Origin: an uncultured Bacteroidales bacterium
GTDB taxonomy: Bacteria > Bacteroidota > Bacteroidia > Bacteroidales > UBA12077
Assembly (NCBI GenBank): GCA_964450375.1
Contig: CAYVEW010000005.1
Coordinates: 1 to 62,802, forward strand
Reading direction: 5' to 3'
DNA: 62,802 nucleotides
Shown: positions 1-62,802 of the stretch, piece after piece
Layout: every line of letters starts with the position of its first letter
Position numbering within the stretch: the first letter of the stretch is position 1
The notes under the pieces: generated by a model
Seen by the model: the letters and a program-made list of their open reading frames with translations, nothing else
Told to the model about the DNA's origin: nothing
Database searches by the model: none
Made by a program: the position numbers and the translations under genes

Positions 1-1077
1 AGAGTTATTAGTAACAAAAATACATTGCCTATTCTTGATAATTTCCTATTTCAGTTAAGTGATAACGAACTGAAAATAACAGCATCGGATCTGGAAACCA
101 CTTTAATTACTAACATTCGTTTAGAAAATGTTACCGACGAAGGTAGTATTGCAATTCCTGCAAGAATTTTAACAGACACATTAAAAGAGTTTCCTGATCA
201 ACCCTTAACGTTTGATATCAACACAGATACATTCGGAGTTGTTATCACAACTGAAAATGGTAAGTATAATGTTGTGGGACAAAACGGTGAAGATTTTCCA
301 CAACTTCCGGTGATTAAGGAAGATCAGAAAACGTCCATTCAATTAGCAGCAGATGTGTTGCTTAGCGGAATTGCAAAAACTTTGTTTGCTACAGCCGACG
401 ATGAATTGCGCCCGGTGATGAACGGTATTTTTATCGAACTGTATTCTGATAATATGACCTTTGTTGCTTCGGATGCACACAAATTAGTTCGTTACAGAAG
501 AATGGATGTGAAAGCTGAAAATGAATCAGCCTTTATTTTACCTAAAAAACCCGCTGGTTTACTAAAAGCGATTCTTCCGAAAGAAGAAAACGAAGTAATG
601 ATTGAGTTCGACGATAAAAATGCATTCTTTACTTTATCAAATTACAAATTAGTTTCCCGATTGGTAGAAGGTAATTATCCTAGCTATAACTCAGTTATTC
701 CAACCAATAACCCAAATAAATTAACCATTGACCGATTAGAGTTGTACAACGCCTTAAAACGTGTTGCCTTGTTCTCAAATCAGGCAAGTAATTTGGTTAA
801 ACTGGAAATTAAAGGAAACCAATTGAATGTTTCGGCACAAGATATTGATTTTTCAATATCGGCAAACGAACGTTTAAATTGCCAGTACGAAGGTGATGAC
901 ATGGAAATTGGATTTAAATCATCCTTTTTAATCGAAATTTTATCAAATATCACATCATCCGATGTATTGGTTGAACTTTCCGATCCTTCGCGTGCCGGAA
1001 TACTATTCCCTGCCGAAAAAGATAACAGCGATGAAGATGTACTGATGCTGCTTATGCCAATGATGATTAATGTATAA
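1..1077 (+). CDS. dnaN: DNA polymerase III beta clamp (5' partial)
   Basis: Frame is open from base 1 (RVISNKNTLPILDNFLF), with ASDLE, ATADDELRP, ASDAHKLV and C-terminal LLMPM motifs. The true start lies upstream of the window. Confidence 0.97.
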   Translation, partial: RVISNKNTLPILDNFLFQLSDNELKITASDLETTLITNIRLENVTDEGSIAIPARILTDTLKEFPDQPLTFDINTDTFGVVITTENGKYNVVGQNGEDFPQLPVIKEDQKTSIQLAADVLLSGIAKTLFATADDELRPVMNGIFIELYSDNMTFVASDAHKLVRYRRMDVKAENESAFILPKKPAGLLKAILPKEENEVMIEFDDKNAFFTLSNYKLVSRLVEGNYPSYNSVIPTNNPNKLTIDRLELYNALKRVALFSNQASNLVKLEIKGNQLNVSAQDIDFSISANERLNCQYEGDDMEIGFKSSFLIEILSNITSSDVLVELSDPSRAGILFPAEKDNSDEDVLMLLMPMMINV

Positions 1078-1152
1078 AAATCAATAAATATAAATTTGAG
1101 AAGAGTTTCAAACGAAACTCTTTTTTTTTCAATACCGATAACAAAAAGCACA

Positions 1153-1920
1153 ATGGAATTAAATTTAAAAAAACCTGTGGTATTTTTCGATTTGGAAACT
1201 ACCGGAGTTGATGTTGTAAACGATAGAATTGTAGAAATTTCACTTCTGAAAGTATTTCCCGACGGAAAAGAAGAATCGAAAACCATGCGAATTAATCCCG
1301 AAATGCCCATTCCTAAGCAGGCATCGGATATACATGGAATTACTGATGATGATGTGAAAAACGAACCAACTTTTAATTTTGTGGCAAAAGAAGTTGCTAA
1401 ATTTATTGAAGGTTGCGATCTGGCCGGATATAACTCAAATAAATTTGATATTCCTTTATTGGCAGAAGAATTTTTGCGCGTTGGTGTTGATGTGGATTTG
1501 AAAAAGCACCGTTTTATTGATGTGCAGGTAATTTTCCATAAAATGGAGCAACGTACCTTAACTGCTGCCTATAAATTTTATTGTCAGAAAAGTCTCGACG
1601 ATGCCCATAGTGCAGAAGCCGATACTAAGGCAACCTACGAAATTTTCAAGGCGCAAATTGAACGTTACGAAGAGCTGAAAAACGATATGGAAGAATTGTC
1701 CAAATTTTCTTCGCATAACAAAAATGTTGATTTTGCAGGCCGTATTGTATTAAACGATAAGGGTGAAGAAATTTTTAACTTTGGTAAATATAAAGGACAA
1801 ACCGTAGAATCGGTGTTGGAAAAAGATCAGGGATATTTTGGCTGGATGTTAAATAGTGATTTTCCTTTATATACTAAAAAGGTTTTAACGGCCATCAAAC
1901 TACGAAAATTTAACGCATAA
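1153..1920 (+). CDS. DEDDh 3'-5' exonuclease (DnaQ/epsilon-like)
   Basis: Motifs FFDLETTG, GYNSNKFD and AHSAEADT; lies directly downstream of dnaN. Start moved to ATG 1153 (MELNLKKP). Confidence 0.92.
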   Translation: MELNLKKPVVFFDLETTGVDVVNDRIVEISLLKVFPDGKEESKTMRINPEMPIPKQASDIHGITDDDVKNEPTFNFVAKEVAKFIEGCDLAGYNSNKFDIPLLAEEFLRVGVDVDLKKHRFIDVQVIFHKMEQRTLTAAYKFYCQKSLDDAHSAEADTKATYEIFKAQIERYEELKNDMEELSKFSSHNKNVDFAGRIVLNDKGEEIFNFGKYKGQTVESVLEKDQGYFGWMLNSDFPLYTKKVLTAIKLRKFNA

Positions 1921-1925
1921 ATTGA

Positions 1926-1990
1926 TGTCATCCTGAGCCTGTCGAAGGATGGTAATGATTGTTACATATTTCGACAAGCTCAATATGACA
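1926..1990. repeat. REP-like imperfect inverted repeat
   Basis: Arms tgtcatcctgagcctgtcgaa (1926-1946) and ttcgacaagctcaatatgaca (1970-1990) are complementary at 18/21 positions; intergenic. Confidence 0.7.
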
Positions 1991-2012
1991 ATCAGATTAA
2001 TTTTTATTAAAA

Positions 2013-2624
2013 ATGAAAATAATTGCTATTGGCAGAAATTATATCGATCATGCTAAGGAACTGAATAATCCGGTTCCGAAAGAGCCCATATTCTTTTTAA
2101 TGCCCGATTCGGCGCTTTTAAAAAATAATCAACCTTTTTTTTATCCCGATTTTTCAAATGATATTCACTACGAAGTGGAAATTGTTATAAAACTGGATCG
2201 ATTAGGTAAAAATGTGGCATCCAGATTTGCTCATCGCTATTATAGCGAGATAGGTATTGGAATAGATTTTACTGCCCGCGATTTGCAAAAAAAATGTAAA
2301 GAGAAAGGTTTGCCATGGGAAATAGCTAAATCGTTCGATGGCGCAGCTGTAATTAGTAAATTGAATCCCTTGGAAAAGTTTGGGGATATAAATGATATAA
2401 ACTTCCGATTGGAAAAAAACGGAGAGATTGTCCAGCAGGCAAATACCAGTGAAATGATTTTTAAGGTAGATGATTTAATTGAGCATGTTACCCGTTTCAT
2501 GACAATTAAAATAGGAGATTTGATGTATACCGGAACTCCGGCTGGTGTTGGGCCGGTAAAAATAGGCGACCGGCTAACTGCATTTATCGAAGATGAAAAG
2601 CTTCTCGATTTTGTTATAAAATAG
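2013..2624 (+). CDS. Fumarylacetoacetate hydrolase family protein
   Basis: IGRNY..H, HYEVEIV, GIDFTARDLQ, AKSFDG and GDLMYTGTPAGVG motifs. Confidence 0.95.
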   Translation: MKIIAIGRNYIDHAKELNNPVPKEPIFFLMPDSALLKNNQPFFYPDFSNDIHYEVEIVIKLDRLGKNVASRFAHRYYSEIGIGIDFTARDLQKKCKEKGLPWEIAKSFDGAAVISKLNPLEKFGDINDINFRLEKNGEIVQQANTSEMIFKVDDLIEHVTRFMTIKIGDLMYTGTPAGVGPVKIGDRLTAFIEDEKLLDFVIK

Positions 2625-2637
2625 TTTGTGGATTACA

Positions 2638-3213
2638 ATGATTAAAGCAACTGACAATAACAAAAATCAGATTATTGATATACTAACAAAATCATTTAAC
2701 CACAATAAAAGTACAAATTGGGCAGTAAAAAAGGATAACAAAAGAGTAATGCGAATTGCTGGCTTAATGCGTTATGCCTGCGATTTGTGCCAGACTCAGA
2801 ATGGTGCTTTTTTGTCCGACGATCGAACGGGTGCGGTTTTATTTGATTTCCCGAAAACTTCAAAATACACCATCGGCAGATTGAGCAATGATATCCGTTT
2901 TATATTTAATGTGATTGGCCCCGAAAGGCTTCTCAAAGTTTTAAAAAGAGAAAACTATATTAAAAAGTTTCATCCTAACGAATCGTATATTTATTTGTGG
3001 TTTCTGGGGGTTTTACCCGAAAGTCAGGGCAAAGGAACCGGCAGTGAAATGCTTTCAGAATTAACCGATTTAGCAGATAAAAGGAAACTTTCTATCTACC
3101 TTGAAACATCAAATCCCAGAAATCTGGAATTATATAATCGATTTGGTTTTTCGGTGTATCACGAGTGGAATTCTGATTTTATTGGATTTCCAGTCTGGTT
3201 TATGCGCCGCTAA
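2638..3213 (+). CDS. GNAT family N-acetyltransferase
   Basis: YLWFLGVLPESQGKGTGS (motif A) and IYLETSNPRNLELYNRFGF. Start moved to ATG 2638. Confidence 0.88.
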   Translation: MIKATDNNKNQIIDILTKSFNHNKSTNWAVKKDNKRVMRIAGLMRYACDLCQTQNGAFLSDDRTGAVLFDFPKTSKYTIGRLSNDIRFIFNVIGPERLLKVLKRENYIKKFHPNESYIYLWFLGVLPESQGKGTGSEMLSELTDLADKRKLSIYLETSNPRNLELYNRFGFSVYHEWNSDFIGFPVWFMRR

Positions 3214-3222
3214 AAGAAAAGC

Positions 3223-3876
3223 TTATAATTCTTCTTTTAAATCCTGAAAGAATTTTCTTGTTATTAAATATTTCTGCTGATGTTTCGAATAAAGCTTACT
3301 AAAGTTTTGATACGTGCTTTTAAAGTTTATAAATCGTTTATCCAGGTTATTAATTACTGATTCCGGAAGCTGATTCAGGGTAATTCCCCGTAATAAATAA
3401 ATCTCCGTGTAGCGAACTATTCCAACTTTACCAAAAGCATCCAAATCATCTGCATTGCAAAGTATGGAAAATACGGAGTTAGGTTCTGTATTATTTTGTT
3501 TATAGTCTTTATCATCGTGATTTTCAATTGCGAAAAGTATTTCTTCAAATCTATCAGGTTTTGGCAGTTTGTTTTCTTCAAAATACTGAATACATATTTT
3601 TTTTCCTTCATTGCCATGATTTTCGCTCAAGGTTTTCGTCAGTCCCGTATCGTGAAAAAGAGAAGCAATAAGACAGGACTCAATAAGTTCGTAATCGATC
3701 TGATAAGAATTACAGATGGCTCCAAGGATTTCTTTTGAATATTCCCAAACTCTTAAATGATGCGAATGATCGTGCGAAGGTATATTCGTTCCATTGAATA
3801 TGCTGGCGCAGTAATTGCTTAAAACTGCTAAGTATTTTTTTTCGGCTTGCTGTATGTTCTTTTTGAGTTCTTTCAC
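3223..3876 (-). CDS. HD-domain phosphohydrolase
   Basis: HDHSHHLRV, LFHDTG and ADDLDAFG motifs; GTG start. Confidence 0.85.
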   Translation of the reverse strand: MKELKKNIQQAEKKYLAVLSNYCASIFNGTNIPSHDHSHHLRVWEYSKEILGAICNSYQIDYELIESCLIASLFHDTGLTKTLSENHGNEGKKICIQYFEENKLPKPDRFEEILFAIENHDDKDYKQNNTEPNSVFSILCNADDLDAFGKVGIVRYTEIYLLRGITLNQLPESVINNLDKRFINFKSTYQNFSKLYSKHQQKYLITRKFFQDLKEEL

Positions 3877-3902
3877 AGCTCAAATTTACAATTTGTGAAA
3901 AT

Positions 3903-3936
3903 AAAAAAGCAGAAAAGAACACTTTTCTGCTTTTTT
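3903..3936 (-). terminator. Intrinsic terminator (bidirectional-type)
   Basis: Perfect 15-bp inverted repeat aaaaaagcagaaaag-aaca-cttttctgctttttt just downstream of the 3954 stop. Confidence 0.8.
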
Positions 3937-3953
3937 AAGGAATTATTCCAATA

Positions 3954-4208
3954 TTAGTTTTGCGACTGTGTTTCTTTCGTCATTTGAATAGCCATATCTA
4001 ATATTGTTGTATCGTCAATTGTTACAATGCCTCCATCTGGGCCTTGACTTAAATGGATTCCTGCAGATTCTCCATCGCTGTAATTTGTTCCTCCAAAATA
4101 ATTCCTGACAGTTTCCTCATTCATATCTAATTTATTAGCAATTCGTTTGATTGCTCCATGAGGAAGCTGATCCTTGATTTTTCGTAACTCGTTGAATGTT
4201 AATGTCAT
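3954..4208 (-). CDS. Small conserved Bacteroidetes putative DNA-binding (HTH) protein
   Basis: TFNELRKIKD.LP.G..KRIA..L......VRNYFGG and GPDGGIV.IDDT pattern recalled from a conserved Bacteroidales protein; has its own terminator. Confidence 0.75.
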   Translation of the reverse strand: MTLTFNELRKIKDQLPHGAIKRIANKLDMNEETVRNYFGGTNYSDGESAGIHLSQGPDGGIVTIDDTTILDMAIQMTKETQSQN

Positions 4209-4311
4209 AACTCTTATGTTTTAAATTTGACATGAACCATAAAAATACAGATTATTGACCGTAGAAAAAAATTTAATGTTGATTTAAAATCAATTTTAGC
4301 AAAATTTAACA

Positions 4312-4755
4312 TTAAAATTTGATGGTATTTAAATCCCGAACAATGTATACATCATAATCTCCCAGAAATTGGAAACCTAATTTTTTATAAATATCAATTG
4401 CTTTCTTATTTGACTGATGAACTTCCAGCTTAATCTGATATCCTTTTTCTTTTGCAAATTTTAATGATTCCATTGTGAGCAGCTTTCCGTATCCTTTATT
4501 TTGATAGTTAGGCAAAACGCCAATGTGGTGTAAATGGATTCGTCGTCCGTCAAATGTCATCCACGATGAGCCTATTATTTCGCCGCTTACAGTGTTTTCA
4601 AGTACGATTAATTTTCCTCCAATCTGAATGCTATGTTCAATTATCTGAGCATTGTCCCCACGTTTAGTATTTCCCAATTCGGTTTCCTGCCATAGGATGC
4701 TCAATTTCTCAAAATCATCTTTGTGGTAATCACGAATTCTTATATTTTTCATCAT
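4312..4755 (-). CDS. GNAT family N-acetyltransferase
   Basis: HHIGVLPNYQNKGYG and LEVHQSNKKAIDIYKKLGF; starts immediately after the nfeD stop. Confidence 0.9.
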   Translation of the reverse strand: MMKNIRIRDYHKDDFEKLSILWQETELGNTKRGDNAQIIEHSIQIGGKLIVLENTVSGEIIGSSWMTFDGRRIHLHHIGVLPNYQNKGYGKLLTMESLKFAKEKGYQIKLEVHQSNKKAIDIYKKLGFQFLGDYDVYIVRDLNTIKF

Positions 4756-6183
4756 TTAAACTACTTTCATGACATATAATTGCCCCGATCTGTAATCAAT
4801 TACTTTTACTTTTTCTCCTTTTGATATAAAACCCACTTCTGATTTGGCATCGTAAGTTTCATCTTCGATTTCTACTTTCCCGCTGGGGCGTAAATCGGTA
4901 AATGCGGTGCCTTGTTTTCCGATCATCTCTTTTTGCATGGTATCAACTCCAACATATCCTTCTTCTTTTTTTTGTGTTGAGTTTAATACAATCCACGAAA
5001 AGGTATTAGATGTTAATGCCTTTTTACTTAAATACAGCGATAAAATAAACGATATAAAAATGGATATGACCACAATCAATAGGGCTTGTAGTACTTCCGT
5101 AACGGCTTGTGCAGCATGGAATTCAAATTCAAAAATAATATTATCAACCATGCTTAATACCAGTCCGGTTAAAGCTAAAATTAAACCACCAATACCGGCA
5201 ATTCCAAAACCCGGAATGACAAATATCTCCAGAATAATAAGGATCAGTCCCACAGCGAAAAGTACCATTTCCCAGTTTTCTGCTAAGCCTTCCAGGTATA
5301 AAGGGGCAAAATAAAGTATGGCTGCAAAAATGGCAGCTGCTAACGGAAATCCAATTCCGGGACTTTGCAGTTCAAAATAAATACCTCCAACAATTAACAT
5401 GATTAAAATTCCCTGTATTGCAGGACTTATAAGAAATGCAATAAATCCTTCCAGTTTAGTTGGCTCGTATTTTTTTATTTCATAATGATCTATCTTGGCA
5501 TGTTTAAGCAGGTCTTTTATATCGTTGACAATGGCTTCGCAATATCCATTTTCCAGGGCTTCGTTTGCCGTAAAAGCAACAATCTGGCCGGTGTCCGAAA
5601 CACCTTCAATATACATTCTGGGGTCTACCATTGCTTCGGCTATTAAGGGGTCGCGTCTCCATTTTAAAATGGTATCACCCTGTTCGTTTATAATAGTATC
5701 TTTTCCATGTGCTTCGGCTGTTGCCCGCATTGTAGAACGCATATACGACTGGTATTTTTCGGGCATAATTTTCCCTGTTTGATCTACAACTGAAGCTGAA
5801 CCAATTTTAGCTCCTGGTTTCATATAAATTCGATCTGCAGCAATTGAGATCAAAGCCCCTGCTGATGCTGCATTATTCTCAATAAATGCATAAACCGGTA
5901 TCTTACTTTCCAGAATTTTTGTGCGGATGGAATCGGCCATGTTAACCATTCCGCCATAGGTATTAACATTTATTACAATATAATCGGCATCCAGTTTATT
6001 GGCTTCTTCAAAACTTTTTTGGGTTTGCCTCCACATGCCGGGTTCAATATCCTTGTTGATGTTGAACACATAAACAATGTTTGTCACAGAGTCTTTTACA
6101 CTAATGGTATCGTTAATAGCCATAAGTGATGCATTAAGGCTTAAGCTTATGATTAAACTGAATAAGATAAATGTTTTTTTCAT
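4756..6183 (-). CDS. nfeD: Long NfeD: ClpP-class serine protease domain, TM helices and OB-fold
   Basis: INVNTYGG, AASAGALI, ELQSPG, LEIFVIPGFGIAG and TDLRPSGKVEI motifs; signal peptide MKKTFIL. Start moved to ATG 6183. Confidence 0.9.
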   Translation of the reverse strand: MKKTFILFSLIISLSLNASLMAINDTISVKDSVTNIVYVFNINKDIEPGMWRQTQKSFEEANKLDADYIVINVNTYGGMVNMADSIRTKILESKIPVYAFIENNAASAGALISIAADRIYMKPGAKIGSASVVDQTGKIMPEKYQSYMRSTMRATAEAHGKDTIINEQGDTILKWRRDPLIAEAMVDPRMYIEGVSDTGQIVAFTANEALENGYCEAIVNDIKDLLKHAKIDHYEIKKYEPTKLEGFIAFLISPAIQGILIMLIVGGIYFELQSPGIGFPLAAAIFAAILYFAPLYLEGLAENWEMVLFAVGLILIILEIFVIPGFGIAGIGGLILALTGLVLSMVDNIIFEFEFHAAQAVTEVLQALLIVVISIFISFILSLYLSKKALTSNTFSWIVLNSTQKKEEGYVGVDTMQKEMIGKQGTAFTDLRPSGKVEIEDETYDAKSEVGFISKGEKVKVIDYRSGQLYVMKVV

Positions 6184-6220
6184 TTTTTTAGTTGATAGGT
6201 CGTAAATATTGAATAATATA

Positions 6221-6976
6221 TTATTGAAATTCTTTTGCATATTCTAAAAATAAATTCATTCCGTCTCTCTTCTTTTGATCCAGGTTAAAATCAATATTTT
6301 TTATCAGATAATCTTTCGCATCTATATGTTCCGAAAGATATGAAAGATCTGAACTTTTAATGGCATCATCGATGTGTTCAATGCCAAACCTTAACGCTTT
6401 GTTAAACTCTTCTTTAAATGTACTGCCAATATCTTTATTGCTAACCCAGGCTGCAAAAACAAAAGGCAGATTCGTAAATTTAATCCATTCATCGGCTAAA
6501 TCATATACATACGGAAAGTTATTTTCAACATTCATTGCTTTATCACCAATGATTACGGCAGCCTGTTCTGAATTAATTCTGTTTTGGAAACCTTCGTTCG
6601 TATCTGTCCACTTTACATCAATCTTCCAAAAATGTTTTGCCAGTATTCTTGTTAACATAACCGAGGAGCGGGAGTGGTAGTCGAGCAAAATGCTTTTTAC
6701 TTCCTGTAGTGGTTTGAATGATGCAAGAATAACCGAGCGAACAGTTCCCGAAGCTCCAATGCAATAATCAGATAAGATTTCGGAATGTTTTAATTTTGGG
6801 ATGACAGCAACCGGCACAAGCCCAATATCAACTTCGTTATTTAGCAGTTTATATGCACAAATAGCCGGAATATCTTTTGATAAATCAATGTGGTTTATAA
6901 TGTCACTGTTTTCCAGTCCGTATACAAATGGTAATGTATTGGTATACGATACAGCTGAAATTTTAACTTTTGTCAT
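6221..6976 (-). CDS. mqnA: Chorismate dehydratase (futalosine menaquinone pathway)
   Basis: VSYTNTLPF, GASGTVRSV, SRSSVML, IIGDKA, DLADEW and LPFVFAAW motifs. Start moved to ATG 6976. Confidence 0.88.
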   Translation of the reverse strand: MTKVKISAVSYTNTLPFVYGLENSDIINHIDLSKDIPAICAYKLLNNEVDIGLVPVAVIPKLKHSEILSDYCIGASGTVRSVILASFKPLQEVKSILLDYHSRSSVMLTRILAKHFWKIDVKWTDTNEGFQNRINSEQAAVIIGDKAMNVENNFPYVYDLADEWIKFTNLPFVFAAWVSNKDIGSTFKEEFNKALRFGIEHIDDAIKSSDLSYLSEHIDAKDYLIKNIDFNLDQKKRDGMNLFLEYAKEFQ

Positions 6977-7092
6977 TTTTTTTAAGATTAACCTTAACAA
7001 AGATACAAATGCTGCAAATATTATAATAGTATTATAAATTGTTTTTGTTTATTTTGCACTTGTATATTATTCTGAAATAAAAACAAATCGAA

Positions 7093-8439
7093 ATGAGTAA
7101 ATTAAATTCGCTTACTGCAATTTCACCAATCGATGGTAGATATAGAAATAAAGTTGATGAGTTGGGTGTTTTCTTTTCCGAGTTCGGGTTAATTAAATAC
7201 CGTGTACTGGTTGAAATAGAATATTTTATCGCTTTATGTGAATTGCCCTTGCCACAGCTTAAAGATTTTGATAAGGGTTTATTTAATGATTTGCGCATGA
7301 TTTATCAGAATTTTACCGAGGATGATGCTCAAAAGATTAAGGATATTGAAAAAGTAACCAATCATGATGTAAAAGCAGTAGAATATTTTATCAAAGAAAA
7401 GTTTGATGATTTAAAACTGGAGCCTTATAAAGAGTTCATTCATTTTGGTTTAACATCTCAAGATATAAACAATACAGCTACACCATATTCATTAAAAGAT
7501 GCGGTAAATGCCGTTTATTATCCTGTTTTAGATGAGTTGTTAAATAAACTAAAAAACCTGGCAGATGAGTGGAAAGCAATTTCAATGCTAGCCCGGACAC
7601 ATGGGCAACCAGCATCGCCAACTCGCTTAGGGAAAGAAATACAAGTATTCATTACCCGAATCGAAACACAAATGGAGCAGCTCAGGTCGATTCCTTTTTC
7701 AGCTAAATTTGGTGGAGCAACAGGTAATTTTAATGCACATCATGTGGCTTATCCCGAGATTGACTGGAAAAGTTTTGGAAATCATTTTGTGAATGATACT
7801 TTAAAATTACATCGATCGGAACCTACAACCCAGATTGAGCATTACGACAACATAGCAGCTACTTTCGATGCAATGAAACGTATTAACTCCATTTTAGTTG
7901 ATATTGCACGCGATTTCTGGACTTATATTTCAATGAACTATTTTAAGCAAAAGATTAAGAAGGGCGAAGTGGGTTCGTCGGCAATGCCACACAAAGTTAA
8001 TCCCATCGACTTTGAAAATGCCGAAGGCAATTTGGGAATTGCCAATGCGCTTTTCGAACATCTGGCAGCAAAGCTTCCAATTTCTCGTTTACAAAGAGAT
8101 TTAACCGATTCTACCGTATTAAGAAATATTGGAGTGCCGGTTTCGCATTCGATTATTGCTTTTAAGTCTTTATTGAAAGGATTAAGTAAAGTTATTGTAA
8201 ATGAAGCTGCCATTCAGGCCGATCTGGAAGATAACTGGGCTGTGGTTGCCGAAGCAATTCAAACCATTCTTCGCCGCGAAGCTTACCCGAAACCATACGA
8301 AGCGTTAAAAGACTTAACTCGAACCGGCGAAAAAATTACAAGGGAAAGTATTCATCAGTTTATTGAAGGATTGGATTTGTCGGAAGATATTAAGAATGAG
8401 CTAAATAAAATAACTCCTTATAATTATACAGGGATTTAA
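7093..8439 (+). CDS. purB: Adenylosuccinate lyase
   Basis: TAISPIDGRY, TNHDVKAVEY, HFGLTSQDIN, ARTHGQPASPT and GSSAMPHKVNPIDFEN motifs. Confidence 0.98.
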   Translation: MSKLNSLTAISPIDGRYRNKVDELGVFFSEFGLIKYRVLVEIEYFIALCELPLPQLKDFDKGLFNDLRMIYQNFTEDDAQKIKDIEKVTNHDVKAVEYFIKEKFDDLKLEPYKEFIHFGLTSQDINNTATPYSLKDAVNAVYYPVLDELLNKLKNLADEWKAISMLARTHGQPASPTRLGKEIQVFITRIETQMEQLRSIPFSAKFGGATGNFNAHHVAYPEIDWKSFGNHFVNDTLKLHRSEPTTQIEHYDNIAATFDAMKRINSILVDIARDFWTYISMNYFKQKIKKGEVGSSAMPHKVNPIDFENAEGNLGIANALFEHLAAKLPISRLQRDLTDSTVLRNIGVPVSHSIIAFKSLLKGLSKVIVNEAAIQADLEDNWAVVAEAIQTILRREAYPKPYEALKDLTRTGEKITRESIHQFIEGLDLSEDIKNELNKITPYNYTGI

Positions 8440-8495
8440 TTAAGCGTTTAATTTTCAATCTTTTTAATTACCTTTGGTTTAAACCCGGACAACTT

Positions 8496-10322
8496 ATGTT
8501 AAGAAAGTTTGGAGGTATCATTCAGTATGTAATTCCCTATTGGTTAAAAGCTTTTTTTAGTATCGTTTTTAATTTAATTGCGGCATTGTTTTCTGTGGTA
8601 TCATTTACCATGGTTATTCCCTTTTTGGGAATTCTTTTTTCAACACAATCCTTTAATGAAGTTGCGGTTCCTTTTCAACTTAATGTAGATAGTTTTCAGC
8701 ATAACTTCAACTATTATTTGGGCCAGTTAACACAGCAAAAAGGAGAAATGGGAGCGCTTAGCTTTATTATTCTGGTAGTACTGGGTGCTACACTTTTAAA
8801 AAACGTATTTCTTTTTTTAGCTAAGTCACAAACAATAAAAATCCGCACACGCGTAGTTCGCGATATACGAAATAAATTACTTAATAAGGTGTTGGATTTT
8901 GATCTGAGTTATTTTTCCAACGAAAAACGGGGCGATATTGTATCGAAAATTATTGTAGATGTTCGGGAAATTGAAGCATCCATAATTAGTTCATTTGAGA
9001 TGATTTTTAAGGACCCTGTATTGATTGGTGTTTATTTGTATGTGCTTTTTATTATGAGCGCCAAATTAACACTGATTGTTATTCTAATTTTTCCCTTATC
9101 AGCATTTGTAATTGGGAGAATTGGCCGGAGTTTAAAGCAAACAACTCTGCGTGGGCAACGTAAAATGGGAGTGTTGATGGGTATGCTCGATGAAATTTTA
9201 TCAGGGATAAAAATTATTAAAGCATTTAGTGCAGAAAAATTGATTGAAACCAGGTTTCGTGAAAAAAACAATCTTCTTTCTTCGCTATTAAGTAAAACCT
9301 GGCATAAAAGATCACTTTCTATTCCTATAAGCGATATCATTGGTACCATTTCCATATTAGTTATTATGTTTTTTGGTGGTAAAATGGTACTTGGTGCCGA
9401 AAACTCCATGAGTTCAAAAGTATTTATCGGATACCTGGCTGTATTTACACAGGTTGTTGGCCCTGCTAAATCGTTTACCGGTGGGTATTATAATATTTTA
9501 AAAGGAATGGCTTCGGTGGATAGAATAAACTCCATTTTAGATCAGAAATTTAAGATTTTTGAAATAGCCGATGCATTAGAAATTAACGAATTAAAAGAAA
9601 AAATCGAATACAAAGATGTAAGCTTTCATTACGAAACCGAAAGCCGTCATGTATTAAAGAAAATCAACTTAAGCATAAAAAGGGGCGAAACAGTTGCCTT
9701 AGTGGGTCAATCCGGATCGGGAAAATCGACCATTGTGGATTTGCTGCCGCGTTTTTTTGATCCGATAAAAGGTGAAGTAATTATTGATGATATAAACATT
9801 AAAAGGTATAAAATAGATTCTTTGCGGAATTTATTTGGTTATGTTAGTCAGCAACCCGTGCTGTTTAACGACAGCCTTTATAATAATATTTTATTCGGAA
9901 ACCCAGATGCAACGTTGGAGCAGGTTGAAAATGCAGCCCGGCTGGCATTTGCACATGATTTTATTATGGAAAAGGAAAATGCTTACCAAACCAATATTGG
10001 CGAAGGCGGAGATAATTTATCCCTTGGTGAGAAACAGCGTATTAGCATAGCGCGGGCGATTCTAAAAAACCCACCCGTTTTAATTCTCGATGAGGCAACA
10101 TCGGCTCTGGATTATGAATCGGAGTTAATAGTGCAAAAGGCATTGCAGAATTTAATGAAAAACAGAACATCCATTGTAATCGCTCACCGATTATTTACCA
10201 TTAAAAACGCCGATAAAATAATCGTACTTGAGCAGGGAAAAATTATTGAGCAGGGAACACATGATGAGCTCGTTAAAAACAATGGAAAATATAAGAAACT
10301 TACCGAATTAGAATACCTGTAA
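8496..10322 (+). CDS. MsbA-like ABC exporter (TMD plus NBD)
   Basis: N-terminal TM helices, Walker A GQSGSGKST, Walker B ILDEATSALD and H-loop IAHRL; signature motif is the variant LSLGE. Confidence 0.93.
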   Translation: MLRKFGGIIQYVIPYWLKAFFSIVFNLIAALFSVVSFTMVIPFLGILFSTQSFNEVAVPFQLNVDSFQHNFNYYLGQLTQQKGEMGALSFIILVVLGATLLKNVFLFLAKSQTIKIRTRVVRDIRNKLLNKVLDFDLSYFSNEKRGDIVSKIIVDVREIEASIISSFEMIFKDPVLIGVYLYVLFIMSAKLTLIVILIFPLSAFVIGRIGRSLKQTTLRGQRKMGVLMGMLDEILSGIKIIKAFSAEKLIETRFREKNNLLSSLLSKTWHKRSLSIPISDIIGTISILVIMFFGGKMVLGAENSMSSKVFIGYLAVFTQVVGPAKSFTGGYYNILKGMASVDRINSILDQKFKIFEIADALEINELKEKIEYKDVSFHYETESRHVLKKINLSIKRGETVALVGQSGSGKSTIVDLLPRFFDPIKGEVIIDDINIKRYKIDSLRNLFGYVSQQPVLFNDSLYNNILFGNPDATLEQVENAARLAFAHDFIMEKENAYQTNIGEGGDNLSLGEKQRISIARAILKNPPVLILDEATSALDYESELIVQKALQNLMKNRTSIVIAHRLFTIKNADKIIVLEQGKIIEQGTHDELVKNNGKYKKLTELEYL

Positions 10323-10337
10323 TCAAAATCGTAAATT

Positions 10338-11387
10338 GTGTCGAAGAAAGTTGTAATTGGATTAAGTGGCGGATTAGACAGCACCATGGCTGCTTTTATA
10401 TTAAAGGAGCAGGGGTATGATGTAAGCGGATTACATTTTTCTTTTACCGACGAAAAATATCCCGATGAAATTGCCGACCTTTCGGATAAACTAAATATTC
10501 CGGTTGATACCATATATATAAAAGATGATTTTGAAATAGTAAAGCAGCATTTTGCGCAAGAATACCTTAAGGGCAGAACGCCAAGTCCCTGCACTTTCTG
10601 TAACCGGGTAATAAAATGGAAAAAGCTTCTGGATTATGCTGACCAAAATCAATGCGATTACATTGCAACAGGACATTACATCAGAAAAGAGCAGCAAAAC
10701 GGTTATCATTATCTTAAAAAGGGAGTCGATCCAATTAAGGATCAGTCTTATTTTTTATGGGAGCTTGATTCCAACGTGATTAAGCGTATGTTAAATCCCC
10801 TGGGTGATTTAACCAAGGATCAGGTGCGCGAGTTAGCCATAAAACATGGCTTTACTAATTTGGCCAGGAAAAAGGAGAGCATGGGTGTGTGTTTTCTTCA
10901 TCAAACAGATTATCGCGAGTTTTTAAAAAATTACATTCCAGATGAAATAAAGAAGATTCCAAAAGGAGTGGTGGTGGATCAAAATGGAAAACAAATTGGA
11001 ATACACAATGGATATATACATTATACTATAGGACAAAAAAGAGACTTGCATTTGATGGATAATCGAAAAGTATATGTTACAAATATCGATGCCACACAAA
11101 ATGTAATTACGGTTCATACGAAGGAATCGTTAAATCATCATCATATTCTTATACGAAACATTCAAATTTTAAATCCGCACGATATTGAAAAAGGTACCGA
11201 ATTACAGGTAAATATTCGAGGTTATGGATTAAATCCGGAGAATCCGGTAGTCGTATTGGAAAAGCAGTCAGATCATATTTTACTTAAGCTAACAAGTCCT
11301 GCCTGGGCTGTAGCTCCCGGGCAACCAGTTGTTTTTTACAGAAATGATCTGGTTTTGGGAGGTGGCATCGCTGAAAAAAGCTGGTGA
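10338..11387 (+). CDS. mnmA: tRNA 2-thiouridine(34) synthase
   Basis: [34 protein letters not shown] and PGQ motifs; GTG start. Confidence 0.95.
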
Positions 11388-11407
11388 TGTTTAGAATAAA
11401 AGTGAAT

Positions 11408-11438
11408 AAAAAAAAGCAACCATTAACGGTTGCTTTTG
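11408..11438. terminator. Bidirectional terminator between mnmA and tRNA-Ser
   Basis: Hairpin aaaagcaacc-attaac-ggttgctttt with A and T tracts on both sides. Confidence 0.75.
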
Positions 11439-11444
11439 TGATTT

Positions 11445-11532
11445 TGGCGGAGAAAGAGGGATTCGAACCCCCGGTACCTTGCGGTACAACGGTTTTCAAG
11501 ACCGCCGCATTCGACCACTCTGCCATTTCTCC
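11445..11532 (-). tRNA. tRNA-Ser(TGA), CCA encoded
   Basis: Minus strand reads GGAGAAATGGCAGAGTGGTCGAATGCGGCGGTCTTGAAAACCG...GGTTCGAATCCCTCTTTCTCCGCCA: 88 nt, long variable arm, anticodon TGA. Confidence 0.98.
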
Positions 11533-11537
11533 GTCGG

Positions 11538-11568
11538 CAAAAGTATACTAATTTTTTATTTGTACAAA
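11538..11568 (-). promoter_or_regulatory. Bacteroidetes primary-sigma promoter of tRNA-Ser
   Basis: Minus strand TTTG (11568-11565), 19-nt spacer, TACTTTTG (11545-11538): matches the -33/-7 consensus. Confidence 0.75.
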
Positions 11569-11727
11569 GTTTTACAAAAAAAATAATTGAATAAATTAAT
11601 AATGTAGGTTTAACCTGCTGAATGTGTAATTTTTATACGTTTTTAAGCAAAAACAACCAATTTTATGTTCAATTATTAACATTTTTCCGTTTTTTATGAA
11701 TAATTCACTAATTTTTTTGCTATAACA

Positions 11728-11758
11728 TTTGCTAAGCTTGAGAAATAGTCTATATTTG
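11728..11758 (+). promoter_or_regulatory. Bacteroidetes primary-sigma promoter of HU
   Basis: TTTG (11728-11731), 19-nt spacer, TATATTTG (11751-11758). Confidence 0.7.
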
Positions 11759-11810
11759 TATGTAGAAGATTAAAAAAAAATAATTTTACTAACCCTAAAA
11801 ATTTTTTATT

Positions 11811-12083
11811 ATGAACAAAGCAGAATTAATTGATGCAATTGCTGGTGGAGCTAACTTAACAAAAGCTGATGCTAAAAAAGCTTTAGATGCTTTCATTAAA
11901 AGTACTACTGACTCATTAAAAAAAGGTGATAGAGTTGCTTTAGTTGGTTTTGGATCTTTCTCTGTAGCTAAGAGAAATGCTAGAACAGGAAGAAACCCAC
12001 AAACAGGTAAACCAATTACTATTAAAGCTAAAAATGTAGTTAAATTTAAAGCTGGTAGCGATTTAGCTGACTCTGTTCAATAA
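11811..12083 (+). CDS. hup: HU nucleoid-associated protein
   Basis: [11 protein letters not shown]...[19 protein letters not shown]; strongly A/T-ending codon usage. Confidence 0.98.
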
Positions 12084-12105
12084 AAACATTGTTAGAATAC
12101 CTATG

Positions 12106-12138
12106 GGGAGTGCACCAAATTGTTGTACTCCCTTTTTT
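12106..12138 (+). terminator. Intrinsic terminator after hup
   Basis: gggagtgca...tgtactccc stem followed by a T tract. Confidence 0.65.
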
Positions 12139-12161
12139 ATTTCATGCACTTACTTATTGGA

Positions 12162-12836
12162 ATGAAAGAATTAGTAGAATATCTGCAAGAATTTGTAACA
12201 GAAAGAAGAGCCCAATTATTCAATAGCATAATAGAAAATCGAACCCGATACATTACCATTGTATTGGAGGATATTTACCAGTCGCAAAATGCAAGTGCCG
12301 TACTACGAACATCCGATTGTTTTGGAATTCAGGATGTACACATCATCGAAAACAACAATAAGTACAATATAAATCCGGATGTAGTTCTGGGGGCTTCGCA
12401 ATGGCTCAATCTCTTTAAGTACAATCAAACCCAAAACAATACCTTAGATGCTATCGCAAACCTGAGGAAACAAGGGTATCGCATTGTGGCAACTACTCCC
12501 CATACAGAGGATACTGATCTTCCTGATTTTGATTTAAATAGAGGAAAGGTAGCACTTTTTTTTGGTGCCGAACAGCATGGCTTGTCGGATTTAATGATAG
12601 ATAATGCCGATGAATATCTGAAAATTCCTATGTACGGTTTTACAGAAAGTTTCAATATTTCAGTATCGGCTGCAATAATAATACATGCTTTACGCGAAAA
12701 ATTAAATCATTCAGATATTAACTGGCAATTATCTGAACAGGAGAAATTAGAAATAAAACTGGAATGGCTAAAACTAACAATCAAAAGCTCAGATATGCTC
12801 ATAAAAAAGTTTTTATCTAATAAAAAGAACTTTTAA
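12162..12836 (+). CDS. TrmH/SpoU family RNA methyltransferase
   Basis: VLEDIYQSQNASAVLRTSDCFG, FFGAEQHGLS and IPMYGFTESFNISVSAA (SPOUT) motifs. Start moved to ATG 12162. Confidence 0.92.
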   Translation: MKELVEYLQEFVTERRAQLFNSIIENRTRYITIVLEDIYQSQNASAVLRTSDCFGIQDVHIIENNNKYNINPDVVLGASQWLNLFKYNQTQNNTLDAIANLRKQGYRIVATTPHTEDTDLPDFDLNRGKVALFFGAEQHGLSDLMIDNADEYLKIPMYGFTESFNISVSAAIIIHALREKLNHSDINWQLSEQEKLEIKLEWLKLTIKSSDMLIKKFLSNKKNF

Positions 12837-12932
12837 TCATTAAATTTCGTATATTAATGTAAATTTTTTCTTTAATTACTGCTCTATTCTGTTTATTATT
12901 TTCTATTTTTATGACATTAAGTATATGCTAAT

Positions 12933-13637
12933 ATGAATTGTATCGTAATTGATGATGACGCCCTTTCCAGAAGAGTAATAGAAGAGTTTATTACTCGTAC
13001 CGATTTTCTTGAACTGAAATACTCATTTCAAACAGCGGTTGACTCTATAAATGTAATTAATCAGGAACAAGATAATATTGACCTGATTTTTTTAGATATA
13101 GAAATGCCTGAAATGGATGGAATAGACTTTTTAAATACTTTAAAAAACCTACCACAGGTTATTATTGTATCATCCAAAGAAAAATATGCGCTGGAAGCTT
13201 TCGATTACGATGTAACAGATTATTTGCTTAAACCGGTTAATTATGGAAGGTTTTATAAGGCCGCACTAAAAGCAAAAAATATACAGGAATCAAGAAATAA
13301 ACAAACGGTTGATGAGATTTTTATTAAGAAAAATTCAGCCCTTGTTCGTCTAAAATACGAAGATATTTTATGGGTGGAAGCATTAGAAAATTATGTAATA
13401 TTAAATGCTTTTAACGAAAAGTTCACCATTCACTTTACAATGAAATCCATTGAAAACCAGCTGCCTGTAAAGCAGTTTAAGCGGGTGCACCGATCATATA
13501 TTGTGAATGTTAGAAAAATTGACAGAATAGAAGATAACTCAGTATACATAAAGCATAACGAAGGATTAAAGGGGATACCCATTGGCAAAGCATATAAAGA
13601 TAAATTTATGAATGATATAAATCTAATGGGTAAATAA
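12933..13637 (+). CDS. LytTR family response regulator
   Basis: Receiver (VIDDD, FLDIEMP, YLLKP) plus LytTR domain (FKRVHRSYIVN, IPIGKAYK). Confidence 0.95.
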   Translation: MNCIVIDDDALSRRVIEEFITRTDFLELKYSFQTAVDSINVINQEQDNIDLIFLDIEMPEMDGIDFLNTLKNLPQVIIVSSKEKYALEAFDYDVTDYLLKPVNYGRFYKAALKAKNIQESRNKQTVDEIFIKKNSALVRLKYEDILWVEALENYVILNAFNEKFTIHFTMKSIENQLPVKQFKRVHRSYIVNVRKIDRIEDNSVYIKHNEGLKGIPIGKAYKDKFMNDINLMGK

Positions 13638-13706
13638 GTGATTCGTTTTTTATAGTTTTGTAAATTGGGTTTTAACCCAATTTTTTTTGTTTAAAAAGTA
13701 CGATTT

Positions 13707-14897
13707 ATGATTTCGCAACGACAACTTTTTTTAGATCACGTAGGACAAACATCAGACTTTCCTCTTCAGCTCGAAATAGAAAGGGGACATGGAATATATA
13801 TGTATGACACATCCGGAAAGTCATATATTGATTTAATCTCGGGAGTTTCTGTAAGTAATGTCGGGCATACGCATCCAAAAGTAGTTCAGGCTGTTAAAGA
13901 TCAAGCCGAAAAATACATGCATCTTATGGTGTATGGAGAATATATTCAATCGCCACAAGTAAATTTTGCTCAGAAAATCAGTAGTTTATTACCCGAAAAA
14001 TTAGAATCAACCTATTTTGTTAATTCAGGAAGTGAAGCCATTGAAGGAGCTTTAAAACTAGCCAAACGATATACCGGGCGAACAGAAATAATAGCTTATC
14101 GTAATGCTTACCATGGGAGTACTCATGGGGCTTTAAGCGTGATGGGAAATGAAGAATTTAAAAATGCTTTCAGGCCACTTTTACCGGATGTCAAGCACAT
14201 TCGTTTTAATGATGAAGAAGATTTAAACCACATATCTGAAAAAACAGCATGTGTTCTAATAGAGCCAGTTCAGGGAGAAGCCGGAATACGATTACCCGAA
14301 AATGATTACCTAAAGAAGTTAAGAAAGAAATGCGACGAAACAGGTACTTTATTAATTTTTGATGAAATTCAAACAGGTTTTGGACGAACAGGAAGCTTAT
14401 TTGCTTTAAATGAGTTTGATGTGACTCCCGATATTATGACCATCGCAAAAGGAATGGGCGGCGGAATGCCAATTGGGGCATTTATTTCTTCGAATGAAAT
14501 TATGTCTTGTTTAAAAACAAACCCGATTTTGGGACATATAACCACTTTTGGCGGACATCCGGTTTCGTGTGCTGCTGCATGTGCGTCATTAGATGTATTG
14601 TTAAACGAAAATTTAATAGCTGAAGTAAAACGAAAGGGACAAGTGTTTAAACAATATCTTAATCATAAAGCCATAAAGGAAATAAGGGGAGTTGGATTAT
14701 TTATGGCTGTTGAGCTGGAAGATTTTAACCAGGTGAAAACAGTTATTGATCAGGCAATTGAATATGGGCTTGTAACCGACTGGTTTTTATTTCACGATAG
14801 TGCTTTTCGTATTGCGCCACCACTTATAATAACTGATGAGCAGATAAAAGAAGCATGTGATATTTTAAACAAGTCAATCGAGAAATCATTAAAATAA
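13707..14897 (+). CDS. Class III PLP aminotransferase (acetylornithine aminotransferase-like)
   Basis: NSGSEAIEGALK, AYHGSTHG, EPVQGEAG, FDEIQTGFGRTG, AKGMGGG and HITTFGGHP motifs. Confidence 0.93.
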   Translation: MISQRQLFLDHVGQTSDFPLQLEIERGHGIYMYDTSGKSYIDLISGVSVSNVGHTHPKVVQAVKDQAEKYMHLMVYGEYIQSPQVNFAQKISSLLPEKLESTYFVNSGSEAIEGALKLAKRYTGRTEIIAYRNAYHGSTHGALSVMGNEEFKNAFRPLLPDVKHIRFNDEEDLNHISEKTACVLIEPVQGEAGIRLPENDYLKKLRKKCDETGTLLIFDEIQTGFGRTGSLFALNEFDVTPDIMTIAKGMGGGMPIGAFISSNEIMSCLKTNPILGHITTFGGHPVSCAAACASLDVLLNENLIAEVKRKGQVFKQYLNHKAIKEIRGVGLFMAVELEDFNQVKTVIDQAIEYGLVTDWFLFHDSAFRIAPPLIITDEQIKEACDILNKSIEKSLK

Positions 14898-14925
14898 TTT
14901 TTTAAAAAGTGAGTTTATAATACAT

Positions 14926-15786
14926 ATGATTTTGAAAATAAAATATCCGATGATGGTCATACTGATGCTTATTCTTATGATAAGTAGAATGACATCAACT
15001 GCTTCGAATGATAAACCAATGGAATTAAAATCGTACGAAGATAGTTTAAAATACTATTTTTCTCAACTGGCAGCAGAACGGAACGATTTGGCGAAGGAAA
15101 ATATCAATGCCAAACTTATCGCCTATTTTACGATTGCTTTAAATACTGACAACTCATTTGATTATAATTTTGATTCGTTAAAAAATGTCGGCATTATTAA
15201 ATCGCCCGACGAAAAACTGCGTATTATAACATGGAATTTGCCATACAACGATCGTACACATAAGTATTTTGGGTTTATACAATACAAAAAGTCGCGTCGC
15301 GAAACCTTAACCTTTCAGTTGAATGATGAATCGGATTTCATCGAAAAACCTGAGTTTGCAGTTTTAGACCATAACAAATGGTACGGTGCCTTGTATTATC
15401 AGATCATCGATAATAAATATCGTGGCACAACTTATTATACATTGCTGGGGATTGATCTACATGATATATTAACCAAGAAGAAAATAATTGAAGTTTTATA
15501 TTTTGATTCCAACGATCAACCTGTATTTGGCAAGACCGTTTTTAAAAACGTTCGCGAATCGGTTACGCGGGTTATTTTCGAATACAGCGCGCAGGCAGAT
15601 ATGGCATTAACATACGATGAAGAAAAAGAAATGATAATTTATGATCATTTATCTCCGCACAGGCCAAGTCTTAAGGGACAATACGAGTTTTACGGTCCTG
15701 ACTTTTCGTACGATGGATTAAAATTCGAACGTGGAATATGGAATTTTTACCCCGATCTGGATGTCAGGAATTATTCTATTGAATAA
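14926..15786 (+). CDS. Conserved Bacteroidetes exported hypothetical protein
   Basis: Signal-peptide-like N-terminus; WYGALYY and YDHLSP...YGPDFSYDG pattern; long ORF with normal composition. Confidence 0.75.
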   Translation: MILKIKYPMMVILMLILMISRMTSTASNDKPMELKSYEDSLKYYFSQLAAERNDLAKENINAKLIAYFTIALNTDNSFDYNFDSLKNVGIIKSPDEKLRIITWNLPYNDRTHKYFGFIQYKKSRRETLTFQLNDESDFIEKPEFAVLDHNKWYGALYYQIIDNKYRGTTYYTLLGIDLHDILTKKKIIEVLYFDSNDQPVFGKTVFKNVRESVTRVIFEYSAQADMALTYDEEKEMIIYDHLSPHRPSLKGQYEFYGPDFSYDGLKFERGIWNFYPDLDVRNYSIE

Positions 15787-15863
15787 ACAACAAAGATGAT
15801 TTTCGTTTCTTACTTGATTTATTATTAGATTAATACTAAATTTAAGAAACATTTTTTACAGCC

Positions 15864-16403
15864 TTGCGATTACAAAAACAACATACACTCGTTTATTTCA
15901 TCGATAATGATGATTCATATATCCGTGATATTCTTTCTACTTTCGAAGAAGTGAATGAATTCAATATAAAGATATTTTCCCGAAGTAAAGATTTCTTTGA
16001 AGAGTTTGAGCAAATGGAGTTTAATAAAAGGAAGATTATTATTGTTTTTGTTTCTACCGAGTTGGAATACGATGAAGAAAATAACCAGGTAAATCCTTTA
16101 ACCGTATTAAGAAAAATTAAACAGCTGGATCCTAACGCAGAAGTTATTTTATATTCCGATGATGATAATATCAATATTGTTTCGTCGGCATTCCACTATG
16201 GAGTGTATACATTTATTAAAAAGAATGAGAATATCGTTTTACGAATCGAGAATAATATCAAAGGAATAATCAGTCAAAAGAACTTTTTATTAAAGCGCGA
16301 AGCCAGCAGGCGAATTACACTTGTTTTTTTGCTATTTATTGCATTAACTGCTGTCAGTTTACTTATTCTGTATTTTTTATTTCCACACTGGTTTTTATCC
16401 TAA
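15864..16403 (+). CDS. Atypical receiver-like domain with C-terminal TM helix
   Basis: REC-like pattern (YFIDNDD, LRKIKQLDPNAEVILYS, YTFIKK) lacking the phosphoacceptor Asp (IVFVSTE); ends in a hydrophobic helix. TTG start is uncertain. Confidence 0.65.
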   Translation: MRLQKQHTLVYFIDNDDSYIRDILSTFEEVNEFNIKIFSRSKDFFEEFEQMEFNKRKIIIVFVSTELEYDEENNQVNPLTVLRKIKQLDPNAEVILYSDDDNINIVSSAFHYGVYTFIKKNENIVLRIENNIKGIISQKNFLLKREASRRITLVFLLFIALTAVSLLILYFLFPHWFLS

Positions 16404-16582
16404 AAAAAGTATTTTTAACTGTTATTTTTTCATAAAAATCCACGCGAAGTATTTTTATTATGCCTAATTGACAGTTTTTTGTTTGTGGCATATATATTGA
16501 CCCAATGCACTTGTTAAAATTGATGTTGAACCCGTCTGTTGTTCCAATAACTATCGGGATGCAGGCAAAAAAAAATATAACA

Positions 16583-18631
16583 ATGCAAAAAGGTAAAATA
16601 GGTGTTACTACCGAAAACATCTTTCCGATTATCAAAAAGTTTTTATACTCAGACCACGAAATCTTTCTTCGTGAGTTGGTTTCCAATGCCATAGACGCAT
16701 CGCAAAAAATGAAAAAGCTTGCATCTTTGGGTGAGTTTAAAGGTGAGCTTGGTGACCTAAAAGTAAAGATTTCTTTAGATGAAAAGAAAAAGAAATTGAC
16801 AGTGAGTGATCGAGGTATTGGTATGACCGAAGAGGAAATTGATAAGTACATTAACCAGATTGCTTTTTCGAGTGCCGAAGAGTTTCTTAATAAATTTAAA
16901 GATCAAACTGCCATTATTGGAAAATTCGGACTCGGTTTTTATTCGGCTTTTATGGTTTCTAAAAAAGTAGAAATCATTACAAAATCATATAAAGAAGGTG
17001 CAAAAGCTATAAAATGGTCGTGCGATGGAAGTCCGGAATATACTATTGAAGAAGTAGAAAAAGAAGATCGTGGAACTGATATTATCCTGTATATTGATGA
17101 TGAATCGAAGGAATTTGCCGAAGAAAAAAGAATTAACGAATTACTAAATAAATACTGTCGGTTCCTGCCTTTTGAAATTTCTTTTGGTAAAGAAAAAGAC
17201 TGGAAAGATGGCAAGGAAATAGAAACCGATAAGGATCATATTATTAATGATACAAATCCAATTTGGACAAAAACTCCTGGTGATTTAAAAGAAGAGGATT
17301 ATAAAGAATTTTATCAAAAGCTTTATCCTTTTACCGATGAGCCTTTATTTCATATACATTTAAATGTTGATTATCCGTTCAATTTAACCGGGGTATTGTA
17401 TTTTCCAAAGATCAAGAATAATATAGAGATTCAAAAAAATAAAATTCAGCTGTATGCAAATCAGGTTTTTGTAACCGATTCGGTTGAAGGAATTGTTCCC
17501 GAATTTTTAACCTTGTTGCATGGCGTGCTCGATTCTCCGGATATTCCCCTAAATGTTTCGCGTAGTTATTTGCAAAGTGATTCGAATGTAAAAAAGATTT
17601 CAAATCATATTACCAAAAAAGTGGGCGACCGTTTGGAAGAAATCTTTAAAAACGATCGGGAGCAATTCGAGAAAAAATGGGACGATTTAAAGGTGTTTAT
17701 TGAATATGGAATGCTTACCGAAGAAAAATTCTACGACAAAGCATCGAAGTTCGTTTTATTTAAAAATGCCGATGGTAAATATTTTACACTCGAAGAATAC
17801 GAAAAGCTAATTAAAGAAAACCAAACAGATAAGGATAAAAACCTGATTTATCTGTATGCAACCGATAAAGATAAGCAGTTTACATTTATTGAAAATGCCA
17901 AAGCAAAGGGCTACGATGTGTTAATTATGGATGGCCAGTTAGATACGCACTTCATAAATCATATTGAGCAAAAAATGACTAATGCCAGGTTCTTACGGGT
18001 AGATTCGGATGTGATAGATAAATTAATTAATAAAGAAGATAGAGAAGAATCGAAACTGTCTGATGAAGAAAAACAACAGCTTACACATATGTTTGAAAGC
18101 CAGTTGCCAAAAGGGGCAAGTTATTCTGTTGTATTCGAAAACTTAAAAGAAACAGATGATCCGATTCTTATTACCCAATCGGAATTTATGCGCCGAATGA
18201 AAGATATGGCTGCAATGGGTGGCGGAGGAATGAATTTTTATGGCGAATTGCCAGACAGCTATAACCTGGTAATTAATTCAAATCATCGTTTGGTGGAAAA
18301 AATTGTTGAGCAGAAAGAGAAGAAAGTAGGAACCAAGGTTTCTAAACTTAACGAAGAGTTGAAACCATACATCGAAGAAAAGAATAACCTTGAAAAAGCT
18401 AAAGAAGGTAAAAAAGAAGAAGAAATACCACAAGCCGATAAAGATAATTTAGCTGATATCGAAAAGAAAATCGATGAACTAAGTACGAATAAAAAAGATA
18501 TTCTTTCGAAGTACGGCTCTGAAAATAAATATGTAAAGCAGTTGATTGACTTAGCTTTGCTGGCAAATAATATGCTTAAAGGCGAAGACTTAACCCGCTT
18601 CGTAAAACGTAGTGTAGATTTAATTAAATAA
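16583..18631 (+). CDS. htpG: Hsp90 chaperone
   Basis: IFLRELVSNAIDA, DRGIGMT, GKFGLGFYSAF and PLNVSRSYLQ motifs. Start moved to ATG 16583 (MQKGKIGV). Confidence 0.98.
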   Translation: MQKGKIGVTTENIFPIIKKFLYSDHEIFLRELVSNAIDASQKMKKLASLGEFKGELGDLKVKISLDEKKKKLTVSDRGIGMTEEEIDKYINQIAFSSAEEFLNKFKDQTAIIGKFGLGFYSAFMVSKKVEIITKSYKEGAKAIKWSCDGSPEYTIEEVEKEDRGTDIILYIDDESKEFAEEKRINELLNKYCRFLPFEISFGKEKDWKDGKEIETDKDHIINDTNPIWTKTPGDLKEEDYKEFYQKLYPFTDEPLFHIHLNVDYPFNLTGVLYFPKIKNNIEIQKNKIQLYANQVFVTDSVEGIVPEFLTLLHGVLDSPDIPLNVSRSYLQSDSNVKKISNHITKKVGDRLEEIFKNDREQFEKKWDDLKVFIEYGMLTEEKFYDKASKFVLFKNADGKYFTLEEYEKLIKENQTDKDKNLIYLYATDKDKQFTFIENAKAKGYDVLIMDGQLDTHFINHIEQKMTNARFLRVDSDVIDKLINKEDREESKLSDEEKQQLTHMFESQLPKGASYSVVFENLKETDDPILITQSEFMRRMKDMAAMGGGGMNFYGELPDSYNLVINSNHRLVEKIVEQKEKKVGTKVSKLNEELKPYIEEKNNLEKAKEGKKEEEIPQADKDNLADIEKKIDELSTNKKDILSKYGSENKYVKQLIDLALLANNMLKGEDLTRFVKRSVDLIK

Positions 18632-18646
18632 GCATTTAATTCTAAT

Positions 18647-18680
18647 AAAAAGCCTGTTGTATGTTCAACAGGCTTTTTTT
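18647..18680 (+). terminator. Intrinsic terminator after htpG
   Basis: aaaaagcctgttg-tatgtt-caacaggcttttttt. Confidence 0.85.
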
Positions 18681-18719
18681 ATAATATTTTTTTAGTAATT
18701 TAGATTTAAATTTGAAAAA

Positions 18720-19430
18720 TTGAATCGAAAAGTACTCTATACAATTACTTCACTGCTTTTGTTATTTATTCTGACAAGAAATGGTATGTCTCAGAATATG
18801 GCAGAAATTCCTACATTTGGAATAAAAGCCGGGGTTTTATTATCAACAGTTACAGGCGATGAAGCCATTGACCGCTATGCTAAAAAGCTGGGAACACAAA
18901 TCGGCTTAAGTGGTGCATATTATTTTTCTCCACATTTATCTGTTTGTGCCGAATTAAATTATGAGTTAAAAGGAGCCAAGTTCAGCAACCACGACATGAA
19001 AATGCATTTGCATTATGTGACTCTTCCATTATACCTAAAATTTGGCGTTTCAAGCGATCCGGAAATTTACTTCTATGGTGGTGCTTATGGTTCGTATTTG
19101 CTTTCTGCCAAAACCGAGGGGAAGTATGAAATTATTATTGGTGAAGATTATATAAATCAATCCATAAACGAAGATATTTATTCCAACCTAACCAAATTTG
19201 ATGTGGGCATTTTAGCCGGAGTAGGAGCACAGGGGCGTTTTAACCGTTGGTTGGATATTTTTATTGATTTACGTTATACCCAGGGATTTTTTAATTTAGA
19301 TAATCAGTCGGCACTTTACCGATATAACTTCAATCATACGGAATTTTGGCCCGAACAAAGCATTGATAAGCCCAAAAACAGAGCTTTTATGTTAACAGTT
19401 GGGTTTATTTACTTTTTTGATCCTCGCTAA
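18720..19430 (+). CDS. Outer-membrane beta-barrel (PorT-like/porin family) protein
   Basis: Signal peptide, FGIKAG, ELNYELKG, YVTLPL, DLRYTQG and a terminal aromatic strand (VGFIYF). TTG start is uncertain. Confidence 0.8.
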   Translation: MNRKVLYTITSLLLLFILTRNGMSQNMAEIPTFGIKAGVLLSTVTGDEAIDRYAKKLGTQIGLSGAYYFSPHLSVCAELNYELKGAKFSNHDMKMHLHYVTLPLYLKFGVSSDPEIYFYGGAYGSYLLSAKTEGKYEIIIGEDYINQSINEDIYSNLTKFDVGILAGVGAQGRFNRWLDIFIDLRYTQGFFNLDNQSALYRYNFNHTEFWPEQSIDKPKNRAFMLTVGFIYFFDPR

Positions 19431-20086
19431 TCGGGCTGGTTTGTGGTATTCCATTCCAGGTATAAATCGTCAACGGAATAGTAAAGCGCTCCTTCTTTTA
19501 TCATTGCTTCCGCACACGGATTGGTCATTTCAACGAAACATAATTCACCTTCCAGTAGGTCGGCAGGATCATCTTTACGTGTTAATTTCACTTCTCCTTC
19601 GATGGCAACAAAAAATCTGGTCGTAAATTCCGGAGAGTTTGATTCATCCATGGTATTCTTTTCCTGAATAATTAAAAAGGATGTAATTTCTTCACTCATA
19701 TTTCGAATGCCCGATGTATTGGTTAAAAAATTACTAAGGTGTGGATATTCCCGAGAGATAACAGTAGTAATTGTGTTTTGCTGGGCCCAGTTGTATCCCA
19801 TGGTTGTTTCAATCGGGTTGCAATTCGGAACAAATGATTTGGTACTTAAAGGTAAATTAAATTTAAGTGCTGTAATAAGCGTAGCGTTATGAACTGTGTC
19901 AATTGCTACAAGCATTGCAGCTCCTGAGCTTCCGAAATCGTCGTAACCCATTGTTTTATGAAAAGTAATCTCGTAATCGGTATATTCTAAATCTTCAAGG
20001 CAAGTATAAAAAATGTCCAGGTCTTCTTCGCATCCCGAAAAAATTGTAAATAAGATAATAAAAACTGAAATTATAATTTTGTTCAT
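19427..20086 (-). CDS. Hypothetical lipoprotein
   Basis: MNKIIISVFIILFTIFSG-C lipobox followed by acidic residues (EEDLD). Start at ATG 20086. Confidence 0.7.
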   Translation of the reverse strand: MNKIIISVFIILFTIFSGCEEDLDIFYTCLEDLEYTDYEITFHKTMGYDDFGSSGAAMLVAIDTVHNATLITALKFNLPLSTKSFVPNCNPIETTMGYNWAQQNTITTVISREYPHLSNFLTNTSGIRNMSEEITSFLIIQEKNTMDESNSPEFTTRFFVAIEGEVKLTRKDDPADLLEGELCFVEMTNPCAEAMIKEGALYYSVDDLYLEWNTTNQPD

Positions 20087-20169
20087 CAAATGGTATCCTT
20101 TACTTTATTAATTTTATGTAAGTTTTTATTGGTTGCTTCTGTTAACTGCCATCATTATTTCTTTCAAAA

Positions 20170-20240
20170 ATAGTGTCGGGCTAATTAGATTAAGTACCTT
20201 ATTCAACTGCCCGATTCTGACAGTTGCTTTAATCTAATTT
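20170..20240 (-). ncRNA. Candidate structured 5' leader RNA
   Basis: Perfect 11-bp outer stem, 6-bp inner stem, and loop/tail complementarity; begins just downstream of an ECF-type promoter. Matches no family I can name. Confidence 0.3.
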
Positions 20241-20243
20241 CTT

Positions 20244-20271
20244 AGACGGTTAAAAATACCGAAGGGTTGCT
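20244..20271 (-). promoter_or_regulatory. ECF-sigma-type promoter (GCAAC-N17-CGTCT)
   Basis: Minus strand GCAAC (20270-20266), 17 nt, CGTCT (20248-20244); a similar site lies at 56978-57004. Confidence 0.5.
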
Positions 20272-20307
20272 ATAATAGTTTATTTTTCAGCAAATAATAA
20301 CTATTTT

Positions 20308-20937
20308 CTAATTATTAAGTAATTCCTGGAATAATTTTAGGAATTGGGCAGCATGAAATCCGTCAACCAGTCCGTGATGTCCATTAATGGCAATGTTCAT
20401 TATTTTTTTATTTCCGGTTTCTTCAAATTTACCAAAAGTGATTTTTGGGACACTATCTTTAAACTTGTAATTACGTGCATGTGTTAAACCTGTGATTTTA
20501 AACCACGGAACCGATGAATAATGCACCACATCTTTTCGTATGGTATCTTTATTAACTCCCAATCCTGATATGCTTTTTACTCTTTTTTCTTCCGCTTTAA
20601 ATGCATCGCTAAAAGCCTTCAGATCATCGGAATATTCAATAAACGACATGGCGTACAAATGATCTTTATTAATTATTGTAGCCGATGCATTTATTTTATC
20701 GAAACAAATAACCTGCTCATCTTCAATTCTGTACCTGAACTCTTCAATGGAATTAATTGCTTTTAAGGATTTATGCAAATAGGTATGGTAAAATGGAATA
20801 TTTTCTTTTTTGGATTTGATGTATGCACTGGTGCAATCAATTTCGGAAACAATGCCCCAAAAAGGCTCGTCGAAATTTTTAAACCATTCATAATGTTCTT
20901 TCCTAATCCAGGAATTTATATCAATGTATTTAGGCAT
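20308..20937 (-). CDS. Type A chloramphenicol acetyltransferase family protein
   Basis: IDINSW.RKEHYEWF, SSVPW, PKITFGKF and the catalytic motif HHGLVDGFH. Confidence 0.88.
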   Translation of the reverse strand: MPKYIDINSWIRKEHYEWFKNFDEPFWGIVSEIDCTSAYIKSKKENIPFYHTYLHKSLKAINSIEEFRYRIEDEQVICFDKINASATIINKDHLYAMSFIEYSDDLKAFSDAFKAEEKRVKSISGLGVNKDTIRKDVVHYSSVPWFKITGLTHARNYKFKDSVPKITFGKFEETGNKKIMNIAINGHHGLVDGFHAAQFLKLFQELLNN

Positions 20938-21633
20938 CTATAAAAAATTTAAGATTTTTGTTATCTTATCAAGACTTAAAAATTCGTTATCGTTAAGATC
21001 ATCATCGGAAACATGTTCAAAAGTCCAGGTTGTGTGATAAGGAATGTGTATTGCTTTACTTCCAATCTTCAGTACCGGCAGAATATCTGATTTTAGCGAA
21101 TTGCCAACCATAATGAATTCCGATGGATGAATATCTAAATGCTTTATAAGTTTAAGATAGTCGGATTCCTTTTTATCGCTCATAATTTCGATATGATGGA
21201 AATATTTCTCTAAACCCGATTTTTTTAGTTTACGCTCCTGATCGAGCAAATCGCCTTTTGTTGCAACAATTAAACGATAGTCTTTTTTACTTAACCGATC
21301 CAATACTGTTTTAATTCCATCAAGCAATTCAATGTTTTTATTTAATAACTCTTTTCCTAAATCGATAATATTTAAAATGGTATCATTTGGTATTTGGTAA
21401 TCGCTTACTTTTATGGCTGTTTCGATTAAAGATAAGATAAAAGCTTTTACTCCATAACCATATATGCTTAGGTTGTTTATTTCTGTCTCAAAGAGTTTTT
21501 CAGAAGCTTTCTTCTCCGGCACATAGCGGCTAACCAATTCGCAAAATTTGGTTTCAATTTCTTTAAAATAGGGCTCGTTAACCCATAAAGTATCATCGGC
21601 ATCAAAACCAATTACTTTAATATTTGTAAACAT
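20938..21633 (-). CDS. HAD family hydrolase
   Basis: FDADDTLWVNE, ATKGDLLDQERKL and MVGNSLKSDI motifs. Confidence 0.93.
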   Translation of the reverse strand: MFTNIKVIGFDADDTLWVNEPYFKEIETKFCELVSRYVPEKKASEKLFETEINNLSIYGYGVKAFILSLIETAIKVSDYQIPNDTILNIIDLGKELLNKNIELLDGIKTVLDRLSKKDYRLIVATKGDLLDQERKLKKSGLEKYFHHIEIMSDKKESDYLKLIKHLDIHPSEFIMVGNSLKSDILPVLKIGSKAIHIPYHTTWTFEHVSDDDLNDNEFLSLDKITKILNFL

Positions 21634-21653
21634 AAAATTGTACTTATCTTGAA

Positions 21654-22175
21654 TTAATATAATTGCCTGATTTCCTTTTTAATTAAATCCAGAGCCAGGT
21701 TGATGGGCGATTTTTCCTGAATCATTACATCTTCCAATATGGCTTTGCTTAATTCAAAAGCAGGAGCATTGGGATTTACCCGTTTAGCAGTTGAGTTAAT
21801 TAGCTGAATAATAGTGGTTCGGGCATTTTTAATAATTTCCCACACTTGTGGCGATACATAAATTTGTTGCGACACATTGTGGTCGAATTCTGCCCTGATT
21901 TGATTGAGTAACTCAGAGTGCAACTGTTTGGCAGTCATTTTTGGTGTGCCAATTCGCATGATTAATGCTTCGGGCGATATTCTTTCCAAAAGTAACGTTA
22001 GCCTTTCGTAGGCTTGCAAACGAATCGGTGTAATGGTTTGTTGGTTCTTAAATATAATTTCGTGATTTCTCCTGTTTTGATCATTCGAAACCATTTGTTT
22101 TATAATGATCCAACTGGTAATAAGAACAACAATTGCAGGAAGTGTGTATTTTAAAATCTCTAATATTTCGTTCAT
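21654..22175 (-). CDS. Conserved Bacteroidetes membrane-anchored hypothetical protein
   Basis: N-terminal TM helix; RLQAYERL.L.LERISP and EFDHNVSQQIYVS pattern. Confidence 0.75.
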   Translation of the reverse strand: MNEILEILKYTLPAIVVLITSWIIIKQMVSNDQNRRNHEIIFKNQQTITPIRLQAYERLTLLLERISPEALIMRIGTPKMTAKQLHSELLNQIRAEFDHNVSQQIYVSPQVWEIIKNARTTIIQLINSTAKRVNPNAPAFELSKAILEDVMIQEKSPINLALDLIKKEIRQLY

Positions 22176-22367
22176 AACTGGTTAATTAATTTCATTTACT
22201 TACAGTTTAAAAGATGTTGCTATACAACACAAATTAATCATCTTAATTATTTTATCTTTGCAATATAAAATAAAATAGTTTCAAAGTATAAGTATCGAAA
22301 CAGATTTGATCAAAATTAATAAATAATTGTGAAAGGTCGTTCAAATACCGATTTAAAGTAAAATAAT

Positions 22368-23564
22368 ATGGAAAATGTTTCATTAAGAGTAGCCAGTTTA
22401 GCGGTATCGCAAACTTTAGAAATGAGTCAGAAGAGCAGAGATCTGCAAGCTCAAGGCTACGATATCATTAATTTAAGTGTTGGTGAACCTGATTTTAACA
22501 CGCCGGAGCATATTAAGGAAGCTGCTATAAAGGCAATTAACGAAAATTATAGTCATTATACCCCTGTTCCCGGATATCCGGCATTATTGGAAGCAATTTC
22601 CAACAAACTGAAAAGAGAAAACAACCTGGATTATGCAAAAGACCAGATTGTGGTATCGTGTGGTGCAAAGCATTCACTGGCTAATGTAATTTTATCTTTG
22701 GTTAATAAAGGTGATGAGGTAATTGTACCAGCTCCTTATTGGGTAAGTTATGTGGAGATGGTTAAGCTGGCCGAAGGAGTGAATGTGGTTGTAGAAACAG
22801 GTATTGATCATGATTTTAAAATTACACCTGAGCAATTAAAAAACGCAATTACGCCTAAAACAAAGGCGGTATTTTTATGTTCTCCATCAAATCCTACCGG
22901 TAGCTTATATTCAAAAGATGAATTAAAGGCTCTTGCTGAAGTTATTGCAAATGCTGATCACGATATTTATATCTTGTCGGATGAAATTTATGAACACATT
23001 AATTTTGTTGGGAAGCATGAAAGTATAGCGCAGTTTGATTTTATTCGCGATAAAGTTATTATTATCAATGGTGTATCGAAAGGATACGCAATGACCGGTT
23101 GGCGCATTGGATTTATTGCAGCTCCTAAATGGATCGCGAAAGCTTGCACAAAAATTCAAGGACAGGTTACTTCTGGCGTTACATCCATATCGCAAATGGC
23201 ATCGATTGCTGCATTTAATACCGAGAGCAATTGTATTACAGATATGGTTAAGGCTTTTAAACGCCGAAGAGATTTGGTGGTGGAATTAATGAAAGATATT
23301 CCGGGATTAAAGAATAATGTTCCCGAAGGTGCTTTTTATCTATTCCCTGAAGCAAAATCATATTTTGGAAAAACGGATGGAAAGCGAACCATTAAGGATG
23401 CAAATGATTTATGCATATATATTCTAGAAGAAGCACACGTTGCAACTGTTTCGGGAGATGCTTTTGGTTCTCCGGATTATATTCGGTTTTCGTATGCAAC
23501 ATCAGACGAAAGATTGAAGGAAGCATTACAACGAATGAAAACAGCCTTAGATAAACTGAAGTAA
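22368..23564 (+). CDS. Class I/II PLP aminotransferase (aspartate aminotransferase-like)
   Basis: LSVGEPDF, SPSNPTG, SDEIYE and SKGYAMTGWRIG motifs; TATCTTTG -7 element at 22253-22260. Confidence 0.95.
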   Translation: MENVSLRVASLAVSQTLEMSQKSRDLQAQGYDIINLSVGEPDFNTPEHIKEAAIKAINENYSHYTPVPGYPALLEAISNKLKRENNLDYAKDQIVVSCGAKHSLANVILSLVNKGDEVIVPAPYWVSYVEMVKLAEGVNVVVETGIDHDFKITPEQLKNAITPKTKAVFLCSPSNPTGSLYSKDELKALAEVIANADHDIYILSDEIYEHINFVGKHESIAQFDFIRDKVIIINGVSKGYAMTGWRIGFIAAPKWIAKACTKIQGQVTSGVTSISQMASIAAFNTESNCITDMVKAFKRRRDLVVELMKDIPGLKNNVPEGAFYLFPEAKSYFGKTDGKRTIKDANDLCIYILEEAHVATVSGDAFGSPDYIRFSYATSDERLKEALQRMKTALDKLK

Positions 23565-23566
23565 TT

Positions 23567-23595
23567 AAAAATCCGGGAGTTACCCGGATTTTTTT
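23567..23595. terminator. Bidirectional terminator
   Basis: aaaaatccggg-agtta-cccggattttttt between convergent genes. Confidence 0.85.
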
Positions 23596-25453
23596 AATCT
23601 TGTTTTTCTATATGCTTGCAAATAGTGGCGTACAATTCTTTTATGTTAATAGGTTTTGAAATATAATCGTCGCAACCGGCTTTAAAACTTTTTTCTTTTT
23701 CCGACGACATGGTAAAGGCTGTTTGAACAATAATCGGAATATTCGGATTGATTTGTTTTATTTGCGTAGTAGCTTCTATTCCATCCATTACAGGCATTCT
23801 AATATCCATTAAAATCGCATCAATATCGGGATTCATTTTAAAGAATTTTACTGCATCTTTTCCATTTTCGGCATGTATAATTTCTACGTTTGTTTTTTGC
23901 AAGGATTTCTTTAGAAGTAGAAAGTTAGCTTCATCATCTTCGGCAATTAAAATGGTTTTTCCTGTCCAGTCATAATCTAATTTTGATTTTATATCTAGTT
24001 TATCAAAAGATATTTTAAAGCCAATAACCAAAATATCATCGAGTTGTTTGCGATCTCCTTTCCATTGTTCAAATGTGCGTTCCAGAATATACCTTTGTTC
24101 ATCAAGCGATTTTTCGCAATTTTCAAGGAGCAGGTTTCTAAAATTTGTAGCCAGGAATTTTCTTCCGGATTCGCCGCCAAACTGATCTGAAAAGCCATCG
24201 GAAAAAATATAAATTAAATCGTCTTGTTCAAGTTTAATTTCATGATTTTCAAATGATTCTTTAGCACGCCTATGTATTCCTATGGGCATTCTGTCGGCTT
24301 TGTATTCAATTAATTGGTTATTTCGGATTAAATAGAGTGGGTTATTGGCCCCTGCATATTCAATTACCTTTTTTTTGTGATTAATAATACAAAGAGCTAC
24401 ATCCATTCCATCCCGGCTTTCACCTAAGGAACCTGTTTGCCGCAACGAACTTATAATGTGCATCCGAAGTTCGTTTAGTATTTCATTGGCATGCACATTA
24501 GGATTTTTATTCACTATTTCATTTAAAAAGGTAATTCCCAACATGCTCATTAGCGCACCGGGGACTCCATGTCCGGTGCAGTCTGCTGCAGCAATAAAAA
24601 TTTTTTCGTCGACTTGCTTGGTCCAGTAAAAATCGCCACTAACAATATCGCGGGGTTTATAAAAAATAAAATGCTCCGATAAAAGGTGTTGTATAAATCT
24701 GTTTGGAGGAAGAACAGCAGATTGAATTCGTTTAGCGTAAATAATACTGTCTTCAATTTTTTTCTTTTGTATTTGCACTAAATCGTGCTGCTTTTTTATT
24801 TTGTGCTTTTGTTCGGCAATTTTATCTCCCTGTTTCATGATGAAATTCAGGTCGGTTTCCATCAATTCCTTTTGTTTTGAAATTTCAGTCTTTTCAATAG
24901 CTAAATTGTCTCTTTCTTTCTGGATCTTAGCTCGTTGGTTCTGGATTAGATCACCTTGCTTGATATAAAAATCCATTTCTTTTTCAAGCTCAGCTATTCG
25001 TTTTAAGTTTTCTGCTAATTCTTTTTCGTATTTTTTTTCTTCCGATTTTATTTTCGATATATCATTGGCAAGTAATACGTATCCCAGGTTTTCTTCTTTT
25101 TCGTTTTTTATTTCCGAAATTCGTGCCTGAAAATAGAAGTTATCTACTTTATTGGGTACTGTAAATTCAAACTCCTGGTTAATGGAAGTATCTTTTAATT
25201 TAATAAGAAATCGTTCAAGTTTTCGATGAAAATCATCGCTAATAAAAGCTTTACTATAATGTTTGCCAATTATGGATTTCGGATCAATATCAATCAAATT
25301 ATTCGATGAAGGAAACTGAACATTAACATATTCACCTTCGGGATTTAAAATAAACAAGAAATCACTCAGGGATGAGATGGTAAAAAATATATCTTTCTTA
25401 CTTAATTCGGTCTTGATAAATTCAAGGTCTTTATTTGATCCATCTTTTAGCAT
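23594..25453 (-). CDS. PAS - coiled coil - SpoIIE/PP2C phosphatase - receiver protein
   Basis: PAS-like N-terminus; PP2C motifs VSGDFYW, ADCTGHGVPGA, DGMD, FSDGFSDQFGG and DDILVIG; C-terminal REC (AEDD, MDIRMP, ISKP). Confidence 0.9.
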   Translation of the reverse strand: MLKDGSNKDLEFIKTELSKKDIFFTISSLSDFLFILNPEGEYVNVQFPSSNNLIDIDPKSIIGKHYSKAFISDDFHRKLERFLIKLKDTSINQEFEFTVPNKVDNFYFQARISEIKNEKEENLGYVLLANDISKIKSEEKKYEKELAENLKRIAELEKEMDFYIKQGDLIQNQRAKIQKERDNLAIEKTEISKQKELMETDLNFIMKQGDKIAEQKHKIKKQHDLVQIQKKKIEDSIIYAKRIQSAVLPPNRFIQHLLSEHFIFYKPRDIVSGDFYWTKQVDEKIFIAAADCTGHGVPGALMSMLGITFLNEIVNKNPNVHANEILNELRMHIISSLRQTGSLGESRDGMDVALCIINHKKKVIEYAGANNPLYLIRNNQLIEYKADRMPIGIHRRAKESFENHEIKLEQDDLIYIFSDGFSDQFGGESGRKFLATNFRNLLLENCEKSLDEQRYILERTFEQWKGDRKQLDDILVIGFKISFDKLDIKSKLDYDWTGKTILIAEDDEANFLLLKKSLQKTNVEIIHAENGKDAVKFFKMNPDIDAILMDIRMPVMDGIEATTQIKQINPNIPIIVQTAFTMSSEKEKSFKAGCDDYISKPINIKELYATICKHIEKQD

Positions 25454-25456
25454 AGT

Positions 25457-25825
25457 TTAATTCATTAAAATGTTTTTTACTTTTCGTAAAACGTTATTTA
25501 CATCAATGGGTTTATTTAACAGGCCAACCGCACCTGCATTAATTGCCTTTTCATTTATTCCGTCATCGTTTCTTGCAGTTATAAACAAAACCGGAATGTG
25601 ATTTGTTTCCGGACAATTTTTTATTTCATTCAACAACGAAAAACCATCCTGATCAGGCATCATAATATCCAGCAAAATTAAACCGGGTTTTTCGACCTTT
25701 AATATTTTAAGCGCTTCTTTAGCACTGAAGGCAATGGTTGAATCAATACCTTCCAAATCCAGAATACTCTGTAAAAGAAAATTATTGGTGTTTGAATCGT
25801 CGATTATTAACACTTTCTTATTCAT
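25457..25825 (-). CDS. Single-domain response regulator
   Basis: IIDDS, LLDIMMPDQDG, FITA and LLNKP motifs. Confidence 0.92.
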   Translation of the reverse strand: MNKKVLIIDDSNTNNFLLQSILDLEGIDSTIAFSAKEALKILKVEKPGLILLDIMMPDQDGFSLLNEIKNCPETNHIPVLFITARNDDGINEKAINAGAVGLLNKPIDVNNVLRKVKNILMN

Positions 25826-25836
25826 CACTACAAGAT

Positions 25837-26898
25837 CTATTTTTTATTATTTATGTAATCGAGTAATCGTTTTTTGTTACTTTCAAAACCAATTGCCTGG
25901 CTCACTGTGGTGTAATAATCCGTTGGATCCATCACAAAATCATAAGCATAAAAAGCAATATCTAACCTGGAATTTTCGTAATCAAATAAATCGATGATCC
26001 CTTTAATTTGCTCAGATGTAAAACATTTCTTTGTTTGAATAAGATGTTTTGCAGAATTTAGCTTTGTTGAGTTAAATTTTTCGTTCCGAATTGTGCTTAT
26101 TACTTGATTATACTCACTTTCGCTTACTTTACAGCTGTTGTCGGCGGTTGAGCCTTGCGAACTTAAAAAGTTCATGAATTCACTTCTTACTTTCGGAGTA
26201 CTGAAAACTTGTTTCATTTCGATGTAATTGTCCAAATCGTAAACCGAATTTAAAGCTTCTTTTGCAAAAGAGAGTCGAAAGTATTCTTTATTTAATAGCG
26301 AAGCAATTTTCATTAAATGAGCAGTGGCGAGACAATGATTTCTAACAAAATCAATTGCATTATTATAACGCGCTTCATCATCTTTAATTTCATATATTTT
26401 TTTAACGGCCAGATCAAAACGATGTTCAGGAATTAAGTCGTGGCAGTTTTTGTTTCCGGAATATAACCTGTACGAAGGATATTTATAATCGGGGAATTGA
26501 ATGCCGTTAGTTGTTTCTTCGCTGGTGTCGTTATTTTCCTGGTTTAAGCCTTGGATAAAGTCATGCAATCTGAAAACTACTGAGTAATAAAGGAATGCAT
26601 CATACACATCGTAAAAATTCTCTTTATCTGTTGTGTTAGGATAAGCTATTTTTGCAAACTCATATCGATCGTAATCGTTTTCGAACAATGCTGCCAGCTC
26701 TTTTACCTGTGCGCTCGAAAAACAGTAGTTTGTTGCTATTTGTTTTGCGGTAGTAAGTTTGGTATTTTCGGTAGGCCTGTTTTTTATTTGATTGTATTTC
26801 TGTTGAAATTGCTGATTTGGTAAAGGCTGGGTGCAATTTTGTGCATATACTATTCCTCCCAATGCTGTTAATAGAATAAAAACAACAAGTTTTTTCAT
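25837..26898 (-). CDS. Secreted protein with three DUF4476-like repeats
   Basis: Signal peptide; three units of the type KL..AK......CF.S.Q.K.....F..D..R...AK.AY....D..NY. Confidence 0.78.
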   Translation of the reverse strand: MKKLVVFILLTALGGIVYAQNCTQPLPNQQFQQKYNQIKNRPTENTKLTTAKQIATNYCFSSAQVKELAALFENDYDRYEFAKIAYPNTTDKENFYDVYDAFLYYSVVFRLHDFIQGLNQENNDTSEETTNGIQFPDYKYPSYRLYSGNKNCHDLIPEHRFDLAVKKIYEIKDDEARYNNAIDFVRNHCLATAHLMKIASLLNKEYFRLSFAKEALNSVYDLDNYIEMKQVFSTPKVRSEFMNFLSSQGSTADNSCKVSESEYNQVISTIRNEKFNSTKLNSAKHLIQTKKCFTSEQIKGIIDLFDYENSRLDIAFYAYDFVMDPTDYYTTVSQAIGFESNKKRLLDYINNKK

Positions 26899-26958
26899 AA
26901 GCTCGAATGTTAATTTTGTTGATTAAACTATTTGTAAAAAAACAAATAGCGAGAATTT

Positions 26959-27327
26959 TTATAATTCTTCGTATTCAATATATTTAAATGGGATACCAAT
27001 TATAGATTCAAAGTATTGTCCTGATTCCAATACATCCAGATCGCCTTCTTCGTAAAACCAGTTAACCAGAATATTAGAATTGTTGGGGTTATTCTCCAAT
27101 AAACGAAGCATTTCTAAAATGAATTTAGATGAACTGGTGTTAAAGTATTCTAATTTAATGTCAACACGAATCTCAGAAGCAGTAAATTCTCTTGTCCAGT
27201 CGAGAAGTGGTTTGAAAAATGATGCAGCATCTTCAGGTATCGATCGCCCCTCAATTTTCAGAACACCATTAGCACTTAATGCAACGGAAGGAGTTTTTTC
27301 TGTTTCCTTTATAATTAAATCTTTCAT
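26959..27327 (-). CDS. siaC: SiaC family (DUF1987) phosphoprotein
   Basis: T..TP.V, I.GRSIPE, LEYFNTSSSK (phospho-Thr motif) and VNWFYEE.D.D..E.G motifs. Confidence 0.88.
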   Translation of the reverse strand: MKDLIIKETEKTPSVALSANGVLKIEGRSIPEDAASFFKPLLDWTREFTASEIRVDIKLEYFNTSSSKFILEMLRLLENNPNNSNILVNWFYEEGDLDVLESGQYFESIIGIPFKYIEYEEL

Positions 27328-27534
27328 ATCCTAATCTAAATGTTTAACCCAATTTAAGAATTTTCTTTTTCTTTTAAAAGCAAAAATCAATACTAATTTA
27401 CAACATATTTACAATAATTTGCAAATTACTTGACCGAATGTTAAAAATATTACATAATTAACCAATTTTTATCAAGAAAAGAAACCAAAATTAATATAAT
27501 TTTGTTCGGTAAATGAAGAAAAAACTGAAAAGAA

Positions 27535-28569
27535 ATGAAAAAAGGCCAAATACTAAAATTTGTAATTATTGTTTTTATAGTTAGTTTGTTAATTGTTATT
27601 GTATTAGGCACAAAGTTTTACAAACGAGTTTACGAGGGGAACAGCACAAAAGAAAATTACTTATATATTCCTACAGGATCTGCATTTAACGATGTACTTA
27701 AAATTATTGAACGGGATAGTATATTGGAAAATATTGATTCGTTCAGGTGGCTGGCTTTAAAGAAAAACTATCATAATCATGTGTATGCCGGAAAATATCG
27801 CATAGATAGCAACATGAATAATAATGATTTGATTAATATGCTGCGTTCGGGTTATCAGGATCCGGTTAAGTTAATCTTTAACAGTGTTAGAACCAGAGAA
27901 CAACTGGCAGGTAAAATCTCGGAGCAAATCGAAGCCGATTCCATTTCTTTACTTAATGTTTTTAATAATGATTCCATTGTAAAAGCTTATGGCTTAAAAC
28001 CGGAAACCTTTACGGCGATATTCTTACCGAATACTTATGAATTTTGGTGGAATACCACAGCCGCAGGATTCGTTAATCGAATGCACAAAGAGTACGAGCG
28101 ATTCTGGAACCAGGAACGTTTAGCGAAGGCAAAAAAACTTAACCTGACACCCGAGGAAGTTGTTACGCTGGCTTCTATTGTGGATGAAGAAACACTGTAT
28201 AACGACGAAATGGCAAAAGTTGCCGGAGTTTACATTAACCGTTTGCGAAAGCGAATGCATTTGCAAGCCGATCCTACTTTAAAGTTTGCTTTAGGCGATT
28301 TTACCATTAAACGGGTGTTAAATATTCACAAACAAATTGATTCGCCTTATAATACTTACAAAAGATACGGATTGCCACCCGGGCCCATTTCAATTCCTTC
28401 CATTGCTGCAATTGATGCAGTATTGAATTATGAACAACATAGCTATTTATATTTCTGTGCTAAACCAGATTTTTCGGGCTATCATAACTTTGCAAAAACC
28501 CTTTCGCAACATAACATTAATGCCCGCGAATATCAGCGAGCATTAAATAAGGAAAGGATCTGGAGATAA
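27535..28569 (+). CDS. mltG: Endolytic transglycosylase
   Basis: N-terminal TM anchor, LASIVDEET, LQADPT, SPYNTY...GLPPGPI and YLYFCAK motifs; TAATTTTG -7 element at 27497. Confidence 0.96.
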   Translation: MKKGQILKFVIIVFIVSLLIVIVLGTKFYKRVYEGNSTKENYLYIPTGSAFNDVLKIIERDSILENIDSFRWLALKKNYHNHVYAGKYRIDSNMNNNDLINMLRSGYQDPVKLIFNSVRTREQLAGKISEQIEADSISLLNVFNNDSIVKAYGLKPETFTAIFLPNTYEFWWNTTAAGFVNRMHKEYERFWNQERLAKAKKLNLTPEEVVTLASIVDEETLYNDEMAKVAGVYINRLRKRMHLQADPTLKFALGDFTIKRVLNIHKQIDSPYNTYKRYGLPPGPISIPSIAAIDAVLNYEQHSYLYFCAKPDFSGYHNFAKTLSQHNINAREYQRALNKERIWR

Positions 28570-28570
28570 T

Positions 28571-29743
28571 TTAAGGTAATTTAAAAATGATAGGGAAAGT
28601 GAGCACTACATCAGCAGGCTCTCCATCTTTTTTACCCGGTTTCCATTTAGGGGAACTATAAACCAGTCGTAATGCTTCCTGATCGAGCGATGGGTGCACT
28701 CCGCGAGCAACTTTAGCATCTTTAATGTAGCCATTCTTAGCTACTGTAAACTGTACATAAACAGTTCCTTTAATTCCTTTTGTTAAGGCTTCTTGAGGAT
28801 AGTTTATATTGTTATTTAAGTATTTTTTAAAATCTTTGATTTCACCAATGAATTTAGGCATATCATCAACCACAAAATAGATTTCTTCAGCATTGTTTTG
28901 GTTTAAATCCTTATTTTCTTCTTGGGATGTGGGAGTTATAACTTCTTCTTCAGGTTCTGTTCGGTAGAATTTATCTACAAAGGATAAAAGAACAACAGAT
29001 TCGGATGTTACTGATGAATTGTTTTTAACGATTATATGATATACAGCAGTATTGCTTATATCGAATAAGTTGTATGATATTTCATTATTTATGTTGATCG
29101 ATTTAGGCTTTAATCTTTTTTCAGATTTACTTTCAATGAGTTGTAATTCAAATTGGCCGGGTGTATTTTGAAAAACTGACAACGAATACGTGTTGTTTTT
29201 AGATAATACAACGGAGTATCTGGCATCTTTATGGGGTTCGATCTTATTAGTAAAATCCTTTAAATATGTATCCTTGCTTACATTTAACAGTTTTTCAAGT
29301 TTTGGATTTTGCACAATGGTTTCGTGTTGTTCTAATTTTTTGGCTGTGCTTAATAAAATGGTGCTCGAAATAGCTTTATCTGATGTGTTCTTAACATTTA
29401 AGATGTATTTTTGCTCCTTATTGCTTTTTGTGGAGAAATTAAAGATTCCAACTGTTTCGTCCTTTGTGCTGTAAATAGTATATCCATAATTATTAAATAA
29501 GGTAAGCCGAAACTGTTTATAATCTTTCATATTTGCAAACCATTCATAGATTGTTCGTTTCTCTAGCTCAATAATAAACTGGGTTTCTTCGCCGGGTTTT
29601 AGCTTAAAAGCAAAGTCTTTTATATAGGTGTTTTTACCGGCAGCCTTTAGCAATTCTTTTAAATCGGGGTGTTCTCCCGGAGTAAAAGAGTAAGTGGCAT
29701 GTACATAAAAAACAGTTATTAGGATTAAAATATATTTTTTCAT
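28571..29743 (-). CDS. TonB C-terminal domain protein with two N-terminal tandem repeat domains
   Basis: C-terminal VDDMPKF..YPQEAL..GIKGTVYVQFTV..LDQEALRLV...PKWKPG; internal duplication TYIKDF / TYLKDF. Confidence 0.85.
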   Translation of the reverse strand: MKKYILILITVFYVHATYSFTPGEHPDLKELLKAAGKNTYIKDFAFKLKPGEETQFIIELEKRTIYEWFANMKDYKQFRLTLFNNYGYTIYSTKDETVGIFNFSTKSNKEQKYILNVKNTSDKAISSTILLSTAKKLEQHETIVQNPKLEKLLNVSKDTYLKDFTNKIEPHKDARYSVVLSKNNTYSLSVFQNTPGQFELQLIESKSEKRLKPKSININNEISYNLFDISNTAVYHIIVKNNSSVTSESVVLLSFVDKFYRTEPEEEVITPTSQEENKDLNQNNAEEIYFVVDDMPKFIGEIKDFKKYLNNNINYPQEALTKGIKGTVYVQFTVAKNGYIKDAKVARGVHPSLDQEALRLVYSSPKWKPGKKDGEPADVVLTFPIIFKLP

Positions 29744-29754
29744 GATTTTAAGTT

Positions 29755-30690
29755 TTAGTGAATAATAATTTTGCTTCCATCCGCGGAGATTTGGCAGTTG
29801 AACTGTAATTGAATTTTATCCAGAATATAATCAATTTCTAAGTTGGTGTACTGAGCGCTTATTTTTTGTGTACTCAGCTTTTTATTTTCAACTTGCATTG
29901 GAATGTTAAAATGTTTTGAGATGTCTTCGATTACTGAATATAAAGGCGTCTGGTCAAATTTCAACACTCCGGTATGCCAGGCCAGATAATTCTTATTGGT
30001 TTGTTGCTCAACGGCCACAAAATTTGCAGTTGGGTTATATGTAGCTTTATCTCCCTTCTGCAAATTTAATTGCGTGGATGGCGGTAAATCCGGATTGTAT
30101 AAATTGATTTCACCATCTTCAAGATTTGCAACTAACTGACCAGGTGTATTTGTATTAATCGTAAAATTGGCTTTTTTACCCGTAAATTGAATTCCGTTCG
30201 ATACAATAGTTACTTTCTTATCCTGATTCATATTGAAATAGGCTTCTCCTTCGAACTGAATTTCTGAATTTCGTTTTAAATGCATTGGGATTTTTATGGT
30301 ACTTCCTGAGTTTAAATATACTGTAAACTGCTCGTTTACATGAAGTGTAACTTTTTCTCCCTGCTCAACCGTTATTTCGGCATACCGAACGGGTTTTGTA
30401 AATGATCGATATTCAATGATTGCGAACAGGAGTATTGTTGTTAAAATAACCGTATATGCTGGTTTTAAAATCGGTTTAAAGTTTAAATAAGGTAATAATG
30501 TTCTTAAATTTTGAATAAAACGATTGGTAGTATTTAGTTTTTTGTTGATCTGTTGGTACGATTTCAGTATATCAGAATCATCAGCTTTGAAATTAAGCTC
30601 AGAAAACAAAAGATTGTTCGATTCCATTAGTTGATCCAAATCAAACTGATCTTTTTTATTTTGTTTCAATGTATTTCTCAAATTTTTCAT
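29755..30690 (-). CDS. FecR family anti-sigma factor
   Basis: TM helix, VYLNSGSTI, FEGEAYF and C-terminal AW..G.L.F..TPL..V...I. Start moved to ATG 30690 because a promoter motif overlaps ATG 30720. Confidence 0.88.
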   Translation of the reverse strand: MKNLRNTLKQNKKDQFDLDQLMESNNLLFSELNFKADDSDILKSYQQINKKLNTTNRFIQNLRTLLPYLNFKPILKPAYTVILTTILLFAIIEYRSFTKPVRYAEITVEQGEKVTLHVNEQFTVYLNSGSTIKIPMHLKRNSEIQFEGEAYFNMNQDKKVTIVSNGIQFTGKKANFTINTNTPGQLVANLEDGEINLYNPDLPPSTQLNLQKGDKATYNPTANFVAVEQQTNKNYLAWHTGVLKFDQTPLYSVIEDISKHFNIPMQVENKKLSTQKISAQYTNLEIDYILDKIQLQFNCQISADGSKIIIH

Positions 30691-30701
30691 TGTACTTATA
30701 T

Positions 30702-30727
30702 AACGTTTCTTAAAATTCATAACCCTA
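30702..30727 (-). promoter_or_regulatory. Putative ECF promoter TAGGG-N17-CGTT upstream of fecR
   Basis: Same spacing as the site upstream of the sigma gene (31296-31321). Confidence 0.6.
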
Positions 30728-31279
30728 AAATTTTAAGTGATCTTTAAAAGGTTCTAAATAAACCCGCATTTTTTTATAAGCGATTGTAAGTTGATTTTCA
30801 ACTGTTTTTGTAGAGATATTAAGATATTGCGCAATTTCTTTAACACTTAAGCCTTCCTGTTTTGCAAGCCGAAATATTTCTTTCGCTTTTTTGGGCAGCT
30901 GGTCAATAGCCGATTCCAGTATGGCTTTTATCTTGTAATGATCGGTGGGCTCCGCTTTATCGTTTGTTAGAATTTCAGGGGTTACAGCATTTTCATACTT
31001 TTTGCGGGTATTTATTTTTCTGATTTCATCAATAATTTCGTTGCGTGTATAGGTGAAAAGAAGCTTTCCGATTTCATCATCAGAATTCAGGTTTTTAGAA
31101 TTTTTCCAAATCTTAATAAAACTATTTTGGACTGATTCTTCGGCAATACTGCTGGAGTTACAAAAGTTACAGGCAAATCGATAGAGTGGTTTATAATATT
31201 TAAAAAACAGCGAATCGAAAGCAAGTTTGTTTCCTTGCCTGATTTTCTGAATTAAAATATGATCGGGAGTATGCTGCAT
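30725..31279 (-). CDS. ECF RNA polymerase sigma-70 factor (FecI-like)
   Basis: AFDSLFFKYY..L..FA, VQNSFIKIW, AIDQLP...IF.L...EGLS.KEIA..LNIS.KTVENQL. Confidence 0.95.
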   Translation of the reverse strand: MQHTPDHILIQKIRQGNKLAFDSLFFKYYKPLYRFACNFCNSSSIAEESVQNSFIKIWKNSKNLNSDDEIGKLLFTYTRNEIIDEIRKINTRKKYENAVTPEILTNDKAEPTDHYKIKAILESAIDQLPKKAKEIFRLAKQEGLSVKEIAQYLNISTKTVENQLTIAYKKMRVYLEPFKDHLKF

Positions 31280-31295
31280 TAATTTTTTAGTGTAA

Positions 31296-31321
31296 AACGA
31301 ATCTCAAGTTATATCCCCCTA
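31296..31321 (-). promoter_or_regulatory. Putative autoregulatory ECF promoter TAGGG-N17-CGTT
   Basis: Minus strand tagggggatataacttgagattcgtt, aligning position for position with the fecR site. Confidence 0.6.
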
Positions 31322-31327
31322 AAAAAC

Positions 31328-32443
31328 TTAGAAGTTTAATCCGATCTTCGAGTAGATCCTGATAAGAATCTTTTCTTCATTCTCCCAGCACAATTCTTGT
31401 GCAGCTTGATGGGTGTTCTCTTTCCACTTCGAATATCTTTTTTCTAAATGGAATATTTCGTTGATTTTTGTTGCCAAAGCATGTGGGTTTTTATGATCGT
31501 AAACACTACCTATTTCATATTCGTTTACAATTTTTTGCATTTCGGGGAAAGGAGACACCAGAACAGGTATTCGGGCTTGAATGTAGTCGAATAACTTATT
31601 TGGAAGAGCAAAATAATAATTTAAACCCAGATTTTCTTCCAAAGCAACACCCAAATCGGCTTTTTTTGTGTGTGCCGATAACTCTTCAAAGGGTATTTGC
31701 CCCAAAAACTCAACTTTTTTGTTTAAAGATTTTGATCTGACCCTGTTTTTTAGATCATCTGCAACATCGCCTGTTCCAATAATTTTTAGGATTGCATGAT
31801 CGATGTGCTCCATGGCATCAATCAAATGCTCCAGGCCGCGCCCAAGATTTAACGATCCCTGGTATAAAATCGTTTTGATATTATTTTCGTTGGATGTTTT
31901 TACAGATTCTGCCGGAATATAATTCGGAACATTTCGCACCACAGCTAAATTTATTCCATATAAGTTGTAATAGGTTTTTGCAATAGATTCAGATACCGTA
32001 TAGGCATTTTTAAGCTTAGGCAAGATCATTTTTTCTATTGTTTGCCATACCTTTTTTGGAAACTTTCGGCCAAGCAGTTCGGGTACTTCGGTAAAATATT
32101 CGTGACTGTCGTAAACCAGGTGCTTGAATTTAATTCTGCTTGCTAAAAATGATGCCGGAAGCGTATCTAAATCATTGGCAACAACAATATCGAAACGATG
32201 AAATAGCAGGAATAGAAATAATCTAAAATTATATTCCATGTAAAATGCAGGTCCTTTTTTAAAAAGTAATCGAAATCGTCGGGTTTGGTATGTGCGGTTT
32301 AATAATGGGGTTTTATGATGTTTAATTCGTCCAAGCACTGTAACATCAGCATTGGCTTTTAATAAAGTTGATGCTACTTTATGTACCCGATTATCAGTAA
32401 CTAAATCGTTTGTTACAGCTATGTAGATTTGTTTCTTTCTCAC
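31328..32443 (-). CDS. Glycosyltransferase family 4 (GT-B)
   Basis: VTNDLVTDNRV, ANDLDTL, YDSHEYF, YQGSLNLGRGLE and PNKLFDYIQA motifs; GTG start. Confidence 0.92.
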   Translation of the reverse strand: MRKKQIYIAVTNDLVTDNRVHKVASTLLKANADVTVLGRIKHHKTPLLNRTYQTRRFRLLFKKGPAFYMEYNFRLFLFLLFHRFDIVVANDLDTLPASFLASRIKFKHLVYDSHEYFTEVPELLGRKFPKKVWQTIEKMILPKLKNAYTVSESIAKTYYNLYGINLAVVRNVPNYIPAESVKTSNENNIKTILYQGSLNLGRGLEHLIDAMEHIDHAILKIIGTGDVADDLKNRVRSKSLNKKVEFLGQIPFEELSAHTKKADLGVALEENLGLNYYFALPNKLFDYIQARIPVLVSPFPEMQKIVNEYEIGSVYDHKNPHALATKINEIFHLEKRYSKWKENTHQAAQELCWENEEKILIRIYSKIGLNF

Positions 32444-32509
32444 AAGGAATCAATAATATTCAATTTTTTGTTAATCAATATGTATATTTGAGCTTTAAAA
32501 TAACAACAT

Positions 32510-33523
32510 ATGTTTGAAATAAAAGAAAATATATCGTTAAAAAATTATAATACTTTCGGAATTGATGTTCAATGCCGCTATTTTGTTAATTGTTCATCGA
32601 CTGATGATCTTATCGATTTTTTTAAATCACATGGAGACGAAGCCCTTCCACTTTTTATTTTAGGTGGTGGAAGTAATGTTTTATTTACCCAAAATTACGA
32701 AGGCTATATTTTACATCTGAATAGTAAGGGGATAGAAGTTTTAAAAAAAACAAGTGATGATGTTTATATAAAAGCAAGCGCCGGAGAAGATTGGGATGAG
32801 TTTGTTGGCTTTTGTGTAGATAATAATTGGGGCGGAGTAGAGAATTTATCTTTGATTCCGGGAAATGTTGGAACCTGCCCGATTCAGAATATCGGTGCTT
32901 ATGGTGTTGAAGTGAAGGACGTGATTGAAGAAGTAGAAACAATAGAAATAAAGACACTGAAAAAACATCGGTTTACGAATTCAGAGTGCGAATTTGGTTA
33001 CAGAGACAGTATTTTTAAACAAAAGCTAAAAGGGGAGCACATCATTACAAATGTTACATTTAAGTTAAAAATCGTACCTGATTTTAAACTGGATTATGGT
33101 AATCTAAGAGATGGTTTAAAGCGCTTTGAGAAAGTAGATTTACGTTCGGTTAGGCAATCGGTTATTAATATTCGAAACTCTAAGTTGCCAAAGCCTGAAG
33201 AAATTGGTAATTCGGGTAGTTTCTTTAAAAATCCGGTAGTAGATTCTGTAAAAGCACAAAAAATTAAAGAAGAACATTTAGAGATGCCTTCCTATCAGCA
33301 AGGCAATGGGATGGTTAAAATACCAGCCGGATGGCTTATTGAAACTGCCGGTTGGAAGGGGAAACGAATAGGTGATGCCGGGGTGCACGAACGACAAGCA
33401 TTGGTTTTGGTTAATTACGGTAATGCAAGTGGTAAAGAGATTCTCTCACTGGCAAATAAGATTAAGCAATCGGTAAAAGAACAATTTGATATTGAGCTTG
33501 AGATGGAAGTGAATATTGTTTAA
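32510..33523 (+). CDS. murB: UDP-N-acetylmuramate dehydrogenase
   Basis: NTFGI, LGGGSNVLF, ENLSLIPGNVG, FGYRDSIFK, GSFFKNP and HERQALVLVN motifs. Confidence 0.98.
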   Translation: MFEIKENISLKNYNTFGIDVQCRYFVNCSSTDDLIDFFKSHGDEALPLFILGGGSNVLFTQNYEGYILHLNSKGIEVLKKTSDDVYIKASAGEDWDEFVGFCVDNNWGGVENLSLIPGNVGTCPIQNIGAYGVEVKDVIEEVETIEIKTLKKHRFTNSECEFGYRDSIFKQKLKGEHIITNVTFKLKIVPDFKLDYGNLRDGLKRFEKVDLRSVRQSVINIRNSKLPKPEEIGNSGSFFKNPVVDSVKAQKIKEEHLEMPSYQQGNGMVKIPAGWLIETAGWKGKRIGDAGVHERQALVLVNYGNASGKEILSLANKIKQSVKEQFDIELEMEVNIV

Positions 33524-33528
33524 AGTTT

Positions 33529-33668
33529 AAAGCTCAAAGCTCAAAGCTCAAAGCTCAAAGCTCTTAGCTCACAGCTCATAACTCATAACTCACAGCTCTT
33601 AGCTCACAGCTCATAACTCATAACTCACAGCTCTTAGAGCACAGCTCTTAGCTCACAGCTCATAACTC
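33529..33668. repeat. Heptamer tandem array, 20 units, with higher-order 35-bp repeat
   Basis: 5x AAAGCTC, then [TTAGCTC ACAGCTC ATAACTC ATAACTC ACAGCTC] x2, then TTAGAGC ACAGCTC TTAGCTC ACAGCTC ATAACTC. Confidence 0.95.
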
Positions 33669-34217
33669 ATAATCATTATAACTAACAATATCAGAAATAT
33701 CTTTTCGTCGTTTTTCGCGGGTTTCTTTTGAAGGATAACCAATTGTGATAATCAAGGGAACTCTTTTTGCTTTGGGAATATTTAATAGTTTTTTCACTTT
33801 CACTTCATCGAACCAGCCCAGCATACAACTTCCTATTCCTTCAGCTGCTGCTTGCAAACATATATGTTCTGCTGCAATTCCAATATCGATTAACGGAAAA
33901 TGCTTTCCTTTAATTAAGCTGCCGGCACTGGATGTAAAATTTGCTTTTTCTTCTACAATCACGATATGAACCGGAGCTTGTTTGGTAAAGTGATTCATTC
34001 CCAGTACCGTGCTTGATGTGCAATCGGCAATCTGATTTTTTAAATCTGGATCGTTTATTACAATAAACTTCCAGGGTTGGGCATTGCATGCCGATGGAGC
34101 CAGGCGACCTGCTTCCAATACACGTTTCAGTTTTTCTTCTTCAATGGGTTTAGACAAATAAGCCCGGTCGCTTTGGCGGTTTCTGATAATCTCTAATTGC
34201 AATTCTCCGTTGATCAT
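33660..34217 (-). CDS. Nitroreductase family protein
   Basis: RQSDRAY, RLAPSACNAQPW, DIGIAAEHICLQA..EGIGSC motifs. Confidence 0.93.
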   Translation of the reverse strand: MINGELQLEIIRNRQSDRAYLSKPIEEEKLKRVLEAGRLAPSACNAQPWKFIVINDPDLKNQIADCTSSTVLGMNHFTKQAPVHIVIVEEKANFTSSAGSLIKGKHFPLIDIGIAAEHICLQAAAEGIGSCMLGWFDEVKVKKLLNIPKAKRVPLIITIGYPSKETREKRRKDISDIVSYNDYEL

Positions 34218-34259
34218 ATGCTTACTATTATTTTGTCGATTTTAAAATATGAATTTAAT

Positions 34260-34928
34260 TTACTGTAATGACTTTAATTCACTCGATTCAAAAATGTGCT
34301 TTTGCTTCTGTGCAAATTGTTTTTGATTAGTTAAAATTTGGATCATTGCTTTGGCAACAGTTTTTGCATGTATTGCTTTGTAGTTTCTTAATTTCCCAAT
34401 TAATAAGAAACCAAAAAGCTTCATTACAACTTTACCAATTGATTCGGCGGGCCTAGACTCGTTTCTTTTGCCCAATAACATTGATGGACGAACAAATGCA
34501 GTGTATTTAAAATCCAGTTCAAGTATATTATTTTCCATTAAGCCTTTTGTACGCAAATAGTAATTAGAGCTTTTCGCATTTGCCCCTATTGATGAAATTG
34601 CAATGAATGAATCGCATTGGTTTACAGCACATATTTTAGCGATGTTTAGTGGTAAATCGTGATCAATTTCAAAGAACTTTGCTTTACTACCGGCTTTTTT
34701 AATTGTAGTGCCCAGGCAACAAAACACTTCATCGCCTGTAAACTCATGTGCAAATTCGTCCATTTTATTAAAATCAACCAGGTGTTCTTCAATTTTATCA
34801 TTGCTATACTCTTGTGAAGTTCTGTTAAAGACTTTTATTACAGAATAATCATTGTTTTGTGTTAGTTCATTGATCAGGTAACTTCCCGTTAATCCTGTAG
34901 CTCCGAATACAAGTGCTGTTTTTTGCAT
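34260..34928 (-). CDS. NAD(P)-binding oxidoreductase (atypical SDR, TIP30/YraR-like)
   Basis: VFGATGLTG, FCCLGTTIKKAGS, YLRTKG.ME and RPSMLLG.R motifs. Confidence 0.9.
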   Translation of the reverse strand: MQKTALVFGATGLTGSYLINELTQNNDYSVIKVFNRTSQEYSNDKIEEHLVDFNKMDEFAHEFTGDEVFCCLGTTIKKAGSKAKFFEIDHDLPLNIAKICAVNQCDSFIAISSIGANAKSSNYYLRTKGLMENNILELDFKYTAFVRPSMLLGKRNESRPAESIGKVVMKLFGFLLIGKLRNYKAIHAKTVAKAMIQILTNQKQFAQKQKHIFESSELKSLQ

Positions 34929-34961
34929 GGCTTTCTAATTTTGAATTGCAAGTTAAAGAAT

Positions 34962-34995
34962 AAAAAAAAATCCCCAATGGATATGAGGATTTTTA
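34962..34995 (-). terminator. Probable terminator after ggt
   Basis: Minus strand stem atcctca-tatccat-tggggat followed by a T tract. Confidence 0.5.
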
Positions 34996-35055
34996 TTCTG
35001 AATAAGTTCTGCAATAGCTTAAAAAACTTGTAGAACTGGTATGATAAAATAATTT

Positions 35056-36747
35056 CTAATAACCTGCTGCCTGTCCGTCTTTTCTTGATTCCGAAGCACC
35101 GTAATACACTCCGTTTACTTCGTCCCACATAATGGCCTGGTAACCGCCATAACCTCCAAGGTCGAATGTTATTTTATGGCCTTTTTTCATCAATTCGCGA
35201 ATGACTTCATAATCAATACCTGACTCTAGATACAAGGTGCCTCCATCGGTCATTATTTCGCCTGTTGGTTGAGAGCTGCCTCCGTGTCTTATTCTTGGGG
35301 CATCTCCGGCTTCCTGTAGATTCATTCCAAAATCAACCATATTAATTACAATTTGGGCATGACCTTGCGGTTGCATTGAACCACCCATTACACCAAAGCT
35401 GATATAAGGTTTTCCGTCTTTGGTAACAAAAGCAGGAATAATGGTGTGGAAAGGACGTTTTCCTGGTTCGTAGCAGTTCATGTGATTTTTATCCAGACTA
35501 AATAATTCGCCACGGTCTTGTAAAATAAATCCAAGGCCTTTGGGTGTCATCCCGGAACCCATTCCGCGGTAATTACTCTGAATTAAGGAAACCATATTTC
35601 CCCATTTGTCGGCAACAGTCATGTATATGGTATTGCCTTGTTCCAGTTCACCTGCAGGATAATTTCTGGCAGCTCTGTCCGGGTTAATTAGTTTTCTGCG
35701 TTCGTTCGCATATTCTTTTGAAATTAATTCTTCAACAGGAATATCATTAAAATCCATATCGGAATAATATTTTGCCCGATCTTCGAAAGCTAATTTTTTT
35801 GCTTCGGTAAAAGCATGAATGTATTCAGTACTTCCGAATCCCATGGATGCTATATCGTAAGCTTCTAAAATATTTAATATTTGCAATGCAGCTGTTCCCT
35901 GTCCGTTAGGTGGAAGCTCCCATACATCGTATCCACGATAATTCGCTGAGATTGGTTCAATCCATTCAGATTTGTGGTTTGCAAGATCTTCGTACGATAA
36001 AAAGCCACCCTGTTCTTTTATGTAGCGGTCAATTTCTTTGGCGATGGATCCTTTGTAAAATTCGTCGCGGCCACCTTTGGCAATTTTTTCCAAGGTGTTG
36101 GCTAAATAAGGATTTTTAAAGATTTCACCTTTTTGGGGTGCTTTACCATTGATGGTGAATGTTTCGGTAAAATTAGGATATTTACTCAGTCGGGGAACAC
36201 TTAAATTCCAGTAAAAGGCAATCAGTTCGCTTACAGGAAAACCTTCGCGAGCATAAGTAATTGCAGGGTTCAGAATTTCAGTCATTTTCATGCTGCCGAA
36301 TTTCTTGTGCATTTCGAACCAACCATCTACACAACCAGGAACAGAAACGGGAAGCGGTCCATAAGCCGGTATTTTTTCGTATCCATTATCAATGAAATAA
36401 TCTAATGTTAAAGATTTTGGTGAGCGCCCACTGGCATTTAATCCATAAAGTTTTTGGGTTTTTGCATCCCATATAATGGCGAACAAATCGCCACCCATTC
36501 CATTTCCGGTAGGTTCCATTAAACCCAGAGTTGCATTTGCTGCAATGGCAGCATCAATAGCATTCCCGCCGGCCTTTAATATATCAAGTGCAACCTGTGT
36601 TGCTAAAGGCTGACTGGTAGCAGCCATTCCGTGTTTGGCAATTACTTCTGAACGGGTAGCAAAAGTTTTACCTGTAATTCTGTCTTGTGCACACATATAA
36701 TTTATGCTTAAGATGGTTACAAAAAGCGATAGTAGGATTTTTTTCAT
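35056..36747 (-). CDS. ggt: Gamma-glutamyltransferase
   Basis: GGNAIDAAIA, ELPPNGQG, nucleophile segment NTIYMTVADKWGNMVS, PGKRPFHTIIP and GVMGGSMQPQGH; signal peptide. Confidence 0.96.
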   Translation of the reverse strand: MKKILLSLFVTILSINYMCAQDRITGKTFATRSEVIAKHGMAATSQPLATQVALDILKAGGNAIDAAIAANATLGLMEPTGNGMGGDLFAIIWDAKTQKLYGLNASGRSPKSLTLDYFIDNGYEKIPAYGPLPVSVPGCVDGWFEMHKKFGSMKMTEILNPAITYAREGFPVSELIAFYWNLSVPRLSKYPNFTETFTINGKAPQKGEIFKNPYLANTLEKIAKGGRDEFYKGSIAKEIDRYIKEQGGFLSYEDLANHKSEWIEPISANYRGYDVWELPPNGQGTAALQILNILEAYDIASMGFGSTEYIHAFTEAKKLAFEDRAKYYSDMDFNDIPVEELISKEYANERRKLINPDRAARNYPAGELEQGNTIYMTVADKWGNMVSLIQSNYRGMGSGMTPKGLGFILQDRGELFSLDKNHMNCYEPGKRPFHTIIPAFVTKDGKPYISFGVMGGSMQPQGHAQIVINMVDFGMNLQEAGDAPRIRHGGSSQPTGEIMTDGGTLYLESGIDYEVIRELMKKGHKITFDLGGYGGYQAIMWDEVNGVYYGASESRKDGQAAGY

Positions 36748-36919
36748 GATCTGTAGATGAATTTTGAGTTATAAAACTTTGACAAGTTAATAAATCAAAA
36801 GTTTAATTACCAGTTATTGCCGGTTTAAGCTAAGTGTTGGCAAATGACAGTAATCTTTCATCTACCCAAACATCAGCAATTTCCAGTATGTTACAAAATG
36901 TTTATTATGGATTTTGCCT

Positions 36920-38476
36920 TTAAATATTATTATTGATTTTACGTTGCACTTTCTCTTTTATTATTTCCTGTATTTTACGATTTTCGATTTTGCTTTCGAG
37001 CCACGAAACAATATCGAAGTAGATAAACGACCTGCGCTCGTAGAATTTATCATTTAAAGGAATTAGCTGCTCTCGTAAATCTTTGAAAGCATCTGTTAAC
37101 TGATCTCGCGTAATAGAGCTCAGTTTTCTTAAAAATTTCATAATGATTTTCTGAAACAGGTGCAAATCATTTTTCTTTATCAGGAATCGATAAGTTGAAC
37201 GGATATAATAATCGACTAAATCGATATTGCCCAGTTCGTAATGACTGATCAGGTTCAGAATGCGCGCAAAGCCATGAATGTCGGAACGTAAATCAACATC
37301 TTTCATATTAATGATTTTATTCAACCAAAAAACTACCTGCCGGTAATTATCGTCGCCAAAGTACATGCAGGCAAATTTGTAATAAAAAATGGTGATGTAA
37401 TTTGTATCGAGTAGATGTTCAAAATCTTCCAGGCTATCGGCTATTTCAGGAATTATTTTTGATCCTTCGGTAAATTCGCCCAACATAAAATAGCGGTTTA
37501 TTTTATGTGTAGCCGAATATTTAAATAACAATAATCGAATGTTTTCGGTTAGTTTAAAATCAGTATTGTTTTTTATGGCATCCAACTTTTGAATGGTTAT
37601 AATAAACTCATCGTATTTATGCAATTTATTTTGTGCCACCAGCAAATTATTGATCGCACGAATGTACATTTCCAGTTTGGGAACAATTACATCGGGCTGA
37701 TCATCAAATAAGCCAAGCCATTTTTTTGCATATTCATAGCCACGCTCAAAATCCTGAATAAAAAAGTAATATCCTACAAACGAATTGTATAAATACATTT
37801 TTTCGTCGAACGAAAGCTTATCTTCCTGAAAAACCGGAAGTGTTGAATATAAAAAGCTGTTAACCAGCTCAAAGTCTTTGTGGTTACGTAAAAAGCCGAT
37901 TTTCAGATAGAAGGAGTACAGTTTAATGGTTAAGTTTGAAAAGGTGCTGATGTTATTAATTTTTTCGTTGATATGATCTGAAGCTTTAATTAAAGAGCTT
38001 ACTTTATCTTCAATATTTGTACGGATGTATTTTGTAACCAATCTTTTTTCGAATTCGGTTATTTCCAGTAAAAGCAGGTTTTTGTCGTGCTTCTCGGCAG
38101 TTTGCTTTGCTTTCTCGAGCATCTTCACACACTGGTCGTACATGCATTTATTGTAAAGGATAGTGGAATGATCTAATAGCTCGCGTATTTGTATATCAAT
38201 ATCCTCGTCGGGATTAAAACTGCGCAGGCTTTTAAGAACCTGCCGGAATAAATGTGCCTTTAAATTCGATATTTGTTGTGCTTTGATGCCAGGTTCTTTT
38301 TCAATTATTTTCGACTCGTTGTATACTTTTTGTTTGTCGATTAAGTCGAAAAGCTTAATAAACTTAGCATCTTCGAATGCTTTTTGTTTCGATGTATATA
38401 CTTTAAAATATCTTTTCTCTGCTTTGGTAAGCGATTTAATTAACTGAAATAAGGGGTCGTTATTATTGTTAGCCAT
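36920..38476 (-). CDS. Conserved Bacteroidetes helical-repeat (TPR-like) hypothetical protein
   Basis: N-terminal LFQLIKSLTK.EKRYFK motif; predicted all-helical with a TPR-like pattern; C-terminal F.YFDIVSW.ESK. Confidence 0.75.
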   Translation of the reverse strand: MANNNNDPLFQLIKSLTKAEKRYFKVYTSKQKAFEDAKFIKLFDLIDKQKVYNESKIIEKEPGIKAQQISNLKAHLFRQVLKSLRSFNPDEDIDIQIRELLDHSTILYNKCMYDQCVKMLEKAKQTAEKHDKNLLLLEITEFEKRLVTKYIRTNIEDKVSSLIKASDHINEKINNISTFSNLTIKLYSFYLKIGFLRNHKDFELVNSFLYSTLPVFQEDKLSFDEKMYLYNSFVGYYFFIQDFERGYEYAKKWLGLFDDQPDVIVPKLEMYIRAINNLLVAQNKLHKYDEFIITIQKLDAIKNNTDFKLTENIRLLLFKYSATHKINRYFMLGEFTEGSKIIPEIADSLEDFEHLLDTNYITIFYYKFACMYFGDDNYRQVVFWLNKIINMKDVDLRSDIHGFARILNLISHYELGNIDLVDYYIRSTYRFLIKKNDLHLFQKIIMKFLRKLSSITRDQLTDAFKDLREQLIPLNDKFYERRSFIYFDIVSWLESKIENRKIQEIIKEKVQRKINNNI

Positions 38477-38592
38477 TGTAATTTTAAAATTGATGTGTTT
38501 CGATATAATGTTTTAATAATCAAATATTAATAAAAATTTTAAAAGAGCTTAAATACCTATTAGGCATCGTAAATATGCAAATAATTTGTTTT

Positions 38593-38619
38593 AATACTAA
38601 AAATACTAAAAATACTTTT
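38593..38619. repeat. Three 9-bp direct repeats in a divergent intergenic region
   Basis: AATACTAAA AATACTAAA AATACTTTT. Confidence 0.6.
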
Positions 38620-38688
38620 GGTCGGTCGAGTAAGGAATGTTGATGAAACAAAAGTAAACAAAAATTTAAAAAACCAAATTTTATTACA

Positions 38689-39216
38689 ATGAGTTTTTCT
38701 AAAGTATCTACCTTAACATCAGGCGTTTTAGCTATTGCTAACAATGCTATGATTAATAATAAAGAAAATATTGTTTTGGACAGCGTGAATTCGTATCCGG
38801 GAAACGTGGAAAATATTCTGGTTATCGATAAGAATTTTAATGATATAGCTAATTACGATGATTTAATTGAATCGATTTATCAAATGGGTTTTCGGATTAT
38901 TATATCGGATACTTTTACCAATATTTTTACCGCCAAAGCAATAAGTTACGGGATTTTAACTATTGAAGTAACACGTGCTTTTATTGATAAGCTGGTTGAT
39001 TTAAGCAAATCATCGTCGATTAAATTATTTGTTGATGTACAGGGGCAGGAGGTGATGATTATTAATTCGGGCGAAAAAGAATTTTTTGAGTTAAGCGATT
39101 ATTGCAAGGAAAATCTTGATAGTGGCAGGGATGATGTGGAGAATTTGTATTCGGTATGGGATGATATGCATAATTATTATAAAAAGGAAGAAGTATTCGA
39201 TTACGCTATAGAATAA
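38689..39216 (+). CDS. Degenerate LeuD-like (aconitase swivel domain) protein
   Basis: ILVIDKNF, GFRIIISDTFTNIF, VDVQGQEV and FELSDYCKENLDSGRDDV align by eye to LeuD; the DTDxIIP and GSSREHA motifs are absent. Confidence 0.75.
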   Translation: MSFSKVSTLTSGVLAIANNAMINNKENIVLDSVNSYPGNVENILVIDKNFNDIANYDDLIESIYQMGFRIIISDTFTNIFTAKAISYGILTIEVTRAFIDKLVDLSKSSSIKLFVDVQGQEVMIINSGEKEFFELSDYCKENLDSGRDDVENLYSVWDDMHNYYKKEEVFDYAIE

Positions 39217-39264
39217 CATAAACGTTTTTTTTGATTTTCATTATTGTAGTTTTTGCGAACAATG

Positions 39265-39296
39265 GAGTCGGCTAATTTTAGCCGGCTTCTTTTTTT
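39265..39296. terminator. Terminator between convergent genes
   Basis: gtcggcta...tagccggc stem followed by a T tract. Confidence 0.65.
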
Positions 39297-39915
39297 AAAA
39301 AGTAATGACCAGAGCTAATTGCGGGACTTGTGTTTTAGGATCCACCCGAACATCAACATTTAACGAAGTTATTTTTGGTAATTTCTGGTTTAAAATTCCC
39401 TGGTTAAAATCGTGCAACGAACGGTAAAGGAAAGTTTTCGAGAGCACATGATAGGTTAGGGTACCCGTTAAAAATACAATGATGGATGCGGTTAAATAAC
39501 CGCTTTCTTCTTCGGTGTAGATACTTTCATCAATGGTTGAAACGCCTGTGCTGCTATCTTTTTTACCCGGATCGTAAGTATAGTGTTTGTAAGCCAGCAG
39601 CGGAGCAATAACCCACATTTGAGCCAAACCTGCTAATCGGGTGTATTTATATAAGTTAATATTTTGTGTAGCGATGGAATCAGAAAGCAAATAAGGCTTC
39701 ACATTCCCACCTAACATACCAACCCGTTCCCAGTTTTCTCCCTGGTTGGTTGAGAACTCTTGTTTAACCAAAAACAGCGGTGTTAATAAAATCCATTTGG
39801 TATTGTTTCGATAGTAAATGGAGTCAATCGACTTTTCTTTAATTGTAATCTGAGAATAAGTTGATTGCAAGAAAAAAGCAGATAATATAGATATCAAAAA
39901 AAGTTTCTTCACCAT
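39295..39915 (-). CDS. Hypothetical exported/membrane protein
   Basis: Signal peptide (…QSTYS-Q) plus two further hydrophobic segments. Start moved to ATG 39915. Confidence 0.65.
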   Translation of the reverse strand: MVKKLFLISILSAFFLQSTYSQITIKEKSIDSIYYRNNTKWILLTPLFLVKQEFSTNQGENWERVGMLGGNVKPYLLSDSIATQNINLYKYTRLAGLAQMWVIAPLLAYKHYTYDPGKKDSSTGVSTIDESIYTEEESGYLTASIIVFLTGTLTYHVLSKTFLYRSLHDFNQGILNQKLPKITSLNVDVRVDPKTQVPQLALVITF

Positions 39916-40004
39916 GTTCAATTTATTAAAAGTTAAAGGTATAAAAAGCATTTAGATTGACTATACCATTTCTCTTAATTTATGACGAAATTTCTTTGCA
40001 AATA

Positions 40005-41255
40005 TTATATGTCCAATAAAATTTCATCAGCACTTTTTTCTCCTAAAAGCATTTTATAAGGCGATTCCAGTAGTTCTTTTAATTTAACAAGAAATCCCAC
40101 AGAATCTTTACCATCAATCGTTCTATGGTCGTATGATAAAGCTATATACATCATGGGTCTGATTTCTACTTTGCCATTTACTGCAATGGGACGTTCCTGA
40201 ATGTTGTGCATTCCTAAAATTCCCGATTGTGGTGGGTTTAAAATAGGCGTAGAAAGTAATGATCCGAATACACCACCATTGGTTATGGTGAATGTACCAC
40301 CCGTTAAATCATCCAGTGAGATTTTTCCTGATCGACCCTTATCGGCTAATCGTTTTATCTCAATTTCCAGTTCGGCTAAATTCTTAGTTTCTGCATTTCG
40401 AACAACAGGAACCATTAATCCTTTGGGTGTTTGAACTGCGATTCCTATATCTGCATATTCAGGATATATAATATCTTCACCATCGATTTGTGAGTTTACC
40501 GAAGGGAAAGCTTTTAAAGCAATGGTAACCGCTTTTGTAAAGAACGACATAAAACCTAGCTTGGTTCCATGCTTTTCTACAAATTGTTTCTGGAACTTAG
40601 ATCTTAAATTCATTATTTCAGTCATATCTACTTCGTTAAAAGTAGTTAGCATGGCTGTTTCGTTTTTTACCGAAACTAAACGCTCGCTTAATTTCTTGCG
40701 AAGTTGTGACATTTTCTTACGTTCAATTTCTCGGCTTGCTTCAGTTCTTTGTTCTATGTTATGTTTTGTTGTCTTTTGAGAAAGAACTTGCTCGACTTCG
40801 GTTCTTCCAATACGCTTTAGCCCATTGATAACATCATCTAAATTGATATTATTTTCGCTCATAAGCTTTTGTGCTACTGGTGAAATTTTAATATTTTTAT
40901 ATTCCTCTGATTTATCAACTGGAATATTTTCTTTTTGCTCTGTTTTTTGTGGCTTTTCTTTTGATTCGTTCTGTTCCGACTTTTCTTCTGTAGGTTTAAC
41001 TTCTTTTTTCTCTGGAGCTTTAGCACTTTCGTCAATCTTACAAGCAATAGCACCAACTTTTATGGTTTCACCAGCTTGGGCAAGAATTTCAATGGTGCCA
41101 CTTTCAGATGCCATCAGTGGCAGTGTGGCTTTATCAGATTCTATCTCAGCAATTTCCTGATCTTTTTCTACATAATCGCCATTATCGACCAGCCAGTTCG
41201 ATATTTCTACTTCGGTTATTGATTCTCCGGGACTTGGTATTTTTATTTCAATCAT
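40005..41255 (-). CDS. sucB: 2-oxoglutarate dehydrogenase E2 (dihydrolipoamide succinyltransferase)
   Basis: Lipoyl motif [39 protein letters not shown] and [10 protein letters not shown]. Confidence 0.97.
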
Positions 41256-41311
41256 AATCTAGTTTAAAGTTTAAAGTTCAATGTTTCAAATCTGGAATCT
41301 GAAATCTGAAA
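41256..41311. repeat. Degenerate heptamer array (8 units) filling the sucA-sucB gap
   Basis: Minus strand TTTCAGA TTTCAGA TTCCAGA TTTGAAA CATTGAA CTTTAAA CTTTAAA CTAGATT. Confidence 0.75.
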
Positions 41312-44113
41312 TCAAAGATACGTATGTTGTTCTCTGATTTCAATTCGTTCACTTCCTTTTTCGCATTGTAAACCACAATATTTGTTTTTCAGCTCGCAGG
41401 TACATTTCCTGAAAATCTTACCAATAATTTCTTCCTGGCCTAAAACATGTAATTTATTTAACCCCACAGCCGGACTTCCACTTGCCAGGCGAGCAACTAC
41501 CTGCAAATTATTCATTTTCATTTTTTCATTTACATAGCGCCATGCTCCCATGTTTTCGGGTTCTTCCTGTGCCCAAATCCACCTTCGGGTATTTGGATAT
41601 TTCTTAATAATTTCCTGTATTTGTTTTTCGGGCCAGGGGTGTAGCTGTTCAATCCTTACCAGTGCTATATCGCGTGCATTAAATTCTTCTTTTTTGGCCA
41701 GTAAATCGTAATAAATTTTTCCGGTACAAAAAACAACTCTTCTCACTTCATTTTGATCTACCTGATTATCATCAATAACTTCCTGAAAACGGCCAGTTGA
41801 TAAATCGTTTAAAGATGAAGTGCACTTCGGATGACGAAGCAGGCTTTTGGGAGTAAAAATAATTAAAGGAATGGTAAAATCGCGATGCACTTGTCGGCGC
41901 AAAACATGAAAAAAGTTTGCGGGTGTGGTGGCATTCACAACTTGCATATTATTATTGGCACAAAGTGATAGAAAACGTTCCATCCGTGCACTGGAGTGTT
42001 CCGGTCCCTGACCTTCGTAACCGTGTGGAAGAAACAAGGTCAAGCCATTCATTAATCCCCACTTTTCTTCGGCCGAACTAATGTATTGATCAATAATAAC
42101 CTGGGCAACATTGTTAAAATCACCAAACTGGGCTTCCCAAATGGTTAAACCGTTTGGAACCGATAAAGCATAACCATATTCAAAACCCAATACACCGTAT
42201 TCTGATAACGGCGAATTAAATACATGAAACGGAGCCTGATCTTCGCTCACATGTTTTAAAGGAATGTATTTTTGGTCGGTATCTTCTATGGTTAAAGTCG
42301 AATGTCGGTGCGAAAAAGTACCACGTTCTGAATCCTGCCCGCTTAATCTCACCGGATAACCTTCGGTAACCAGGCTGCCATAAGCAAGCAACTCAGCCAT
42401 TGCCCAGTCGAGTTTCTCGTTTTTAATCATCTCGTTACGATCGTCCAGCAATTTTTGTGCTTTTTTAAAGATCTTTAAATCTTTTGGCAAGTGATTCAAT
42501 TTATGAGCAATTGCTTTTAATAAGATTTTTTCTACACCAGTTTCCGGCGATACGTCAAACTCAGCATCTTCGGCATGGTGATATTTCTGCCAATCTTCAA
42601 TTAAAAATTGCTTGATATGAAGTTTCTCGGATTTTTTTGCTATTTCAAGTTTTTCTTCGAGCAACTGATTGTATTCTTTTTCGATGCTTTTTATATCATC
42701 TTTGGAGTAGATCTTTTCATCCATTAAGAAACTCGCATAAATATCTCTAGGGTTTGGATGCTTACTTATTTCTTTATATAACAATGGTTGGGTAAATCGA
42801 GGTTCGTCGCCTTCGTTATGGCCAAACTTACGATAACAAAGAATATCGATAAAAACATCGGTATGAAACGTAAATCGGTACTCCATAGCCAAACGAATGG
42901 TATAAATCAGTGCTTCCACATCATCTCCATTTACATGGAAAATAGGTGCTTTTATCACTTTGCCAATATCGGTGCAATATGTGCTCGAACGGGCATCCAG
43001 GTAATTGGTGGTAAAGCCAACCTGGTTGTTAATTACCAAATGAATGGTTCCTCCTGTTCGGTATCCTTTTAATTGTGACATCTGGATGGTTTCATACACA
43101 ACACCCTGGCTTGCGATGGCAGCATCGCCATGAATAATTATAGGAGCCAGCTTATCGTAATTGTGTTGATATTTATCCCATATTTTTGCTTTGGCAATTC
43201 CTTGCACAATGGGGCCAACCGTTTCTAAATGCGATGGATTCGGTGCTAAATTTAGCCTTACCTTTTTGCCACTATCCGTGCTCACGGTATTGCCATAACC
43301 CAGGTGATATTTTACATCTCCTAAGGCAATTTCTTCTTCGTATTCTTCTCCTAGAAATTCAGCAAAAATATCTTCTACCGGTTTTTCCAAAATATTGGCA
43401 AGCACATTTAAACGCCCTCGGTGCGACATTCCGATGATGAATTCTTCAATACCTAATTCAGCCCCTTTTTCAATAACAGCATCCAGCGCAGGGATTAAAG
43501 ACTCAGCTCCTTCGAGCGAGAATCGCTTTTGTCCGACGAATTTTTTATGTATAAAATTTTCGAAACCAACAGCTTGTTTTAGGTGATGATAAATATGTTT
43601 GCGCTCTTTATCGGTAAAAGAAGGAATGTTTTTTACCGGTTCCATTTTTTGCTGTAGCCAGCTTACAATTTCAGGATTTCGAATAAACATGTATTCAGCT
43701 CCAATAGATTGACAGTAAGTTGTTTCCAGGTGTTCTATGATTTTTTCCAAAGTGGCAGGGCCTATCCCTATTTTTTTTCCGGCCTGGAAGCTTTTCTTCA
43801 GATCTTCTTTGGTGAGTCCGTAGTTCTCAATGGCCAAAGTTGGTGAATAAGTGCGTCTGCTCCGAACAGGGTTTGTTTTGGTAAAAAGATGCCCGCGTTT
43901 TCGGTATCCTTCAATCAGGTTAATTACTTTAAATTCATTGTCGAATAGTTCGTCGGAAGAATTACCGACAGGAAAATTTTTTTGAGCAAATTCAAAGCCT
44001 TCAAAAAACTTTTGCCATTGTGAATCTACTGAGTCCGGATCCGATTGATATTGTTCGTATAATTTATCTATTGAGTCGATTTCTGAATTACCAATAAAAG
44101 AGAATTTGTCCAT
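41312..44113 (-). CDS. sucA: 2-oxoglutarate dehydrogenase E1
   Basis: KRFSLEGAES, GMSHRGRLN, GDVKYHLG, NPSHLE, HGDAAIASQG, WEAQFGDF and PHGYEGQGPEHSS motifs. Confidence 0.98.
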   Translation of the reverse strand: MDKFSFIGNSEIDSIDKLYEQYQSDPDSVDSQWQKFFEGFEFAQKNFPVGNSSDELFDNEFKVINLIEGYRKRGHLFTKTNPVRSRRTYSPTLAIENYGLTKEDLKKSFQAGKKIGIGPATLEKIIEHLETTYCQSIGAEYMFIRNPEIVSWLQQKMEPVKNIPSFTDKERKHIYHHLKQAVGFENFIHKKFVGQKRFSLEGAESLIPALDAVIEKGAELGIEEFIIGMSHRGRLNVLANILEKPVEDIFAEFLGEEYEEEIALGDVKYHLGYGNTVSTDSGKKVRLNLAPNPSHLETVGPIVQGIAKAKIWDKYQHNYDKLAPIIIHGDAAIASQGVVYETIQMSQLKGYRTGGTIHLVINNQVGFTTNYLDARSSTYCTDIGKVIKAPIFHVNGDDVEALIYTIRLAMEYRFTFHTDVFIDILCYRKFGHNEGDEPRFTQPLLYKEISKHPNPRDIYASFLMDEKIYSKDDIKSIEKEYNQLLEEKLEIAKKSEKLHIKQFLIEDWQKYHHAEDAEFDVSPETGVEKILLKAIAHKLNHLPKDLKIFKKAQKLLDDRNEMIKNEKLDWAMAELLAYGSLVTEGYPVRLSGQDSERGTFSHRHSTLTIEDTDQKYIPLKHVSEDQAPFHVFNSPLSEYGVLGFEYGYALSVPNGLTIWEAQFGDFNNVAQVIIDQYISSAEEKWGLMNGLTLFLPHGYEGQGPEHSSARMERFLSLCANNNMQVVNATTPANFFHVLRRQVHRDFTIPLIIFTPKSLLRHPKCTSSLNDLSTGRFQEVIDDNQVDQNEVRRVVFCTGKIYYDLLAKKEEFNARDIALVRIEQLHPWPEKQIQEIIKKYPNTRRWIWAQEEPENMGAWRYVNEKMKMNNLQVVARLASGSPAVGLNKLHVLGQEEIIGKIFRKCTCELKNKYCGLQCEKGSERIEIREQHTYL

Positions 44114-44359
44114 GATTTGTTTTTTAAATCAGACTAAAGAATAAAACATGTTTTTTGTTTAACTTCTGTCTTTCTAATTATAAACTTATTGTTAATCATC
44201 AAAATAAGTAAAATCAAACTATACAGTATATTTTTTATTGTTTTAACTGCAAAATACAGATTTTATAGCATTGAACAAAAAATAAAAAGGAATGTTTACA
44301 AGTAACAAACAATTTATTTAACAAAATTTAATTGGTCTTTAATTTCAAATTATAAGTAA

Positions 44360-45481
44360 ATGATTATAGGAATATTAAAAGAACCGGATTTTGACAAGCG
44401 TGTTTCGATCTTACCTGAAAATATTGAGAAACTTGTTCAGCTAAAAGTATCTGTTGAAGTTGAAAGTGATGCAGGTATTAATGCATTTTATTCTAATCAG
44501 GATTATGTGGATGTGGGGGCAAAAATAGCAGATAGAGAAGAGATACTATCCCAAGCCGATTTGATTATAAGTATTAATCCACTGGACAAGAAGGAATATT
44601 CGCTTTTAAAACCAAAGCAAGCTGTTTTAACAGCTTTTAGTCCGCTTATAAATAAAGAACAGGTAGAAGATTTTTTAAGGGGCGACATAACATCTTTTAG
44701 TATGGATATGGTTCCCCGAACCACCAGGGCTCAATCGATGGATATATTATCGTCGATGGCAACAGTAGCAGGATATAAAGCGGTGTTGTTAGCAGCGAAT
44801 CATTTGCCATCATTTTTTCCGATGTTTATGACCGCTGCCGGTACAATCCGACCATCGAAAGTATTGGTTCTCGGAGCAGGAGTGGCAGGTTTACAGGCAA
44901 TTGCTACTGCAAAAAAGTTAGGGGCTGTGGTTGAAGCTTTTGACGTTCGACCTGCGGTAAAGGAAGAAGTACAAAGTTTAGGTGGTAAATTTATTGAAGT
45001 GGAAGGCGCAAAAGACGATGCTGCTGCAGGCGGATATGCAGTTGAGCAAACCGAGGAGTATAAACAGAAACAACAACAGCTTATACAGGATCATGTAAAA
45101 AAGGCAAATGTGGTAATTACTACAGCACAAATTCCCGGACGAAAGGCTCCGGTTTTAATCACTAAAAACACAGTAGAGAATATGTTGCCGGGTTCCGTTA
45201 TTGTTGATTTAGCTGCATCTACCGGTGGAAACTGTGAGCTAACAAAAAATAACGAAATTGTAGAAATTAACCAGATAAAGATTATCGGGAACTCAAATTT
45301 GTCAAGCGAAATCCCTGCCGATGCCAGTAAAATGTATGGAAACAATATCATCAACTTTTTAAAACTAATCATTAATGATGAGGGAAATTTAAAGTTGGAT
45401 TTTACCGATGAGATTGTTGCAGGAACTTGTATTACACATCATAAAGAGATTATTAACGAACGTGTTAAATCAACAAATTAA
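44360..45481 (+). CDS. pntA: NAD(P) transhydrogenase alpha subunit, part 1 (domain I)
   Basis: RAQSMDILSSM, MTAAGTI, VLGAGVAGLQA and DLAASTGGNC motifs. Confidence 0.96.
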   Translation: MIIGILKEPDFDKRVSILPENIEKLVQLKVSVEVESDAGINAFYSNQDYVDVGAKIADREEILSQADLIISINPLDKKEYSLLKPKQAVLTAFSPLINKEQVEDFLRGDITSFSMDMVPRTTRAQSMDILSSMATVAGYKAVLLAANHLPSFFPMFMTAAGTIRPSKVLVLGAGVAGLQAIATAKKLGAVVEAFDVRPAVKEEVQSLGGKFIEVEGAKDDAAAGGYAVEQTEEYKQKQQQLIQDHVKKANVVITTAQIPGRKAPVLITKNTVENMLPGSVIVDLAASTGGNCELTKNNEIVEINQIKIIGNSNLSSEIPADASKMYGNNIINFLKLIINDEGNLKLDFTDEIVAGTCITHHKEIINERVKSTN

Positions 45482-45487
45482 ATAAAA

Positions 45488-45796
45488 ATGGAAGCAATTC
45501 TTGAATTTATATACGTAAATGCCGAAGCAATTTTTATTGTTATACTATCAGTATTTTTAGGCATTGAAGTAATATCGCATGTGCCTGCGGTGTTGCATAC
45601 TCCCTTAATGTCTGGTGCCAATGCAATTCACGGAGTAGTTATTATAGGGGCTATTATTGTATTGGGTCATGCAGAAACAACACTTAATCTTATTCTGGGA
45701 TTTTTAGCTGTTTTTCTTGGAACGCTTAATGTAGTCGGGGGATTTGTGGTAACCGACCGAATGTTAGATATGTTTAAAAAGAAACCTAAAAAATAA
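45488..45796 (+). CDS. NAD(P) transhydrogenase alpha subunit, part 2 (membrane)
   Basis: LHTPLMSGANAIHG and NVVGGFVVTDRMLDMFK motifs. Confidence 0.96.
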   Translation: MEAILEFIYVNAEAIFIVILSVFLGIEVISHVPAVLHTPLMSGANAIHGVVIIGAIIVLGHAETTLNLILGFLAVFLGTLNVVGGFVVTDRMLDMFKKKPKK

Positions 45797-45803
45797 CTAA
45801 GCC

Positions 45804-47258
45804 ATGGATAAGATTATTGAGTTTTCAAAACACGTTCAGTTTACATTTGGCGATTCAGTTCTGGAAATTATCTACCTGATTGCCTCGATATTATTTATTT
45901 TAGGTTTAAAAATGCTGAGTCATCCCGATTCGGCAAAACGTGGCAACATCTGGGCCGCAGCTGGAATGATTATAGCAATTGTTGGTACTCTTTTTTTACA
46001 CCGGCAAAATGGCAGGGAAATAGGTAATTTCGGATACATTTTTGCGGCCATTGCTTTGGGAACGGTTTTTGGCTGGATTGTTGCTCGAAGAGTAAAAATG
46101 ACCAAAATGCCCGAACTTGTTTCGTTTTTTAACGGAATGGGTGGTGCTGCAGCTGCATTAATTTCCTTAATGGAATTCCCACATATTAACAAACAACTTT
46201 TATTGGAGCATGGAATGCTTAACTGGCAAGCTTTAGTTATTTTCCTGGGCTTAGTTATTGGTAGTGTCTCTTTTGCTGGTAGCCTGATTGCTTATGGCAA
46301 GCTTGATGGTAAAATTAAGGATGTCAGATCGAAAATATTACGTTACATCAATATTTTATTACTATTGATTATTGTAGGTTTTATTGCTTATTTAATGACT
46401 CGTGGCCAGGTGAATCCTTTGGATTTGGAGCCATTAATCTACATTCTGTTGGCTATTTCGCTGGTATACGGAGTTCTCTTTGTTCTGCCTATTGGAGGTG
46501 CTGATATGCCGGTGGTAATATCGCTATTAAATTCGTTTACAGGAGTAGCAGCAGCTATGGGTGGATTCTTATATGATAACCTCGTAATGTTAACGGGTGG
46601 TATATTGGTTGGATCGGCAGGAACCATTTTAACCGTTCTGATGTGTAAAGCAATGAACCGATCATTATTCAATGTAATTATTGGTGCTTTTGGCGGAGGT
46701 GGCGAAGCAATCGAATCGGAGCAAGGATCAATTAAGGAAGTATCAATAACGGATGCATCCATTTTATTGAGTTACTCGCAGAAGGTAATGATTGTTCCGG
46801 GTTACGGACTGGCAGTTGCCCAGGCTCAACATTTGGCTTTTGAATTAGATAAGTTATTGTCGGAAAAAGGTGTTGATGTTAAATATGCTATTCATCCTGT
46901 AGCCGGACGAATGCCAGGGCACATGAATGTTCTTTTGGCTGAAGCTGATGTGCCTTACGAGAAACTTCTGGAAAGTGACGAAGCAAATGGTGAGATGGAA
47001 AATGTTGATGTGGTTGTTGTGATCGGAGCCAATGATGTGGTAAATCCGGCTGCCGAAAACGATCCGACAAGTCCGATTTATGGAATGCCTATTGTAAAAG
47101 CCCTGAAAGCCAAAAATATTATTGTTATGAAACGCGGAATGGGTAAAGGATATGCTGCAATAGAAAATAATCTGTTCTATCACGATAAAACGCGGATGCT
47201 ATTCGGAAATGCAAAAGACAGCTTACAGAAAATTGTTAATGAAGTAAAGAATTTATAA
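45804..47258 (+). CDS. pntB: NAD(P) transhydrogenase beta subunit
   Basis: MPELVSFFNGMGG, IGGADMPVVIS, VPGYGLAVAQAQH, HPVAGRMPGHMN and GANDVVNP motifs. Confidence 0.98.
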   Translation: MDKIIEFSKHVQFTFGDSVLEIIYLIASILFILGLKMLSHPDSAKRGNIWAAAGMIIAIVGTLFLHRQNGREIGNFGYIFAAIALGTVFGWIVARRVKMTKMPELVSFFNGMGGAAAALISLMEFPHINKQLLLEHGMLNWQALVIFLGLVIGSVSFAGSLIAYGKLDGKIKDVRSKILRYINILLLLIIVGFIAYLMTRGQVNPLDLEPLIYILLAISLVYGVLFVLPIGGADMPVVISLLNSFTGVAAAMGGFLYDNLVMLTGGILVGSAGTILTVLMCKAMNRSLFNVIIGAFGGGGEAIESEQGSIKEVSITDASILLSYSQKVMIVPGYGLAVAQAQHLAFELDKLLSEKGVDVKYAIHPVAGRMPGHMNVLLAEADVPYEKLLESDEANGEMENVDVVVVIGANDVVNPAAENDPTSPIYGMPIVKALKAKNIIVMKRGMGKGYAAIENNLFYHDKTRMLFGNAKDSLQKIVNEVKNL

Positions 47259-47277
47259 TGAAATAAAACTTATTTAG

Positions 47278-47305
47278 AAGCCCGAATTTTTTTCGGGCTT
47301 TTTTT
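47278..47305 (+). terminator. Intrinsic terminator after pntB
   Basis: aagcccgaa...ttcgggctt followed by a T tract. Confidence 0.85.
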
Positions 47306-47370
47306 ATATTCATTGGTTTTGATTTTATAATTCTTATTTTTACTACAGTTTATTTAATACAAGTAAGATT

Positions 47371-49161
47371 ATGCGTTATATATCTACTCTAATCGTATTG
47401 CTGTTCATGGCAATTGGTGGATTTTCTCAAGATTTTAAATATGAAGAGTTGCCCGATGGATCAAGGGTTTTTCATGAAGGTAAGTTAGAATTTAAAGAAG
47501 GTATACCATTTCTGACATTGAAAGGTAACATTTTCGAAGTAGGAATACAGTATGGCGTTTTAGCAAATGATTTATTATTAGAAATGGACCATACCGTTGA
47601 TAGTTTAATTGATTCATATATTGGAACTTTCTTTCTAAAAAGATGGGTGGCCAATATGGTATTGAATAAAAAAATCAGAAAAATAGAGCGCACAATGCCA
47701 GAAGAATATTTGATTGAGCTTGAAGGAATTGAAGAAGGAAGTGATTTAAGATATAAAGACCTGCAGATTATTGCCTATTTTCCTCAATTGTTTTTTGATA
47801 TCAGTTGTACATCATTTATTATGAAAAACGAAAACGGCCTTGTACATGGAAGAAATCTTGATTGGCCAGGAATTGGTGTTTTGTCAGATCACGCTTTGAT
47901 TGTAAATTATCATAAACAACATAAAAACCCATTAACTGTTCTAACTTATATTGGATATCCCGGAGTTTATACAGGGATGAATCATTCAGGACTAAGTATG
48001 TCGATTAACATGAATGGAACCCCTGCAGAAAATAATAAGAAAATAAGCGATTATAATACCGGAATGCCTCTTGCATATAAATTAAGAAATATTCTTGAAA
48101 ACGCGGATGATTTAAATGGAGTAGATAAGGAGTTTAAAGAGTATAGTTCGCATGCCTGGTTTATTACAGTTGGAAGCAAAAAAGATAATTCTGGTGCGGT
48201 GTACGAGCTGACCCGCGGAGAAGTAATTAAAAATAAAATGAACAATGATTTTCTATATGTTGAGAATCTTTCGTTATCCGATAAAGGAAGATATCAGTAC
48301 AGTCCTATCTGGATGTTTAGTGTTTCCAATATTTCGCGCGAACGAAAAATTAACGAATTATACGAGCGTATTAAGACGGATGACTTAATATCGAAAAGTT
48401 ATCAGATATTAACTAATACCGAAAATCATCATTTAAATCACGATCCATTATACAGCTACTCTATAAACAATGCCATAACCATTAAAAGTTGTATTATGGA
48501 TAATCAAAGTAATATAGTTTATTTTACTTACGGCGATGGATTAGCAGCATTTAATGAGTATCTGAAATACGATATTAATACCGGGAATGTATCTGTTTAT
48601 GAAAATAAGAAGAAAATACCTAACGAAGATTATTATAATGAGGCCCGTAAATATCACAGCTGGTATGCTAACGAAATATCTCATAAAAAGAAATTAGAAC
48701 AAGAAGATTACCAGGCTTTGCTTACAAAAGTGGAAAGCCTTGAGCTGGGGCCGGCCCACAAAGCTTTATTACTCTCATATTATAATTCACAACTTGAAAA
48801 TCATGAGTTAGCATTTATCAATGCAGAGAAATATATTCTGGAACTGCCCGATTATTATCACACATACTACAACAAATACCGAATAATGAAAAACAAAGGC
48901 GATTATTTAGAAGCTATTGTAGCATTGGAAGAAATGTTGCAGACATCTACCATAACGCCTTATTATACTTATTTGGCTAAAATAAATATGATTGAGATGT
49001 ACGATAAATTGTTAGGCCAAAAAACAGATTCGGTTTATATTGGTAAAATCAATCGCTTGGCCGATGAGATTCGTGATGACCTAAAGCAATATTTTATAGA
49101 TAAACGAACTCAGAAAGACCTGGACTTAATTCAATCCATCGAAAATAAGTACACGAAATAG
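47371..49161 (+). CDS. Secreted C45-family Ntn hydrolase with C-terminal TPR-like region
   Basis: Autocleavage site S-CTSF, HGRNLDW, GVYTGMNHSG; helical repeat tail; signal peptide. Confidence 0.82.
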   Translation: MRYISTLIVLLFMAIGGFSQDFKYEELPDGSRVFHEGKLEFKEGIPFLTLKGNIFEVGIQYGVLANDLLLEMDHTVDSLIDSYIGTFFLKRWVANMVLNKKIRKIERTMPEEYLIELEGIEEGSDLRYKDLQIIAYFPQLFFDISCTSFIMKNENGLVHGRNLDWPGIGVLSDHALIVNYHKQHKNPLTVLTYIGYPGVYTGMNHSGLSMSINMNGTPAENNKKISDYNTGMPLAYKLRNILENADDLNGVDKEFKEYSSHAWFITVGSKKDNSGAVYELTRGEVIKNKMNNDFLYVENLSLSDKGRYQYSPIWMFSVSNISRERKINELYERIKTDDLISKSYQILTNTENHHLNHDPLYSYSINNAITIKSCIMDNQSNIVYFTYGDGLAAFNEYLKYDINTGNVSVYENKKKIPNEDYYNEARKYHSWYANEISHKKKLEQEDYQALLTKVESLELGPAHKALLLSYYNSQLENHELAFINAEKYILELPDYYHTYYNKYRIMKNKGDYLEAIVALEEMLQTSTITPYYTYLAKINMIEMYDKLLGQKTDSVYIGKINRLADEIRDDLKQYFIDKRTQKDLDLIQSIENKYTK

Positions 49162-49905
49162 ATGAACGATAAGATTAAATATACTGCAGAAATATTATTA
49201 AAATCGAATAGTACAATTGCTTATACAGGCGCGGGCATTTCGGTTGAAAGTGGGATTCCTCCATTTCGTGGCGATAATGGTTTGTGGAATAAATACGACC
49301 CGAATGTGCTGGATTTAGACCAGTTTTATTCTCATCCACATGAGTCGTGGAAAGTAATAAAGGAAATTTTTTATGATTTCTTTGGAAATGCAAAACCCAA
49401 CGCTGCGCATTATGGGTTGGCCGACTTGGAAAAGAAAGGATTACTGCATGCCATTGTTACCCAAAATATTGATAATTTACATACCGATGCAGGTAGCAAG
49501 GAAGTATACGAGTTTCATGGAAACTCAAGAATGCTGGTTTGTACAACATGTTTAAAGCATTTTGTGGCATCGGAAAAAATGAATGAAGATATTCCGGTGT
49601 GCGATCAATGTGGTAAAGTGCTAAAACCCGATTTTATATTTTTTGGAGAGATGATTCCCGAAATAGCTTACCGAAAATCGGTTGAAGCAGCTCGAAAAGC
49701 AAAAGTGGTAATTGTTGTAGGATCTACAGGCGAAGTATATCCTGCTGCAAAGATTCCGGTTATCGCAAGGCAGAATGGTGCTAAAATTATTGAGATAAAT
49801 CCTGAAGAGTCATTATTTACAAATCAAATAACAGATGTATTTTTACAGGGGAAGGCATCGGAAGTAATCCCCGAATTATTAATTGGAATAAAAGAAAAAT
49901 TATGA
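49162..49905 (+). CDS. cobB: NAD-dependent protein deacylase (sirtuin)
   Basis: TGAGISVESGIPPFRG, TQNIDNLH, FHGN, CxxC...CxxC, KPDFIFFGE and GSTGEVYPAA motifs. Confidence 0.93.
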   Translation: MNDKIKYTAEILLKSNSTIAYTGAGISVESGIPPFRGDNGLWNKYDPNVLDLDQFYSHPHESWKVIKEIFYDFFGNAKPNAAHYGLADLEKKGLLHAIVTQNIDNLHTDAGSKEVYEFHGNSRMLVCTTCLKHFVASEKMNEDIPVCDQCGKVLKPDFIFFGEMIPEIAYRKSVEAARKAKVVIVVGSTGEVYPAAKIPVIARQNGAKIIEINPEESLFTNQITDVFLQGKASEVIPELLIGIKEKL

Positions 49906-50111
49906 TTAAATTTAAACTGGAAGGATCGGACTATATAGAGCTAATTAAGCTGTTGAAAGTTACCAATATATGCGGAAGCGGGGGAGAAGCGAAACACCTG
50001 GTTGATGAGGGAGAAGTGAAACTCAATGGTGAGCTGGAAAGCAGAAAAAGAGCAAAACTAAGAATAGGCGATAAGATTGAAGTATTTAACGAAATAATAA
50101 TCATTGAATAA
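49902..50111 (+). CDS. S4-domain RNA-binding protein (YaaA/YbcJ-like)
   Basis: YIELIKLLK......SGGEAK....G.V.LNG..E.RKR.KL..GD; ATGA overlap with cobB. Confidence 0.9.
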   Translation: MIKFKLEGSDYIELIKLLKVTNICGSGGEAKHLVDEGEVKLNGELESRKRAKLRIGDKIEVFNEIIIIE

Positions 50112-50121
50112 AACCTAAAAT

Positions 50122-50679
50122 ATGTCATTTCTAGAATTAGCAAAAAAACGGTATTCGTCGAGAAAGTATTTAGACAAACCAATCGAGAAGGAATTGTTAT
50201 TAAAAGTTTTAGAAGCCGGACGCATAGCTCCTTCGGCTAAAAACAAACAACCCTGGCATTTTGTGGTAATTACCCAGACCGAAGCACTGGAGAAAATCAG
50301 AGCCTGTTACGAAAGCGAATGGTTAAAGGCTGCAAAATGTATTATAGTGGTTTGTGGCGATCATCGCGAAGCATGGCGCAGAGCCGATGGAAAAATACAC
50401 ACCGACATTGATGTAGCAATTGCAGTTGATCATATGACACTTGCAGCTACAGATATAGGTCTTTCAAGTTGTTGGATTTGTAAATTCGATGTGATGAAAT
50501 GTGTAAAAGCCCTGGATTTACCCGAAGGTGTTGAGCCTGTTGCCTTGTTACCTATTGGTTATCCGGCCGATGAAGCAGATGTAAACCGACACGAGCAATT
50601 ACGTAAACCACTGGATGAAATTGTTCATTGGGATAAGTTTTATTATAAGCCATTTAAACGGGCAAAAAATTTGTTGTAA
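50122..50679 (+). CDS. Nitroreductase family protein
   Basis: RYSSRKY, RIAPSAKNKQPW and DHMTLAATDIGLSSCWI motifs. Confidence 0.93.
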   Translation: MSFLELAKKRYSSRKYLDKPIEKELLLKVLEAGRIAPSAKNKQPWHFVVITQTEALEKIRACYESEWLKAAKCIIVVCGDHREAWRRADGKIHTDIDVAIAVDHMTLAATDIGLSSCWICKFDVMKCVKALDLPEGVEPVALLPIGYPADEADVNRHEQLRKPLDEIVHWDKFYYKPFKRAKNLL

Positions 50680-50683
50680 ATGT

Positions 50684-50714
50684 AAATAGGGCTATTCAAA
50701 ATAGCCCTATTTTT
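50684..50714. terminator. Bidirectional terminator
   Basis: Perfect 13-bp inverted repeat aaatagggctatt-caa-aatagccctattt. Confidence 0.85.
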
Positions 50715-50755
50715 ATATCTCTTAGGTAAAAATCGGAAAATCAGAAGCAATTAAA

Positions 50756-52978
50756 TTAGTGGGTTTTTACATAATCTTTCATCAACCCCAAGTCAATTAA
50801 ACCGATACCTTGCTTTACCAAAATTTTGCGATCTTCTTCGAATAAATTATTAAATTCATCTTGATTATTATTTAAAAGCTTTAATGCTGTTTGGTAACTT
50901 TCAATGGCATCTTTCAAATCATTATTACACCAATAGGCATGACCTAACTGAACATATTCGTGTGCATTTTTTTGCTCTTCGGGTATTTTCTGATAATAAT
51001 TAATGGCCGTTTCAAATTTTCCAAGTATCAGCGAAATCCAGGCAATGGGGCGTTGTATTTTATCATTGGAAGGAGCCAGGTATTCTACCTTAAAATAGTA
51101 GTTTAAGGCTTCTTCGTATTTTTCTAAACGTACTAATGAGTGTCCGATATAAGCCTGAATATATAAATTTTCTGGTTCAAGCTTTTCGGCTTCTTTGTAA
51201 TATTCCAGTGCTTTACTATTCTCATTCAAGTATCGGTAGCAAAGGGCAATCTTTTTTGTAATCCAGGCTTTTTTAGCATCCAGCAATTCGGCTTTCTTAT
51301 AGTATTCGAGCGCTTGCTGATAATTCCCGGTTCGTTGATAACAATAGCCTATTTTTTCATATAGTTCGATATTACTTTCTTCAGTTTTTTCAATAAAACT
51401 AAAAAGCTGGGCTGCTTGATTAAAGTGTTGGTTTTCAAGGAAAAATTCAGCGATATTGCGTGTTACTTGTTTGTTTGTTACAATTTTATTCAGGAAATTC
51501 CAGTTTTGAATATCAAATTCCCATTTAAAAATATCGGAGAACTCGGTTTTATAAGGATGTAACTTATAAAACCGGTATAAATCCTGAAGGTATTGGGTAA
51601 ATATGTTTTTGGTAGCTGCAAAGTCGTTAAAAAGATTCTCGTCCTTGGCAACTTCTTCCATACTTTTCATTTCTTCATTGAACATATTCATCATCATCGA
51701 TTTGTGCGTTTCAGGTATCATTTGCAGGTTTAAGCAAAACGAATATTTATCAGAATTGCACATGTGGAATGATTTTTCCAGTTGTTCAACAAAGGGTTGC
51801 AGGTTGGTTTCTTCCTTTTCAACAATTAAGTCGATGTATTCATTTTCTTTATAAAAAGGTGCAAACCAATTTCCAAATTCATTAAAGAATGGAAAATTTT
51901 TAAGTTTAGAAAAAGCACTCATAAATACATCCGAACCTTCAATTTGCATTTGCGAGAAATCTTGCAGTTTATCGAAAAGATCCGGAGAATCTTCGAAAAC
52001 TTTTTCCCAATCGGGGTTTTTATCTTCAAAAAATTTATCAGAAACAATATTTTCCAGGTCTAAATTCTCTTCAATTTTAGGTTGCATTTTCATCATTTCA
52101 GGCAAAATCTCTTCTTCCCACTTTTTGGTAATTTTCTCGGTGTCTTTCGACTTAAATATCTGAATGATAATGGCTTCAATTTCACGATCGATTTCTTCAA
52201 TTTTCGAAAGCTTAGCTAAATCTTTCACCAGATCGGGGTATAGAACAATTCTTTTATCGTATTTGTATAATCCTAACACAATGCCAACCAAAGCCCGCTG
52301 CCAAACCTGATTTTCCTTTTTAATGTAGAATTTCAATAAAGCCTTAAATTTATTCACATCAAATACTCGAATTAAACTCAGCGTAATTGCACTTACCAAT
52401 ACACTTTTATCGTGCCACGGAATTTTATCCGAGTTGGATATGATCTCCAGGGTTTTATTCTCAACAGCCTTGTAATAATCTGTCAACCATAAGAAATTGA
52501 ATAAATTTTTCAATGAATCTTGCCTCGAAACAAATTCTGAATCTGCACCGGATGATGTTTCTATTTTATTTTCTTTCAGGATTTTATCCAGTTCACTGTC
52601 GAAAGTCAGGTTTTTTATTAACGAAAATGTTTCTTCCGATTGAGCTTCCATGTTTCTTTCAATCGACCATTTTAATTTATATATCCGTAATGATGATTTT
52701 TCGGTTAACAAGCATTCTTTTATACTATCTGCAATCTCCAGTAAAGTGCGCTGTACATAAAAATAAATATTATCGCGTTCAGGATCGTTAATTCCAGAGA
52801 AAGAGTGTCTTAATATATTATTGTAAGTATCTCTTACGGTTTCTATTTTCGTTTGATGATATTGTTTTTTTGTTTCAACGGCATATTCCAATAACAAATT
52901 AATTGCTGCAGTAATTTCATTGGTTAATATCAATTGTGAAACTTTATAATGCTGTGTCAGAATTATTTTATATTCCAT
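50756..52978 (-). CDS. Tetratricopeptide repeat protein
   Basis: C-terminal TPRs (KIGYCYQ..GNY..AL.YY.KA; YIGH.L...EKY.EAL.YYFKVEY); conserved Bacteroidetes middle region (EG.DV.MS.F..LK.FPFF). Confidence 0.85.
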   Translation of the reverse strand: MEYKIILTQHYKVSQLILTNEITAAINLLLEYAVETKKQYHQTKIETVRDTYNNILRHSFSGINDPERDNIYFYVQRTLLEIADSIKECLLTEKSSLRIYKLKWSIERNMEAQSEETFSLIKNLTFDSELDKILKENKIETSSGADSEFVSRQDSLKNLFNFLWLTDYYKAVENKTLEIISNSDKIPWHDKSVLVSAITLSLIRVFDVNKFKALLKFYIKKENQVWQRALVGIVLGLYKYDKRIVLYPDLVKDLAKLSKIEEIDREIEAIIIQIFKSKDTEKITKKWEEEILPEMMKMQPKIEENLDLENIVSDKFFEDKNPDWEKVFEDSPDLFDKLQDFSQMQIEGSDVFMSAFSKLKNFPFFNEFGNWFAPFYKENEYIDLIVEKEETNLQPFVEQLEKSFHMCNSDKYSFCLNLQMIPETHKSMMMNMFNEEMKSMEEVAKDENLFNDFAATKNIFTQYLQDLYRFYKLHPYKTEFSDIFKWEFDIQNWNFLNKIVTNKQVTRNIAEFFLENQHFNQAAQLFSFIEKTEESNIELYEKIGYCYQRTGNYQQALEYYKKAELLDAKKAWITKKIALCYRYLNENSKALEYYKEAEKLEPENLYIQAYIGHSLVRLEKYEEALNYYFKVEYLAPSNDKIQRPIAWISLILGKFETAINYYQKIPEEQKNAHEYVQLGHAYWCNNDLKDAIESYQTALKLLNNNQDEFNNLFEEDRKILVKQGIGLIDLGLMKDYVKTH

Positions 52979-53248
52979 ATTTTTTCAAGTTTGACTAAAA
53001 GGTTCAAATATCATTCCGAATCATCATAGCTGACAATATAGTAAAACTTAAGCCTGTTTTATGTTAAACTGTCATATAAATTTAAAGATAATAAGCAAAA
53101 AATTAAGGATAGTATAAAAATGTATTAAAAAGTCAACTTAAACAGAATGTTATTTAATACTTAAATTACTCTTATAAAACATTTACAATGGTTTATATAA
53201 TTTTTACTTTTGATAATAGTTAGCGATGTTTTAATTAATGGTCTCGTT

Positions 53249-53494
53249 ATGAACACTACTATTTACCAAAAAAAGTTAAACGAAGCAACTAGAGTTGTGG
53301 AAGGCTTAAAAGATAGTTTAATGGTAATCATCTGGGAAGAAGATCCGTTTGAGTTCTGCAGTTCGCGTGCTTTACTTCCTTTCATTCAGGAAGAAGCAGA
53401 ATATAATGTCAGAAGCTTAGGCCTTAGTAAACAAGATCAGGAACACTTTATTGAAAAAGTTAAACAGGTATTGGGCGAATTCTGCGAAATGTAA
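53249..53494 (+). CDS. Small hypothetical protein
   Basis: 81-aa ORF from ATG 53249, preceded by a TACTTTTG -7 element at 53205-53212. Confidence 0.55.
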   Translation: MNTTIYQKKLNEATRVVEGLKDSLMVIIWEEDPFEFCSSRALLPFIQEEAEYNVRSLGLSKQDQEHFIEKVKQVLGEFCEM

Positions 53495-53755
53495 TAGCAT
53501 TCGTAAAACTTTCTTGGCCGGCTTCGTTTATCCTATAAGGTTATAAGAAATTTGCACATTTGAAAAATAGTAAGTGTATCTATAATTTTTCGCTCAATGC
53601 GCAACTAATTTAATCGAAATCACATCTGTATAAGCAGAATAGAATCAAGAGTTTTATAATAAGCTTTGCTGGTTAATATAATTTTTCTTAACTTTAGTTT
53701 ACTTTAACTTTTTGGTCTGAAATTTGTTAAACGGTAACAAACAATATATTTTATT

Positions 53756-54001
53756 ATGAAATTAACATGTTATAAGAACGGAAAAGAAATATCCCTAAGA
53801 GACCCTTTGGATTTAGATTACATTGAATATGATGTAATTAAGGATTTTCTAAAAGTAATTGAGCACCTGGAAACAAATCCTAAAGCGAGAGTAGAGCTGG
53901 ATTTAACAGAGCCTTTTATTCCTAAATATAATCTGGTTAATTGCAGTAATGTTTTTACAGAAAGATTTAATCAAATCGTAAGAAGCAGAAAATTAGCTTA
54001 G
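53756..54001 (+). CDS. Small hypothetical protein
   Basis: 81-aa ORF with an A/T-rich Bacteroidetes-type start context; its stop is 1 nt before the next ATG. Confidence 0.6.
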   Translation: MKLTCYKNGKEISLRDPLDLDYIEYDVIKDFLKVIEHLETNPKARVELDLTEPFIPKYNLVNCSNVFTERFNQIVRSRKLA

Positions 54002-54002
54002 A

Positions 54003-54443
54003 ATGAAACGATCTGATAAAGCACTTCAATTTTATTCCAAAGGATTTAATTGCGCACAATCCGTTATTGCATCATTTGCAGATGTTTTAGAAGTGAACGA
54101 AGAAACGGCAATTCGCATGGCTTCAGGTTTTGGTGGTGGTATGGGGCGAATGCAGGACACATGCGGGGCCATTACCGGTGCATTTATGGTTATTGGCTAT
54201 TTGCGTGGAAAACACAAAACAGACGATGAGCATTCAAATGAAATGACTAATAAGCTAATCCAGGATTTCTCAAAGAAGTTTACCGAAAAGCATGGCAGTA
54301 TAAACTGTAAATCATTAATTAACTACGATTTAAATAGCACCGAAGGATTAAAAGCAGCAAAAGATGCCGATGTGTTTAATAAGAAATGTGCATTCTTTGT
54401 TAAAACTGCTGTTGAAATGCTTGAAGAAACAGTTATAAAATGA
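54003..54443 (+). CDS. C-GCAxxG-C-C family putative redox-active protein
   Basis: FNCAQS, FGGGMG...CGAITG, C..L and final C motif arrangement. Confidence 0.92.
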   Translation: MKRSDKALQFYSKGFNCAQSVIASFADVLEVNEETAIRMASGFGGGMGRMQDTCGAITGAFMVIGYLRGKHKTDDEHSNEMTNKLIQDFSKKFTEKHGSINCKSLINYDLNSTEGLKAAKDADVFNKKCAFFVKTAVEMLEETVIK

Positions 54444-54461
54444 AATTATTAGAATAAATTG

Positions 54462-54491
54462 AAAAAAGCGAAGCCGAAACTTCGCTTTTTT
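54462..54491. terminator. Bidirectional terminator
   Basis: aaaaaagcgaag-ccgaaa-cttcgctttttt. Confidence 0.85.
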
Positions 54492-56915
54492 TTATTCATA
54501 TCGTAATGATGATGCCGGATTTAAACGGGCTGCTTTTATCGTTCGGTAACTAATGGTTAATATGGCAATACTTATTGCTATGATAAAACCGGTTAAGAAA
54601 TCAAATATATTTAATGAAACCTTGTAGTAATAATTTTGCAGCCAATTCTGTGAAATGTAGTATACCAATGGCCATGCAATAAGCGTTGAAAAGGCAACCA
54701 GTACAACAATTTCTTTTGAAATAATAAAGAAAATATTTGCAACTGTAGCTCCCATTGCTTTCCTGATTCCAATTTCCTTTGTGCGTTGCTCTACCGTAAA
54801 CGAAGTAAGTCCAAATAGCCCAAGCGAAGCAATTACAATTGCTAAAATGGTAAATACAATGGATAGTTTGGCATTTTGTTGTTCTTTTATGTAGTTATGT
54901 TTTAAATCTTCGTCCATAAAAAAGTATTGCAATGGCTCATTTAAGGTAAACTCTTTCCATACTTCTTCAATTTTCTTTACTGTATTTGATGGTGCGTCTT
55001 TTGCCAGGCGTATACTTACGAAACCCCATAATATCTGGTCGTTTTTAAAACGAAACATATATGGCTCAATCCGGCTGTGTAAGGATCTGAAATGGAAATC
55101 TTCCACCACTCCGATTATGGGCATAAACCGAACATCATCCGGATTATCTGTTTGTATGTTAAACCTGGTTTCAAATGGCTTTTTCAATCCAAAATTTTGA
55201 ACGGCACTATAATTTACAATACATGCTTCTTGATCAGTGGCATGTTCCGGATCGAATAAGCGGCCATCTTTTAACTTAATTTTAAAGGTATCAAAGTAAT
55301 CATAATCAACCCAATTTGTTTCTAATATAAAAGATTCCTGATCTCTGCCTTCCATGGTATAACCATTACCATTATTATTATTCATTGGAGCTGCCGTTGA
55401 TGCACTTGCATTTATGACACCCGGTAATTTTATCAGTTCTTCTTTAAAGGTTTTAACTTTAGATCCCAGTACAGATGCTCTTCTAATAACCATTAAACGT
55501 TCTTTATCAAATCCCATATCTTTGTTAAGCATATAGTTAATTTGTTTAAATATGATTAAGGTTCCAATAATTAATATGATCGATATGGTAAACTGCAAAA
55601 CAACCAAAACACTCCTTAGTTTCCCGTTCTTCATGCTGTCTTTAACGCTTCCTTTTAATACCGATACGGGTTTAAACCTCGACAGGTAAAATGCGGGATA
55701 ACTCCCTGAGAGTAATCCTACAATAACTGAAATAGCTATTAAACCAGGTATGGTGTACCAGTTGGCAAAGTATTTGAGCTCTAAGTGTGAATTTAGAATA
55801 GAGTTAAAAAACGGGAGAGTTAGTTCAATAATCACGATAGCAATTGCAAGCGATAAAAAAGATAATACCAGTGATTCGGTTAAAAACTGGCTGATTAGCA
55901 TTCTTTTCGACGAACCACTAACTTTTTTTATACCCACTTCTTTAGCTCTTTTTGCAGCTTGAGCGGTTGATAAGTTCATAAAATTAATGGCAGCAATTAC
56001 TATAATTAAGATTGCAATGCCACCAAAAATGTATAAAAATTTCGGATCGCTTGCAGGTTTAACTTCATGTTCAATGCTGGGATCCAAATGTATGTCGGTT
56101 AATTTCTGAAGTTTTAAAGCATATTCGTTTCCCTTGTTTAAAAAATCGTCGAATGAAATTCCAAAATACTGTTCAATTACAGGACCCACATATTTTACCA
56201 ACATGGGATGAAACTTATCATTAACTGATTGTTCCATTGTGCCATCTCGCAGAAGTACATAAGTCGAGAAGCTGTTCGAAAGCCATTGGTTATCATTAGC
56301 ACGTCCGTTAGTAACAAAAGACCCAAGCATATTTGCATGGAAATGCGATAAGTCCTGAATATCCTGCATAACACCTGTTATTTTATATAAGGCGGTATCG
56401 GTACCTACTTTTATCATCTTATCAATCGGATCTTCATTTCCAAATATTTTCTTTGCTGTAGACTCGGATATGACCAGTTTGTAAGGTGCATTTAAAACAG
56501 TTTCCTTGTTTCCTTTAATTAACGGAATGGAAAATATTTTAAAAAATGCCGAATCTGCTTGAGCAAAAGAGCTTTCTGTAAAGTTCTGTTCGTTATATTT
56601 TACTACGGTTTCGCCCCAGAAATTCATTCTGCAAAAATCTTCTACTTCCGGAAACTCATCTTTCATGGTTGGAGCAATGGGGGTAGCTGTAGATGAAACA
56701 TGAGCTTCTTGACCGCCTATTTTACCATGTAAGTTCACTCTGAATATTCGGTCTTTTTTTTCGTGAAACTGATCGTAACTTAATTCATTAATAACAAATA
56801 AGGATATTAATAAACTGCATGCAATACCTATGGATAAACCAATAATATTTATCAGAACATAAGCTTTTTGTCTGTTTAATGCCCTGATACTGTGTTTTAA
56901 AATATTTTTTATCAT
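54492..56915 (-). CDS. MacB/FtsX-family ABC transporter permease (duplicated)
   Basis: INIIGLSIG, NFMNLSTA...KRAKEVGIKK..G, and EQRTKEIGIRKAMGA motifs. Confidence 0.93.
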   Translation of the reverse strand: MIKNILKHSIRALNRQKAYVLINIIGLSIGIACSLLISLFVINELSYDQFHEKKDRIFRVNLHGKIGGQEAHVSSTATPIAPTMKDEFPEVEDFCRMNFWGETVVKYNEQNFTESSFAQADSAFFKIFSIPLIKGNKETVLNAPYKLVISESTAKKIFGNEDPIDKMIKVGTDTALYKITGVMQDIQDLSHFHANMLGSFVTNGRANDNQWLSNSFSTYVLLRDGTMEQSVNDKFHPMLVKYVGPVIEQYFGISFDDFLNKGNEYALKLQKLTDIHLDPSIEHEVKPASDPKFLYIFGGIAILIIVIAAINFMNLSTAQAAKRAKEVGIKKVSGSSKRMLISQFLTESLVLSFLSLAIAIVIIELTLPFFNSILNSHLELKYFANWYTIPGLIAISVIVGLLSGSYPAFYLSRFKPVSVLKGSVKDSMKNGKLRSVLVVLQFTISIILIIGTLIIFKQINYMLNKDMGFDKERLMVIRRASVLGSKVKTFKEELIKLPGVINASASTAAPMNNNNGNGYTMEGRDQESFILETNWVDYDYFDTFKIKLKDGRLFDPEHATDQEACIVNYSAVQNFGLKKPFETRFNIQTDNPDDVRFMPIIGVVEDFHFRSLHSRIEPYMFRFKNDQILWGFVSIRLAKDAPSNTVKKIEEVWKEFTLNEPLQYFFMDEDLKHNYIKEQQNAKLSIVFTILAIVIASLGLFGLTSFTVEQRTKEIGIRKAMGATVANIFFIISKEIVVLVAFSTLIAWPLVYYISQNWLQNYYYKVSLNIFDFLTGFIIAISIAILTISYRTIKAARLNPASSLRYE

Positions 56916-56977
56916 AGTAAAGAGTTGTACTTTTAGTTTAAAATTATTTGTATTAGTAATCTGTTATTATAGAAATA

Positions 56978-57004
56978 AGACGATTTAATAAGATTCTGGT
57001 TACA
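56978..57004 (-). promoter_or_regulatory. ECF-type promoter TGTAAC-N16-CGTCT upstream of the permease
   Basis: Minus strand tgtaac-cagaatcttattaaat-cgtctta; lies next to a divergent ECF sigma gene. Confidence 0.55.
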
Positions 57005-57062
57005 GTTTTTAAATTTTTTTTATTTGAGTGCAATAATTTGAGATTAATCCGTCAGGGATAAT

Positions 57063-57629
57063 ATGAATGCACAAAAAGAAAATAAAAGTTTAAGGTGGTT
57101 CATTTCATCCGAATATCGAAACATAGTAAAGTATGTAAAAAGATATTTGAATGAGAAATACTATGAGGTAAGCGCCGAAGATGTTGTGCAGGATGTTGCC
57201 GTTAACCTATTTTCGAAATTAGATTTAGATGAGCAATTGGAAAATATAGCTGCTTATGTTTACCGATCTGTTAAAAATAAAATAACGGATGTTCGAAGGA
57301 AGAAAAACAATGAAGTCCCTTTTGAACGTTTTACTGATGATGAAGGAAATGAATTTATATTAAACAAAGCAGCCGTTTCGTCGGAATTGATTTTTAAAGA
57401 AATTGATGACTCGAAATTTTATAACACAATAAACACTGCATTAAGCAAATTAAATCCGAATCAGCAAATGGTATTTGTAGCTACCGAATTCGAAGGATAC
57501 ACATTTGAAGAATTATCGGACGAATTAGATATACCCATTGGGACACTCTTGTCGTGGAAACACCGTGGAGTTAAAAGATTAAAAGAACTCATCAGGCCTG
57601 ATGATTTATACAGAGAAACAATTGAATAA
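57063..57629 (+). CDS. ECF RNA polymerase sigma factor
   Basis: AEDVVQDV, AAYVYRSVKNKITD and L..L...QQMVFVATEFEGYTFEELS....IPIGTLLS motifs. Confidence 0.92.
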   Translation: MNAQKENKSLRWFISSEYRNIVKYVKRYLNEKYYEVSAEDVVQDVAVNLFSKLDLDEQLENIAAYVYRSVKNKITDVRRKKNNEVPFERFTDDEGNEFILNKAAVSSELIFKEIDDSKFYNTINTALSKLNPNQQMVFVATEFEGYTFEELSDELDIPIGTLLSWKHRGVKRLKELIRPDDLYRETIE

Positions 57630-57656
57630 TTTTTAAAAAATAAAAAATAAAAAGAC

Positions 57657-58070
57657 ATGGAACGAGTATATTCAAACGAACGAACCAATCCACTTTTAAA
57701 AGGATTAAAATTTATAGGATTTATCATATTAGGAGCTTTGGCAGCAGCCGGATTTGCTTTTTTATTCGGGTATTTTGTCATGTTGTTATGGAACTGGTTA
57801 ATGCCCGAAATTTTCGGATTGATAACCATAAGTTTTTGGCAGGCAGCAGGAATCGTTTTACTTGCCCGGCTCATATTTGGCGGGTTTAAACATGGGCATG
57901 ACCATTCCAAAAAGCATTCGCCAAGAGAAGAATTTACCAGCAGATGGAAGCGCGAATTTAAAAAAGAGCATAAAACCGGTAATTGGAGATACTTTGATGA
58001 TTACTGGTGGCAAGAAGGAGAAAAATCTTTTAATGATTATGTTGAACGCCGAAAGGAACAAGAACAATAA
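57657..58070 (+). CDS. Conserved small membrane protein downstream of the ECF sigma
   Basis: VMLLWNWLMPEIFGL..ISFWQA.GI.LL..LIFGG pattern followed by a charged His-rich tail. Confidence 0.8.
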   Translation: MERVYSNERTNPLLKGLKFIGFIILGALAAAGFAFLFGYFVMLLWNWLMPEIFGLITISFWQAAGIVLLARLIFGGFKHGHDHSKKHSPREEFTSRWKREFKKEHKTGNWRYFDDYWWQEGEKSFNDYVERRKEQEQ

Positions 58071-58082
58071 TTAATTAAAAGA

Positions 58083-58251
58083 TGGTGTCCAAAAATGAAT
58101 GATTTCGCCACAAACCAGCCTGCCGGCATAGCAGGGGCTCAAAGACATAATATTTCACAAAGAGCTAATTTGTTGATAGCATGCGCTTTGTGATTCTTAA
58201 TTCTTAGCGTCTTAGTGGCTAACTTAATAATTCATTGGTTTTTGAACATCC
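58083..58251. mobile_element. Degenerate MITE/REP-like nested inverted-repeat element
   Basis: Outer imperfect inverted repeat (10/13), gccacaaa/ttagtggc, tcacaaagagc/gcgctttgtga (10/11) and an embedded cctgc...gcagg palindrome; no ORF. Confidence 0.45.
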
Positions 58252-58331
58252 CCGTGTTTATTTATAGAAATGCTTCCTTTTTACCAAATTCCTTTTTTAA
58301 TAAGTTATCATAAGTATGTTGTGTTTAATAT

Positions 58332-59120
58332 TTGTTTATTTTTATAAAAAAGACTTTTGGTGTGATCAAGTGTTTATATAAAAAACTAATTCCGGAAAAA
58401 ACCAGAATTGAGCTTATCTACTTAAAAAACAGGATTAAAGCATGGTTTCTGAAAGGGGATAAGTATTACTGCAATTGTTGTAATAAAAGTTTTCGTCAAT
58501 TTCTTCCTAAAGGTAATGTGCCGCGCGATCATGCGATGTGTCCAAACTGCATGTCGTTAGAACGTACAAGACTGTTAATGGAGTATTTAAAGAATGAAAC
58601 TGGAGTTTTTACAAATAGACTGAAAGTATTGCATTTTGCTCCTGAAAAATGCTTGTTCGATCAGTTAATCAAACAAAATATAGAATACATCGATGGCGAC
58701 TTAAACCCTTTGTTTGCAAGAAATGTAATCGATATAACAAACATCCCGTATCCTGATAATTATTTTGATCTAATTATTTGTTCGCACGTATTAGGGCATG
58801 TTTCAGATGAAAAAAAGGCATTAGCTGAACTAAAGCGTGTTCTTTCGGGCAGTGGATTTGCTATTATCATGTCGCTTATTGATTTTAATAGTGCTGAAAC
58901 TTACGAGAATCCCGCAATAGTAACAAAAGCAGAAAAGCTGGAACATTATGGAGAGCCTGATTTGGAAAGGTTATACGGTAGAGATTTCCCGAATCGACTC
59001 GAAGATTCAGGTTTTCGGGTAGAAATAATTGATTACCGAAACAAGTTAGAGCCTGGCTTAAAAGCTAAGCTTAATACAGGCGATGGAAGCCGGGAAGTCA
59101 TTTTTAGATGTGCTAAATAA
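58332..59120 (+). CDS. Class I SAM-dependent methyltransferase with N-terminal Cys4 (zinc-ribbon-like) motif
   Basis: YCNCC...CPNC.SLER.RLL, LHFAPE, DITNIPY.DN.FD.IICSHVL motifs. Start is uncertain. Confidence 0.85.
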   Translation: MFIFIKKTFGVIKCLYKKLIPEKTRIELIYLKNRIKAWFLKGDKYYCNCCNKSFRQFLPKGNVPRDHAMCPNCMSLERTRLLMEYLKNETGVFTNRLKVLHFAPEKCLFDQLIKQNIEYIDGDLNPLFARNVIDITNIPYPDNYFDLIICSHVLGHVSDEKKALAELKRVLSGSGFAIIMSLIDFNSAETYENPAIVTKAEKLEHYGEPDLERLYGRDFPNRLEDSGFRVEIIDYRNKLEPGLKAKLNTGDGSREVIFRCAK

Positions 59121-59127
59121 TAATAAT

Positions 59128-59631
59128 ATGGCAAAGATTTATTTTTCAGAAAATCAAAAAGTTAACTTGGGGTGGAAATGGATTTTTTTTATTTCTCTTT
59201 ATGTGGCTTTAATTTGGGCTTTGTTGGAAAATACAAATCCTGATTCTAATTCTAATCCTGATCTGCAAGCAGTTATAGCCATCTCTTTTAGTATGGTGGC
59301 TATTGTTATTTTTAATGTGTTAACTGTTTTAATGCATCTGGAAACCACCATCGACGAAAATAAAATATCCGTGCGTTTCAAACCCTTTCATCGAAAACCT
59401 AAATCTTTTCGTTGGGATGAGATCGAAGATTTTTATATTCGTTATTATAAACCTGTAAGAGATTATGGTTCTTATGGAATCCAAAGAAATATTAAACACG
59501 GACTGGCTTATATTGTGTCTGGAAAATACGGACTACAGTTATTACTTAAAAGTGGTAAGAAAGTATTAATAGGTACACAAAAAATCAAAGAATTAGAAAG
59601 AATAGTTGATTTAATTAAAACAAAACGATAG
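59128..59631 (+). CDS. Hypothetical membrane protein (two TM helices plus PH-like C-terminus)
   Basis: F.E.Q N-terminus, two hydrophobic helices, YKPVRDYGSYGI and G..GLQL.LK.GKK.LIGTQK. Start moved to ATG 59128. Confidence 0.75.
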   Translation: MAKIYFSENQKVNLGWKWIFFISLYVALIWALLENTNPDSNSNPDLQAVIAISFSMVAIVIFNVLTVLMHLETTIDENKISVRFKPFHRKPKSFRWDEIEDFYIRYYKPVRDYGSYGIQRNIKHGLAYIVSGKYGLQLLLKSGKKVLIGTQKIKELERIVDLIKTKR

Positions 59632-59742
59632 ATTATCGGTATATAAAAGTCAAATAAACAGAGTATGATTTAACATTAAAATGCTTAAATTGTTCTTGTA
59701 AATAGTATATAGAAAATTTATAAAAGTAATTTGTAAACTCTT

Positions 59743-61977
59743 ATGAGCGAATTAATTATTGTTGGCCTGCTGCAGAATATCGCAATTCTCTTAGCATTTA
59801 GTATGCTTTACGATTACGTTTGGGTAAAGGCCGAAGAAAATAAAAGTATTCTTACCAAAGTTATTACAGGAATTGTTCTCGGATTCATAGGTATTGTACT
59901 TATGCTTACACCATGGACCTTGTATCCGGGCGTGGTTTTCGATACCAGGTCAATTATGCTTGCTGTTTCGGGTTTATTTTTTGGTGGTATTCCAACTGCG
60001 GTTGCTATTCTTTTAACATCGGCTTACCGAATTTTTATGGGTGGCGATGGCATGCTCATGGGTATAGCAGTAATTCTTACTTCAGGTATTATTGGGATTG
60101 TATGGGGTAAATTAAGTAATGAAAAAAAATACACCAAGCCACTACAGCTTTATTACCTTGGATTTGCAGCACACATAACCATGTTGCTCTGTACTTTATT
60201 TCTTCCTTCGGACAAAGCATTGGACACTTTAAAAACAATTGCCATTCCGGTAATGGTGTTATATCCCTTAGGTACCATGTTGTTGGGGCGTATATTAGCA
60301 AAACAAAAACAAAGCTGGATAAATAAAAAAGCTTTACACGAAAGTGAGCAACGATGGTTATTTGCTTTGGAAGGAAGTGGCGACGGTGTGTGGGACTGGA
60401 ATATTAAAACCAACGAAGTTTATTATTCGAAGCAATGGAAAACCATGTTGGGGTACGAAGAGCATGAAATTGAAGATTCCTTGGCGGAATGGGATAAACG
60501 TGTTCATCCTGATGATAAGGATGATGTTTATAAGGACTTAAAGCTACATATGGATGGAAAAACAGATCATTATTCGAATGAGCATCGGGTATTGTGTAAA
60601 GATGGAAGCTATAAGTGGATTTTAGACAGAGGGAAAATAATGGAGCGTGATGAAAATAATAAACCTTTACGCATTATTGGTACACATAAAGATATTTCTG
60701 AAAGTAAGAAGTACGAAGAAAAACTAAAACAGAGTAACGAAGAATATATCTCCTTAAACGAAGAATATATATCACAAAACGAAGAGTTGGAAGAGAACCT
60801 GGAAAGGACAGAAAAATTAATAGCTGAGCTTGAAGTTGCTAAAAAACGAGCCGAAGAAAGCGATCGATTAAAATCGGCCTTCCTGGCTAATATGAGTCAT
60901 GAGATTCGAACACCAATGAATTCAATTATTGGATTTTCTGAACTTTTGGGTAAAGGAGCGAGCCAGAAAAAAGCAAACACGTATCTTAATTTTATAAAAA
61001 GTGCGGGTAAAAACCTGCTCAGGCTTATTGATGACATTATTGATATTTCGAAAATTGAATCGAACTTATTAAGTATCGAAGAGGATTGGTGCAATGTGAG
61101 CCAACTTCTTGAAGAGTCGGTGCTTTATTATAAGCAAACGGATATCTTTAAATCAAAGGATAAAGTAAAACTGGAATTTGAGCCTAATAATAAATTAGCA
61201 GATCTTATCTTAAAAACAGACCCCATTAGGCTAAGGCAAGTAGTAAACAACTTGATTTCCAATGCCGTTAAAAATACGGATCGTGGATATGTTAAGGTAT
61301 CGTATTTCATTAACCAAAGCAATGATCAATTACTTATTAAGGTTCAGGATACCGGAATTGGAATAAGAAAGGAAGATCAGCAAAAAATTTTCAACCGGTT
61401 TATTCAATCCGATTCCGATAAGGCAAGGATGAAAATGGGAACCGGGCTGGGGCTTAGCATTAGTAAAGGATTACTCGATTTAATGAAAGGAGGCATTGAA
61501 GTTGAATCGGAATTGGGCAAAGGTTCTGTTTTTACCATTTCGCTGCCATTAATTACATTAAACGATCAGCGTAAAACAGAACATTTGGATCCGGCAGTTG
61601 AATCGGAGTATGATTTTTCGGATAAACTCATTTACATTGCCGAAGATGATATCGCATCCTATTTATTAATTGAAGAAGTGCTGGCCGAAACCGGAGCTCA
61701 ATTAAAGCATGCAATCAATGGGTCTGTTTTACTCGATTTAATGAATGAAAAGCAACCCGATTTAATACTTTTGGATATTAATATGCCGGTAATGAATGGT
61801 TTTGAGTTTTTAGAAAAACTAAAGCAGTTAAAACTAGATATTCCTATAGTTGCACAAACCGCTTACGCCATGAAAAATGAGCGCGAACAGTGTTTAAATG
61901 CCGGCTGTACAAGTTACATTTCCAAACCCATCCATGCAGATGAGTTGTTGGATATTTTAGCATGGAACTTTAAGTAA
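59743..61977 (+). CDS. Hybrid sensor histidine kinase (5TM LytS-type, PAS, HisKA, HATPase, REC)
   Basis: FDTRSIML..SGLFFG, GDGVWDW PAS, FLANMSHEIRTPMN, NLISNAVK, GTGLGLSI and LLDINMP motifs. Confidence 0.94.
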   Translation: MSELIIVGLLQNIAILLAFSMLYDYVWVKAEENKSILTKVITGIVLGFIGIVLMLTPWTLYPGVVFDTRSIMLAVSGLFFGGIPTAVAILLTSAYRIFMGGDGMLMGIAVILTSGIIGIVWGKLSNEKKYTKPLQLYYLGFAAHITMLLCTLFLPSDKALDTLKTIAIPVMVLYPLGTMLLGRILAKQKQSWINKKALHESEQRWLFALEGSGDGVWDWNIKTNEVYYSKQWKTMLGYEEHEIEDSLAEWDKRVHPDDKDDVYKDLKLHMDGKTDHYSNEHRVLCKDGSYKWILDRGKIMERDENNKPLRIIGTHKDISESKKYEEKLKQSNEEYISLNEEYISQNEELEENLERTEKLIAELEVAKKRAEESDRLKSAFLANMSHEIRTPMNSIIGFSELLGKGASQKKANTYLNFIKSAGKNLLRLIDDIIDISKIESNLLSIEEDWCNVSQLLEESVLYYKQTDIFKSKDKVKLEFEPNNKLADLILKTDPIRLRQVVNNLISNAVKNTDRGYVKVSYFINQSNDQLLIKVQDTGIGIRKEDQQKIFNRFIQSDSDKARMKMGTGLGLSISKGLLDLMKGGIEVESELGKGSVFTISLPLITLNDQRKTEHLDPAVESEYDFSDKLIYIAEDDIASYLLIEEVLAETGAQLKHAINGSVLLDLMNEKQPDLILLDINMPVMNGFEFLEKLKQLKLDIPIVAQTAYAMKNEREQCLNAGCTSYISKPIHADELLDILAWNFK

Positions 61978-62010
61978 TAGGGAATTTGATCAAAAAAAAC
62001 GATTGATAAA

Positions 62011-62073
62011 AAGGCCTGCAAAAAGGTAGAAAATATAGAATGCATTCCAGTTTTCTAATTTTTTGCAGGCCTT
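62011..62073. repeat. 63-bp nested inverted repeat between convergent genes
   Basis: Perfect 14-bp arms aaggcctgcaaaaa/tttttgcaggcctt, inner tagaaaa/ttttcta and a central gaatgcattc palindrome. Confidence 0.7.
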
Positions 62074-62086
62074 CAGTAATACTTTC

Positions 62087-62802
62087 TTAGAATAATTTAT
62101 CTAATACTTCTTTGATTGTTTCTAAATCGGGATTTATTTCAAAAACATGCGAAGGTTTTAAATAAACAATTTTATTTTCTCGTTTAAATTTCTCTTCGCC
62201 ACCACCGGTAATATTCAGCATAATTAAAGCATCTTTTTCAACAGTTCCATTTTCAACAGCTTTCATTAAGCTTGCTGTGGCAACGGCCGATGCAGGATGA
62301 ATATCATTACCTTCCAGTTTTTCGAACAACTCACCAGCTTCTTTTAGTTCCTGATTATTTGCAGTAAGAACATCGCCACCAGCATCTTTCATAGCATCGT
62401 ATAATCCGCCAATAATAGGGTATGGGGGCTTTCTGTTCGATAAAACTTTTGCAATTATGGTTTCTACTTTTTTACGGGCATCATGATCGTCCATTGGCAG
62501 GAGTTCTCTCGAGTCTGCTCGCCATGCTTCCTGCAAGATTACAAATGGTTCGTTTTGCGATACCATCAGTTTCATTTTGTTCGTTCCAAAACGCCCGTCT
62601 TCAAGTAAACGAAGGTTTGCTTCCCAGGCGGCTATTGCTCCCGTACCACTACCTACAGCCTGGAAATAATAATCAGGAATTTTACCAATTTCATCGGCTG
62701 CCGATAAAACGGTTGTTGCCATTCCGTCGCGTCGGGCAACATTTTTCGCCCCACCTTCGGCAAAGAAATTATCTAACTGGCATGCCAGGTTAGATAAATG
62801 TA
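62087..62802 (-). CDS. Cysteate synthase (threonine synthase-like PLP enzyme), 5' partial
   Basis: Frame is open to the window edge: FFAEGGAKNVARRDGM, IPDYYFQAVGSGTGAIAAWEA, VLSNRKPPY and LNITGGG. Confidence 0.85.
   Translation of the reverse strand, partial: HLSNLACQLDNFFAEGGAKNVARRDGMATTVLSAADEIGKIPDYYFQAVGSGTGAIAAWEANLRLLEDGRFGTNKMKLMVSQNEPFVILQEAWRADSRELLPMDDHDARKKVETIIAKVLSNRKPPYPIIGGLYDAMKDAGGDVLTANNQELKEAGELFEKLEGNDIHPASAVATASLMKAVENGTVEKDALIMLNITGGGEEKFKRENKIVYLKPSHVFEINPDLETIKEVLDKLF

Follow-up and report, generated by a model that had tools for sequence, protein, structure and literature searches.

A SiaC gene paired with a receiver-bearing SiaA-type phosphatase gene in a Bacteroidales lineage: a candidate c-di-GMP-independent variant of the Sia partner switch

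The window (the whole stretch of DNA that was analysed, 62.8 kb) carries on its minus strand four co-oriented open reading frames, between 23594 and 27327, that encode in order of transcription SiaC, a DUF4476 protein, a single-domain receiver (REC1) and a PAS/PP2C/REC protein whose C-terminal receiver we call REC2. Four same-direction genes with gaps of 60, 11 and 3 nt and a terminator at the end had been described in a first-pass annotation, and the frames, domains, gaps and terminator were all seen again here; the gaps are 60, 8 (11 from the REC1 ATG) and 3 nt. These are the only SiaC and the only PP2C encoded in the window. The features are as follows.

27393-27425, minus strand: promoter-like block 5' of siaC, TTTG (27425-27422), 21 nt, TAAATTAG (27400-27393)
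26959-27327, minus strand: siaC, 122 aa, PF09345
26927-26950, minus strand: hairpin after siaC, 9 bp, loop UUUUUU, then UUAAUC
25837-26898, minus strand: DUF4476 protein gene, 353 aa, PF14771
25457-25828 (GTG start) or 25457-25825 (ATG start), minus strand: REC1 gene, PF00072; the ATG at 25825 is the probable start
23594-25453, minus strand: PAS/PP2C/REC protein gene, 619 aa
25061-25366, minus strand: PAS-like input domain, residues about 30-131, from a PAS_9 match below threshold and the model
24713-25057, minus strand: long helical linker, residues 133-247, with helices 133-165 and 176-247 in the model
24011-24703, minus strand: SiaA-type PP2C domain, residues about 251-481
23609-23959, minus strand: REC2, C-terminal receiver, PF00072, 7.5e-27
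23567-23593, both strands: bidirectional intrinsic terminator, 11-bp stem, T-runs on either side

The terminator, whose stem includes five G-C pairs and closes on a loop of 5, is common to the operon and to a convergent aminotransferase gene (22368-23564, plus strand). Metatranscriptome contigs, which are unstranded and of low depth, span siaC, the 60-nt gap and the downstream genes. Promoters of Bacteroidota follow a -33/-7 consensus, from which the block at 27393-27425 can be read as a putative siaC promoter. The conserved run extends beyond TAAATTAG with TATTGATTTTT, reaching about 27381, and TTGTAAATTAGTA-TT..TTTTT is at least 80% conserved in an alignment of 38 upstream regions that includes the most distant loci, L002 and L037. 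A sigma-70 promoter scan, which is uninformative for this phylum, returned 18 sites against 25.7 expected, and neither the operon nor its leader matched a known RNA family in Rfam. The hairpin after siaC starts 9 nt past the stop codon (-8.7 kcal/mol by RNAfold, z = -2.5 against shuffles) and is possibly a weak terminator, an attenuator or a 3' stabiliser. Many relatives have a hairpin of differing sequence at the equivalent position. In L030, L034 and L039-41 the stem is G+C and comes with a U-run; given such terminator-like hairpins, siaC and the phosphatase gene may form separate transcripts in some relatives.

Membership of the 122-aa protein in the SiaC family is established by its profile match (PF09345, DUF1987; 4e-32, 110.8 bits with the cut-off at 24.5 bits, residues 6-119), and in the PDB it matches the P. 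aeruginosa SiaC structures 6KKO and 6K4F (E 5.5e-12). SiaC has been described as structurally related to STAS (PMC8457831; PMC7647112). The candidate phosphorylation site, T64 in YFNTSSSK, aligns with T68 of P. aeruginosa SiaC. Its column is invariant in 39 clade loci, and a T or S following the invariant Asn, where helix alpha2 begins, is kept in 11 of 11 diverse SiaC sequences, in all clades examined. No other protein of the locus is as conserved as SiaC (median identity 92% to the window protein), which has 77 of its 122 residues invariant across the 39 loci. The residues through which P. aeruginosa SiaC contacts SiaD are replaced (D79 by R75, R103 by D98, E110 by Y105 and D114 by I109), which fits a target other than SiaD. 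The NCBIfam SiaC equivalog NF038265 scores 68.5 bits, below its cut-off of 150 bits.

In the 619-aa protein Pfam identifies SpoIIE (3e-20) and Response_reg (7.5e-27) domains and no HAMP, with PAS_9 at 20.2 bits under a threshold of 27 bits. AlphaFold, given 38 sequences, produced a model (mean pLDDT 85) that consists of a PAS sheet, two long helices, a PP2C domain and a receiver; residues 32-131 are modelled as a PAS-type five-stranded sheet at pLDDT 70-88. This PAS-like input has a median identity of 50% and is interchangeable, being absent from some relatives and replaced by a pseudo-receiver in others. The idea that the pseudo-receiver is a fused REC1, in loci that have no REC1 gene, was dropped because the scores were too weak (16-25 versus 10-14 bits). 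The helical linker holds a duplicated DF(Y/I)(I/M)KQGD motif and is conserved among all PP2C-REC relatives.

The PP2C domain matches positions 387-657 of the NCBIfam SiaA model (1.6e-60), and 6K4E, the SiaA PP2C structure, is the sole phosphatase-domain match among the 60 PDB matches listed (E 5.7e-41). With the modelled domain, Foldseek found 6K4E at E 7e-24 and TM 0.90, and the next PP2C at 4.6e-11. By profile, sequence and fold the domain is specifically SiaA-like, by fold 13 orders of magnitude before the next PP2C. Against the complete SiaA equivalog NF038263, a membrane HAMP-PP2C protein, the score is 205 bits under a cut-off of 700 bits, and the PP2C part alone matches. The metal-binding Asp and Gly motifs of SpoIIE/RsbU-type phosphatases are present: the equivalents of SiaA D457, D474, G477, D600, G601 and D653 are D274, D291, G294, D419, G420 and D472/D473, and the catalytic Asp and Gly residues are invariant in a 38-sequence alignment.

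Both receivers have the residues of two-component receivers, DD / LLD / TA(R/K) / KP in REC1 (PF00072, 1.6e-25) and DD / LMD / QTA / KP in REC2. REC2 is of the hybrid histidine kinase type, with the BarA, LuxN and RcsC receivers as its best NCBIfam matches. Its D506 and K600 do not vary among 38 PP2C-REC relatives; D550 and T578 are at least 90% conserved. Median identity to the window proteins is 82% for the PP2C domain and 82% for REC2, 80% for the housekeeping aminotransferase and 71% for YceG. REC1 stands at 59%; it is found in 26 loci and absent from 7, and in L043 its Asp is lost. A kept YFNTSSSK motif in SiaC, intact PP2C motifs and two phosphorylatable receivers had been reported from a first look at the sequence, and all three observations hold, both receivers looking phosphorylatable by their residues.

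The neighbourhood analysis that the first-pass annotation had proposed covered 34 species-level genomes of one uncultured marine-sediment Bacteroidales lineage, 33 of whose loci were informative. siaC lies between yceG and the aminotransferase gene in all 34, a recurrence that shows the arrangement not to be chance, and a coil-PP2C-REC gene adjoins it in 32 of the 33 informative loci. Intervening genes have repeatedly been lost while siaC and the phosphatase gene stayed together; two species have siaC and REC1 with no adjacent PP2C. Since the yceG-aminotransferase neighbourhood is wholly syntenic, part of this adjacency could reflect inheritance rather than selection.

The adjacency recurs independently in a paralogous TPR-PP2C-REC and SiaC pair with other genomic surroundings; the assembly that contains L012, a locus of the window clade, has one copy of it. 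In these TPR-TM-coil-PP2C-REC and SiaC modules (L170, L176/L177) the coil-PP2C-REC core, at 51-59% identity, is likewise beside SiaC, but the input is a membrane-anchored TPR region in place of PAS, the phosphatase gene comes first, and both REC1 and DUF4476 are missing. Two-gene modules of SiaB (DUF6272) and SiaC are common in Bacteroidota (L007-L010, L085 and 57 of 75 non-clade metagenome loci). Their SiaC proteins belong to the same family as the window's (46-52% identity), share the phospho-loop and likewise have no cyclase nearby; they have a kinase and no phosphatase, whereas the window module has a phosphatase and no kinase. A GT2/DUF2062 glycosyltransferase gene 5' of the L007 pair was considered as a conserved output and rejected, as L138 has RlmL, an S41 peptidase and GMP synthase there. 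At L126 a REC gene adjoins four tandem SiaC paralogues.

The absence of SiaB and GGDEF genes next to the operon, claimed earlier from the sequence, was borne out over the complete window. A profile made from three Bacteroidota SiaB (DUF6272) proteins had no match in the 62.8 kb (best E 0.39) or beside siaC in the clade loci, and the motif G[GAS][DE]EF is absent from it in any frame. Neither the window nor, in any of the relatives, the DNA within 8 kb of siaC yielded a kinase gene, and a regular expression for GGDEF-like motifs flagged none of the ORFs around siaC (3 upstream, 4-5 downstream) in 150-odd related loci. The locus lacks three marks of a SiaABCD system, namely an adjacent SiaB kinase, an adjacent SiaD cyclase and a SiaC surface that binds the SiaD stalk.

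On balance we lean towards reading the locus as a variant of the Sia partner switch that is specific to this lineage and independent of c-di-GMP, and in which a phosphatase gated by PAS and receiver domains sets the Thr phosphorylation of SiaC. Its core would be SiaC and a cytoplasmic SiaA-type PP2C with two gates: REC2, which would receive its phosphate from a histidine kinase or Hpt protein of an unlinked gene, and the variable N-terminal input, PAS in the window. The active phosphatase would strip the phosphate from SiaC-T64~P, and unphosphorylated SiaC would then use its invariant Y-x-N-T-S loop and alpha2/alpha3 face to bind and control a target. We infer that the genes for this target, which would not resemble SiaD, and for the SiaC kinase lie elsewhere; the kinase is likeliest of the DUF6272/SiaB type known from the two-gene SiaB-SiaC modules of other Bacteroidota. 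REC1 would be an accessory receiver: it could draw off phosphate as a sink, compete, or act as an adaptor for the relay feeding REC2. The promoter-proximal position of siaC and the hairpin behind it may raise the ratio of SiaC to enzyme.

Control of a STAS-like switch protein by a receiver-bearing PP2C is an established design, known from RsbK-RsbY-RsbV of Bacillus cereus, HptB-HsbR-HsbA of P. aeruginosa and SypE-SypA of Vibrio fischeri. The first-pass annotation had proposed an undescribed circuit linking a His-Asp phosphorelay to Thr phosphorylation of SiaC; SiaC, the SiaA-type PP2C and their conserved adjacency support the link in part, but since RsbY, HsbR and SypE already embody such control, the logic is a variant and not a new kind. 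As in those systems, a receiver-PP2C fusion would be expected to set the phosphorylation of a small STAS-like protein. The receiver is N-terminal there and C-terminal here, their switch protein is a STAS protein and here is DUF1987/SiaC, and the window has neither a fused or adjacent kinase domain nor an adjacent sigma or anti-sigma factor; the combination of a STAS antagonist with a GHKL anti-sigma-type kinase is not found at the locus. With SiaABCD of P. aeruginosa (PA0172-PA0169) the window shares a SiaC with the Y-x-N-T-S phospho-loop, a phosphatase whose closest solved relative is SiaA-PP2C with the same catalytic residues, and siaC and phosphatase genes within one operon-like cluster. 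SiaA is membrane-bound with HAMP, whereas the window phosphatase is soluble, with PAS, coiled coil and C-terminal receiver; SiaB and SiaD belong to the P. aeruginosa system, and here neither is adjacent and SiaC has other residues at the SiaD-contact positions. The phosphatase for SiaC-T68~P in P. aeruginosa is SiaA (PMC7647112).

Conserved adjacency might also be no more than inherited synteny, with the PP2C-REC protein acting elsewhere, for example on a STAS anti-sigma antagonist, and SiaC run wholly by unlinked proteins. The yceG-aminotransferase frame common to all clade loci, the hairpins or terminators 3' of siaC in some relatives and the absence of the PP2C gene at the locus in two species are consistent with this. 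The PP2C subfamily is also large (22,779 representatives at E < 1e-30), and most of its members are probably not beside SiaC, which was absent as a neighbour of all three sampled (P0126, P0136, P0171). We nevertheless consider inheritance alone unlikely: the paralogous PP2C-REC and SiaC pair has the opposite gene order in unrelated contexts, the PP2C is specifically SiaA-like, and siaC and the phosphatase gene are kept together as the genes between them are lost. That SiaC mainly partners the receivers (REC1, REC2 or both) and modulates phosphotransfer, Thr phosphorylation being secondary or absent, would suit the presence of at least one receiver beside siaC in all 33 informative loci of the 34, the two species with siaC and REC1 only, and the REC gene at L126. 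This seems improbable, as REC1 evolves fast, is missing from 7 loci and lacks its Asp in L043 while SiaC is nearly invariant, a T or S at the phospho-site is universal and no SiaC-receiver interaction is known.

A classical Sia system, with SiaB and a SiaD-type diguanylate cyclase encoded elsewhere and c-di-GMP still as the output, could be accommodated because the window covers 62.8 kb of the genome and SiaB-SiaC pairs are common in Bacteroidota. The charge-reversed or hydrophobic SiaD-contact residues of SiaC, the absence of GGDEF motifs from the window and from the ORFs listed around siaC in the related loci, and scores widely short of the NCBIfam SiaC and SiaA equivalog cut-offs make it very improbable in our judgement. 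Wider in scope than the partner-switch variant that we favour, and less probable, is the idea that SiaC of Bacteroidota may be the hub of a distributed, non-c-di-GMP Ser/Thr phospho-switch network. DUF6272 kinases would be encoded apart from receiver-gated SiaA-type sensor phosphatases, every two-gene module having a SiaC paralogue to itself, and the network would tie a number of two-component relays and sensors (PAS, TPR) to an output that perhaps involves the cell surface.

In the literature searched, SiaC/DUF1987 is characterised only in P. aeruginosa, where it activates one diguanylate cyclase, and no description from outside Pseudomonas was found. In the window lineage SiaC is very strongly constrained with no linked cyclase or kinase, and is paired with a phosphatase that would read a His-Asp relay. 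If the proposed switch is correct, it would provide a first substrate in one branch of the Bacteroidota sensor PP2C phosphatases, a very large family, and make SiaC a general-purpose partner-switch module rather than an accessory of c-di-GMP signalling; the target of SiaC is the main prize.

The DUF4476 protein had initially been counted as a secreted part of the circuit. Its N-terminus has a Sec-type signal peptide (MKKLVVFILLTALGGIVYA|Q) and three PF14771 stretches follow (7e-40), so that this part of the claim stands, but with the gene in 12 of 34 loci the protein does not belong to the operon's core. It is predicted to be an exported accessory and would lie outside the switch. No relative was found by sequence in the PDB; a single-sequence AlphaFold model is all-alpha (mean pLDDT 56), and with this poor model Foldseek returned generic alpha-repeat matches alone (TM at most 0.24) and no relative. 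At least seven loci retain the first 17-36 codons of the gene alone, as 5' remnants.

The cluster comprises four minus-strand genes. ORF reading, Pfam matches and a closing hairpin bear out the arrangement described in the first-pass annotation as a Sia-like operon without a cyclase (siaC, DUF4476x3, REC, PAS/PP2C/REC; 23594-27327). From siaC downstream, neighbouring genes lie 60, 8 or 11, and 3 nt apart.

Elements of the siaC cluster in the window
27381-27425, minus strand: conserved non-coding block upstream of siaC, TTTG-N21-TAAATTAG-TATTGATTTTT, with conservation of at least 80% across 38 loci, the most distant included
26959-27327, minus strand: siaC (ORF; Pfam PF09345, 111 bits)
26927-26950: 9-bp hairpin starting 9 nt past the siaC stop codon (-8.7 kcal/mol, z = -2.5)
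25837-26898, minus strand: 353-aa DUF4476 protein (ORF; three DUF4476 repeats by Pfam)
25457-25828, minus strand: REC1, a 123-aa receiver (ORF; Pfam Response_reg), likely start ATG at 25825
23594-25453, minus strand: 619-aa PAS/PP2C/REC protein (ORF; Pfam SpoIIE and Response_reg), with REC2 as its C-terminal receiver
23567-23593: terminator at the cluster end, a hairpin of 11 bp with G-C pairs in its stem and a T-run on each side, shared with the convergent aminotransferase gene

Beyond yceG lies a cluster encoding an ECF sigma factor, a FecR-like anti-sigma factor and a TonB_C protein (28571-31279, minus strand); the same cluster also adjoins the locus in L001.

Judged from sequence and predicted fold, the phosphatase domain of the 619-aa protein is specifically SiaA-type. 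Its PP2C part matches the NCBIfam SiaA model at 1.6e-60, and SiaA-PP2C (6K4E) is the top PDB match of the protein (E 5.7e-41), the remaining matches among those listed aligning to the receiver. In a Foldseek comparison 6K4E led with TM 0.90 and E 7e-24, well ahead of RssB (4.6e-11) as the second PP2C, after which RsbX, SpoIIE and Rv1364c followed closely. As the first-pass annotation held, the PP2C motifs are intact: equivalents of SiaA D457, D474, G477, D600, G601 and D653 (PMC7647112) are all present and are invariant across a 38-sequence alignment. The AlphaFold model of the whole protein (38 relatives, mean pLDDT 85) predicts a PAS-type sheet (32-131) and long helices (133-165 and 176-247) ahead of the PP2C domain and the C-terminal receiver; the PAS match lies below the Pfam threshold.

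REC1 and REC2 each retain an acidic pair, acceptor Asp, Thr and Lys, in agreement with their earlier description as phosphorylatable. By NCBIfam, REC2 looks like a hybrid-kinase receiver of the kind found in BarA, LuxN and RcsC. Its closest relative within the window (87 bits) is the receiver of a hybrid histidine kinase (5TMR-LYT, PAS, HisKA, HATPase, REC) at 59743-61977 on the plus strand, not adjacent to the operon; this kinase is a candidate, though unlinked, partner. A LytTR-type-looking regulator, its type read by eye from the translation and only its receiver confirmed, is also found away from the operon (12933-13637). The DUF4476 protein carries a Sec signal peptide and has a predicted all-alpha repeat architecture; a PDB sequence search and a fold search returned no solved relative.

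The alignment of SiaC with its P. aeruginosa counterpart (PDB 6KKO/6K4F, E 5.5e-12) spans the whole protein and sets T64 at the position of the phospho-site T68. P. aeruginosa SiaC contacts the SiaD stalk through D79, R103, E110 and D114 (PMC8457831). Because these positions are charge-reversed or hydrophobic in the window protein (D79 to R, R103 to D, E110 to Y, D114 to I), a SiaD-type cyclase is an unlikely target here. No GGDEF-like motif occurs in any frame of the 62.8 kb window, and a profile from three Bacteroidota SiaB/DUF6272 proteins found no match in it, so that the reported lack of an adjacent SiaB or GGDEF gene holds; the window has one SiaC and one PP2C.

Since SiaB and SiaD are not adjacent and both NCBIfam equivalog cut-offs are missed (68.5 bits against 150 for SiaC, 205 against 700 for the phosphatase), the cluster is not orthologous to SiaABCD. 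Receiver-controlled PP2C partner switches are established in other bacteria (RsbY, HsbR, SypE). The window cluster appears to follow their logic, but its switch protein is SiaC and not STAS, its phosphatase has the receiver at the C-terminus, and it has no linked kinase. The searchable literature treats DUF1987/SiaC for P. aeruginosa only, with no mention of it elsewhere, in keeping with the claim of an undescribed circuit; the authors of the P. aeruginosa SiaC work go no further than to suggest a role for DUF1987 proteins in modulating adjacent ones (PMC8457831).

Scanning one genome per GTDB species yielded 34 loci, all from uncultured Bacteroidales, with a SiaC 80-96% identical to that of the window. 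All 34 place siaC between divergent yceG and either the aminotransferase gene or a gene that has replaced it.

Gene content of the 34 loci
siaC-DUF4476-REC1-PP2C/REC2: 12 loci
siaC-REC1-PP2C/REC2: 13 loci
siaC-PP2C/REC2: 7 loci
siaC-REC1 only: 1 locus
contig end after siaC: 1 locus

The phosphatase gene is kept beside siaC in 32 of the 33 informative species-level loci; a second siaC-REC1-only species came from metagenomes (L002-L004). Of the four-gene operon proposed earlier, siaC and PP2C/REC are thus nearly constant, whereas DUF4476 (12 of 34 loci) and REC1 are only accessory.

Median identity to the window protein
SiaC: 92%
PP2C: 82%
REC2: 82%
Aminotransferase: 80%
YceG: 71%
REC1: 59%
DUF4476: 52%
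PAS: 50%

These values, together with the 77 of 122 SiaC residues that are invariant in 39 loci (PP2C-less loci included), point to SiaC and coil-PP2C-REC2 as the constrained core and to the other parts as accessory. In at least seven DUF4476-less loci the first 17-36 codons of the gene remain in the siaC-REC1 spacer. The remnant in one of them, L026, is MKKFVVFILFTALTSLAFAQTDCNQPLSFQQFQQR* (tblastn E 3e-26), and six more loci gave matches at E 0.03 or better. From these 5' remnants we infer that the inner subclade's ancestor already had the gene and that deletions have since removed it repeatedly. Where REC1 is missing, the phosphatase carries a degenerate receiver-like domain at its N-terminus, replacing PAS or ahead of it, whose descent from REC1 was not demonstrable by comparison; in two species the phosphatase (494-500 aa) is devoid of any N-terminal input. 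At locus L043 REC1 lacks the acceptor Asp; two genes downstream of that operon a REC-PAS-class III adenylate/guanylate cyclase is encoded (L043:10140-11867). Contig JBKHIH010000013.1 (L013) is titled Thiohalospira sp., yet its locus is gene for gene that of the Bacteroidales clade, with a SiaC 94% identical; it is probably mis-binned or mislabelled.

All four genes are matched by contigs in four marine-sediment metatranscriptomes. The 60-nt siaC-DUF4476 gap is covered in two of these runs (X19 contigs 26902-27067 and 26779-26926; X21 contig 26902-26988, no mismatch), and the putative promoter region (27269-27415) has no coverage in any of the four. This coverage fits transcription that runs on past siaC into the genes behind it, although the contigs are unstranded, low in depth and open to DNA carry-over. 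Many relatives have a hairpin at the same place after siaC, with differing sequences, and those in loci without DUF4476 and REC1 resemble true terminators; partial termination after siaC may reasonably be supposed. Upstream, the TTTG-N21-TAAATTAG block looks like a Bacteroidota -33/-7 promoter, with a predicted transcription start near 27386, and the strong conservation of 27381-27425 hints at an additional regulator site.

An exhaustive search with the phosphatase across 1.84 billion representative proteins found the coil-PP2C-REC core with many different N-terminal inputs. About forty of the best 150 representatives listed match over both PP2C and REC (437-1391 aa), and with 22,779 representatives at E < 1e-30 the PP2C subfamily is a very large one. 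We viewed the neighbourhoods of seven PP2C relatives, two on contigs too short to tell. Two TPR-TM-coil-PP2C-REC proteins (core 51-59% identical) each have a SiaC gene (127-128 aa) directly behind them, in genomic surroundings that are unrelated, forming membrane TPR-coil-PP2C-REC + SiaC modules (L170:6001-8605 and L176:4001-6678). The former is on contig CAZSIC010000060 of assembly CAZSIC01, also home of a window-clade locus (L012), so one genome holds two such modules. No SiaC neighbour was found beside a DUF4154-PAS-PP2C-REC, a bare PP2C-REC and a Y_Y_Y-PP2C protein, in one neighbourhood each. The SiaC-phosphatase pairing is recurrent, not universal.

In a metagenome scan, 57 of the 75 loci from outside the window's clade pair a SiaC of 125-130 aa with a DUF6272/SiaB gene immediately upstream. 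Such two-gene modules are widespread in Bacteroidota (L095-L169, 57 loci; L007-L010; L085, which is SiaB-SiaC-SiaC). In that scan the window PP2C matched nothing near any SiaB-SiaC locus, and none of the ORFs listed near their siaC genes was flagged for a GGDEF-like motif; the flanking genes of L138, the one scanned with Pfam, are housekeeping genes. Bacteroidota thus hold kinase-plus-SiaC and phosphatase-plus-SiaC modules, and none of the Bacteroidota loci viewed had both enzymes beside SiaC. A lone SiaC (124 aa, Ser at the phospho-site) directly follows tsaD in many Bacteroidales genomes (L044-L089, e.g. L056:5884-8375), in many loci also preceded by a ketopantoate-reductase-like gene; no relatives of the window PP2C, REC or SiaB were seen beside these genes.

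We propose that the SiaA-type phosphatase, gated by receiver and PAS, would remove the phosphate from SiaC-T64~P, and that free SiaC would then engage its target via the invariant phospho-loop and helices. The kinase would be encoded elsewhere, a DUF6272 protein being the obvious candidate. We lean, with some reserve, towards this model as a whole, with its unlinked kinase and non-SiaD target: the anatomy is well established and strikingly conserved, but a kinase, a target and the action of the phosphatase on SiaC are inferred, in hosts that are uncultured.

A less likely rival explanation is that the synteny is merely inherited, siaC and the phosphatase being functionally unlinked; the clade's loci do share one chromosomal setting, and the TPR modules join the same two partners in others. 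SiaC might instead, still less probably, interact with a receiver with no Thr switching; every informative locus has at least one receiver gene next to siaC, but REC1 evolves fast while SiaC is nearly invariant. Equally improbable is a classical Sia system whose SiaB and SiaD are encoded elsewhere; SiaB-SiaC pairs are common in Bacteroidota, but SiaC is altered here at the stalk contacts. The phosphatase-driven switch with another target remains our preferred reading.

Further SiaC and SiaA-type settings were seen in passing. At L126:4676-7856 four SiaC paralogues of 124-146 aa stand in tandem, and the second gene upstream of them encodes a single-domain receiver. Just downstream of genes for SprB/Por_Secre_tail proteins, cargo of type IX secretion, lie two distinct genes for SiaA-type sensor phosphatases (L170:1609-5973 and L179:1327-4722); these two anecdotal cases may point to a connection with the cell surface or with gliding.

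Follow-up and report, generated by a model that had tools for sequence, protein, structure and literature searches.

Cell-surface signalling is commonly assumed to require a transducer in the outer membrane on which TonB pulls, and in the classical systems the FecR anti-sigma factor uses its periplasmic part to bind a TonB-dependent transducer at the latter's signalling domain. To our knowledge, VreA of Pseudomonas is the only exception that has been studied, and its mechanism is unexplained after 15 years. VreA, part of the PUMA3 system of Pseudomonas aeruginosa, resembles a receptor but resides in the periplasm; it has a TonB/TolA-C-like domain and works together with a FecI/FecR-type pair (PMC2729926). 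Here we describe an operon from a sediment Bacteroidales genome that is a self-contained three-gene signalling unit, in which a small secreted TonB_C protein replaces the usual outer-membrane receptor.

Gene content and inheritance of the locus

Within the window, i.e. the whole 62.8-kb stretch of DNA analysed, three minus-strand genes lie in a row and encode an ECF sigma factor, an anti-sigma factor of FecR-like type and the product of gene 3 (Table 1). As the original prediction had proposed, this is a sigma-FecR-TonB-C module lacking a TonB-dependent receptor: neither a receptor of this kind nor ExbB or ExbD was found among the 33 ORFs scanned in the window, or within about 8 kb at the related loci. 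The operon also ends head-on against mltG as predicted, with the two stop codons 1 nt apart. Sequence matches to the locus come only from metagenomic DNA runs, the samples being marine sediment and sludge.

Table 1. Positions of genes, protein domains and predicted regulatory elements in the window.
Feature	Positions	Strand	Description
P1, predicted ECF-type promoter	31292..31322	-	5' of the sigma gene; TTAGGGGG-N15-CGTT; CGT 20 nt ahead of the ATG
ECF sigma factor	30725..31279	-	184 aa, Bacteroidetes FecI-like type; Sigma70_r2, Sigma70_r4_2 and Sigma70_ECF domains
P2, predicted ECF-type promoter	30698..30728	-	across the sigma stop codon, ahead of fecR-gene 3; TTAGGG-N17-CGTT
FecR-like anti-sigma factor	29755..30690	-	single-pass, 311 aa from the conserved start; FecR and FecR_C domains; ORF runs to 30720
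Gene 3	28571-29743	-	390 aa; predicted signal peptide, two beta-sandwiches, acidic linker, TonB_C
Gene 3, predicted signal peptide	29687..29743	-	about residues 1-19; MKK, then a short hydrophobic core
Gene 3, beta-sandwich repeat 1	29336..29674	-	residues 24-136; absent from many relatives
Gene 3, beta-sandwich repeat 2	28970..29311	-	residues 145-258; conserved core domain, PPC/GOLD-like fold
Gene 3, acidic linker	28877..28969	-	residues 259-289, disordered; pLDDT <50 over 261-285
Gene 3, TonB C-terminal domain	28574..28876	-	residues 290-390; Pfam TonB_C (PF03544)
Terminator-like hairpin	28517..28546	-	25 nt past the gene 3 stop, within the mltG 3' end; weak T tail
mltG (YceG)	27535-28569	+	

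The sigma factor scores 133.6 bits in a profile search against TIGR02985 'Sig70_bacteroi1' (cut-off 126.4) and belongs to the FecI-like, Bacteroidetes-expanded ECF family of canonical cell-surface signalling. The anti-sigma factor matches the Pfam profiles FecR_C (1e-10) and FecR (2.9e-4) and has one hydrophobic segment at about residues 84-104. Over the full length of its periplasmic part it aligns with canonical FecR and with PDB 4M0N, while its AlphaFold model matches the CCSSD of PupR (6OVK_R, E 5.5e-14; Foldseek), with further Foldseek matches to 4M0N and to secretin N0/STN domains. The periplasmic architecture, an all-beta subdomain and an STN/N0-like C-terminal subdomain, is complete as in PupR, and the protein has the single-pass layout with a periplasmic FecR domain that characterizes canonical systems.

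The three genes are found together at 15 of 15 genome loci and at four other loci bearing the gene 3 domain; 11 further metagenome loci also carry them. Five loci of the same synteny block lack all three, with a gap of 0-40 nt between GT and mltG. No locus contains a subset of the triplet, and no pseudogene remnants were found. Four of the five triplet-less loci each nest in a different triplet-bearing subclade of the MltG tree, a single-protein NJ tree on which these four presence/absence events rest and in which L070 is not placed. The same triplet with both promoters occurs at L140 in an unrelated genomic context, together with the most divergent FecR (38% identity) and a clear hairpin and T run directly after gene 3. 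In the synteny survey that had been suggested at the outset the linkage is thus kept, L140 included, and lost only whole: whether passed on, moved or lost, the three genes behave as one unit.

The nearest outgroup FecRs have SusC-like receptors and SusD downstream, and the SusC of the closest (L142) has an STN domain. A receptor at the gene 3 position in relatives, which would have pointed to a simple deletion, was found in none of those examined. Conserved linkage, the independent context of L140 and the outgroups lead us to reject such a deletion, and the proposal of a variant cell-surface signalling system holds for a conserved triplet that is not a deletion remnant. Among TonB_C-only relatives (L020-L045) neither a sigma nor a FecR gene lies nearby, so that the adjacency is a trait of the sandwich-bearing family alone; the stand-alone sandwich proteins P0161 and P0163 do not adjoin sigma/FecR genes. 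A mirror-tree comparison of FecR and gene 3 gave a partial r of 0.41, which looks significant against permutation, yet does not exceed the values of unrelated neighbouring genes (GT-murB 0.61, sigma-mltG 0.59).

A cognate STN-bearing TonB-dependent transducer is not encoded with the sigma/FecR pair in the window or at the related loci. FecR might signal via such a transducer in trans, with gene 3 as an accessory that docks on its TonB box and tunes or insulates signalling. This arrangement would suit a FecR whose PupR-like CCSSD is complete, STN subdomain included, and a gene 3 with a canonical TonB_C, and our view of the genome spans 62.8 kb. We consider it improbable, as the transducer is always adjacent in the nearest outgroups, no TBDT gene is conserved near any locus, and the triplet, which brings its own promoters and a terminator, relocates and disappears as a closed unit.

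Architecture of gene 3

The N-terminal hydrophobic segment of gene 3 noted in the original prediction is present, but it does not make the protein an anchored, TonB-like fusion. A small-x-small cleavage motif followed by Q is found in 36/41 members of the gene 3 family, with the Q mostly at position 22, and in the AlphaFold model the N-terminal helix gives way to a low-pLDDT stretch at residues 19-22. By the sequence rules on which this call was made, the N-terminus is predicted to be a cleavable Sec signal peptide and no anchor, and gene 3 a free periplasmic protein.

The tandem beta-rich repeats are confirmed. They share 28% identity (residues 24-136 versus 145-258, pairwise E 9e-12), and in the AlphaFold model each consists of a helix and then a beta-sandwich of eight strands (mean pLDDT 82.7). 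One-repeat relatives align with repeat 2 only. Foldseek, which had been recommended for the repeat, returned a beta-sandwich fold; its matches are only generic tandem beta-sandwiches, e.g. ColG s3a-s3b, the DeCLIC N-terminal domain and CUB domains. A PDB profile search of the repeat gave no significant match, and Pfam only weak ones to GOLD/EMP24 (6/41 members, best 2e-5) and CBM49.

The acidic linker and the TonB C-terminal domain first described are likewise present; the linker is disordered, and the TonB_C match spans the full profile (residues 312-389, profile positions 2-79 of 79, E 1.1e-18). Within gene 3, conservation is highest in the TonB_C domain, which shares 48-49% identity with its counterpart in canonical 222-aa TonBs and resembles the TonB C-terminal domain of the FoxA complex 6i97_D (TM 0.83, rmsd 2.2; Foldseek). 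Pfam identifies TonB_C alone and the model shows beta-sandwiches; an STN domain, to which the C-terminal domain of FecR is known to bind, is missing from gene 3, which counts against a sensor model.

Databases call relatives of gene 3 'energy transducer TonB' or 'TonB family protein', and the full-length TonB_C match would agree with a functional TonB paralogue that energises transporters next to sigma/FecR by coincidence, or with a decayed PUL minus SusC/SusD. We regard this as very unlikely. True Bacteroidales TonBs have both a membrane anchor and a polyproline region; in gene 3 a predicted cleavable signal peptide of 21 aa takes the position of the uncleaved N-terminal TM anchor, in contrast to canonical P0069/P0070, and no polyproline run was found in its sequence. 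These two features led us to reject a true TonB. In place of an extended periplasm-spanning spacer there are two beta-sandwiches and a ~25-aa disordered acidic linker. ExbB and ExbD were not found nearby, and strict linkage in two contexts, whole-unit loss and the lack of pseudogene remnants also argue against this explanation.

The sandwich-linker-TonB_C cassette additionally forms the extracytoplasmic part of BlaR1/M56 transducers, where it is homologous to that of gene 3 and collinear with it (35% identity over 247 residues, E 1e-44). The genes for these cassette proteins adjoin BlaI genes. Gene 3 itself has no M56 domain (integral-membrane HExxH zinc protease; Pfam) and has just the cassette in common with these proteins.

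Promoters and proposed mechanism

Both predicted promoters share the motif TTAGGGG-N16-CGTT, which occurs twice per module, before the sigma gene and before fecR-gene 3. The P1 motif is kept in 16/16 aligned loci (29.9 bits, PWM). P2 (31.5 bits, PWM) is kept at the sigma/fecR junction in all loci and also found in the independent context of L140. Pattern and PWM scans gave no strong sites other than P1 and P2 in the 62.8-kb window, and no further sigma targets in about 435 kb (the window plus about 370 kb of related flanks). A recurring pattern match inside murB was discarded as a coding-sequence coincidence arising from the WGG(V/I)ENL motif. The motif shared by P1 and P2 suggests autoregulation. 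Since the ATG at 30720 sits within the conserved promoter, the start of FecR, deduced from ortholog alignment, is most likely the ATG at 30690.

We propose, with a probability of roughly 55%, that P1-sigma-P2-fecR-gene 3 constitutes a self-contained, autoregulated three-component envelope signalling module with gene 3 as the signal-input partner of FecR. By analogy with Pseudomonas VreA, gene 3 would be a periplasmic sensor/adaptor for FecR. Anti-sigma factors are bound and protected by the signalling domain before the signal arrives (PMC7186176, PMC11637429), and the FecR cleavage cascade starts with TonB-driven release (10.1101/2025.01.06.631622). At rest, gene 3 would bind the FecR periplasmic domain and shield it from site-1 proteolysis. 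Capture of its TonB_C or sandwich domain by a ligand, the likeliest candidate being an exposed TonB-box-like beta-strand of an outer-membrane protein, would expose FecR to cleavage and degradation and free the sigma factor. The freed sigma would then fire P1 and P2, re-supply sigma, anti-sigma and sensor, and reset the system. Gene 3 has no membrane anchor and therefore no ExbBD force transmission, so that signalling would proceed by binding or competition and not by pulling.

Gene 3 itself lies downstream of the sigma-type P2, with no other target in about 435 kb, and could thus be output and not input, an observation that runs against the sensor model. As an output, it would act as a sigma-induced periplasmic TonB-C 'decoy' on TonB boxes that throttles or modulates TonB-dependent uptake under stress, while FecR senses alone or via another partner. 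We take this to be possible although unlikely. Through P2, gene 3 comes under a sigma-type promoter of the module itself, no other such promoter appears in the 435 kb, and TonB_C, the part under strongest conservation, is 48-49% identical to genuine TonBs. Howard et al. reportedly found in 2001 that TonB-dependent transport in E. coli is inhibited by C-terminal fragments of TonB in the periplasm, an effect that would be in line with a decoy. The same cassette is placed on the sensor side of BlaR1/M56 transducers, however, which argues for input. The STN-SusC that follows fecR in canonical Bacteroidetes systems is both sensor and output, and sigma-dependence does not discriminate between the two roles. 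Moreover, the CCSSD through which FecR binds partners is retained, but apart from gene 3 the vicinity encodes none.

Comparison with known systems

The module shares with canonical cell-surface signalling (FecIRA; PupI-PupR-PupB; sigma-FecR-SusC/SusD) the sigma family (TIGR02985), the anti-sigma topology and the CCSSD fold (4M0N, 6OVK). The third gene directly 3' of fecR is likewise found in canonical Bacteroidetes loci, the nearest outgroups among them. Canonical systems have a TonB-dependent transducer, an STN partner domain, SusD and a transported substrate, none of which is found here; their third component receives the ExbBD-TonB force, which gene 3 cannot, and the cytoplasmic N-terminal region of the present FecR is shorter and divergent. 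In its C-terminal domain, counting in the YP motif and the (I/V)xxVEEMPxF segment that comes before, gene 3 closely resembles genuine Bacteroidales TonBs, whereas the N-terminal anchor, polyproline spacer and ExbBD linkage of TonB are all missing and beta-sandwiches stand in their place.

In the BlaR1/M56-TonB_C proteins of Bacteroidota the cassette is also attached to a proteolysis-based transmembrane signalling device, there by fusion and here by operon. It is fused to an M56 metalloprotease acting on BlaI, whereas gene 3 is a separate secreted protein beside an anti-sigma factor. Examples paired with BlaI/MecI are B. thetaiotaomicron TonB1/TonB10 (PMC10350073). It is tempting to speculate, with low confidence, that Bacteroidota use the beta-sandwich-TonB_C cassette as a general 'TonB-box reader', free or tethered, that reports TonB-box exposure and serves both FecR-type anti-sigmas and BlaR1-type proteases. 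If so, it could relay the ligand occupancy or stress state of transporters without their own signalling domain to transcription, without force transduction. The module offers candidate partners, the FecR periplasmic domain and TonB-box peptides, for how a TonB-C domain may serve as signal input, and it is a first clue to function for the many 'extra-domain TonB' proteins of Bacteroidota that are uncharacterised (PMC10350073).

Among the closest known systems is that of VreA, which gives the receptor-less design a precedent (PMC2729926). In VreA-VreI-VreR, as here, a FecI/FecR-type pair works with a receptor component that is not a beta-barrel transducer (PMC2729926, PMC4971064), and the three genes form one operon. 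Gene 3 has the corresponding layout of a secreted, barrel-less receptor-like protein encoded with the pair and ending in a TolA/TonB-like domain. The N-terminal domain of VreA is an STN, while gene 3 proteins have one or two PPC/GOLD-like beta-sandwiches and no STN; VreA's C-terminal domain was modelled on TolA (9% identity), while that of gene 3 clearly matches Pfam TonB_C. In Pseudomonas the genes run vreA-vreI-vreR, here sigma-fecR-gene 3, and vreAIR is driven by PhoB, compared with two predicted promoters of one motif. The phyla differ as well, and from the likeness in domain layout and operon we infer that the gene 3 module may be the Bacteroidota counterpart of the VreA system. It provides a second, independent and much cleaner receptor-less case, with a free periplasmic protein that ends in a genuine TonB C-terminal domain, strict linkage to a FecR that retains the receptor-binding domain, and a cassette in common with BlaR1-type receptors.

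Organization of the sigma-FecR-TonB_C locus

Three closely packed genes on the minus strand of the window encode an ECF sigma factor, an anti-sigma factor of the FecR type and a TonB_C protein (gene 3). At 133.6 bits the sigma factor scores above the curated threshold (126.4) for TIGR02985, the ECF family expanded in Bacteroidetes. FecR has a single hydrophobic segment at residues ~84-104, and TonB_C is the sole Pfam match in gene 3. As stated in the original prediction, the operon ends head-on against mltG and contains no TonB-dependent receptor. The stop codons of gene 3 and mltG lie 1 nt apart, and none of the 33 window ORFs scanned encodes such a receptor, ExbB or ExbD.

Features of the module and adjoining genes in the window
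Feature	Position	Strand	Description
P1	31292-31322	-	conserved motif upstream of sigma
sigma	30725-31279	-	184 aa; Sigma70_r2 and r4_2 domains
P2	30698-30728	-	P1 motif again, spanning the sigma stop codon
FecR ORF	29755-30720	-	FecR_C 1e-10; FecR 2.9e-4
gene 3	28571-29743	-	390 aa; full-length TonB_C, residues 312-389, 1.1e-18
mltG (YceG)	27535-28569	+	convergent with gene 3
SiaC	26959-27327	-	partner-switch-like cluster
DUF4476 protein	25837-26898	-	partner-switch-like cluster
response regulator	25457-25828	-	partner-switch-like cluster
response-regulator-SpoIIE phosphatase	23594-25453	-	partner-switch-like cluster

All loci share an upstream motif of sigma, TTAGGGG-N16-CGT(T/C) (P1), with CGT ~20 nt ahead of the sigma ATG, and its repetition P2 lies ~15 nt ahead of the conserved FecR start. 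Since the spacer of the conserved P2 contains the longest-ORF fecR ATG at 30720, and the majority of orthologs start at the position of ATG 30690 and are also 311 aa long, the latter is most likely the true start, giving a 311-aa protein. Database entries P0100, P0101, P0103, P0104, P0111 and P0114 have N-terminal extensions, which are probably mis-called. Using a matrix limited to the -35 and -10 cores, P1 and P2 are the sole matches within 435 kb of window and clade flanks (~8-kb flanks), while empty loci, canonical FecR loci and BlaR loci have none; both motifs are found in the independent genomic context L140. The motif has a two-block shape, is duplicated and co-occurs with the sigma gene, from which we infer that it is the recognition site of the module's sigma. 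The module is probably autoregulated. With P2 ahead of fecR and gene 3, the main rival reading takes gene 3 as a sigma-dependent output serving as a TonB-box decoy, which we consider possible but doubtful.

The window also carries a second ECF-type sigma gene (Sigma70_r2 and r4_2; 57063-57629, plus strand), followed by two overlapping ORFs (58332-59631) and then by a gene for a 5TMR-LYT-containing hybrid histidine kinase (59743-61977). At the very left edge lies dnaN, encoding the DNA polymerase III beta clamp (25-1077, plus strand), and cumulative GC skew rises near-monotonically along the window, so that this end may lie near the origin of replication. Sizeable ORFs without a Pfam match at 1e-5 (518, 286, 179, 175 and 218 aa) are located in the regions 36920-38476 (minus), 14926-16403 (plus) and 38689-39951.

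Gene 3 and its sandwich-linker-TonB_C cassette

The internal repeat noticed in the original prediction is real (residues 24-136 against 145-258, 28% identity, pairwise E 9e-12). An AlphaFold model (41-sequence alignment, mean pLDDT 82.7) comprises an N-terminal helix, two units of a helix and an eight-strand beta-sandwich, an acidic disordered linker (residues 261-285) and an alpha/beta C-terminal domain. In Foldseek searches the repeats resemble tandem beta-sandwich modules (the ColG collagen-binding tandem, DeCLIC N-terminal domains and CUB pairs), and the C-terminal domain matches the FoxA-bound TonB CTD (6i97_D, TM 0.83, rmsd 2.2 Å). In 36 of the 41 family members the N-terminus consists of M(K/R)K, a short hydrophobic core, small-x-small and Gln, the last at position 22 in the majority; the cleavage region in the window departs slightly from this motif (…VHATYS/FT…). 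Sequence rules identify such an N-terminus as a Bacteroidetes-style type I signal peptide.

In genuine TonBs from related Bacteroidales (P0069 and P0070, 222 aa), a short cytoplasmic stretch, a membrane anchor of 20 residues and a polyproline run precede a similar C-terminal domain (48-49% identity to that of gene 3). Because gene 3 has a signal peptide and beta-sandwiches in place of this anchor and spacer, it retains only the TonB linker and CTD. Gene 3 is thus predicted to be a secreted protein and not a TonB, and with this architecture cannot couple to ExbBD.

Homologs of gene 3 occur in a two-repeat form (383-398 aa) and a commoner one-repeat form (262-300 aa). Since it is repeat 2 to which the one-repeat form aligns, and sister loci are unlike in repeat number (L005, 391 aa; L016, 274 aa), the alignments place in the conserved core a signal peptide, a single sandwich, the linker and, as its best-conserved part, TonB_C. 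At 23-30% identity to repeat 2, repeat 1 is by sequence an old, distinct paralogue that has apparently been lost repeatedly. Close sister genomes differ likewise in having one or two sandwich repeats, as between L001/L008 and L013/L057. P0007 is near-identical to P0002, a close relative of the window's protein, in its linker and in a portion of its C-terminal region, and the remainder is like P0011/P0012; recombination or a chimeric assembly of metagenome reads may account for this.

When 1.84 billion cluster representatives were searched exhaustively with a profile of the single sandwich domain, only 160 matched. These fall into the gene 3 family, stand-alone secreted proteins with one or two domains, weak matches to PPC (PF04151) repeats in large surface proteins, and BlaR1/M56 membrane metalloproteases with an extracytoplasmic C-terminal sandwich-linker-TonB_C cassette. 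Gene 3 residues 142-388 are collinear with the extracytoplasmic parts of two of these M56 proteins, P0162 (E 1e-44, 35% identity) and P0205 (E 3e-41). The gene of each comes immediately after a repressor gene of the BlaI/MecI type and overlaps it. In BlaR1 systems the corresponding position is that of the sensor domain. The cassette thus recurs on the sensor side, where signalling devices of a second kind also carry it. In B. thetaiotaomicron, TonB_C proteins that bear additional domains, M56 among them, have been recorded as uncharacterised (PMC10350073).

A partner-switch-like cluster (23594-27327, minus strand) adjoins mltG. In other bacteria, stand-alone sandwich homologs (L049-L051, L137) belong to a conserved cluster, (SpoIIE)-DUF6272-SiaC-TerB/ABC fusion-303-361 aa protein-sandwich protein; SpoIIE is present in L049/L051, and in L137 its place would fall past the locus end. 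This recurring closeness to SiaC/SpoIIE genes may be coincidence.

A closed and mobile three-gene module

All 15 species-representative genomes with the sandwich domain, all uncultured Bacteroidales MAGs, share the order murB (reverse), GT, sigma, fecR, gene 3 (forward), mltG (reverse) and siaC (forward), and JGI and ENA contigs found via the exact protein show this gene order too. Neither sigma nor FecR lies near any of 26 loci matching TonB_C alone. An MltG-seeded metagenome scan revealed the full triplet in 11 additional loci, no locus with a partial triplet, and five loci with the same synteny block from which all three genes are absent, the GT and mltG stop codons being 0-40 nt apart. Four of these empty loci (L070 was left out) each nest within a different triplet-bearing subclade of a single-protein NJ tree of MltG, so that by this tree the whole module was lost, or gained, independently four times or more.

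In a profile search with the FecR orthologs a discrete subfamily stands out, its members scoring no less than 334 bits before a gap down to 114 bits. Its most divergent member (P0297, 38% identity, in L140) has a neighbourhood unrelated to that of the window: pilin, T2SSE and BACON genes flank it on one side, Bac_transf and Poly_export on the opposite one. The triplet is present here as well, sigma and FecR being joined by a protein of 273 aa that is made up of a signal peptide, a sandwich and TonB_C (41% identity to gene 3, E 5e-58), with a clear hairpin and T-run terminator after the last gene. The closest outgroup FecRs (23-28% identity) have a SusC-like receptor and SusD downstream, and in the closest outgroup locus, L142, the SusC bears an STN domain. 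The relatives examined thus do not carry a receptor that the window has simply lost: the triplet is conserved, and among the loci compared SusC/SusD follow only outgroup FecRs. Linkage likewise holds in all 15 representative genomes and in the unrelated P0297 context, the triplet being all-or-none and independent of context. The three genes form a closed, mobile module, and its secreted sandwich-TonB_C protein occupies the place of the STN-bearing transducer of sister systems. That the locus is a decayed PUL, or gene 3 a true TonB, is highly improbable.

Envelope glycans are a theme of both neighbourhoods: in L140 (8921-11363) the same-strand genes downstream of the module encode Bac_transf, an initiating sugar transferase, and a polysaccharide exporter resembling Wza, and in the window's clade a GT4 glycosyltransferase and murB lie upstream. 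No module-type promoter was found ahead of these flanking glycan genes.

The predicted partner-binding domain of FecR and comparison with PUMA3

FecR residues 105-321 align end-to-end with canonical Bacteroidetes FecR and PDB 4M0N/4M0H. Structures similar to the AlphaFold model are 4M0N (E 9e-18) and the C-terminal cell-surface signalling domain of PupR (6OVK_R, E 5.5e-14). The final ~70 residues of the model can be superposed on N0/STN domains of secretins, at 1.7-2.3 Å. Alignment and model show the predicted partner-binding domain to be intact. Compared with canonical FecRs, the cytoplasmic N-terminal region, modelled with low confidence, is shorter and lacks the usual motif.

In PupR both subdomains bind the signalling domain of the transducer (PMC7186176), and in FoxR contact with this domain shields the anti-sigma factor from proteolysis pending a signal (PMC11637429). 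For FecR, release of the C-terminal fragment by TonB force begins the cleavage cascade (10.1101/2025.01.06.631622). We propose, with a probability of roughly 0.55, that gene 3 serves FecR as its input partner in the periplasm, acting by binding and competition and not by force transmission. Proteolysis of FecR would then be gated by gene 3 coming free of FecR or being captured by a ligand. The intact binding domain could also receive an STN-bearing TonB-dependent transducer in trans, with gene 3 as an accessory factor; none is encoded among the scanned window ORFs, and we regard this as unlikely.

All relatives of the module compared here are from uncultured organisms, and no prior description of a sigma-FecR-sandwich-TonB_C module was found in the literature searched. 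The closest functional precedent for the module is PUMA3 of P. aeruginosa. Its VreA, co-encoded with VreI and VreR, is a periplasmic 'receptor-like' protein with a signal peptide, an STN domain and a TolA/TonB-C-like domain, and its authors proposed that one domain contacts VreR and the other an outer-membrane partner (PMC2729926, PMC4971064). The two systems differ in gene order, promoter logic and phylum. While the N-terminal domain of VreA is an STN and its other domain TolA/TonB-C-like, gene 3 has a sandwich and an unambiguous TonB_C.

What the first reader, a model, noticed from the sequence alone, without database searches (positions are those of the whole stretch)
38689..39216. Stand-alone, catalytically stripped LeuD homolog (candidate pseudoenzyme)
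Seen: an intact 175-aa ORF with its own terminator that aligns to LeuD through the swivel core and C-terminal helix. It lacks the roughly 30-aa segment with DTDxIIP and the specificity loop, and GxGSSREHA is replaced by NDIANYDDL. No leuC or other leu gene is in the window. Established: those motifs are needed for substrate binding in LeuCD/aconitase. Inference: not a simple pseudogene (no stops or frameshifts); it may be a regulatory decoy that binds LeuC/aconitase or partners the divergent helical protein, i.e. a possible undescribed two-gene system.
Basis: partly seen in the sequence, partly recalled or inferred. Interest (0 to 1): 0.72.

Follow-up and report, generated by a model that had tools for sequence, protein, structure and literature searches.

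The report
Non-catalytic LeuD left from leu operon
In one uncultured lineage of sediment Bacteroidales the leucine-biosynthesis operon shrank to a single gene: a LeuD enzyme subunit that has lost its catalytic parts, is still kept by selection, and still sits behind the old leu promoter next to the operon's probable regulator.

Summary
Window 38689-39216(+) is an intact 175-aa LeuD homolog. About 32 residues are missing (the segment after DTDxIIP, including the substrate loop). DTD and GSSREHA are replaced. It has its own terminator, and the window has no other leu gene.

It is not a decaying relic. About 50 orthologs of 169-179 aa exist in one monophyletic Bacteroidales clade, with dN/dS of 0.05-0.14.

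The new result is its origin. The divergent 518-aa neighbour is a widespread, RusR(BT2802)-like, TPR-fold Bacteroidota protein. Outside this clade it sits divergent from leuA-leuC-leuD-leuB in 48 of 55 loci, or from ilvD. The sister lineage (L028) still has the full operon, and its LeuD is the closest canonical relative.

The stripped LeuD therefore descends in place from leuD after loss of leuA, leuC and leuB. It keeps the ancestral promoter and a conserved TAGnnnTCGTAA box. No close LeuC ortholog was found, so a LeuC decoy is unlikely.

Its function is inferred only: a non-enzymatic binding protein in the regulator's circuit.

The parts
38689..39216 (+). Stripped LeuD homolog, 175 aa, acidic (pI 4.3). 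It keeps the LeuD N-terminal strand, the swivel core and the C-terminal helices. It lacks about 32 aa containing the substrate-recognition loop. DTD and GSSREHA are replaced. It carries a family-specific conserved tail (E/D)(E/D)xx(D/E)Y(A/I)(I/G)(E/D).
38477..38688 (+). 212-bp divergent intergenic region, homologous to the region between the 518-aa gene and leuA of the sister lineage. It is the ancestral leu promoter and leader.
   Evidence: An nhmmer profile of 22 clade regions hits L028 5797-5975 (E=2.3e-11) and the region upstream of leuA in L029 (E=1.3e-6); alignment.
38561..38572 (+). Conserved upstream box TAGGCATCGTAA (consensus TAGnnnTCGTAA), with its CGTAA core about 45 nt upstream of the -7 element. 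Candidate regulator-binding site (inferred).
   Evidence: The composite CGTAA-N39-41-TAnnTTTG occurs in 27 of 30 clade regions and 9 of 47 outgroup regions (all nine upstream of leuA). Shuffles give a mean of 0.018 and the reverse strand gives 0. It occurs once in the window.
38585..38620 (+). Bacteroidota-type promoter: TTTG (38585-38588) and the -7 element TActTTTG (38613-38620, consensus TAnnTTTG). The 24-nt spacer is conserved.
   Evidence: The promoter consensus comes from established knowledge of Bacteroidetes sigma-A promoters. The transcription start was not mapped.
38648..38657 (+). Conserved leader box ACAAAAGTAA (clade consensus ACAAATGTAA), about 40 nt before the ATG. It is also present 19 nt before leuA in L028. 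It is the reverse complement of a TAnnTTTG element. Role unknown.
39264..39297 (+). Intrinsic-terminator-like hairpin with a T-run, lying between the convergent genes.
36920..38476 (-). 518-aa basic (pI 8.85), all-helical TPR-like protein. It is a full-length distant homolog of the BT2802/RusR family and the conserved divergent neighbour of leu/ilv operons in Bacteroidota. Putative regulator of the adjacent promoter.

Best explanation
**Shown**
- The gene is the in-place descendant of leuD from an ancestral leuA-leuC-leuD-leuB operon. That operon was transcribed divergently from a conserved RusR-like TPR gene.
- At the base of one uncultured Bacteroidales clade, leuA, leuC and leuB were lost.
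- leuD lost about 32 codons (the substrate-recognition loop), and its DTD and GSSRE motifs were replaced.
- The gene has since been kept full-length under strong purifying selection in essentially all sampled descendants.
- It still sits behind the ancestral leu promoter with its conserved upstream TAGnnnTCGTAA box.

**Inferred**
- It cannot act as the isopropylmalate isomerase small subunit.
- It is expressed under the old leu control.
- It works by binding rather than catalysis, most likely as a partner or ligand of the neighbouring TPR regulator. That would make it a moonlighting role of LeuD that outlived the pathway.

**How sure**
- Origin, non-catalytic state and selection: about 0.85.
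- The specific partner (the TPR regulator): about 0.25-0.3.
For: **Homology and lost motifs.**

**Family and selection.**
- 51 clusters at 90% identity, almost all 175 aa, with 30 invariant columns.
- Only about 5 representatives at 50% identity; the next hits are canonical Bacteroidota LeuDs.
- NG86 dN/dS is 0.046-0.14 for pairs with dS 0.12-0.96. Neighbouring genes fall in the same range.

**Genomic context.**
- The 518-aa gene lies about 205 bp upstream, divergent, in all 24 loci that reach it (L002 is cut off at the ORF's start), and in 33 clade loci overall. L110 and L111 add two more.
- Outside the clade the same gene faces leuA-leuC-leuD-leuB in L027, L028, L029 and in 48 of 55 metagenome loci. 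It faces ilvD-ilvB-ilvN-ilvC in L025 and L026.

**Descent from leuD in place.**
- The LeuD of L028 is the closest canonical sequence: 34% identity, against 22-26% for other LeuDs. It shares the N-terminus MSFxxxSTLTS and a C-terminal extension. The first codons are also similar at the DNA level.
- In an NJ tree of the 518-aa protein, L028 is sister to a monophyletic group in which every locus with a known neighbour carries the stripped LeuD.

**Regulatory region.** It is homologous to the leuA upstream region, and the box-promoter composite is conserved.

**Neighbour.**
- Full-length match to the BT2802/RusR family, E=1.3e-52.
- RusR is the putative regulator required for ribose growth.
- The fold is a TPR solenoid, a protein- and peptide-binding fold.
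- The neighbour is itself strongly constrained in the clade, with dN/dS of 0.016-0.099.

**Signs of a new function in the stripped LeuD.**
- New invariant residues in the former active-site loop (N55, Y56, D57).
- A highly conserved hairpin, KLFxDxxGQExMIxxxGEKEfF.
- A conserved acidic C-terminal tail.
Against: - No direct evidence of expression beyond one 151-nt metatranscriptome contig over 39100-39250. That contig could be DNA carry-over.
- No interaction test could be run.
- That the 518-aa protein is a regulator, and that it binds the conserved box, are both inferences.
- The stripped LeuD evolves about 3 times faster than the 518-aa protein at deep nodes (dN 0.35-0.43 against 0.11-0.15). 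That is not what one expects of a tightly co-adapted partner.
- One member (L024) carries an in-frame stop.
- A distant, non-orthologous leuCD elsewhere in these genomes is not excluded.
- The AF2 model is only moderate (pLDDT 60.7) and the termini are unreliable.
Confidence: 0.55

Rival explanations
1. Decoy or inhibitor of LeuC (or another aconitase-family large subunit). The stripped LeuD would occupy the small-subunit site of LeuC and hold it inactive or stabilise it.
For: The swivel core and the FxxIF...A...G helix shared with canonical LeuD are retained. The gene is under selection. It is expressed from a leu-type promoter.
Against: - No LeuC lies in the window.
- No protein more than 63% identical to the sister lineage's LeuC exists in the collection that contains this clade's genomes. 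A vertically inherited LeuC therefore seems absent.
- The loops that face the Fe-S subunit (the DTD segment, the recognition loop and the GSSRE loop) are exactly the parts deleted or replaced.
Confidence: 0.1
2. Leftover with a different, unrelated new role. The protein would be a small acidic binding or scaffold protein recruited to some process outside leucine control. Its position next to the TPR gene would be only historical.
For: - Synteny of the whole region (nitroreductase, GGT, the 518-aa gene, LeuD-like, sucB and sucA) is conserved in the clade, so adjacency alone carries little information.
- It evolves faster than the 518-aa protein at deep nodes.
- New conserved surfaces are unrelated to LeuD motifs.
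Against: The promoter, the upstream box and the leader box are conserved as tightly as in true leu operons (27 of 30 clade regions). This argues that leu-type regulation is still selected for. Of the four operon genes only leuD survived, and it survived at the promoter-proximal position.
Confidence: 0.25
3. Slowly decaying relic or pseudogene with no function.
For: Catalytic motifs are gone. One member has an in-frame stop. The family has a narrow taxonomic range.
Against: dN/dS is 0.05-0.14 in seven independent close genome pairs. Length stays at 169-179 aa across subfamilies that are only 37-44% identical. There are 30 invariant columns. The gene is retained in every lineage of a clade whose synonymous sites are saturated.
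Confidence: 0.04
4. Still an enzyme subunit. It would pair with an unidentified, divergent large subunit and use new residues (N55, Y56, D57) for a different substrate.
For: New invariant residues sit in the former active-site loop. Aconitase-family small subunits are known to switch substrates (LeuD, HacB, DmdB; NCBIfam hits).
Against: All known family members keep the Ser and Arg of GSSRE, which supply the catalytic base and the carboxylate contact (established knowledge of aconitase and IPMI). No large-subunit gene is linked to it in any of about 35 loci.
Confidence: 0.05

Closest known systems
LeuD, 3-isopropylmalate dehydratase small subunit (TIGR00171 / NF002458 / Pfam PF00694 Aconitase_C), Bacteroidota type
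   Same: Homologous over the whole length: the N-terminal strand, the swivel beta/beta/alpha core and the C-terminal helices. It descends in place from leuD. It is closest to the LeuD of the sister lineage L028, at 34% identity.
   Different: - About 32 residues including the substrate-recognition loop are deleted.
- DTD and GSSREHA are replaced.
- Scores fall far below the family cut-offs (55.7 against 167 bits).
- There is no leuC, leuA or leuB partner.
- It has new invariant residues and an acidic C-terminal tail.
Pseudoenzymes and trigger enzymes derived from metabolic enzymes, for example IRP2 (a non-catalytic aconitase-family regulator), IRP1/aconitase, and HisZ (a dead HisRS paralog that regulates HisG)
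   Same: An enzyme fold kept under selection after catalytic residues were lost. In the aconitase superfamily there is precedent for regulatory, non-catalytic members.
   Different: No regulatory activity has been shown here. This case is the small swivel subunit alone. It arose by reduction of its own operon, not by duplication. This comparison rests on general knowledge and was not tested.
RusR (BT2802) of Bacteroides thetaiotaomicron, for the neighbouring gene
   Same: The 518-aa neighbour matches the BT2802 family profile end to end (E=1.3e-52). Like rusR, it lies next to the operon it is thought to control.
   Different: Its score is below the family cut-off (179.5 against 550 bits), so it belongs to a different subfamily. 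It is associated with leu/ilv operons, not ribose PULs. Neither protein has a demonstrated DNA-binding activity.

Membership tests
LeuD (3-isopropylmalate dehydratase small subunit) | Aconitase_C / swivel-domain fold and detectable sequence homology | tested here: met
   NF002458 E=4.8e-15. Pfam PF00694 E=1.2e-4, at its cut-off. Top Foldseek hits are all LeuD structures.
LeuD (3-isopropylmalate dehydratase small subunit) | Score above the curated family cut-off (TIGR00171 116 bits; NF002458 167 bits) | tested here: not met
   41.2 and 55.7 bits.
LeuD (3-isopropylmalate dehydratase small subunit) | GxGSSREHA loop, which supplies the catalytic Ser and the substrate-binding Arg | tested here: not met
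   The loop is replaced by NDIANYDDL (family consensus xxVSNYDEx). The motif is absent from the whole window.
LeuD (3-isopropylmalate dehydratase small subunit) | DTDxIIP motif and the substrate-recognition loop that follows it | tested here: not met
   DTD is substituted and there is a 32-column gap against canonical LeuDs.
LeuD (3-isopropylmalate dehydratase small subunit) | A partner leuC, usually adjacent within a leu operon | tested here: not met
   No LeuC, LeuA or LeuB in the window or in any clade locus. There is no close LeuC ortholog in the protein collection. Whole clade genomes could not be scanned.
Pseudoenzyme (a non-catalytic homolog kept by selection) | Homolog of an enzyme that lacks the catalytic residues | tested here: met
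Pseudoenzyme (a non-catalytic homolog kept by selection) | Purifying selection and conservation across species | tested here: met
   dN/dS 0.046-0.14. 51 clusters with 30 invariant columns. Monophyletic retention across the clade.
Pseudoenzyme (a non-catalytic homolog kept by selection) | Demonstrated lack of enzyme activity, and a demonstrated non-catalytic role | not testable with these tools
   Needs leuD complementation, an activity assay and interaction assays.
BT2802/RusR family (the neighbouring gene 36920-38476) | Full-length match to NF058569 above its cut-off | tested here: not met
   Residues 6-506 match profile positions 4-502 of 502 at E=1.3e-52, but the score is 179.5 bits against a 550 cut-off. 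It is homologous but belongs to a different subfamily.
BT2802/RusR family (the neighbouring gene 36920-38476) | Acts as the transcription regulator of the adjacent operon | not testable with these tools
   Only context supports this: it lies divergent from leuA in 48 of 55 outgroup loci, there is a conserved upstream box, and it has a TPR fold.

The most novel reading that the evidence does not exclude
In Bacteroidota, LeuD has a second job as the protein signal or co-regulator of the RusR-like TPR regulator of the leu operon. That would make it a trigger enzyme. In this clade biosynthesis was lost and only the signalling job survived. The stripped LeuD plus the TPR protein would then be a self-contained regulatory pair that still reads out leucine status, for example to control uptake or other branched-chain amino acid genes. 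The acidic C-terminal tail (E/D)(E/D)xx(D/E)Y(A/I)(I/G)(E/D) would be the peptide bound by the TPR groove.
Probability: 0.2. Interest if true: 0.8.

Novelty: new variant of a known kind. Interest (0 to 1): 0.6.

Why it matters
- **A traceable origin for a pseudoenzyme.** This one arose by decay of its own operon, not by duplication. Its ancestral state, sister state and regulatory DNA can all be identified.
- **A route to an uncharacterised regulator.** The case points to a widespread RusR-like TPR protein and a TAGnnnTCGTAA box as the likely control system of leucine biosynthesis across Bacteroidota. I found no description of this in the papers I searched.
- **A possible hidden second function of LeuD.** If the stripped LeuD talks to that regulator, it would expose a role that is masked in organisms where the enzyme is still active.

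Tried and rejected
- **Rfam scan of 38300-39400.** Only chance-level hits (MicF E=0.38, U7 E=0.073), so no known leader or riboswitch.
- **Leader-peptide idea.** The 22-codon ORF in the window's intergenic region is not conserved in the other loci (read).
- **Searching for the clade's own LeuC.** I queried with the sister lineage's LeuC. No hit exceeded 63% identity, and none came from the clade's large contigs. This argues for loss but cannot exclude a distant xenolog.
- **Expression evidence.** One RNA run held 8% of the sampled words, and a single 151-nt contig covers 39100-39250. That is too weak to count.
- **Regulon search.** The box-promoter composite occurs only once in the 62.8-kb window. 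nhmmer hits elsewhere in the window are at chance level.
- **Co-folding the 518-aa protein with the stripped LeuD.** The last structure job went to the 518-aa protein instead.
- **Profile search of the 518-aa family against PDB sequences.** Nothing found. Pfam gave nothing significant.
- **p218 (39295-39951).** It co-occurs with the stripped LeuD only because of clade synteny, and in L001 it is displaced by an insertion. I rejected it as part of the system.

Full report
**1. The observation**

Window 38689-39216(+) is an uninterrupted 175-codon ORF. It is a LeuD homolog by several measures:
- NCBIfam NF002458 gives E=4.8e-15 (residues 41-169 against profile positions 68-195 of 202), and TIGR00171 gives E=1.5e-10.
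- Pfam Aconitase_C gives E=1.2e-4, exactly at its cut-off.
- The best PDB sequence match is LeuD 3q3w at E=1.3e-5. A family profile gives 1.6e-6.
- An AlphaFold2 model built on 26 family members is only moderate (mean pLDDT 60.7), with unreliable termini. Its core (residues 42-143, pLDDT 65-86) has LeuD structures as its 16 best Foldseek matches (3q3w, 3h5h; E about 1e-5; rmsd 2.2-2.6 A over 105-112 columns). Aconitase and IRP1 domain 4 follow.

I aligned it with canonical Bacteroidota LeuDs. Three differences stand out:
- A 32-column gap removes the segment after DTDQIIPARF. This segment carries the substrate-recognition loop.
- The DTD motif is itself substituted.
- NFGCGSSREHAAW is replaced by NFNDIANYDDLIE.

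A terminator-like hairpin with a T-run lies at 39264-39289. The window has no aconitase or LeuC signature and no GxGSSRE motif. It gives no tblastn hit for LeuA, LeuC, LeuB, IlvD, IlvB or IlvN.

**2. It is a conserved family under selection, not a relic**

The protein collection holds 51 clusters (at 90% identity) of this protein, 49-77% identical to the window's copy. Nearly all are exactly 175 aa, and all come from uncultured Bacteroidales. They share 30 invariant and 24 nearly invariant columns.

An exhaustive profile search of 1.84 billion representatives found only about five full-length family representatives at the 50% clustering level. The hits after those are fragments and chimeric gene calls that carry canonical Bacteroidota LeuD sequence, followed by full-length LeuDs.

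The GTDB species set holds 19 loci, and the JGI metagenome set adds more. Among them are two divergent subfamilies:
- The P0054 type (L033-L035) still keeps the canonical YKKECLLNGYNDVDY stretch.
- The 169-aa P0053 type (L110).
Both carry the same deletion and the same motif loss.

I computed Nei-Gojobori dN/dS for genome pairs whose synonymous sites are not saturated (dS 0.12-0.96). It is 0.046-0.14. The neighbouring genes fall in the same range: the 518-aa gene 0.016-0.099, GGT 0.025-0.13 and the nitroreductase 0.054-0.087.

At deep nodes the protein has changed about three times more than the 518-aa neighbour (dN 0.35-0.43 against 0.11-0.15). One member, L024 from a low-coverage contig, has an in-frame stop at codon 51.

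**3. What the neighbour is**

The divergent 518-aa gene (36920-38476, minus strand) has more than 3,700 homologs. These are 60-65% identical even in Tenuifilaceae and Cytophagales.

It matches the NCBIfam BT2802 family profile end to end (E=1.3e-52) but scores below the family cut-off. BT2802 is RusR, the putative regulator of the B. thetaiotaomicron ribose locus. RusR is required for growth on ribose and is treated as the regulator of that operon in later work.

Its AlphaFold2 model (pLDDT 79) is all-helical. The model matches TPR solenoids that bind peptides or proteins, such as LGN, kinesin light chain and a phage Rap protein. The protein is basic (pI 8.85), while the stripped LeuD is acidic (pI 4.2-4.8).

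**4. The key result: genomic history**

Every clade locus with enough sequence has the 518-aa gene about 205 bp upstream and divergent. This holds for all 24 loci that reach upstream of the ORF (L002 is cut off at the ORF's start), for 33 clade loci, and for L110 and L111.

Outside the clade, the same gene is divergent from branched-chain amino acid operons:
- ilvD-ilvB-ilvN-ilvC in L025 and L026.
- leuA-leuC-leuD-leuB in L027 (Fulvivirgaceae), L028 and L029.
- In a metagenome survey of 80 loci, 48 of the 55 outgroup loci with at least about 700 bp upstream have leuA as the divergent neighbour. It is usually followed by leuC, leuD and leuB.

Several lines point to descent from leuD in place:
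- In a neighbour-joining tree of the 518-aa protein, L028 (full operon) is sister to a monophyletic group. Every member of that group with a known neighbour has the stripped LeuD.
- The canonical 206-aa LeuD of L028 is the closest canonical sequence to the family, at 34% identity against 22-26% for others. It alone shares the N-terminus MSFxxxSTLTS and a C-terminal extension. The first codons are also alike at the DNA level.
- A profile of 22 clade intergenic regions finds the intergenic region between the 518-aa gene and leuA in L028 (E=2.3e-11) and the region upstream of leuA in L029 (E=1.3e-6).

The shared intergenic architecture is as follows:
- A TAGnnnTCGTAA box.
- A TTTG element.
- A Bacteroidota -7 element TAnnTTTG, about 45 nt after the CGTAA core of the box.
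- In the clade and in L028, an ACAAATGTAA box in the leader.

The composite CGTAA-N39-41-TAnnTTTG is present in 27 of 30 distinct clade regions and in 9 of 47 outgroup regions. All nine outgroup cases are upstream of leuA, in genomes whose 518-aa protein is only 47-76% identical. Shuffled sequences give a mean of 0.018 regions, and the reverse strand gives none.

I conclude that the stripped LeuD is the in-place descendant of leuD. One lineage lost leuA, leuC and leuB. The surviving gene still sits behind the ancestral leu promoter and its conserved upstream element.

**5. Was the pathway moved or lost?**

I used the LeuC of L028 as a query. No protein in the 5.8-billion-protein collection is more than 63% identical to it. 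None of the best 120 hits comes from the large contigs of the clade. The clade's 518-aa and LeuD-like proteins from those same contigs are in the collection.

A relocated vertical ortholog would be expected at well over 70% identity. The operon therefore appears to be lost rather than moved. A distant xenolog cannot be excluded, because whole genomes could not be scanned.

**6. How it most likely works**

Shown:
- Origin from leuD in place.
- Loss of every motif that LeuD contributes to the active site.
- Strong purifying selection.
- Retention of leu-type cis elements.
- A constrained TPR-type neighbour.

Inferred:
- The protein is non-catalytic and acts by binding.

Some features look newly selected, not decaying:
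- The former active-site loop now carries invariant N55, Y56 and D57.
- The hairpin KLFxDxxGQExMIxxxGEKEfF (residues 112-133) is the most conserved part of the family, although it is variable in true LeuDs.
- The C-terminus is a conserved acidic-hydrophobic tail.

My preferred mechanism, at roughly 25-30%, is that the protein is a ligand or partner of the TPR regulator. That would be a moonlighting role of LeuD that outlived the pathway. Three points favour it:
- The neighbour has a peptide-binding fold.
- The two proteins have opposite charge.
- The tail was already present in the catalytic LeuD of the sister lineage.

The rivals are listed below:
- An unrelated new binding role, about 25%.
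- A LeuC or aconitase decoy, about 10%.
- A subunit of an unknown enzyme, about 5%.
- A relic, about 4%.

**7. Comparison with known systems and novelty**

It works like a pseudoenzyme, and the aconitase superfamily already has a regulatory, non-catalytic member in IRP2. It is not a member of the LeuD equivalog:
- Its scores are far below the curated cut-offs.
- The GSSRE and DTD motifs are missing.
- The recognition loop is missing.
- It has no LeuC partner.

I found no paper describing a stripped LeuD, or a RusR-like regulator tied to leu operons. I rate it a new variant of a known kind, with interest 0.6. The origin story is unusually clean. It also exposes a candidate leucine regulon control system across Bacteroidota. 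The function, however, remains inferred, and the family is confined to one uncultured clade from marine sediment and sludge.

Noticed in passing
window 36920-38476 (-); loci L025-L029 and L043-L109: The 518-aa RusR-like TPR protein is a very conserved Bacteroidota protein. It remains 47-65% identical to the window's copy in distant relatives, including Tenuifilaceae and Cytophagales. It is almost always divergent from leuA-leuC-leuD-leuB (48 of 55 loci) or from ilvD-ilvB-ilvN-ilvC. It is a strong candidate for an undescribed regulator of branched-chain amino acid biosynthesis.
   Followed up: partly
window 38561-38572, and the leuA upstream regions of L027, L028, L081, L084, L086, L091, L097, L098 and L101: A conserved TAGnnnTCGTAA box lies at a fixed distance (its CGTAA core is about 45 nt) upstream of the TAnnTTTG -7 element of leu promoters in distantly related Bacteroidota. 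It is a candidate operator or activator site.
   Followed up: partly
window 38648-38657 and 38613-38620: The leader box ACAAATGTAA is the reverse complement of the -7 element TACATTTG, which lies about 30 nt upstream. The two could be a palindromic operator, or a second face-to-face promoter for the 518-aa gene. Unresolved.
   Followed up: no
L024 741-1229: The most divergent family member (42% identity) has an in-frame stop at codon 51, in a contig with 7x coverage. It is either a sequencing error or a lineage in which the gene is dying.
   Followed up: partly
window 39295-39951 (-): A 218-aa protein with a signal peptide and a C-terminal ...VITF ending, which looks like an outer-membrane protein. 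It has no family match. It was found in 26 of the clade loci and in none of the outgroup loci fetched up to that search.
   Followed up: partly
L001 8624-12252; L002; L110 2064-5123: In some clade genomes a cluster is inserted right beside the stripped LeuD. It comprises an ECF sigma factor, two small proteins, an MbnB/TglH/ChrH-family protein and an HvfC-family protein, plus DoxX in L001 and L002 but not in L110.
   Followed up: no
window 38596-38615: The promoter spacer of the window's copy contains a tandem TACTAAAAA TACTAAAAA repeat. The 24-nt spacing between TTTG and the -7 element is nevertheless the same as in the other clade members.
   Followed up: no
L028 3255-4640: The LeuC of the sister lineage has no relative above 63% identity in 5.8 billion proteins, so that lineage is itself very poorly sampled.
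   Followed up: no
L007, L011, L017 (record titles): Contigs carrying this Bacteroidales-type locus are filed under Calditrichia, Chlamydiales and Thiohalospira MAGs. This is probably a binning error.
   Followed up: no

Follow-up and report, generated by a model that had tools for sequence, protein, structure and literature searches.

The 2-oxoglutarate dehydrogenase E1 component (E1o, SucA) encoded in the 62,802-nucleotide stretch of Bacteroidales DNA analysed in this study (hereafter the window) carries four closely spaced cysteines beyond the point at which this enzyme usually ends, which raises the question of whether the tail is a functional addition to a familiar enzyme and, if so, what the cysteines are for. 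Central metabolism is controlled in part at 2-oxoglutarate dehydrogenase (OGDH), whose redox regulation has been much studied in mitochondria. We know of no E1o, however, in which a dedicated Cys4 site has been reported.

The SucA protein and its C-terminal tail

The minus-strand ORF (Table 1) translates into a protein of 933 residues, followed by a stop codon, with the C-terminus ...ASGSPAVGLNKLHVLGQEEIIGKIFRKCTCELKNKYCGLQCEKGSERIEIREQHTYL*. The protein is a canonical E1o, with all four Pfam domains present in the order 2-oxogl_dehyd_N, E1_dh, Transket_pyr and OxoGdeHyase_C, scores of 1223 and 1055 bits against the NCBIfam models NF006914 and TIGR00239 (cut-offs of 764 and 770, respectively), and an alignment of residues 6–898 with E. 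coli SucA (PDB 2jgd) at E 7e-248 and ∼45% identity. The operon partner for E2o is also present, with sucB starting 56 bp downstream of sucA. The 56-bp spacer between the two genes (window 41256–41311) contains tandem 7-mers right after the sucA stop codon, the first aatctga-like and the following ones tttaaag-like. On the other side of the operon, a three-gene pntAB-type NAD(P) transhydrogenase (AlaDh_PNT, PNTB_4TM and PNTB; window 44360–47258, plus strand) is divergent from sucAB across 246 bp.

Table 1. Positions in the window of sucA, the parts of its C-terminus and the neighbouring sucB.
Feature	Window coordinates	Strand	Basis
sucA, 2-oxoglutarate dehydrogenase E1 component	41312..44113	-	Pfam, NCBIfam, 2jgd match, AF2 model against E1o structures
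Last E1o core helix, residues 886–901; end point of tailless SucA	41411..41458	-	DSSP on full-length AF2 model; end of E. coli alignment at 898
Lineage-specific C-terminal tail, residues 902–933	41315..41410	-	No Pfam, NCBIfam or PDB sequence coverage; kept in orthologues
Cys4 cluster C904-x-C906-x6-C913-x3-C917, putative metal knuckle	41363..41404	-	Cys invariance, codon mix, AF2
sucB, E2o dihydrolipoamide succinyltransferase	40005..41255	-	Pfam Biotin_lipoyl and 2-oxoacid_dh

Past the SucA core, the protein continues for ∼29–30 extra residues. The alignment with E. coli SucA ends at query residue 898, which corresponds to E. coli residue 927 of 933 and bears out the statement in the preliminary description that SucA of the E. 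coli type ends shortly after the corresponding helix. The Pfam domain OxoGdeHyase_C ends at query residue 901 and the NCBIfam E1o models at 900–902, while the window protein runs to residue 933. The tail holds the motif C904-x-C906-x6-C913-x3-C917, within FRKCTCELKNKYCGLQCEKG. The preliminary description had reported such a C-x-C-x6-C-x3-C extension after the E1 end at positions 41312–41420, which comprise the stop codon and residues 899–933, and both the strings it quoted and the spacing agree with the translation.

Among the 12,662 ORF segments of 60 aa or longer given by six-frame translation of the 4.04-Mb genome, the same cysteine spacing occurs in three, namely SucA and two that lie in implausible frames. 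A chance cysteine pattern is therefore ruled out, since SucA is the sole match in a real gene and more than 100 orthologues keep the pattern.

The full-length AF2 model has a mean pLDDT of 85 and matches solved E1o chains with Z of 44–49 over ∼810 residues; the structural matches in the PDB are to E1o only, and stop at residues ∼902–920. Beyond the last core helix, DSSP assigns beta bridges at residues 903 and 912 and a three-residue helix at 914–916, between C913 and C917, and at a pLDDT of ∼80 the tail is predicted to form a hairpin followed by a short helical turn. In blocks of ten residues the pLDDT of the tail is 81, 80 and 73 in the full-length model, whereas the block values are 79, 70, 55 and 47 when the C-terminal domain is folded alone, which hints weakly that the distal tail may lean on the other domains.

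Conservation, range and origin of the tail

A search with residues 880–933 returned 171 proteins, all of E1o length or E1o fragments and mostly from Bacteroidales MAGs, and the four cysteines are present in all but one of the 120 clusters listed from this search. Across 83 full-length homologues, with identities of 60–86%, the invariant residues are F901, C904, C906, Y912, C913, L915, C917 and G920. The tail is present in every genome of the same genus for which the SucA C-terminus was read. Both TGT and TGC are common at each of the four cysteine codons among 130 distinct tail DNAs, from which it follows that the residue is kept, rather than the DNA.

A degenerate DNA pattern for CxC-x5-YCGLQC was also scanned over 185,579 species, with one genome each, and gave at least 119 matches. 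Among the matches listed, 116 lie in a SucA ORF, 30–44 codons ahead of its stop, and the other three are chance matches in tiny ORFs. At least 116 named Bacteroidales and Marinilabiliales-type genomes with the tail were recovered in this way, including Anaerophaga thermohalophila, Marinifilum fragile, several Carboxylicivirga, Labilibaculum euxinus, Perlabentimonas gracilis and Plebeiibacterium marinum, as well as MAGs labelled Tenuifilaceae, Salinivirgaceae and Marinilabiliaceae; Anaerophaga, Marinifilum, Carboxylicivirga and Labilibaculum are cultured. The preliminary description had named two outcomes that would speak against a functional tail, namely cysteines that vary among orthologues and a stop codon lost in this strain only. 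Neither was observed, as the four cysteines are conserved in orthologues, and the presence of the tail in congeners, in named genomes and across the order rules out a strain-specific lost stop.

In a survey of 301 genomes of the order, each at least 90% complete, 141 yielded a SucA C-terminal domain. Approximately 129 of the 141 genes align without a stop through the last cysteine position and ∼12 end earlier, tail presence being judged here by alignment coverage as a proxy and the C-termini being read for 20 of the most divergent genes. Thirteen of these 20 have a second type of tail with four cysteines (type B), six are tailless, and one has only a CxC remnant. Type B tails typically read F-[GRE]-x-C-x-C-x6-C-[KRQN]-M-x-C, with EC[KR]MxC in the place of the YCGLQC of type A, and they keep the CxC-x6-Cx3C spacing of type A, with Cx2C as the first pair in 2 of the 13. 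They are only 21–32% identical to the tail of the window protein, and when 33 diverse tails of the two types are aligned, K899 and the four cysteines are the only invariant residues. Each type has a distal segment of its own, which is G-x-S-R-x-E-I-L-K-Q-H-x-Y in type A and C-I-G-N-x-W-x-S-F in many type B tails.

Departures from the pattern were also seen. The exception among the 120 clusters, P0031, has Tyr at the second cysteine (C906), and P0128, a 259-aa fragment, has Tyr at the fourth (C917); both are metagenome proteins with type A tails, and these variants may reflect errors in sequencing or a site that has been knocked out naturally. A SucA from the tailless clade (L196, G687:C7:27240-30687) ends in ...EYCTCKSNKA, with the first CxC pair only, and this terminus looks like the truncated remnant of a Cys4 tail.

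Outside the order, the 28 SucA loci inspected in other orders of the class have no cysteine motif and end 10–35 residues past the conserved SPA-x-G. A maximum-likelihood tree of 65 full-length SucA, from which the tail columns had been removed beforehand and in which the other orders served as the outgroup by assumption, places the SucA of the order in a group apart from those of other orders (SH-aLRT 98). Type A forms one group (support 91), with type B on other deep branches, so that tails occur on both sides of the deepest splits within the order, and the tailless lineages are nested among the tailed ones. The pattern is thus that of a single origin with few losses, for which the simplest reading would be one gain at the base of the SucA of the order, followed by three to four losses. 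The tailless relatives show neither a relic of the tail past the stop codon nor a split small ORF, and sucB directly follows sucA. Since ∼12 of the 141 SucA genes in the order are tailless and sucAB is kept, the tail is accessory to catalysis and dispensable for it, with a role that may be stabilising, docking or regulatory.

The tail is restricted to the SucA of this one order. A search of 1.84 billion representative proteins with a profile built from 33 tails gave 28 matches at E up to 0.001, of which 24 are SucA C-termini, mostly fragments at contig ends. The four matches outside SucA (P0123, P0141, P0145 and P0150) were rejected as Cys-rich or as repeat or low-complexity artefacts. The module was found in no other protein by the genome-wide regex, the DNA pattern (at least 119 matches listed; 185,579 species) or the profile search of the 1.84 billion proteins. 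Nor did the tail match anything in NCBIfam, in the ESM Atlas, in a sequence profile search of the PDB or in Pfam at E up to 10, and the last two of these searches gave no similarity to any known zinc-finger family. A literature search returned no description of a Cys4 tail, and a paper on mammalian OGDHc is silent on the E1o C-terminus. On these sequence comparisons, the tail appears to be a SucA-specific Cys4 module, unannotated and ancestral to one order, a new addition to a known enzyme.

A different departure from the usual SucA was seen in other classes of the same phylum, where SucA-like ORFs of ∼1,205–1,270 aa occur (for example L197:189-3806 in G211:C1 and L198:249-3929 in G203:C1). 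Their domain order is 2-oxogl_dehyd_N, 2-oxoacid_dh (E2 catalytic), E1_dh, Transket_pyr and OxoGdeHyase_C, which is that of the OdhA/Kgd-type two-in-one fusions, a form described as actinobacterial (PMC10415282). There is no WhiB gene in five of the fusion-bearing genomes, which argues that these are not Actinomycetota, and in family f39 the long fusion form is present in all 61 of 61 genomes.

Nature of the four-cysteine site

The tail is probably an order-wide Cys4 metal-binding knuckle on a canonical E1o, in which one metal ion, most likely Zn(II), pins the tail to the enzyme surface; the binding of a metal, its identity as zinc and a function in structure or docking are what we infer from the pattern of conservation and from the predicted fold. 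Four invariant cysteines lying close together in a terminal peptide that otherwise diverges freely are characteristic of a small metal site. The proposal in the preliminary description of a Zn- or Fe-S-binding, redox-sensing appendage that controls TCA flux therefore survives in part: four invariant cysteines at fixed spacing, in tails otherwise 21–32% identical, are best read as a metal-binding Cys4 appendage, a reading that the comparisons support well, while redox sensing belongs to the less probable readings considered below.

Of the possible metal sites, a Zn(Cys)4 knuckle is the most likely given what is usual for cytoplasmic bacterial enzymes. Four conserved cysteines in two close pairs, as in such knuckles, were found in both the 83- and the 33-sequence alignments. 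Variation in ligand spacing, such as Cx2C for CxC, is typical of metal knuckles, and the change from CxC to CxxC in some type B tails, together with the predicted hairpin and helical turn, fits a zinc knuckle. On the other hand, Cx3C is not the commonest half-site of zinc knuckles, the pLDDT of the tail is moderate and falls in the isolated C-terminal domain, the tail resembles no known zinc-finger family in the Pfam and PDB profile searches, ∼12 of the 141 SucA genes of the order do without it, and P0031 and P0128 have Tyr in place of a cysteine, all of which count against this reading.

In the arrangement proposed here, the chain would pass from the last core helix into a short hairpin with C904 and C906, and then into a helical turn on which C913 and C917 lie. 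One metal ion, most probably Zn(II), would be chelated by the four thiolates, and this would fasten the C-terminal tail, with its conserved distal segment, to the surface of the enzyme. It is speculation that the site might, in addition, be labile to oxidants and so switch OGDH activity.

Alternative readings and the closest known systems

A doubtful alternative is that the four cysteines bind an Fe-S cluster, either [2Fe-2S] or [4Fe-4S], and that this serves as an O2 or redox sensor gating OGDH in low-oxygen bacteria. The closest likeness is to CDGSH/NEET proteins, with which the tail shares a CxC...C-x3-ligand layout and a second pair at the start of a helix (the helical turn of the AF2 model), the CDGSH [2Fe-2S] motif being CxC-x8-C-x3-H within a 17-residue consensus of hydrophobic-CXCXX(S/T)XXXP-hydrophobic-CDG(S/T/A)H (PMC3174974). 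The sequence of the tail (C-T-C-E-L-K-N-K-Y-C-G-L-Q-C) is, however, not that of a CDGSH domain, as it has a spacer of 6 and not 8, lacks the Ser/Thr, the Pro and the CDG(S/T/A)H residues, and has four cysteine ligands, the fourth ligand being Cys. It is also too short for the NEET fold, and has no Pfam match to zf-CDGSH or to any Fe-S family at E up to 10.

The gene content of the host agrees better with such a sensor. The window genome encodes cytochrome bd and four 2-oxoacid:ferredoxin oxidoreductase-type genes, and no gene of the heme-copper oxidase family (COX1 family / NOR) was found in its 523-contig assembly, which appears to be a low-oxygen make-up and would make a switch between OGDH and the ferredoxin-linked enzymes physiologically sensible. 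Across the order, however, the presence of the tail is unlinked to oxidase gene content: 82 of the 129 tailed genomes have the heme-copper oxidase family, as do 9 of the 12 tailless ones, so that the family does not discriminate between them, and there is as yet no comparative support for an oxygen-linked role. The presence of SucA itself does accompany this family, which occurs in 91 of the 141 SucA-positive genomes of the order against 39 of the 160 that are SucA-negative, in statistics that ignore kinship. A COX1-family gene is present in two congeners (G003 and G006) and absent from the window genome (G000); either members of the genus differ in respiratory make-up, or the gene is missing from the 523-contig assembly.

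Less probable again is a thiol or Zn-thiolate redox switch, proposed by analogy, in which oxidants would convert the four cysteines into two disulfides, with release of zinc if bound, so that the tail would unfold and the activity or assembly of E1o would be altered. The model for this is Hsp33, which senses oxidants with four conserved cysteines, in a CXC and a CXXC pair, that form a C-terminal Zn(Cys)4 centre whose single zinc is released on oxidation (PMC8282892). The tail shares with the Hsp33 switch domain the four conserved cysteines, the CxC half-site and a position near the C-terminus, but Hsp33 is a chaperone and SucA an enzyme, the second half-site of the tail is Cx3C and not CxxC, its spacer is 6 residues and not ∼30, and the Pfam and PDB sequence profile searches gave no similarity or homology between the two, so that the tail is not a member of the Hsp33 redox-switch domain. 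Many Zn(Cys)4 sites are, moreover, purely structural. Such a switch would nevertheless be compatible with the metal knuckle, rather than exclusive of it.

The last possibility, that the extension is neutral or artefactual and without function (whether through loss of a stop codon and read-through or through a wrongly called gene end), may seem to gain from the tailless SucA that occur in intact sucAB operons within the order, but is refuted by conservation deep in the order, the invariant cysteines with their mixed synonymous codons, the two diverged and internally conserved tail types, and the lack of any tail relic past the stop in tailless relatives.

Whichever reading holds, roughly nine in ten SucA genes of an entire bacterial order carry a Cys4 module that is invisible to Pfam and NCBIfam. 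If it is only structural, the gain is a modest one for annotation, in the form of a new small domain. It is unlikely that the tail provides E1o with a metal centre labile to oxidants or O2, whether a Zn-thiolate switch or an Fe-S cluster, that redox-gates the NADH-producing OGDH in low-oxygen Bacteroidales in which ferredoxin-linked 2-oxoacid oxidoreductases are also encoded; were a redox-labile centre present, this SucA would be the first E1 of any 2-oxoacid dehydrogenase to contain a redox sensor of its own, and a redox-active tail would explain the choice between NAD-linked and ferredoxin-linked oxidation of 2-oxoglutarate in microaerotolerant Bacteroidales. The order has cultured, tractable species, in A. 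thermohalophila, M. fragile, Carboxylicivirga, Labilibaculum and Perlabentimonas, and the natural tailless relatives and two diverged tail types are ready-made controls, possibly joined by the P0031 and P0128 variants.

For the metal knuckle preferred here, the enzyme itself offers the first comparison. E. coli SucA (2jgd) and that of Vibrio vulnificus (6km9) have the four-domain architecture and the downstream sucB of the window protein, but E. coli SucA stops 6 residues past the point from which the window protein runs for ∼30 more, with four cysteines, and none of the solved E1o structures has a metal site at the position of the tail. A housekeeping enzyme with a structural Cys4 metal site in certain lineages is nonetheless familiar from the LID domain of adenylate kinase in Gram-positives and anaerobes. 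As would be the case for the SucA tail, that site is small, occurs in some lineages of a universal enzyme, is dispensable elsewhere and lies outside the active site, but it is found inside a mobile domain and is built from CxxC pairs, whereas the SucA tail is a terminal appendage with CxC and Cx3C pairs.
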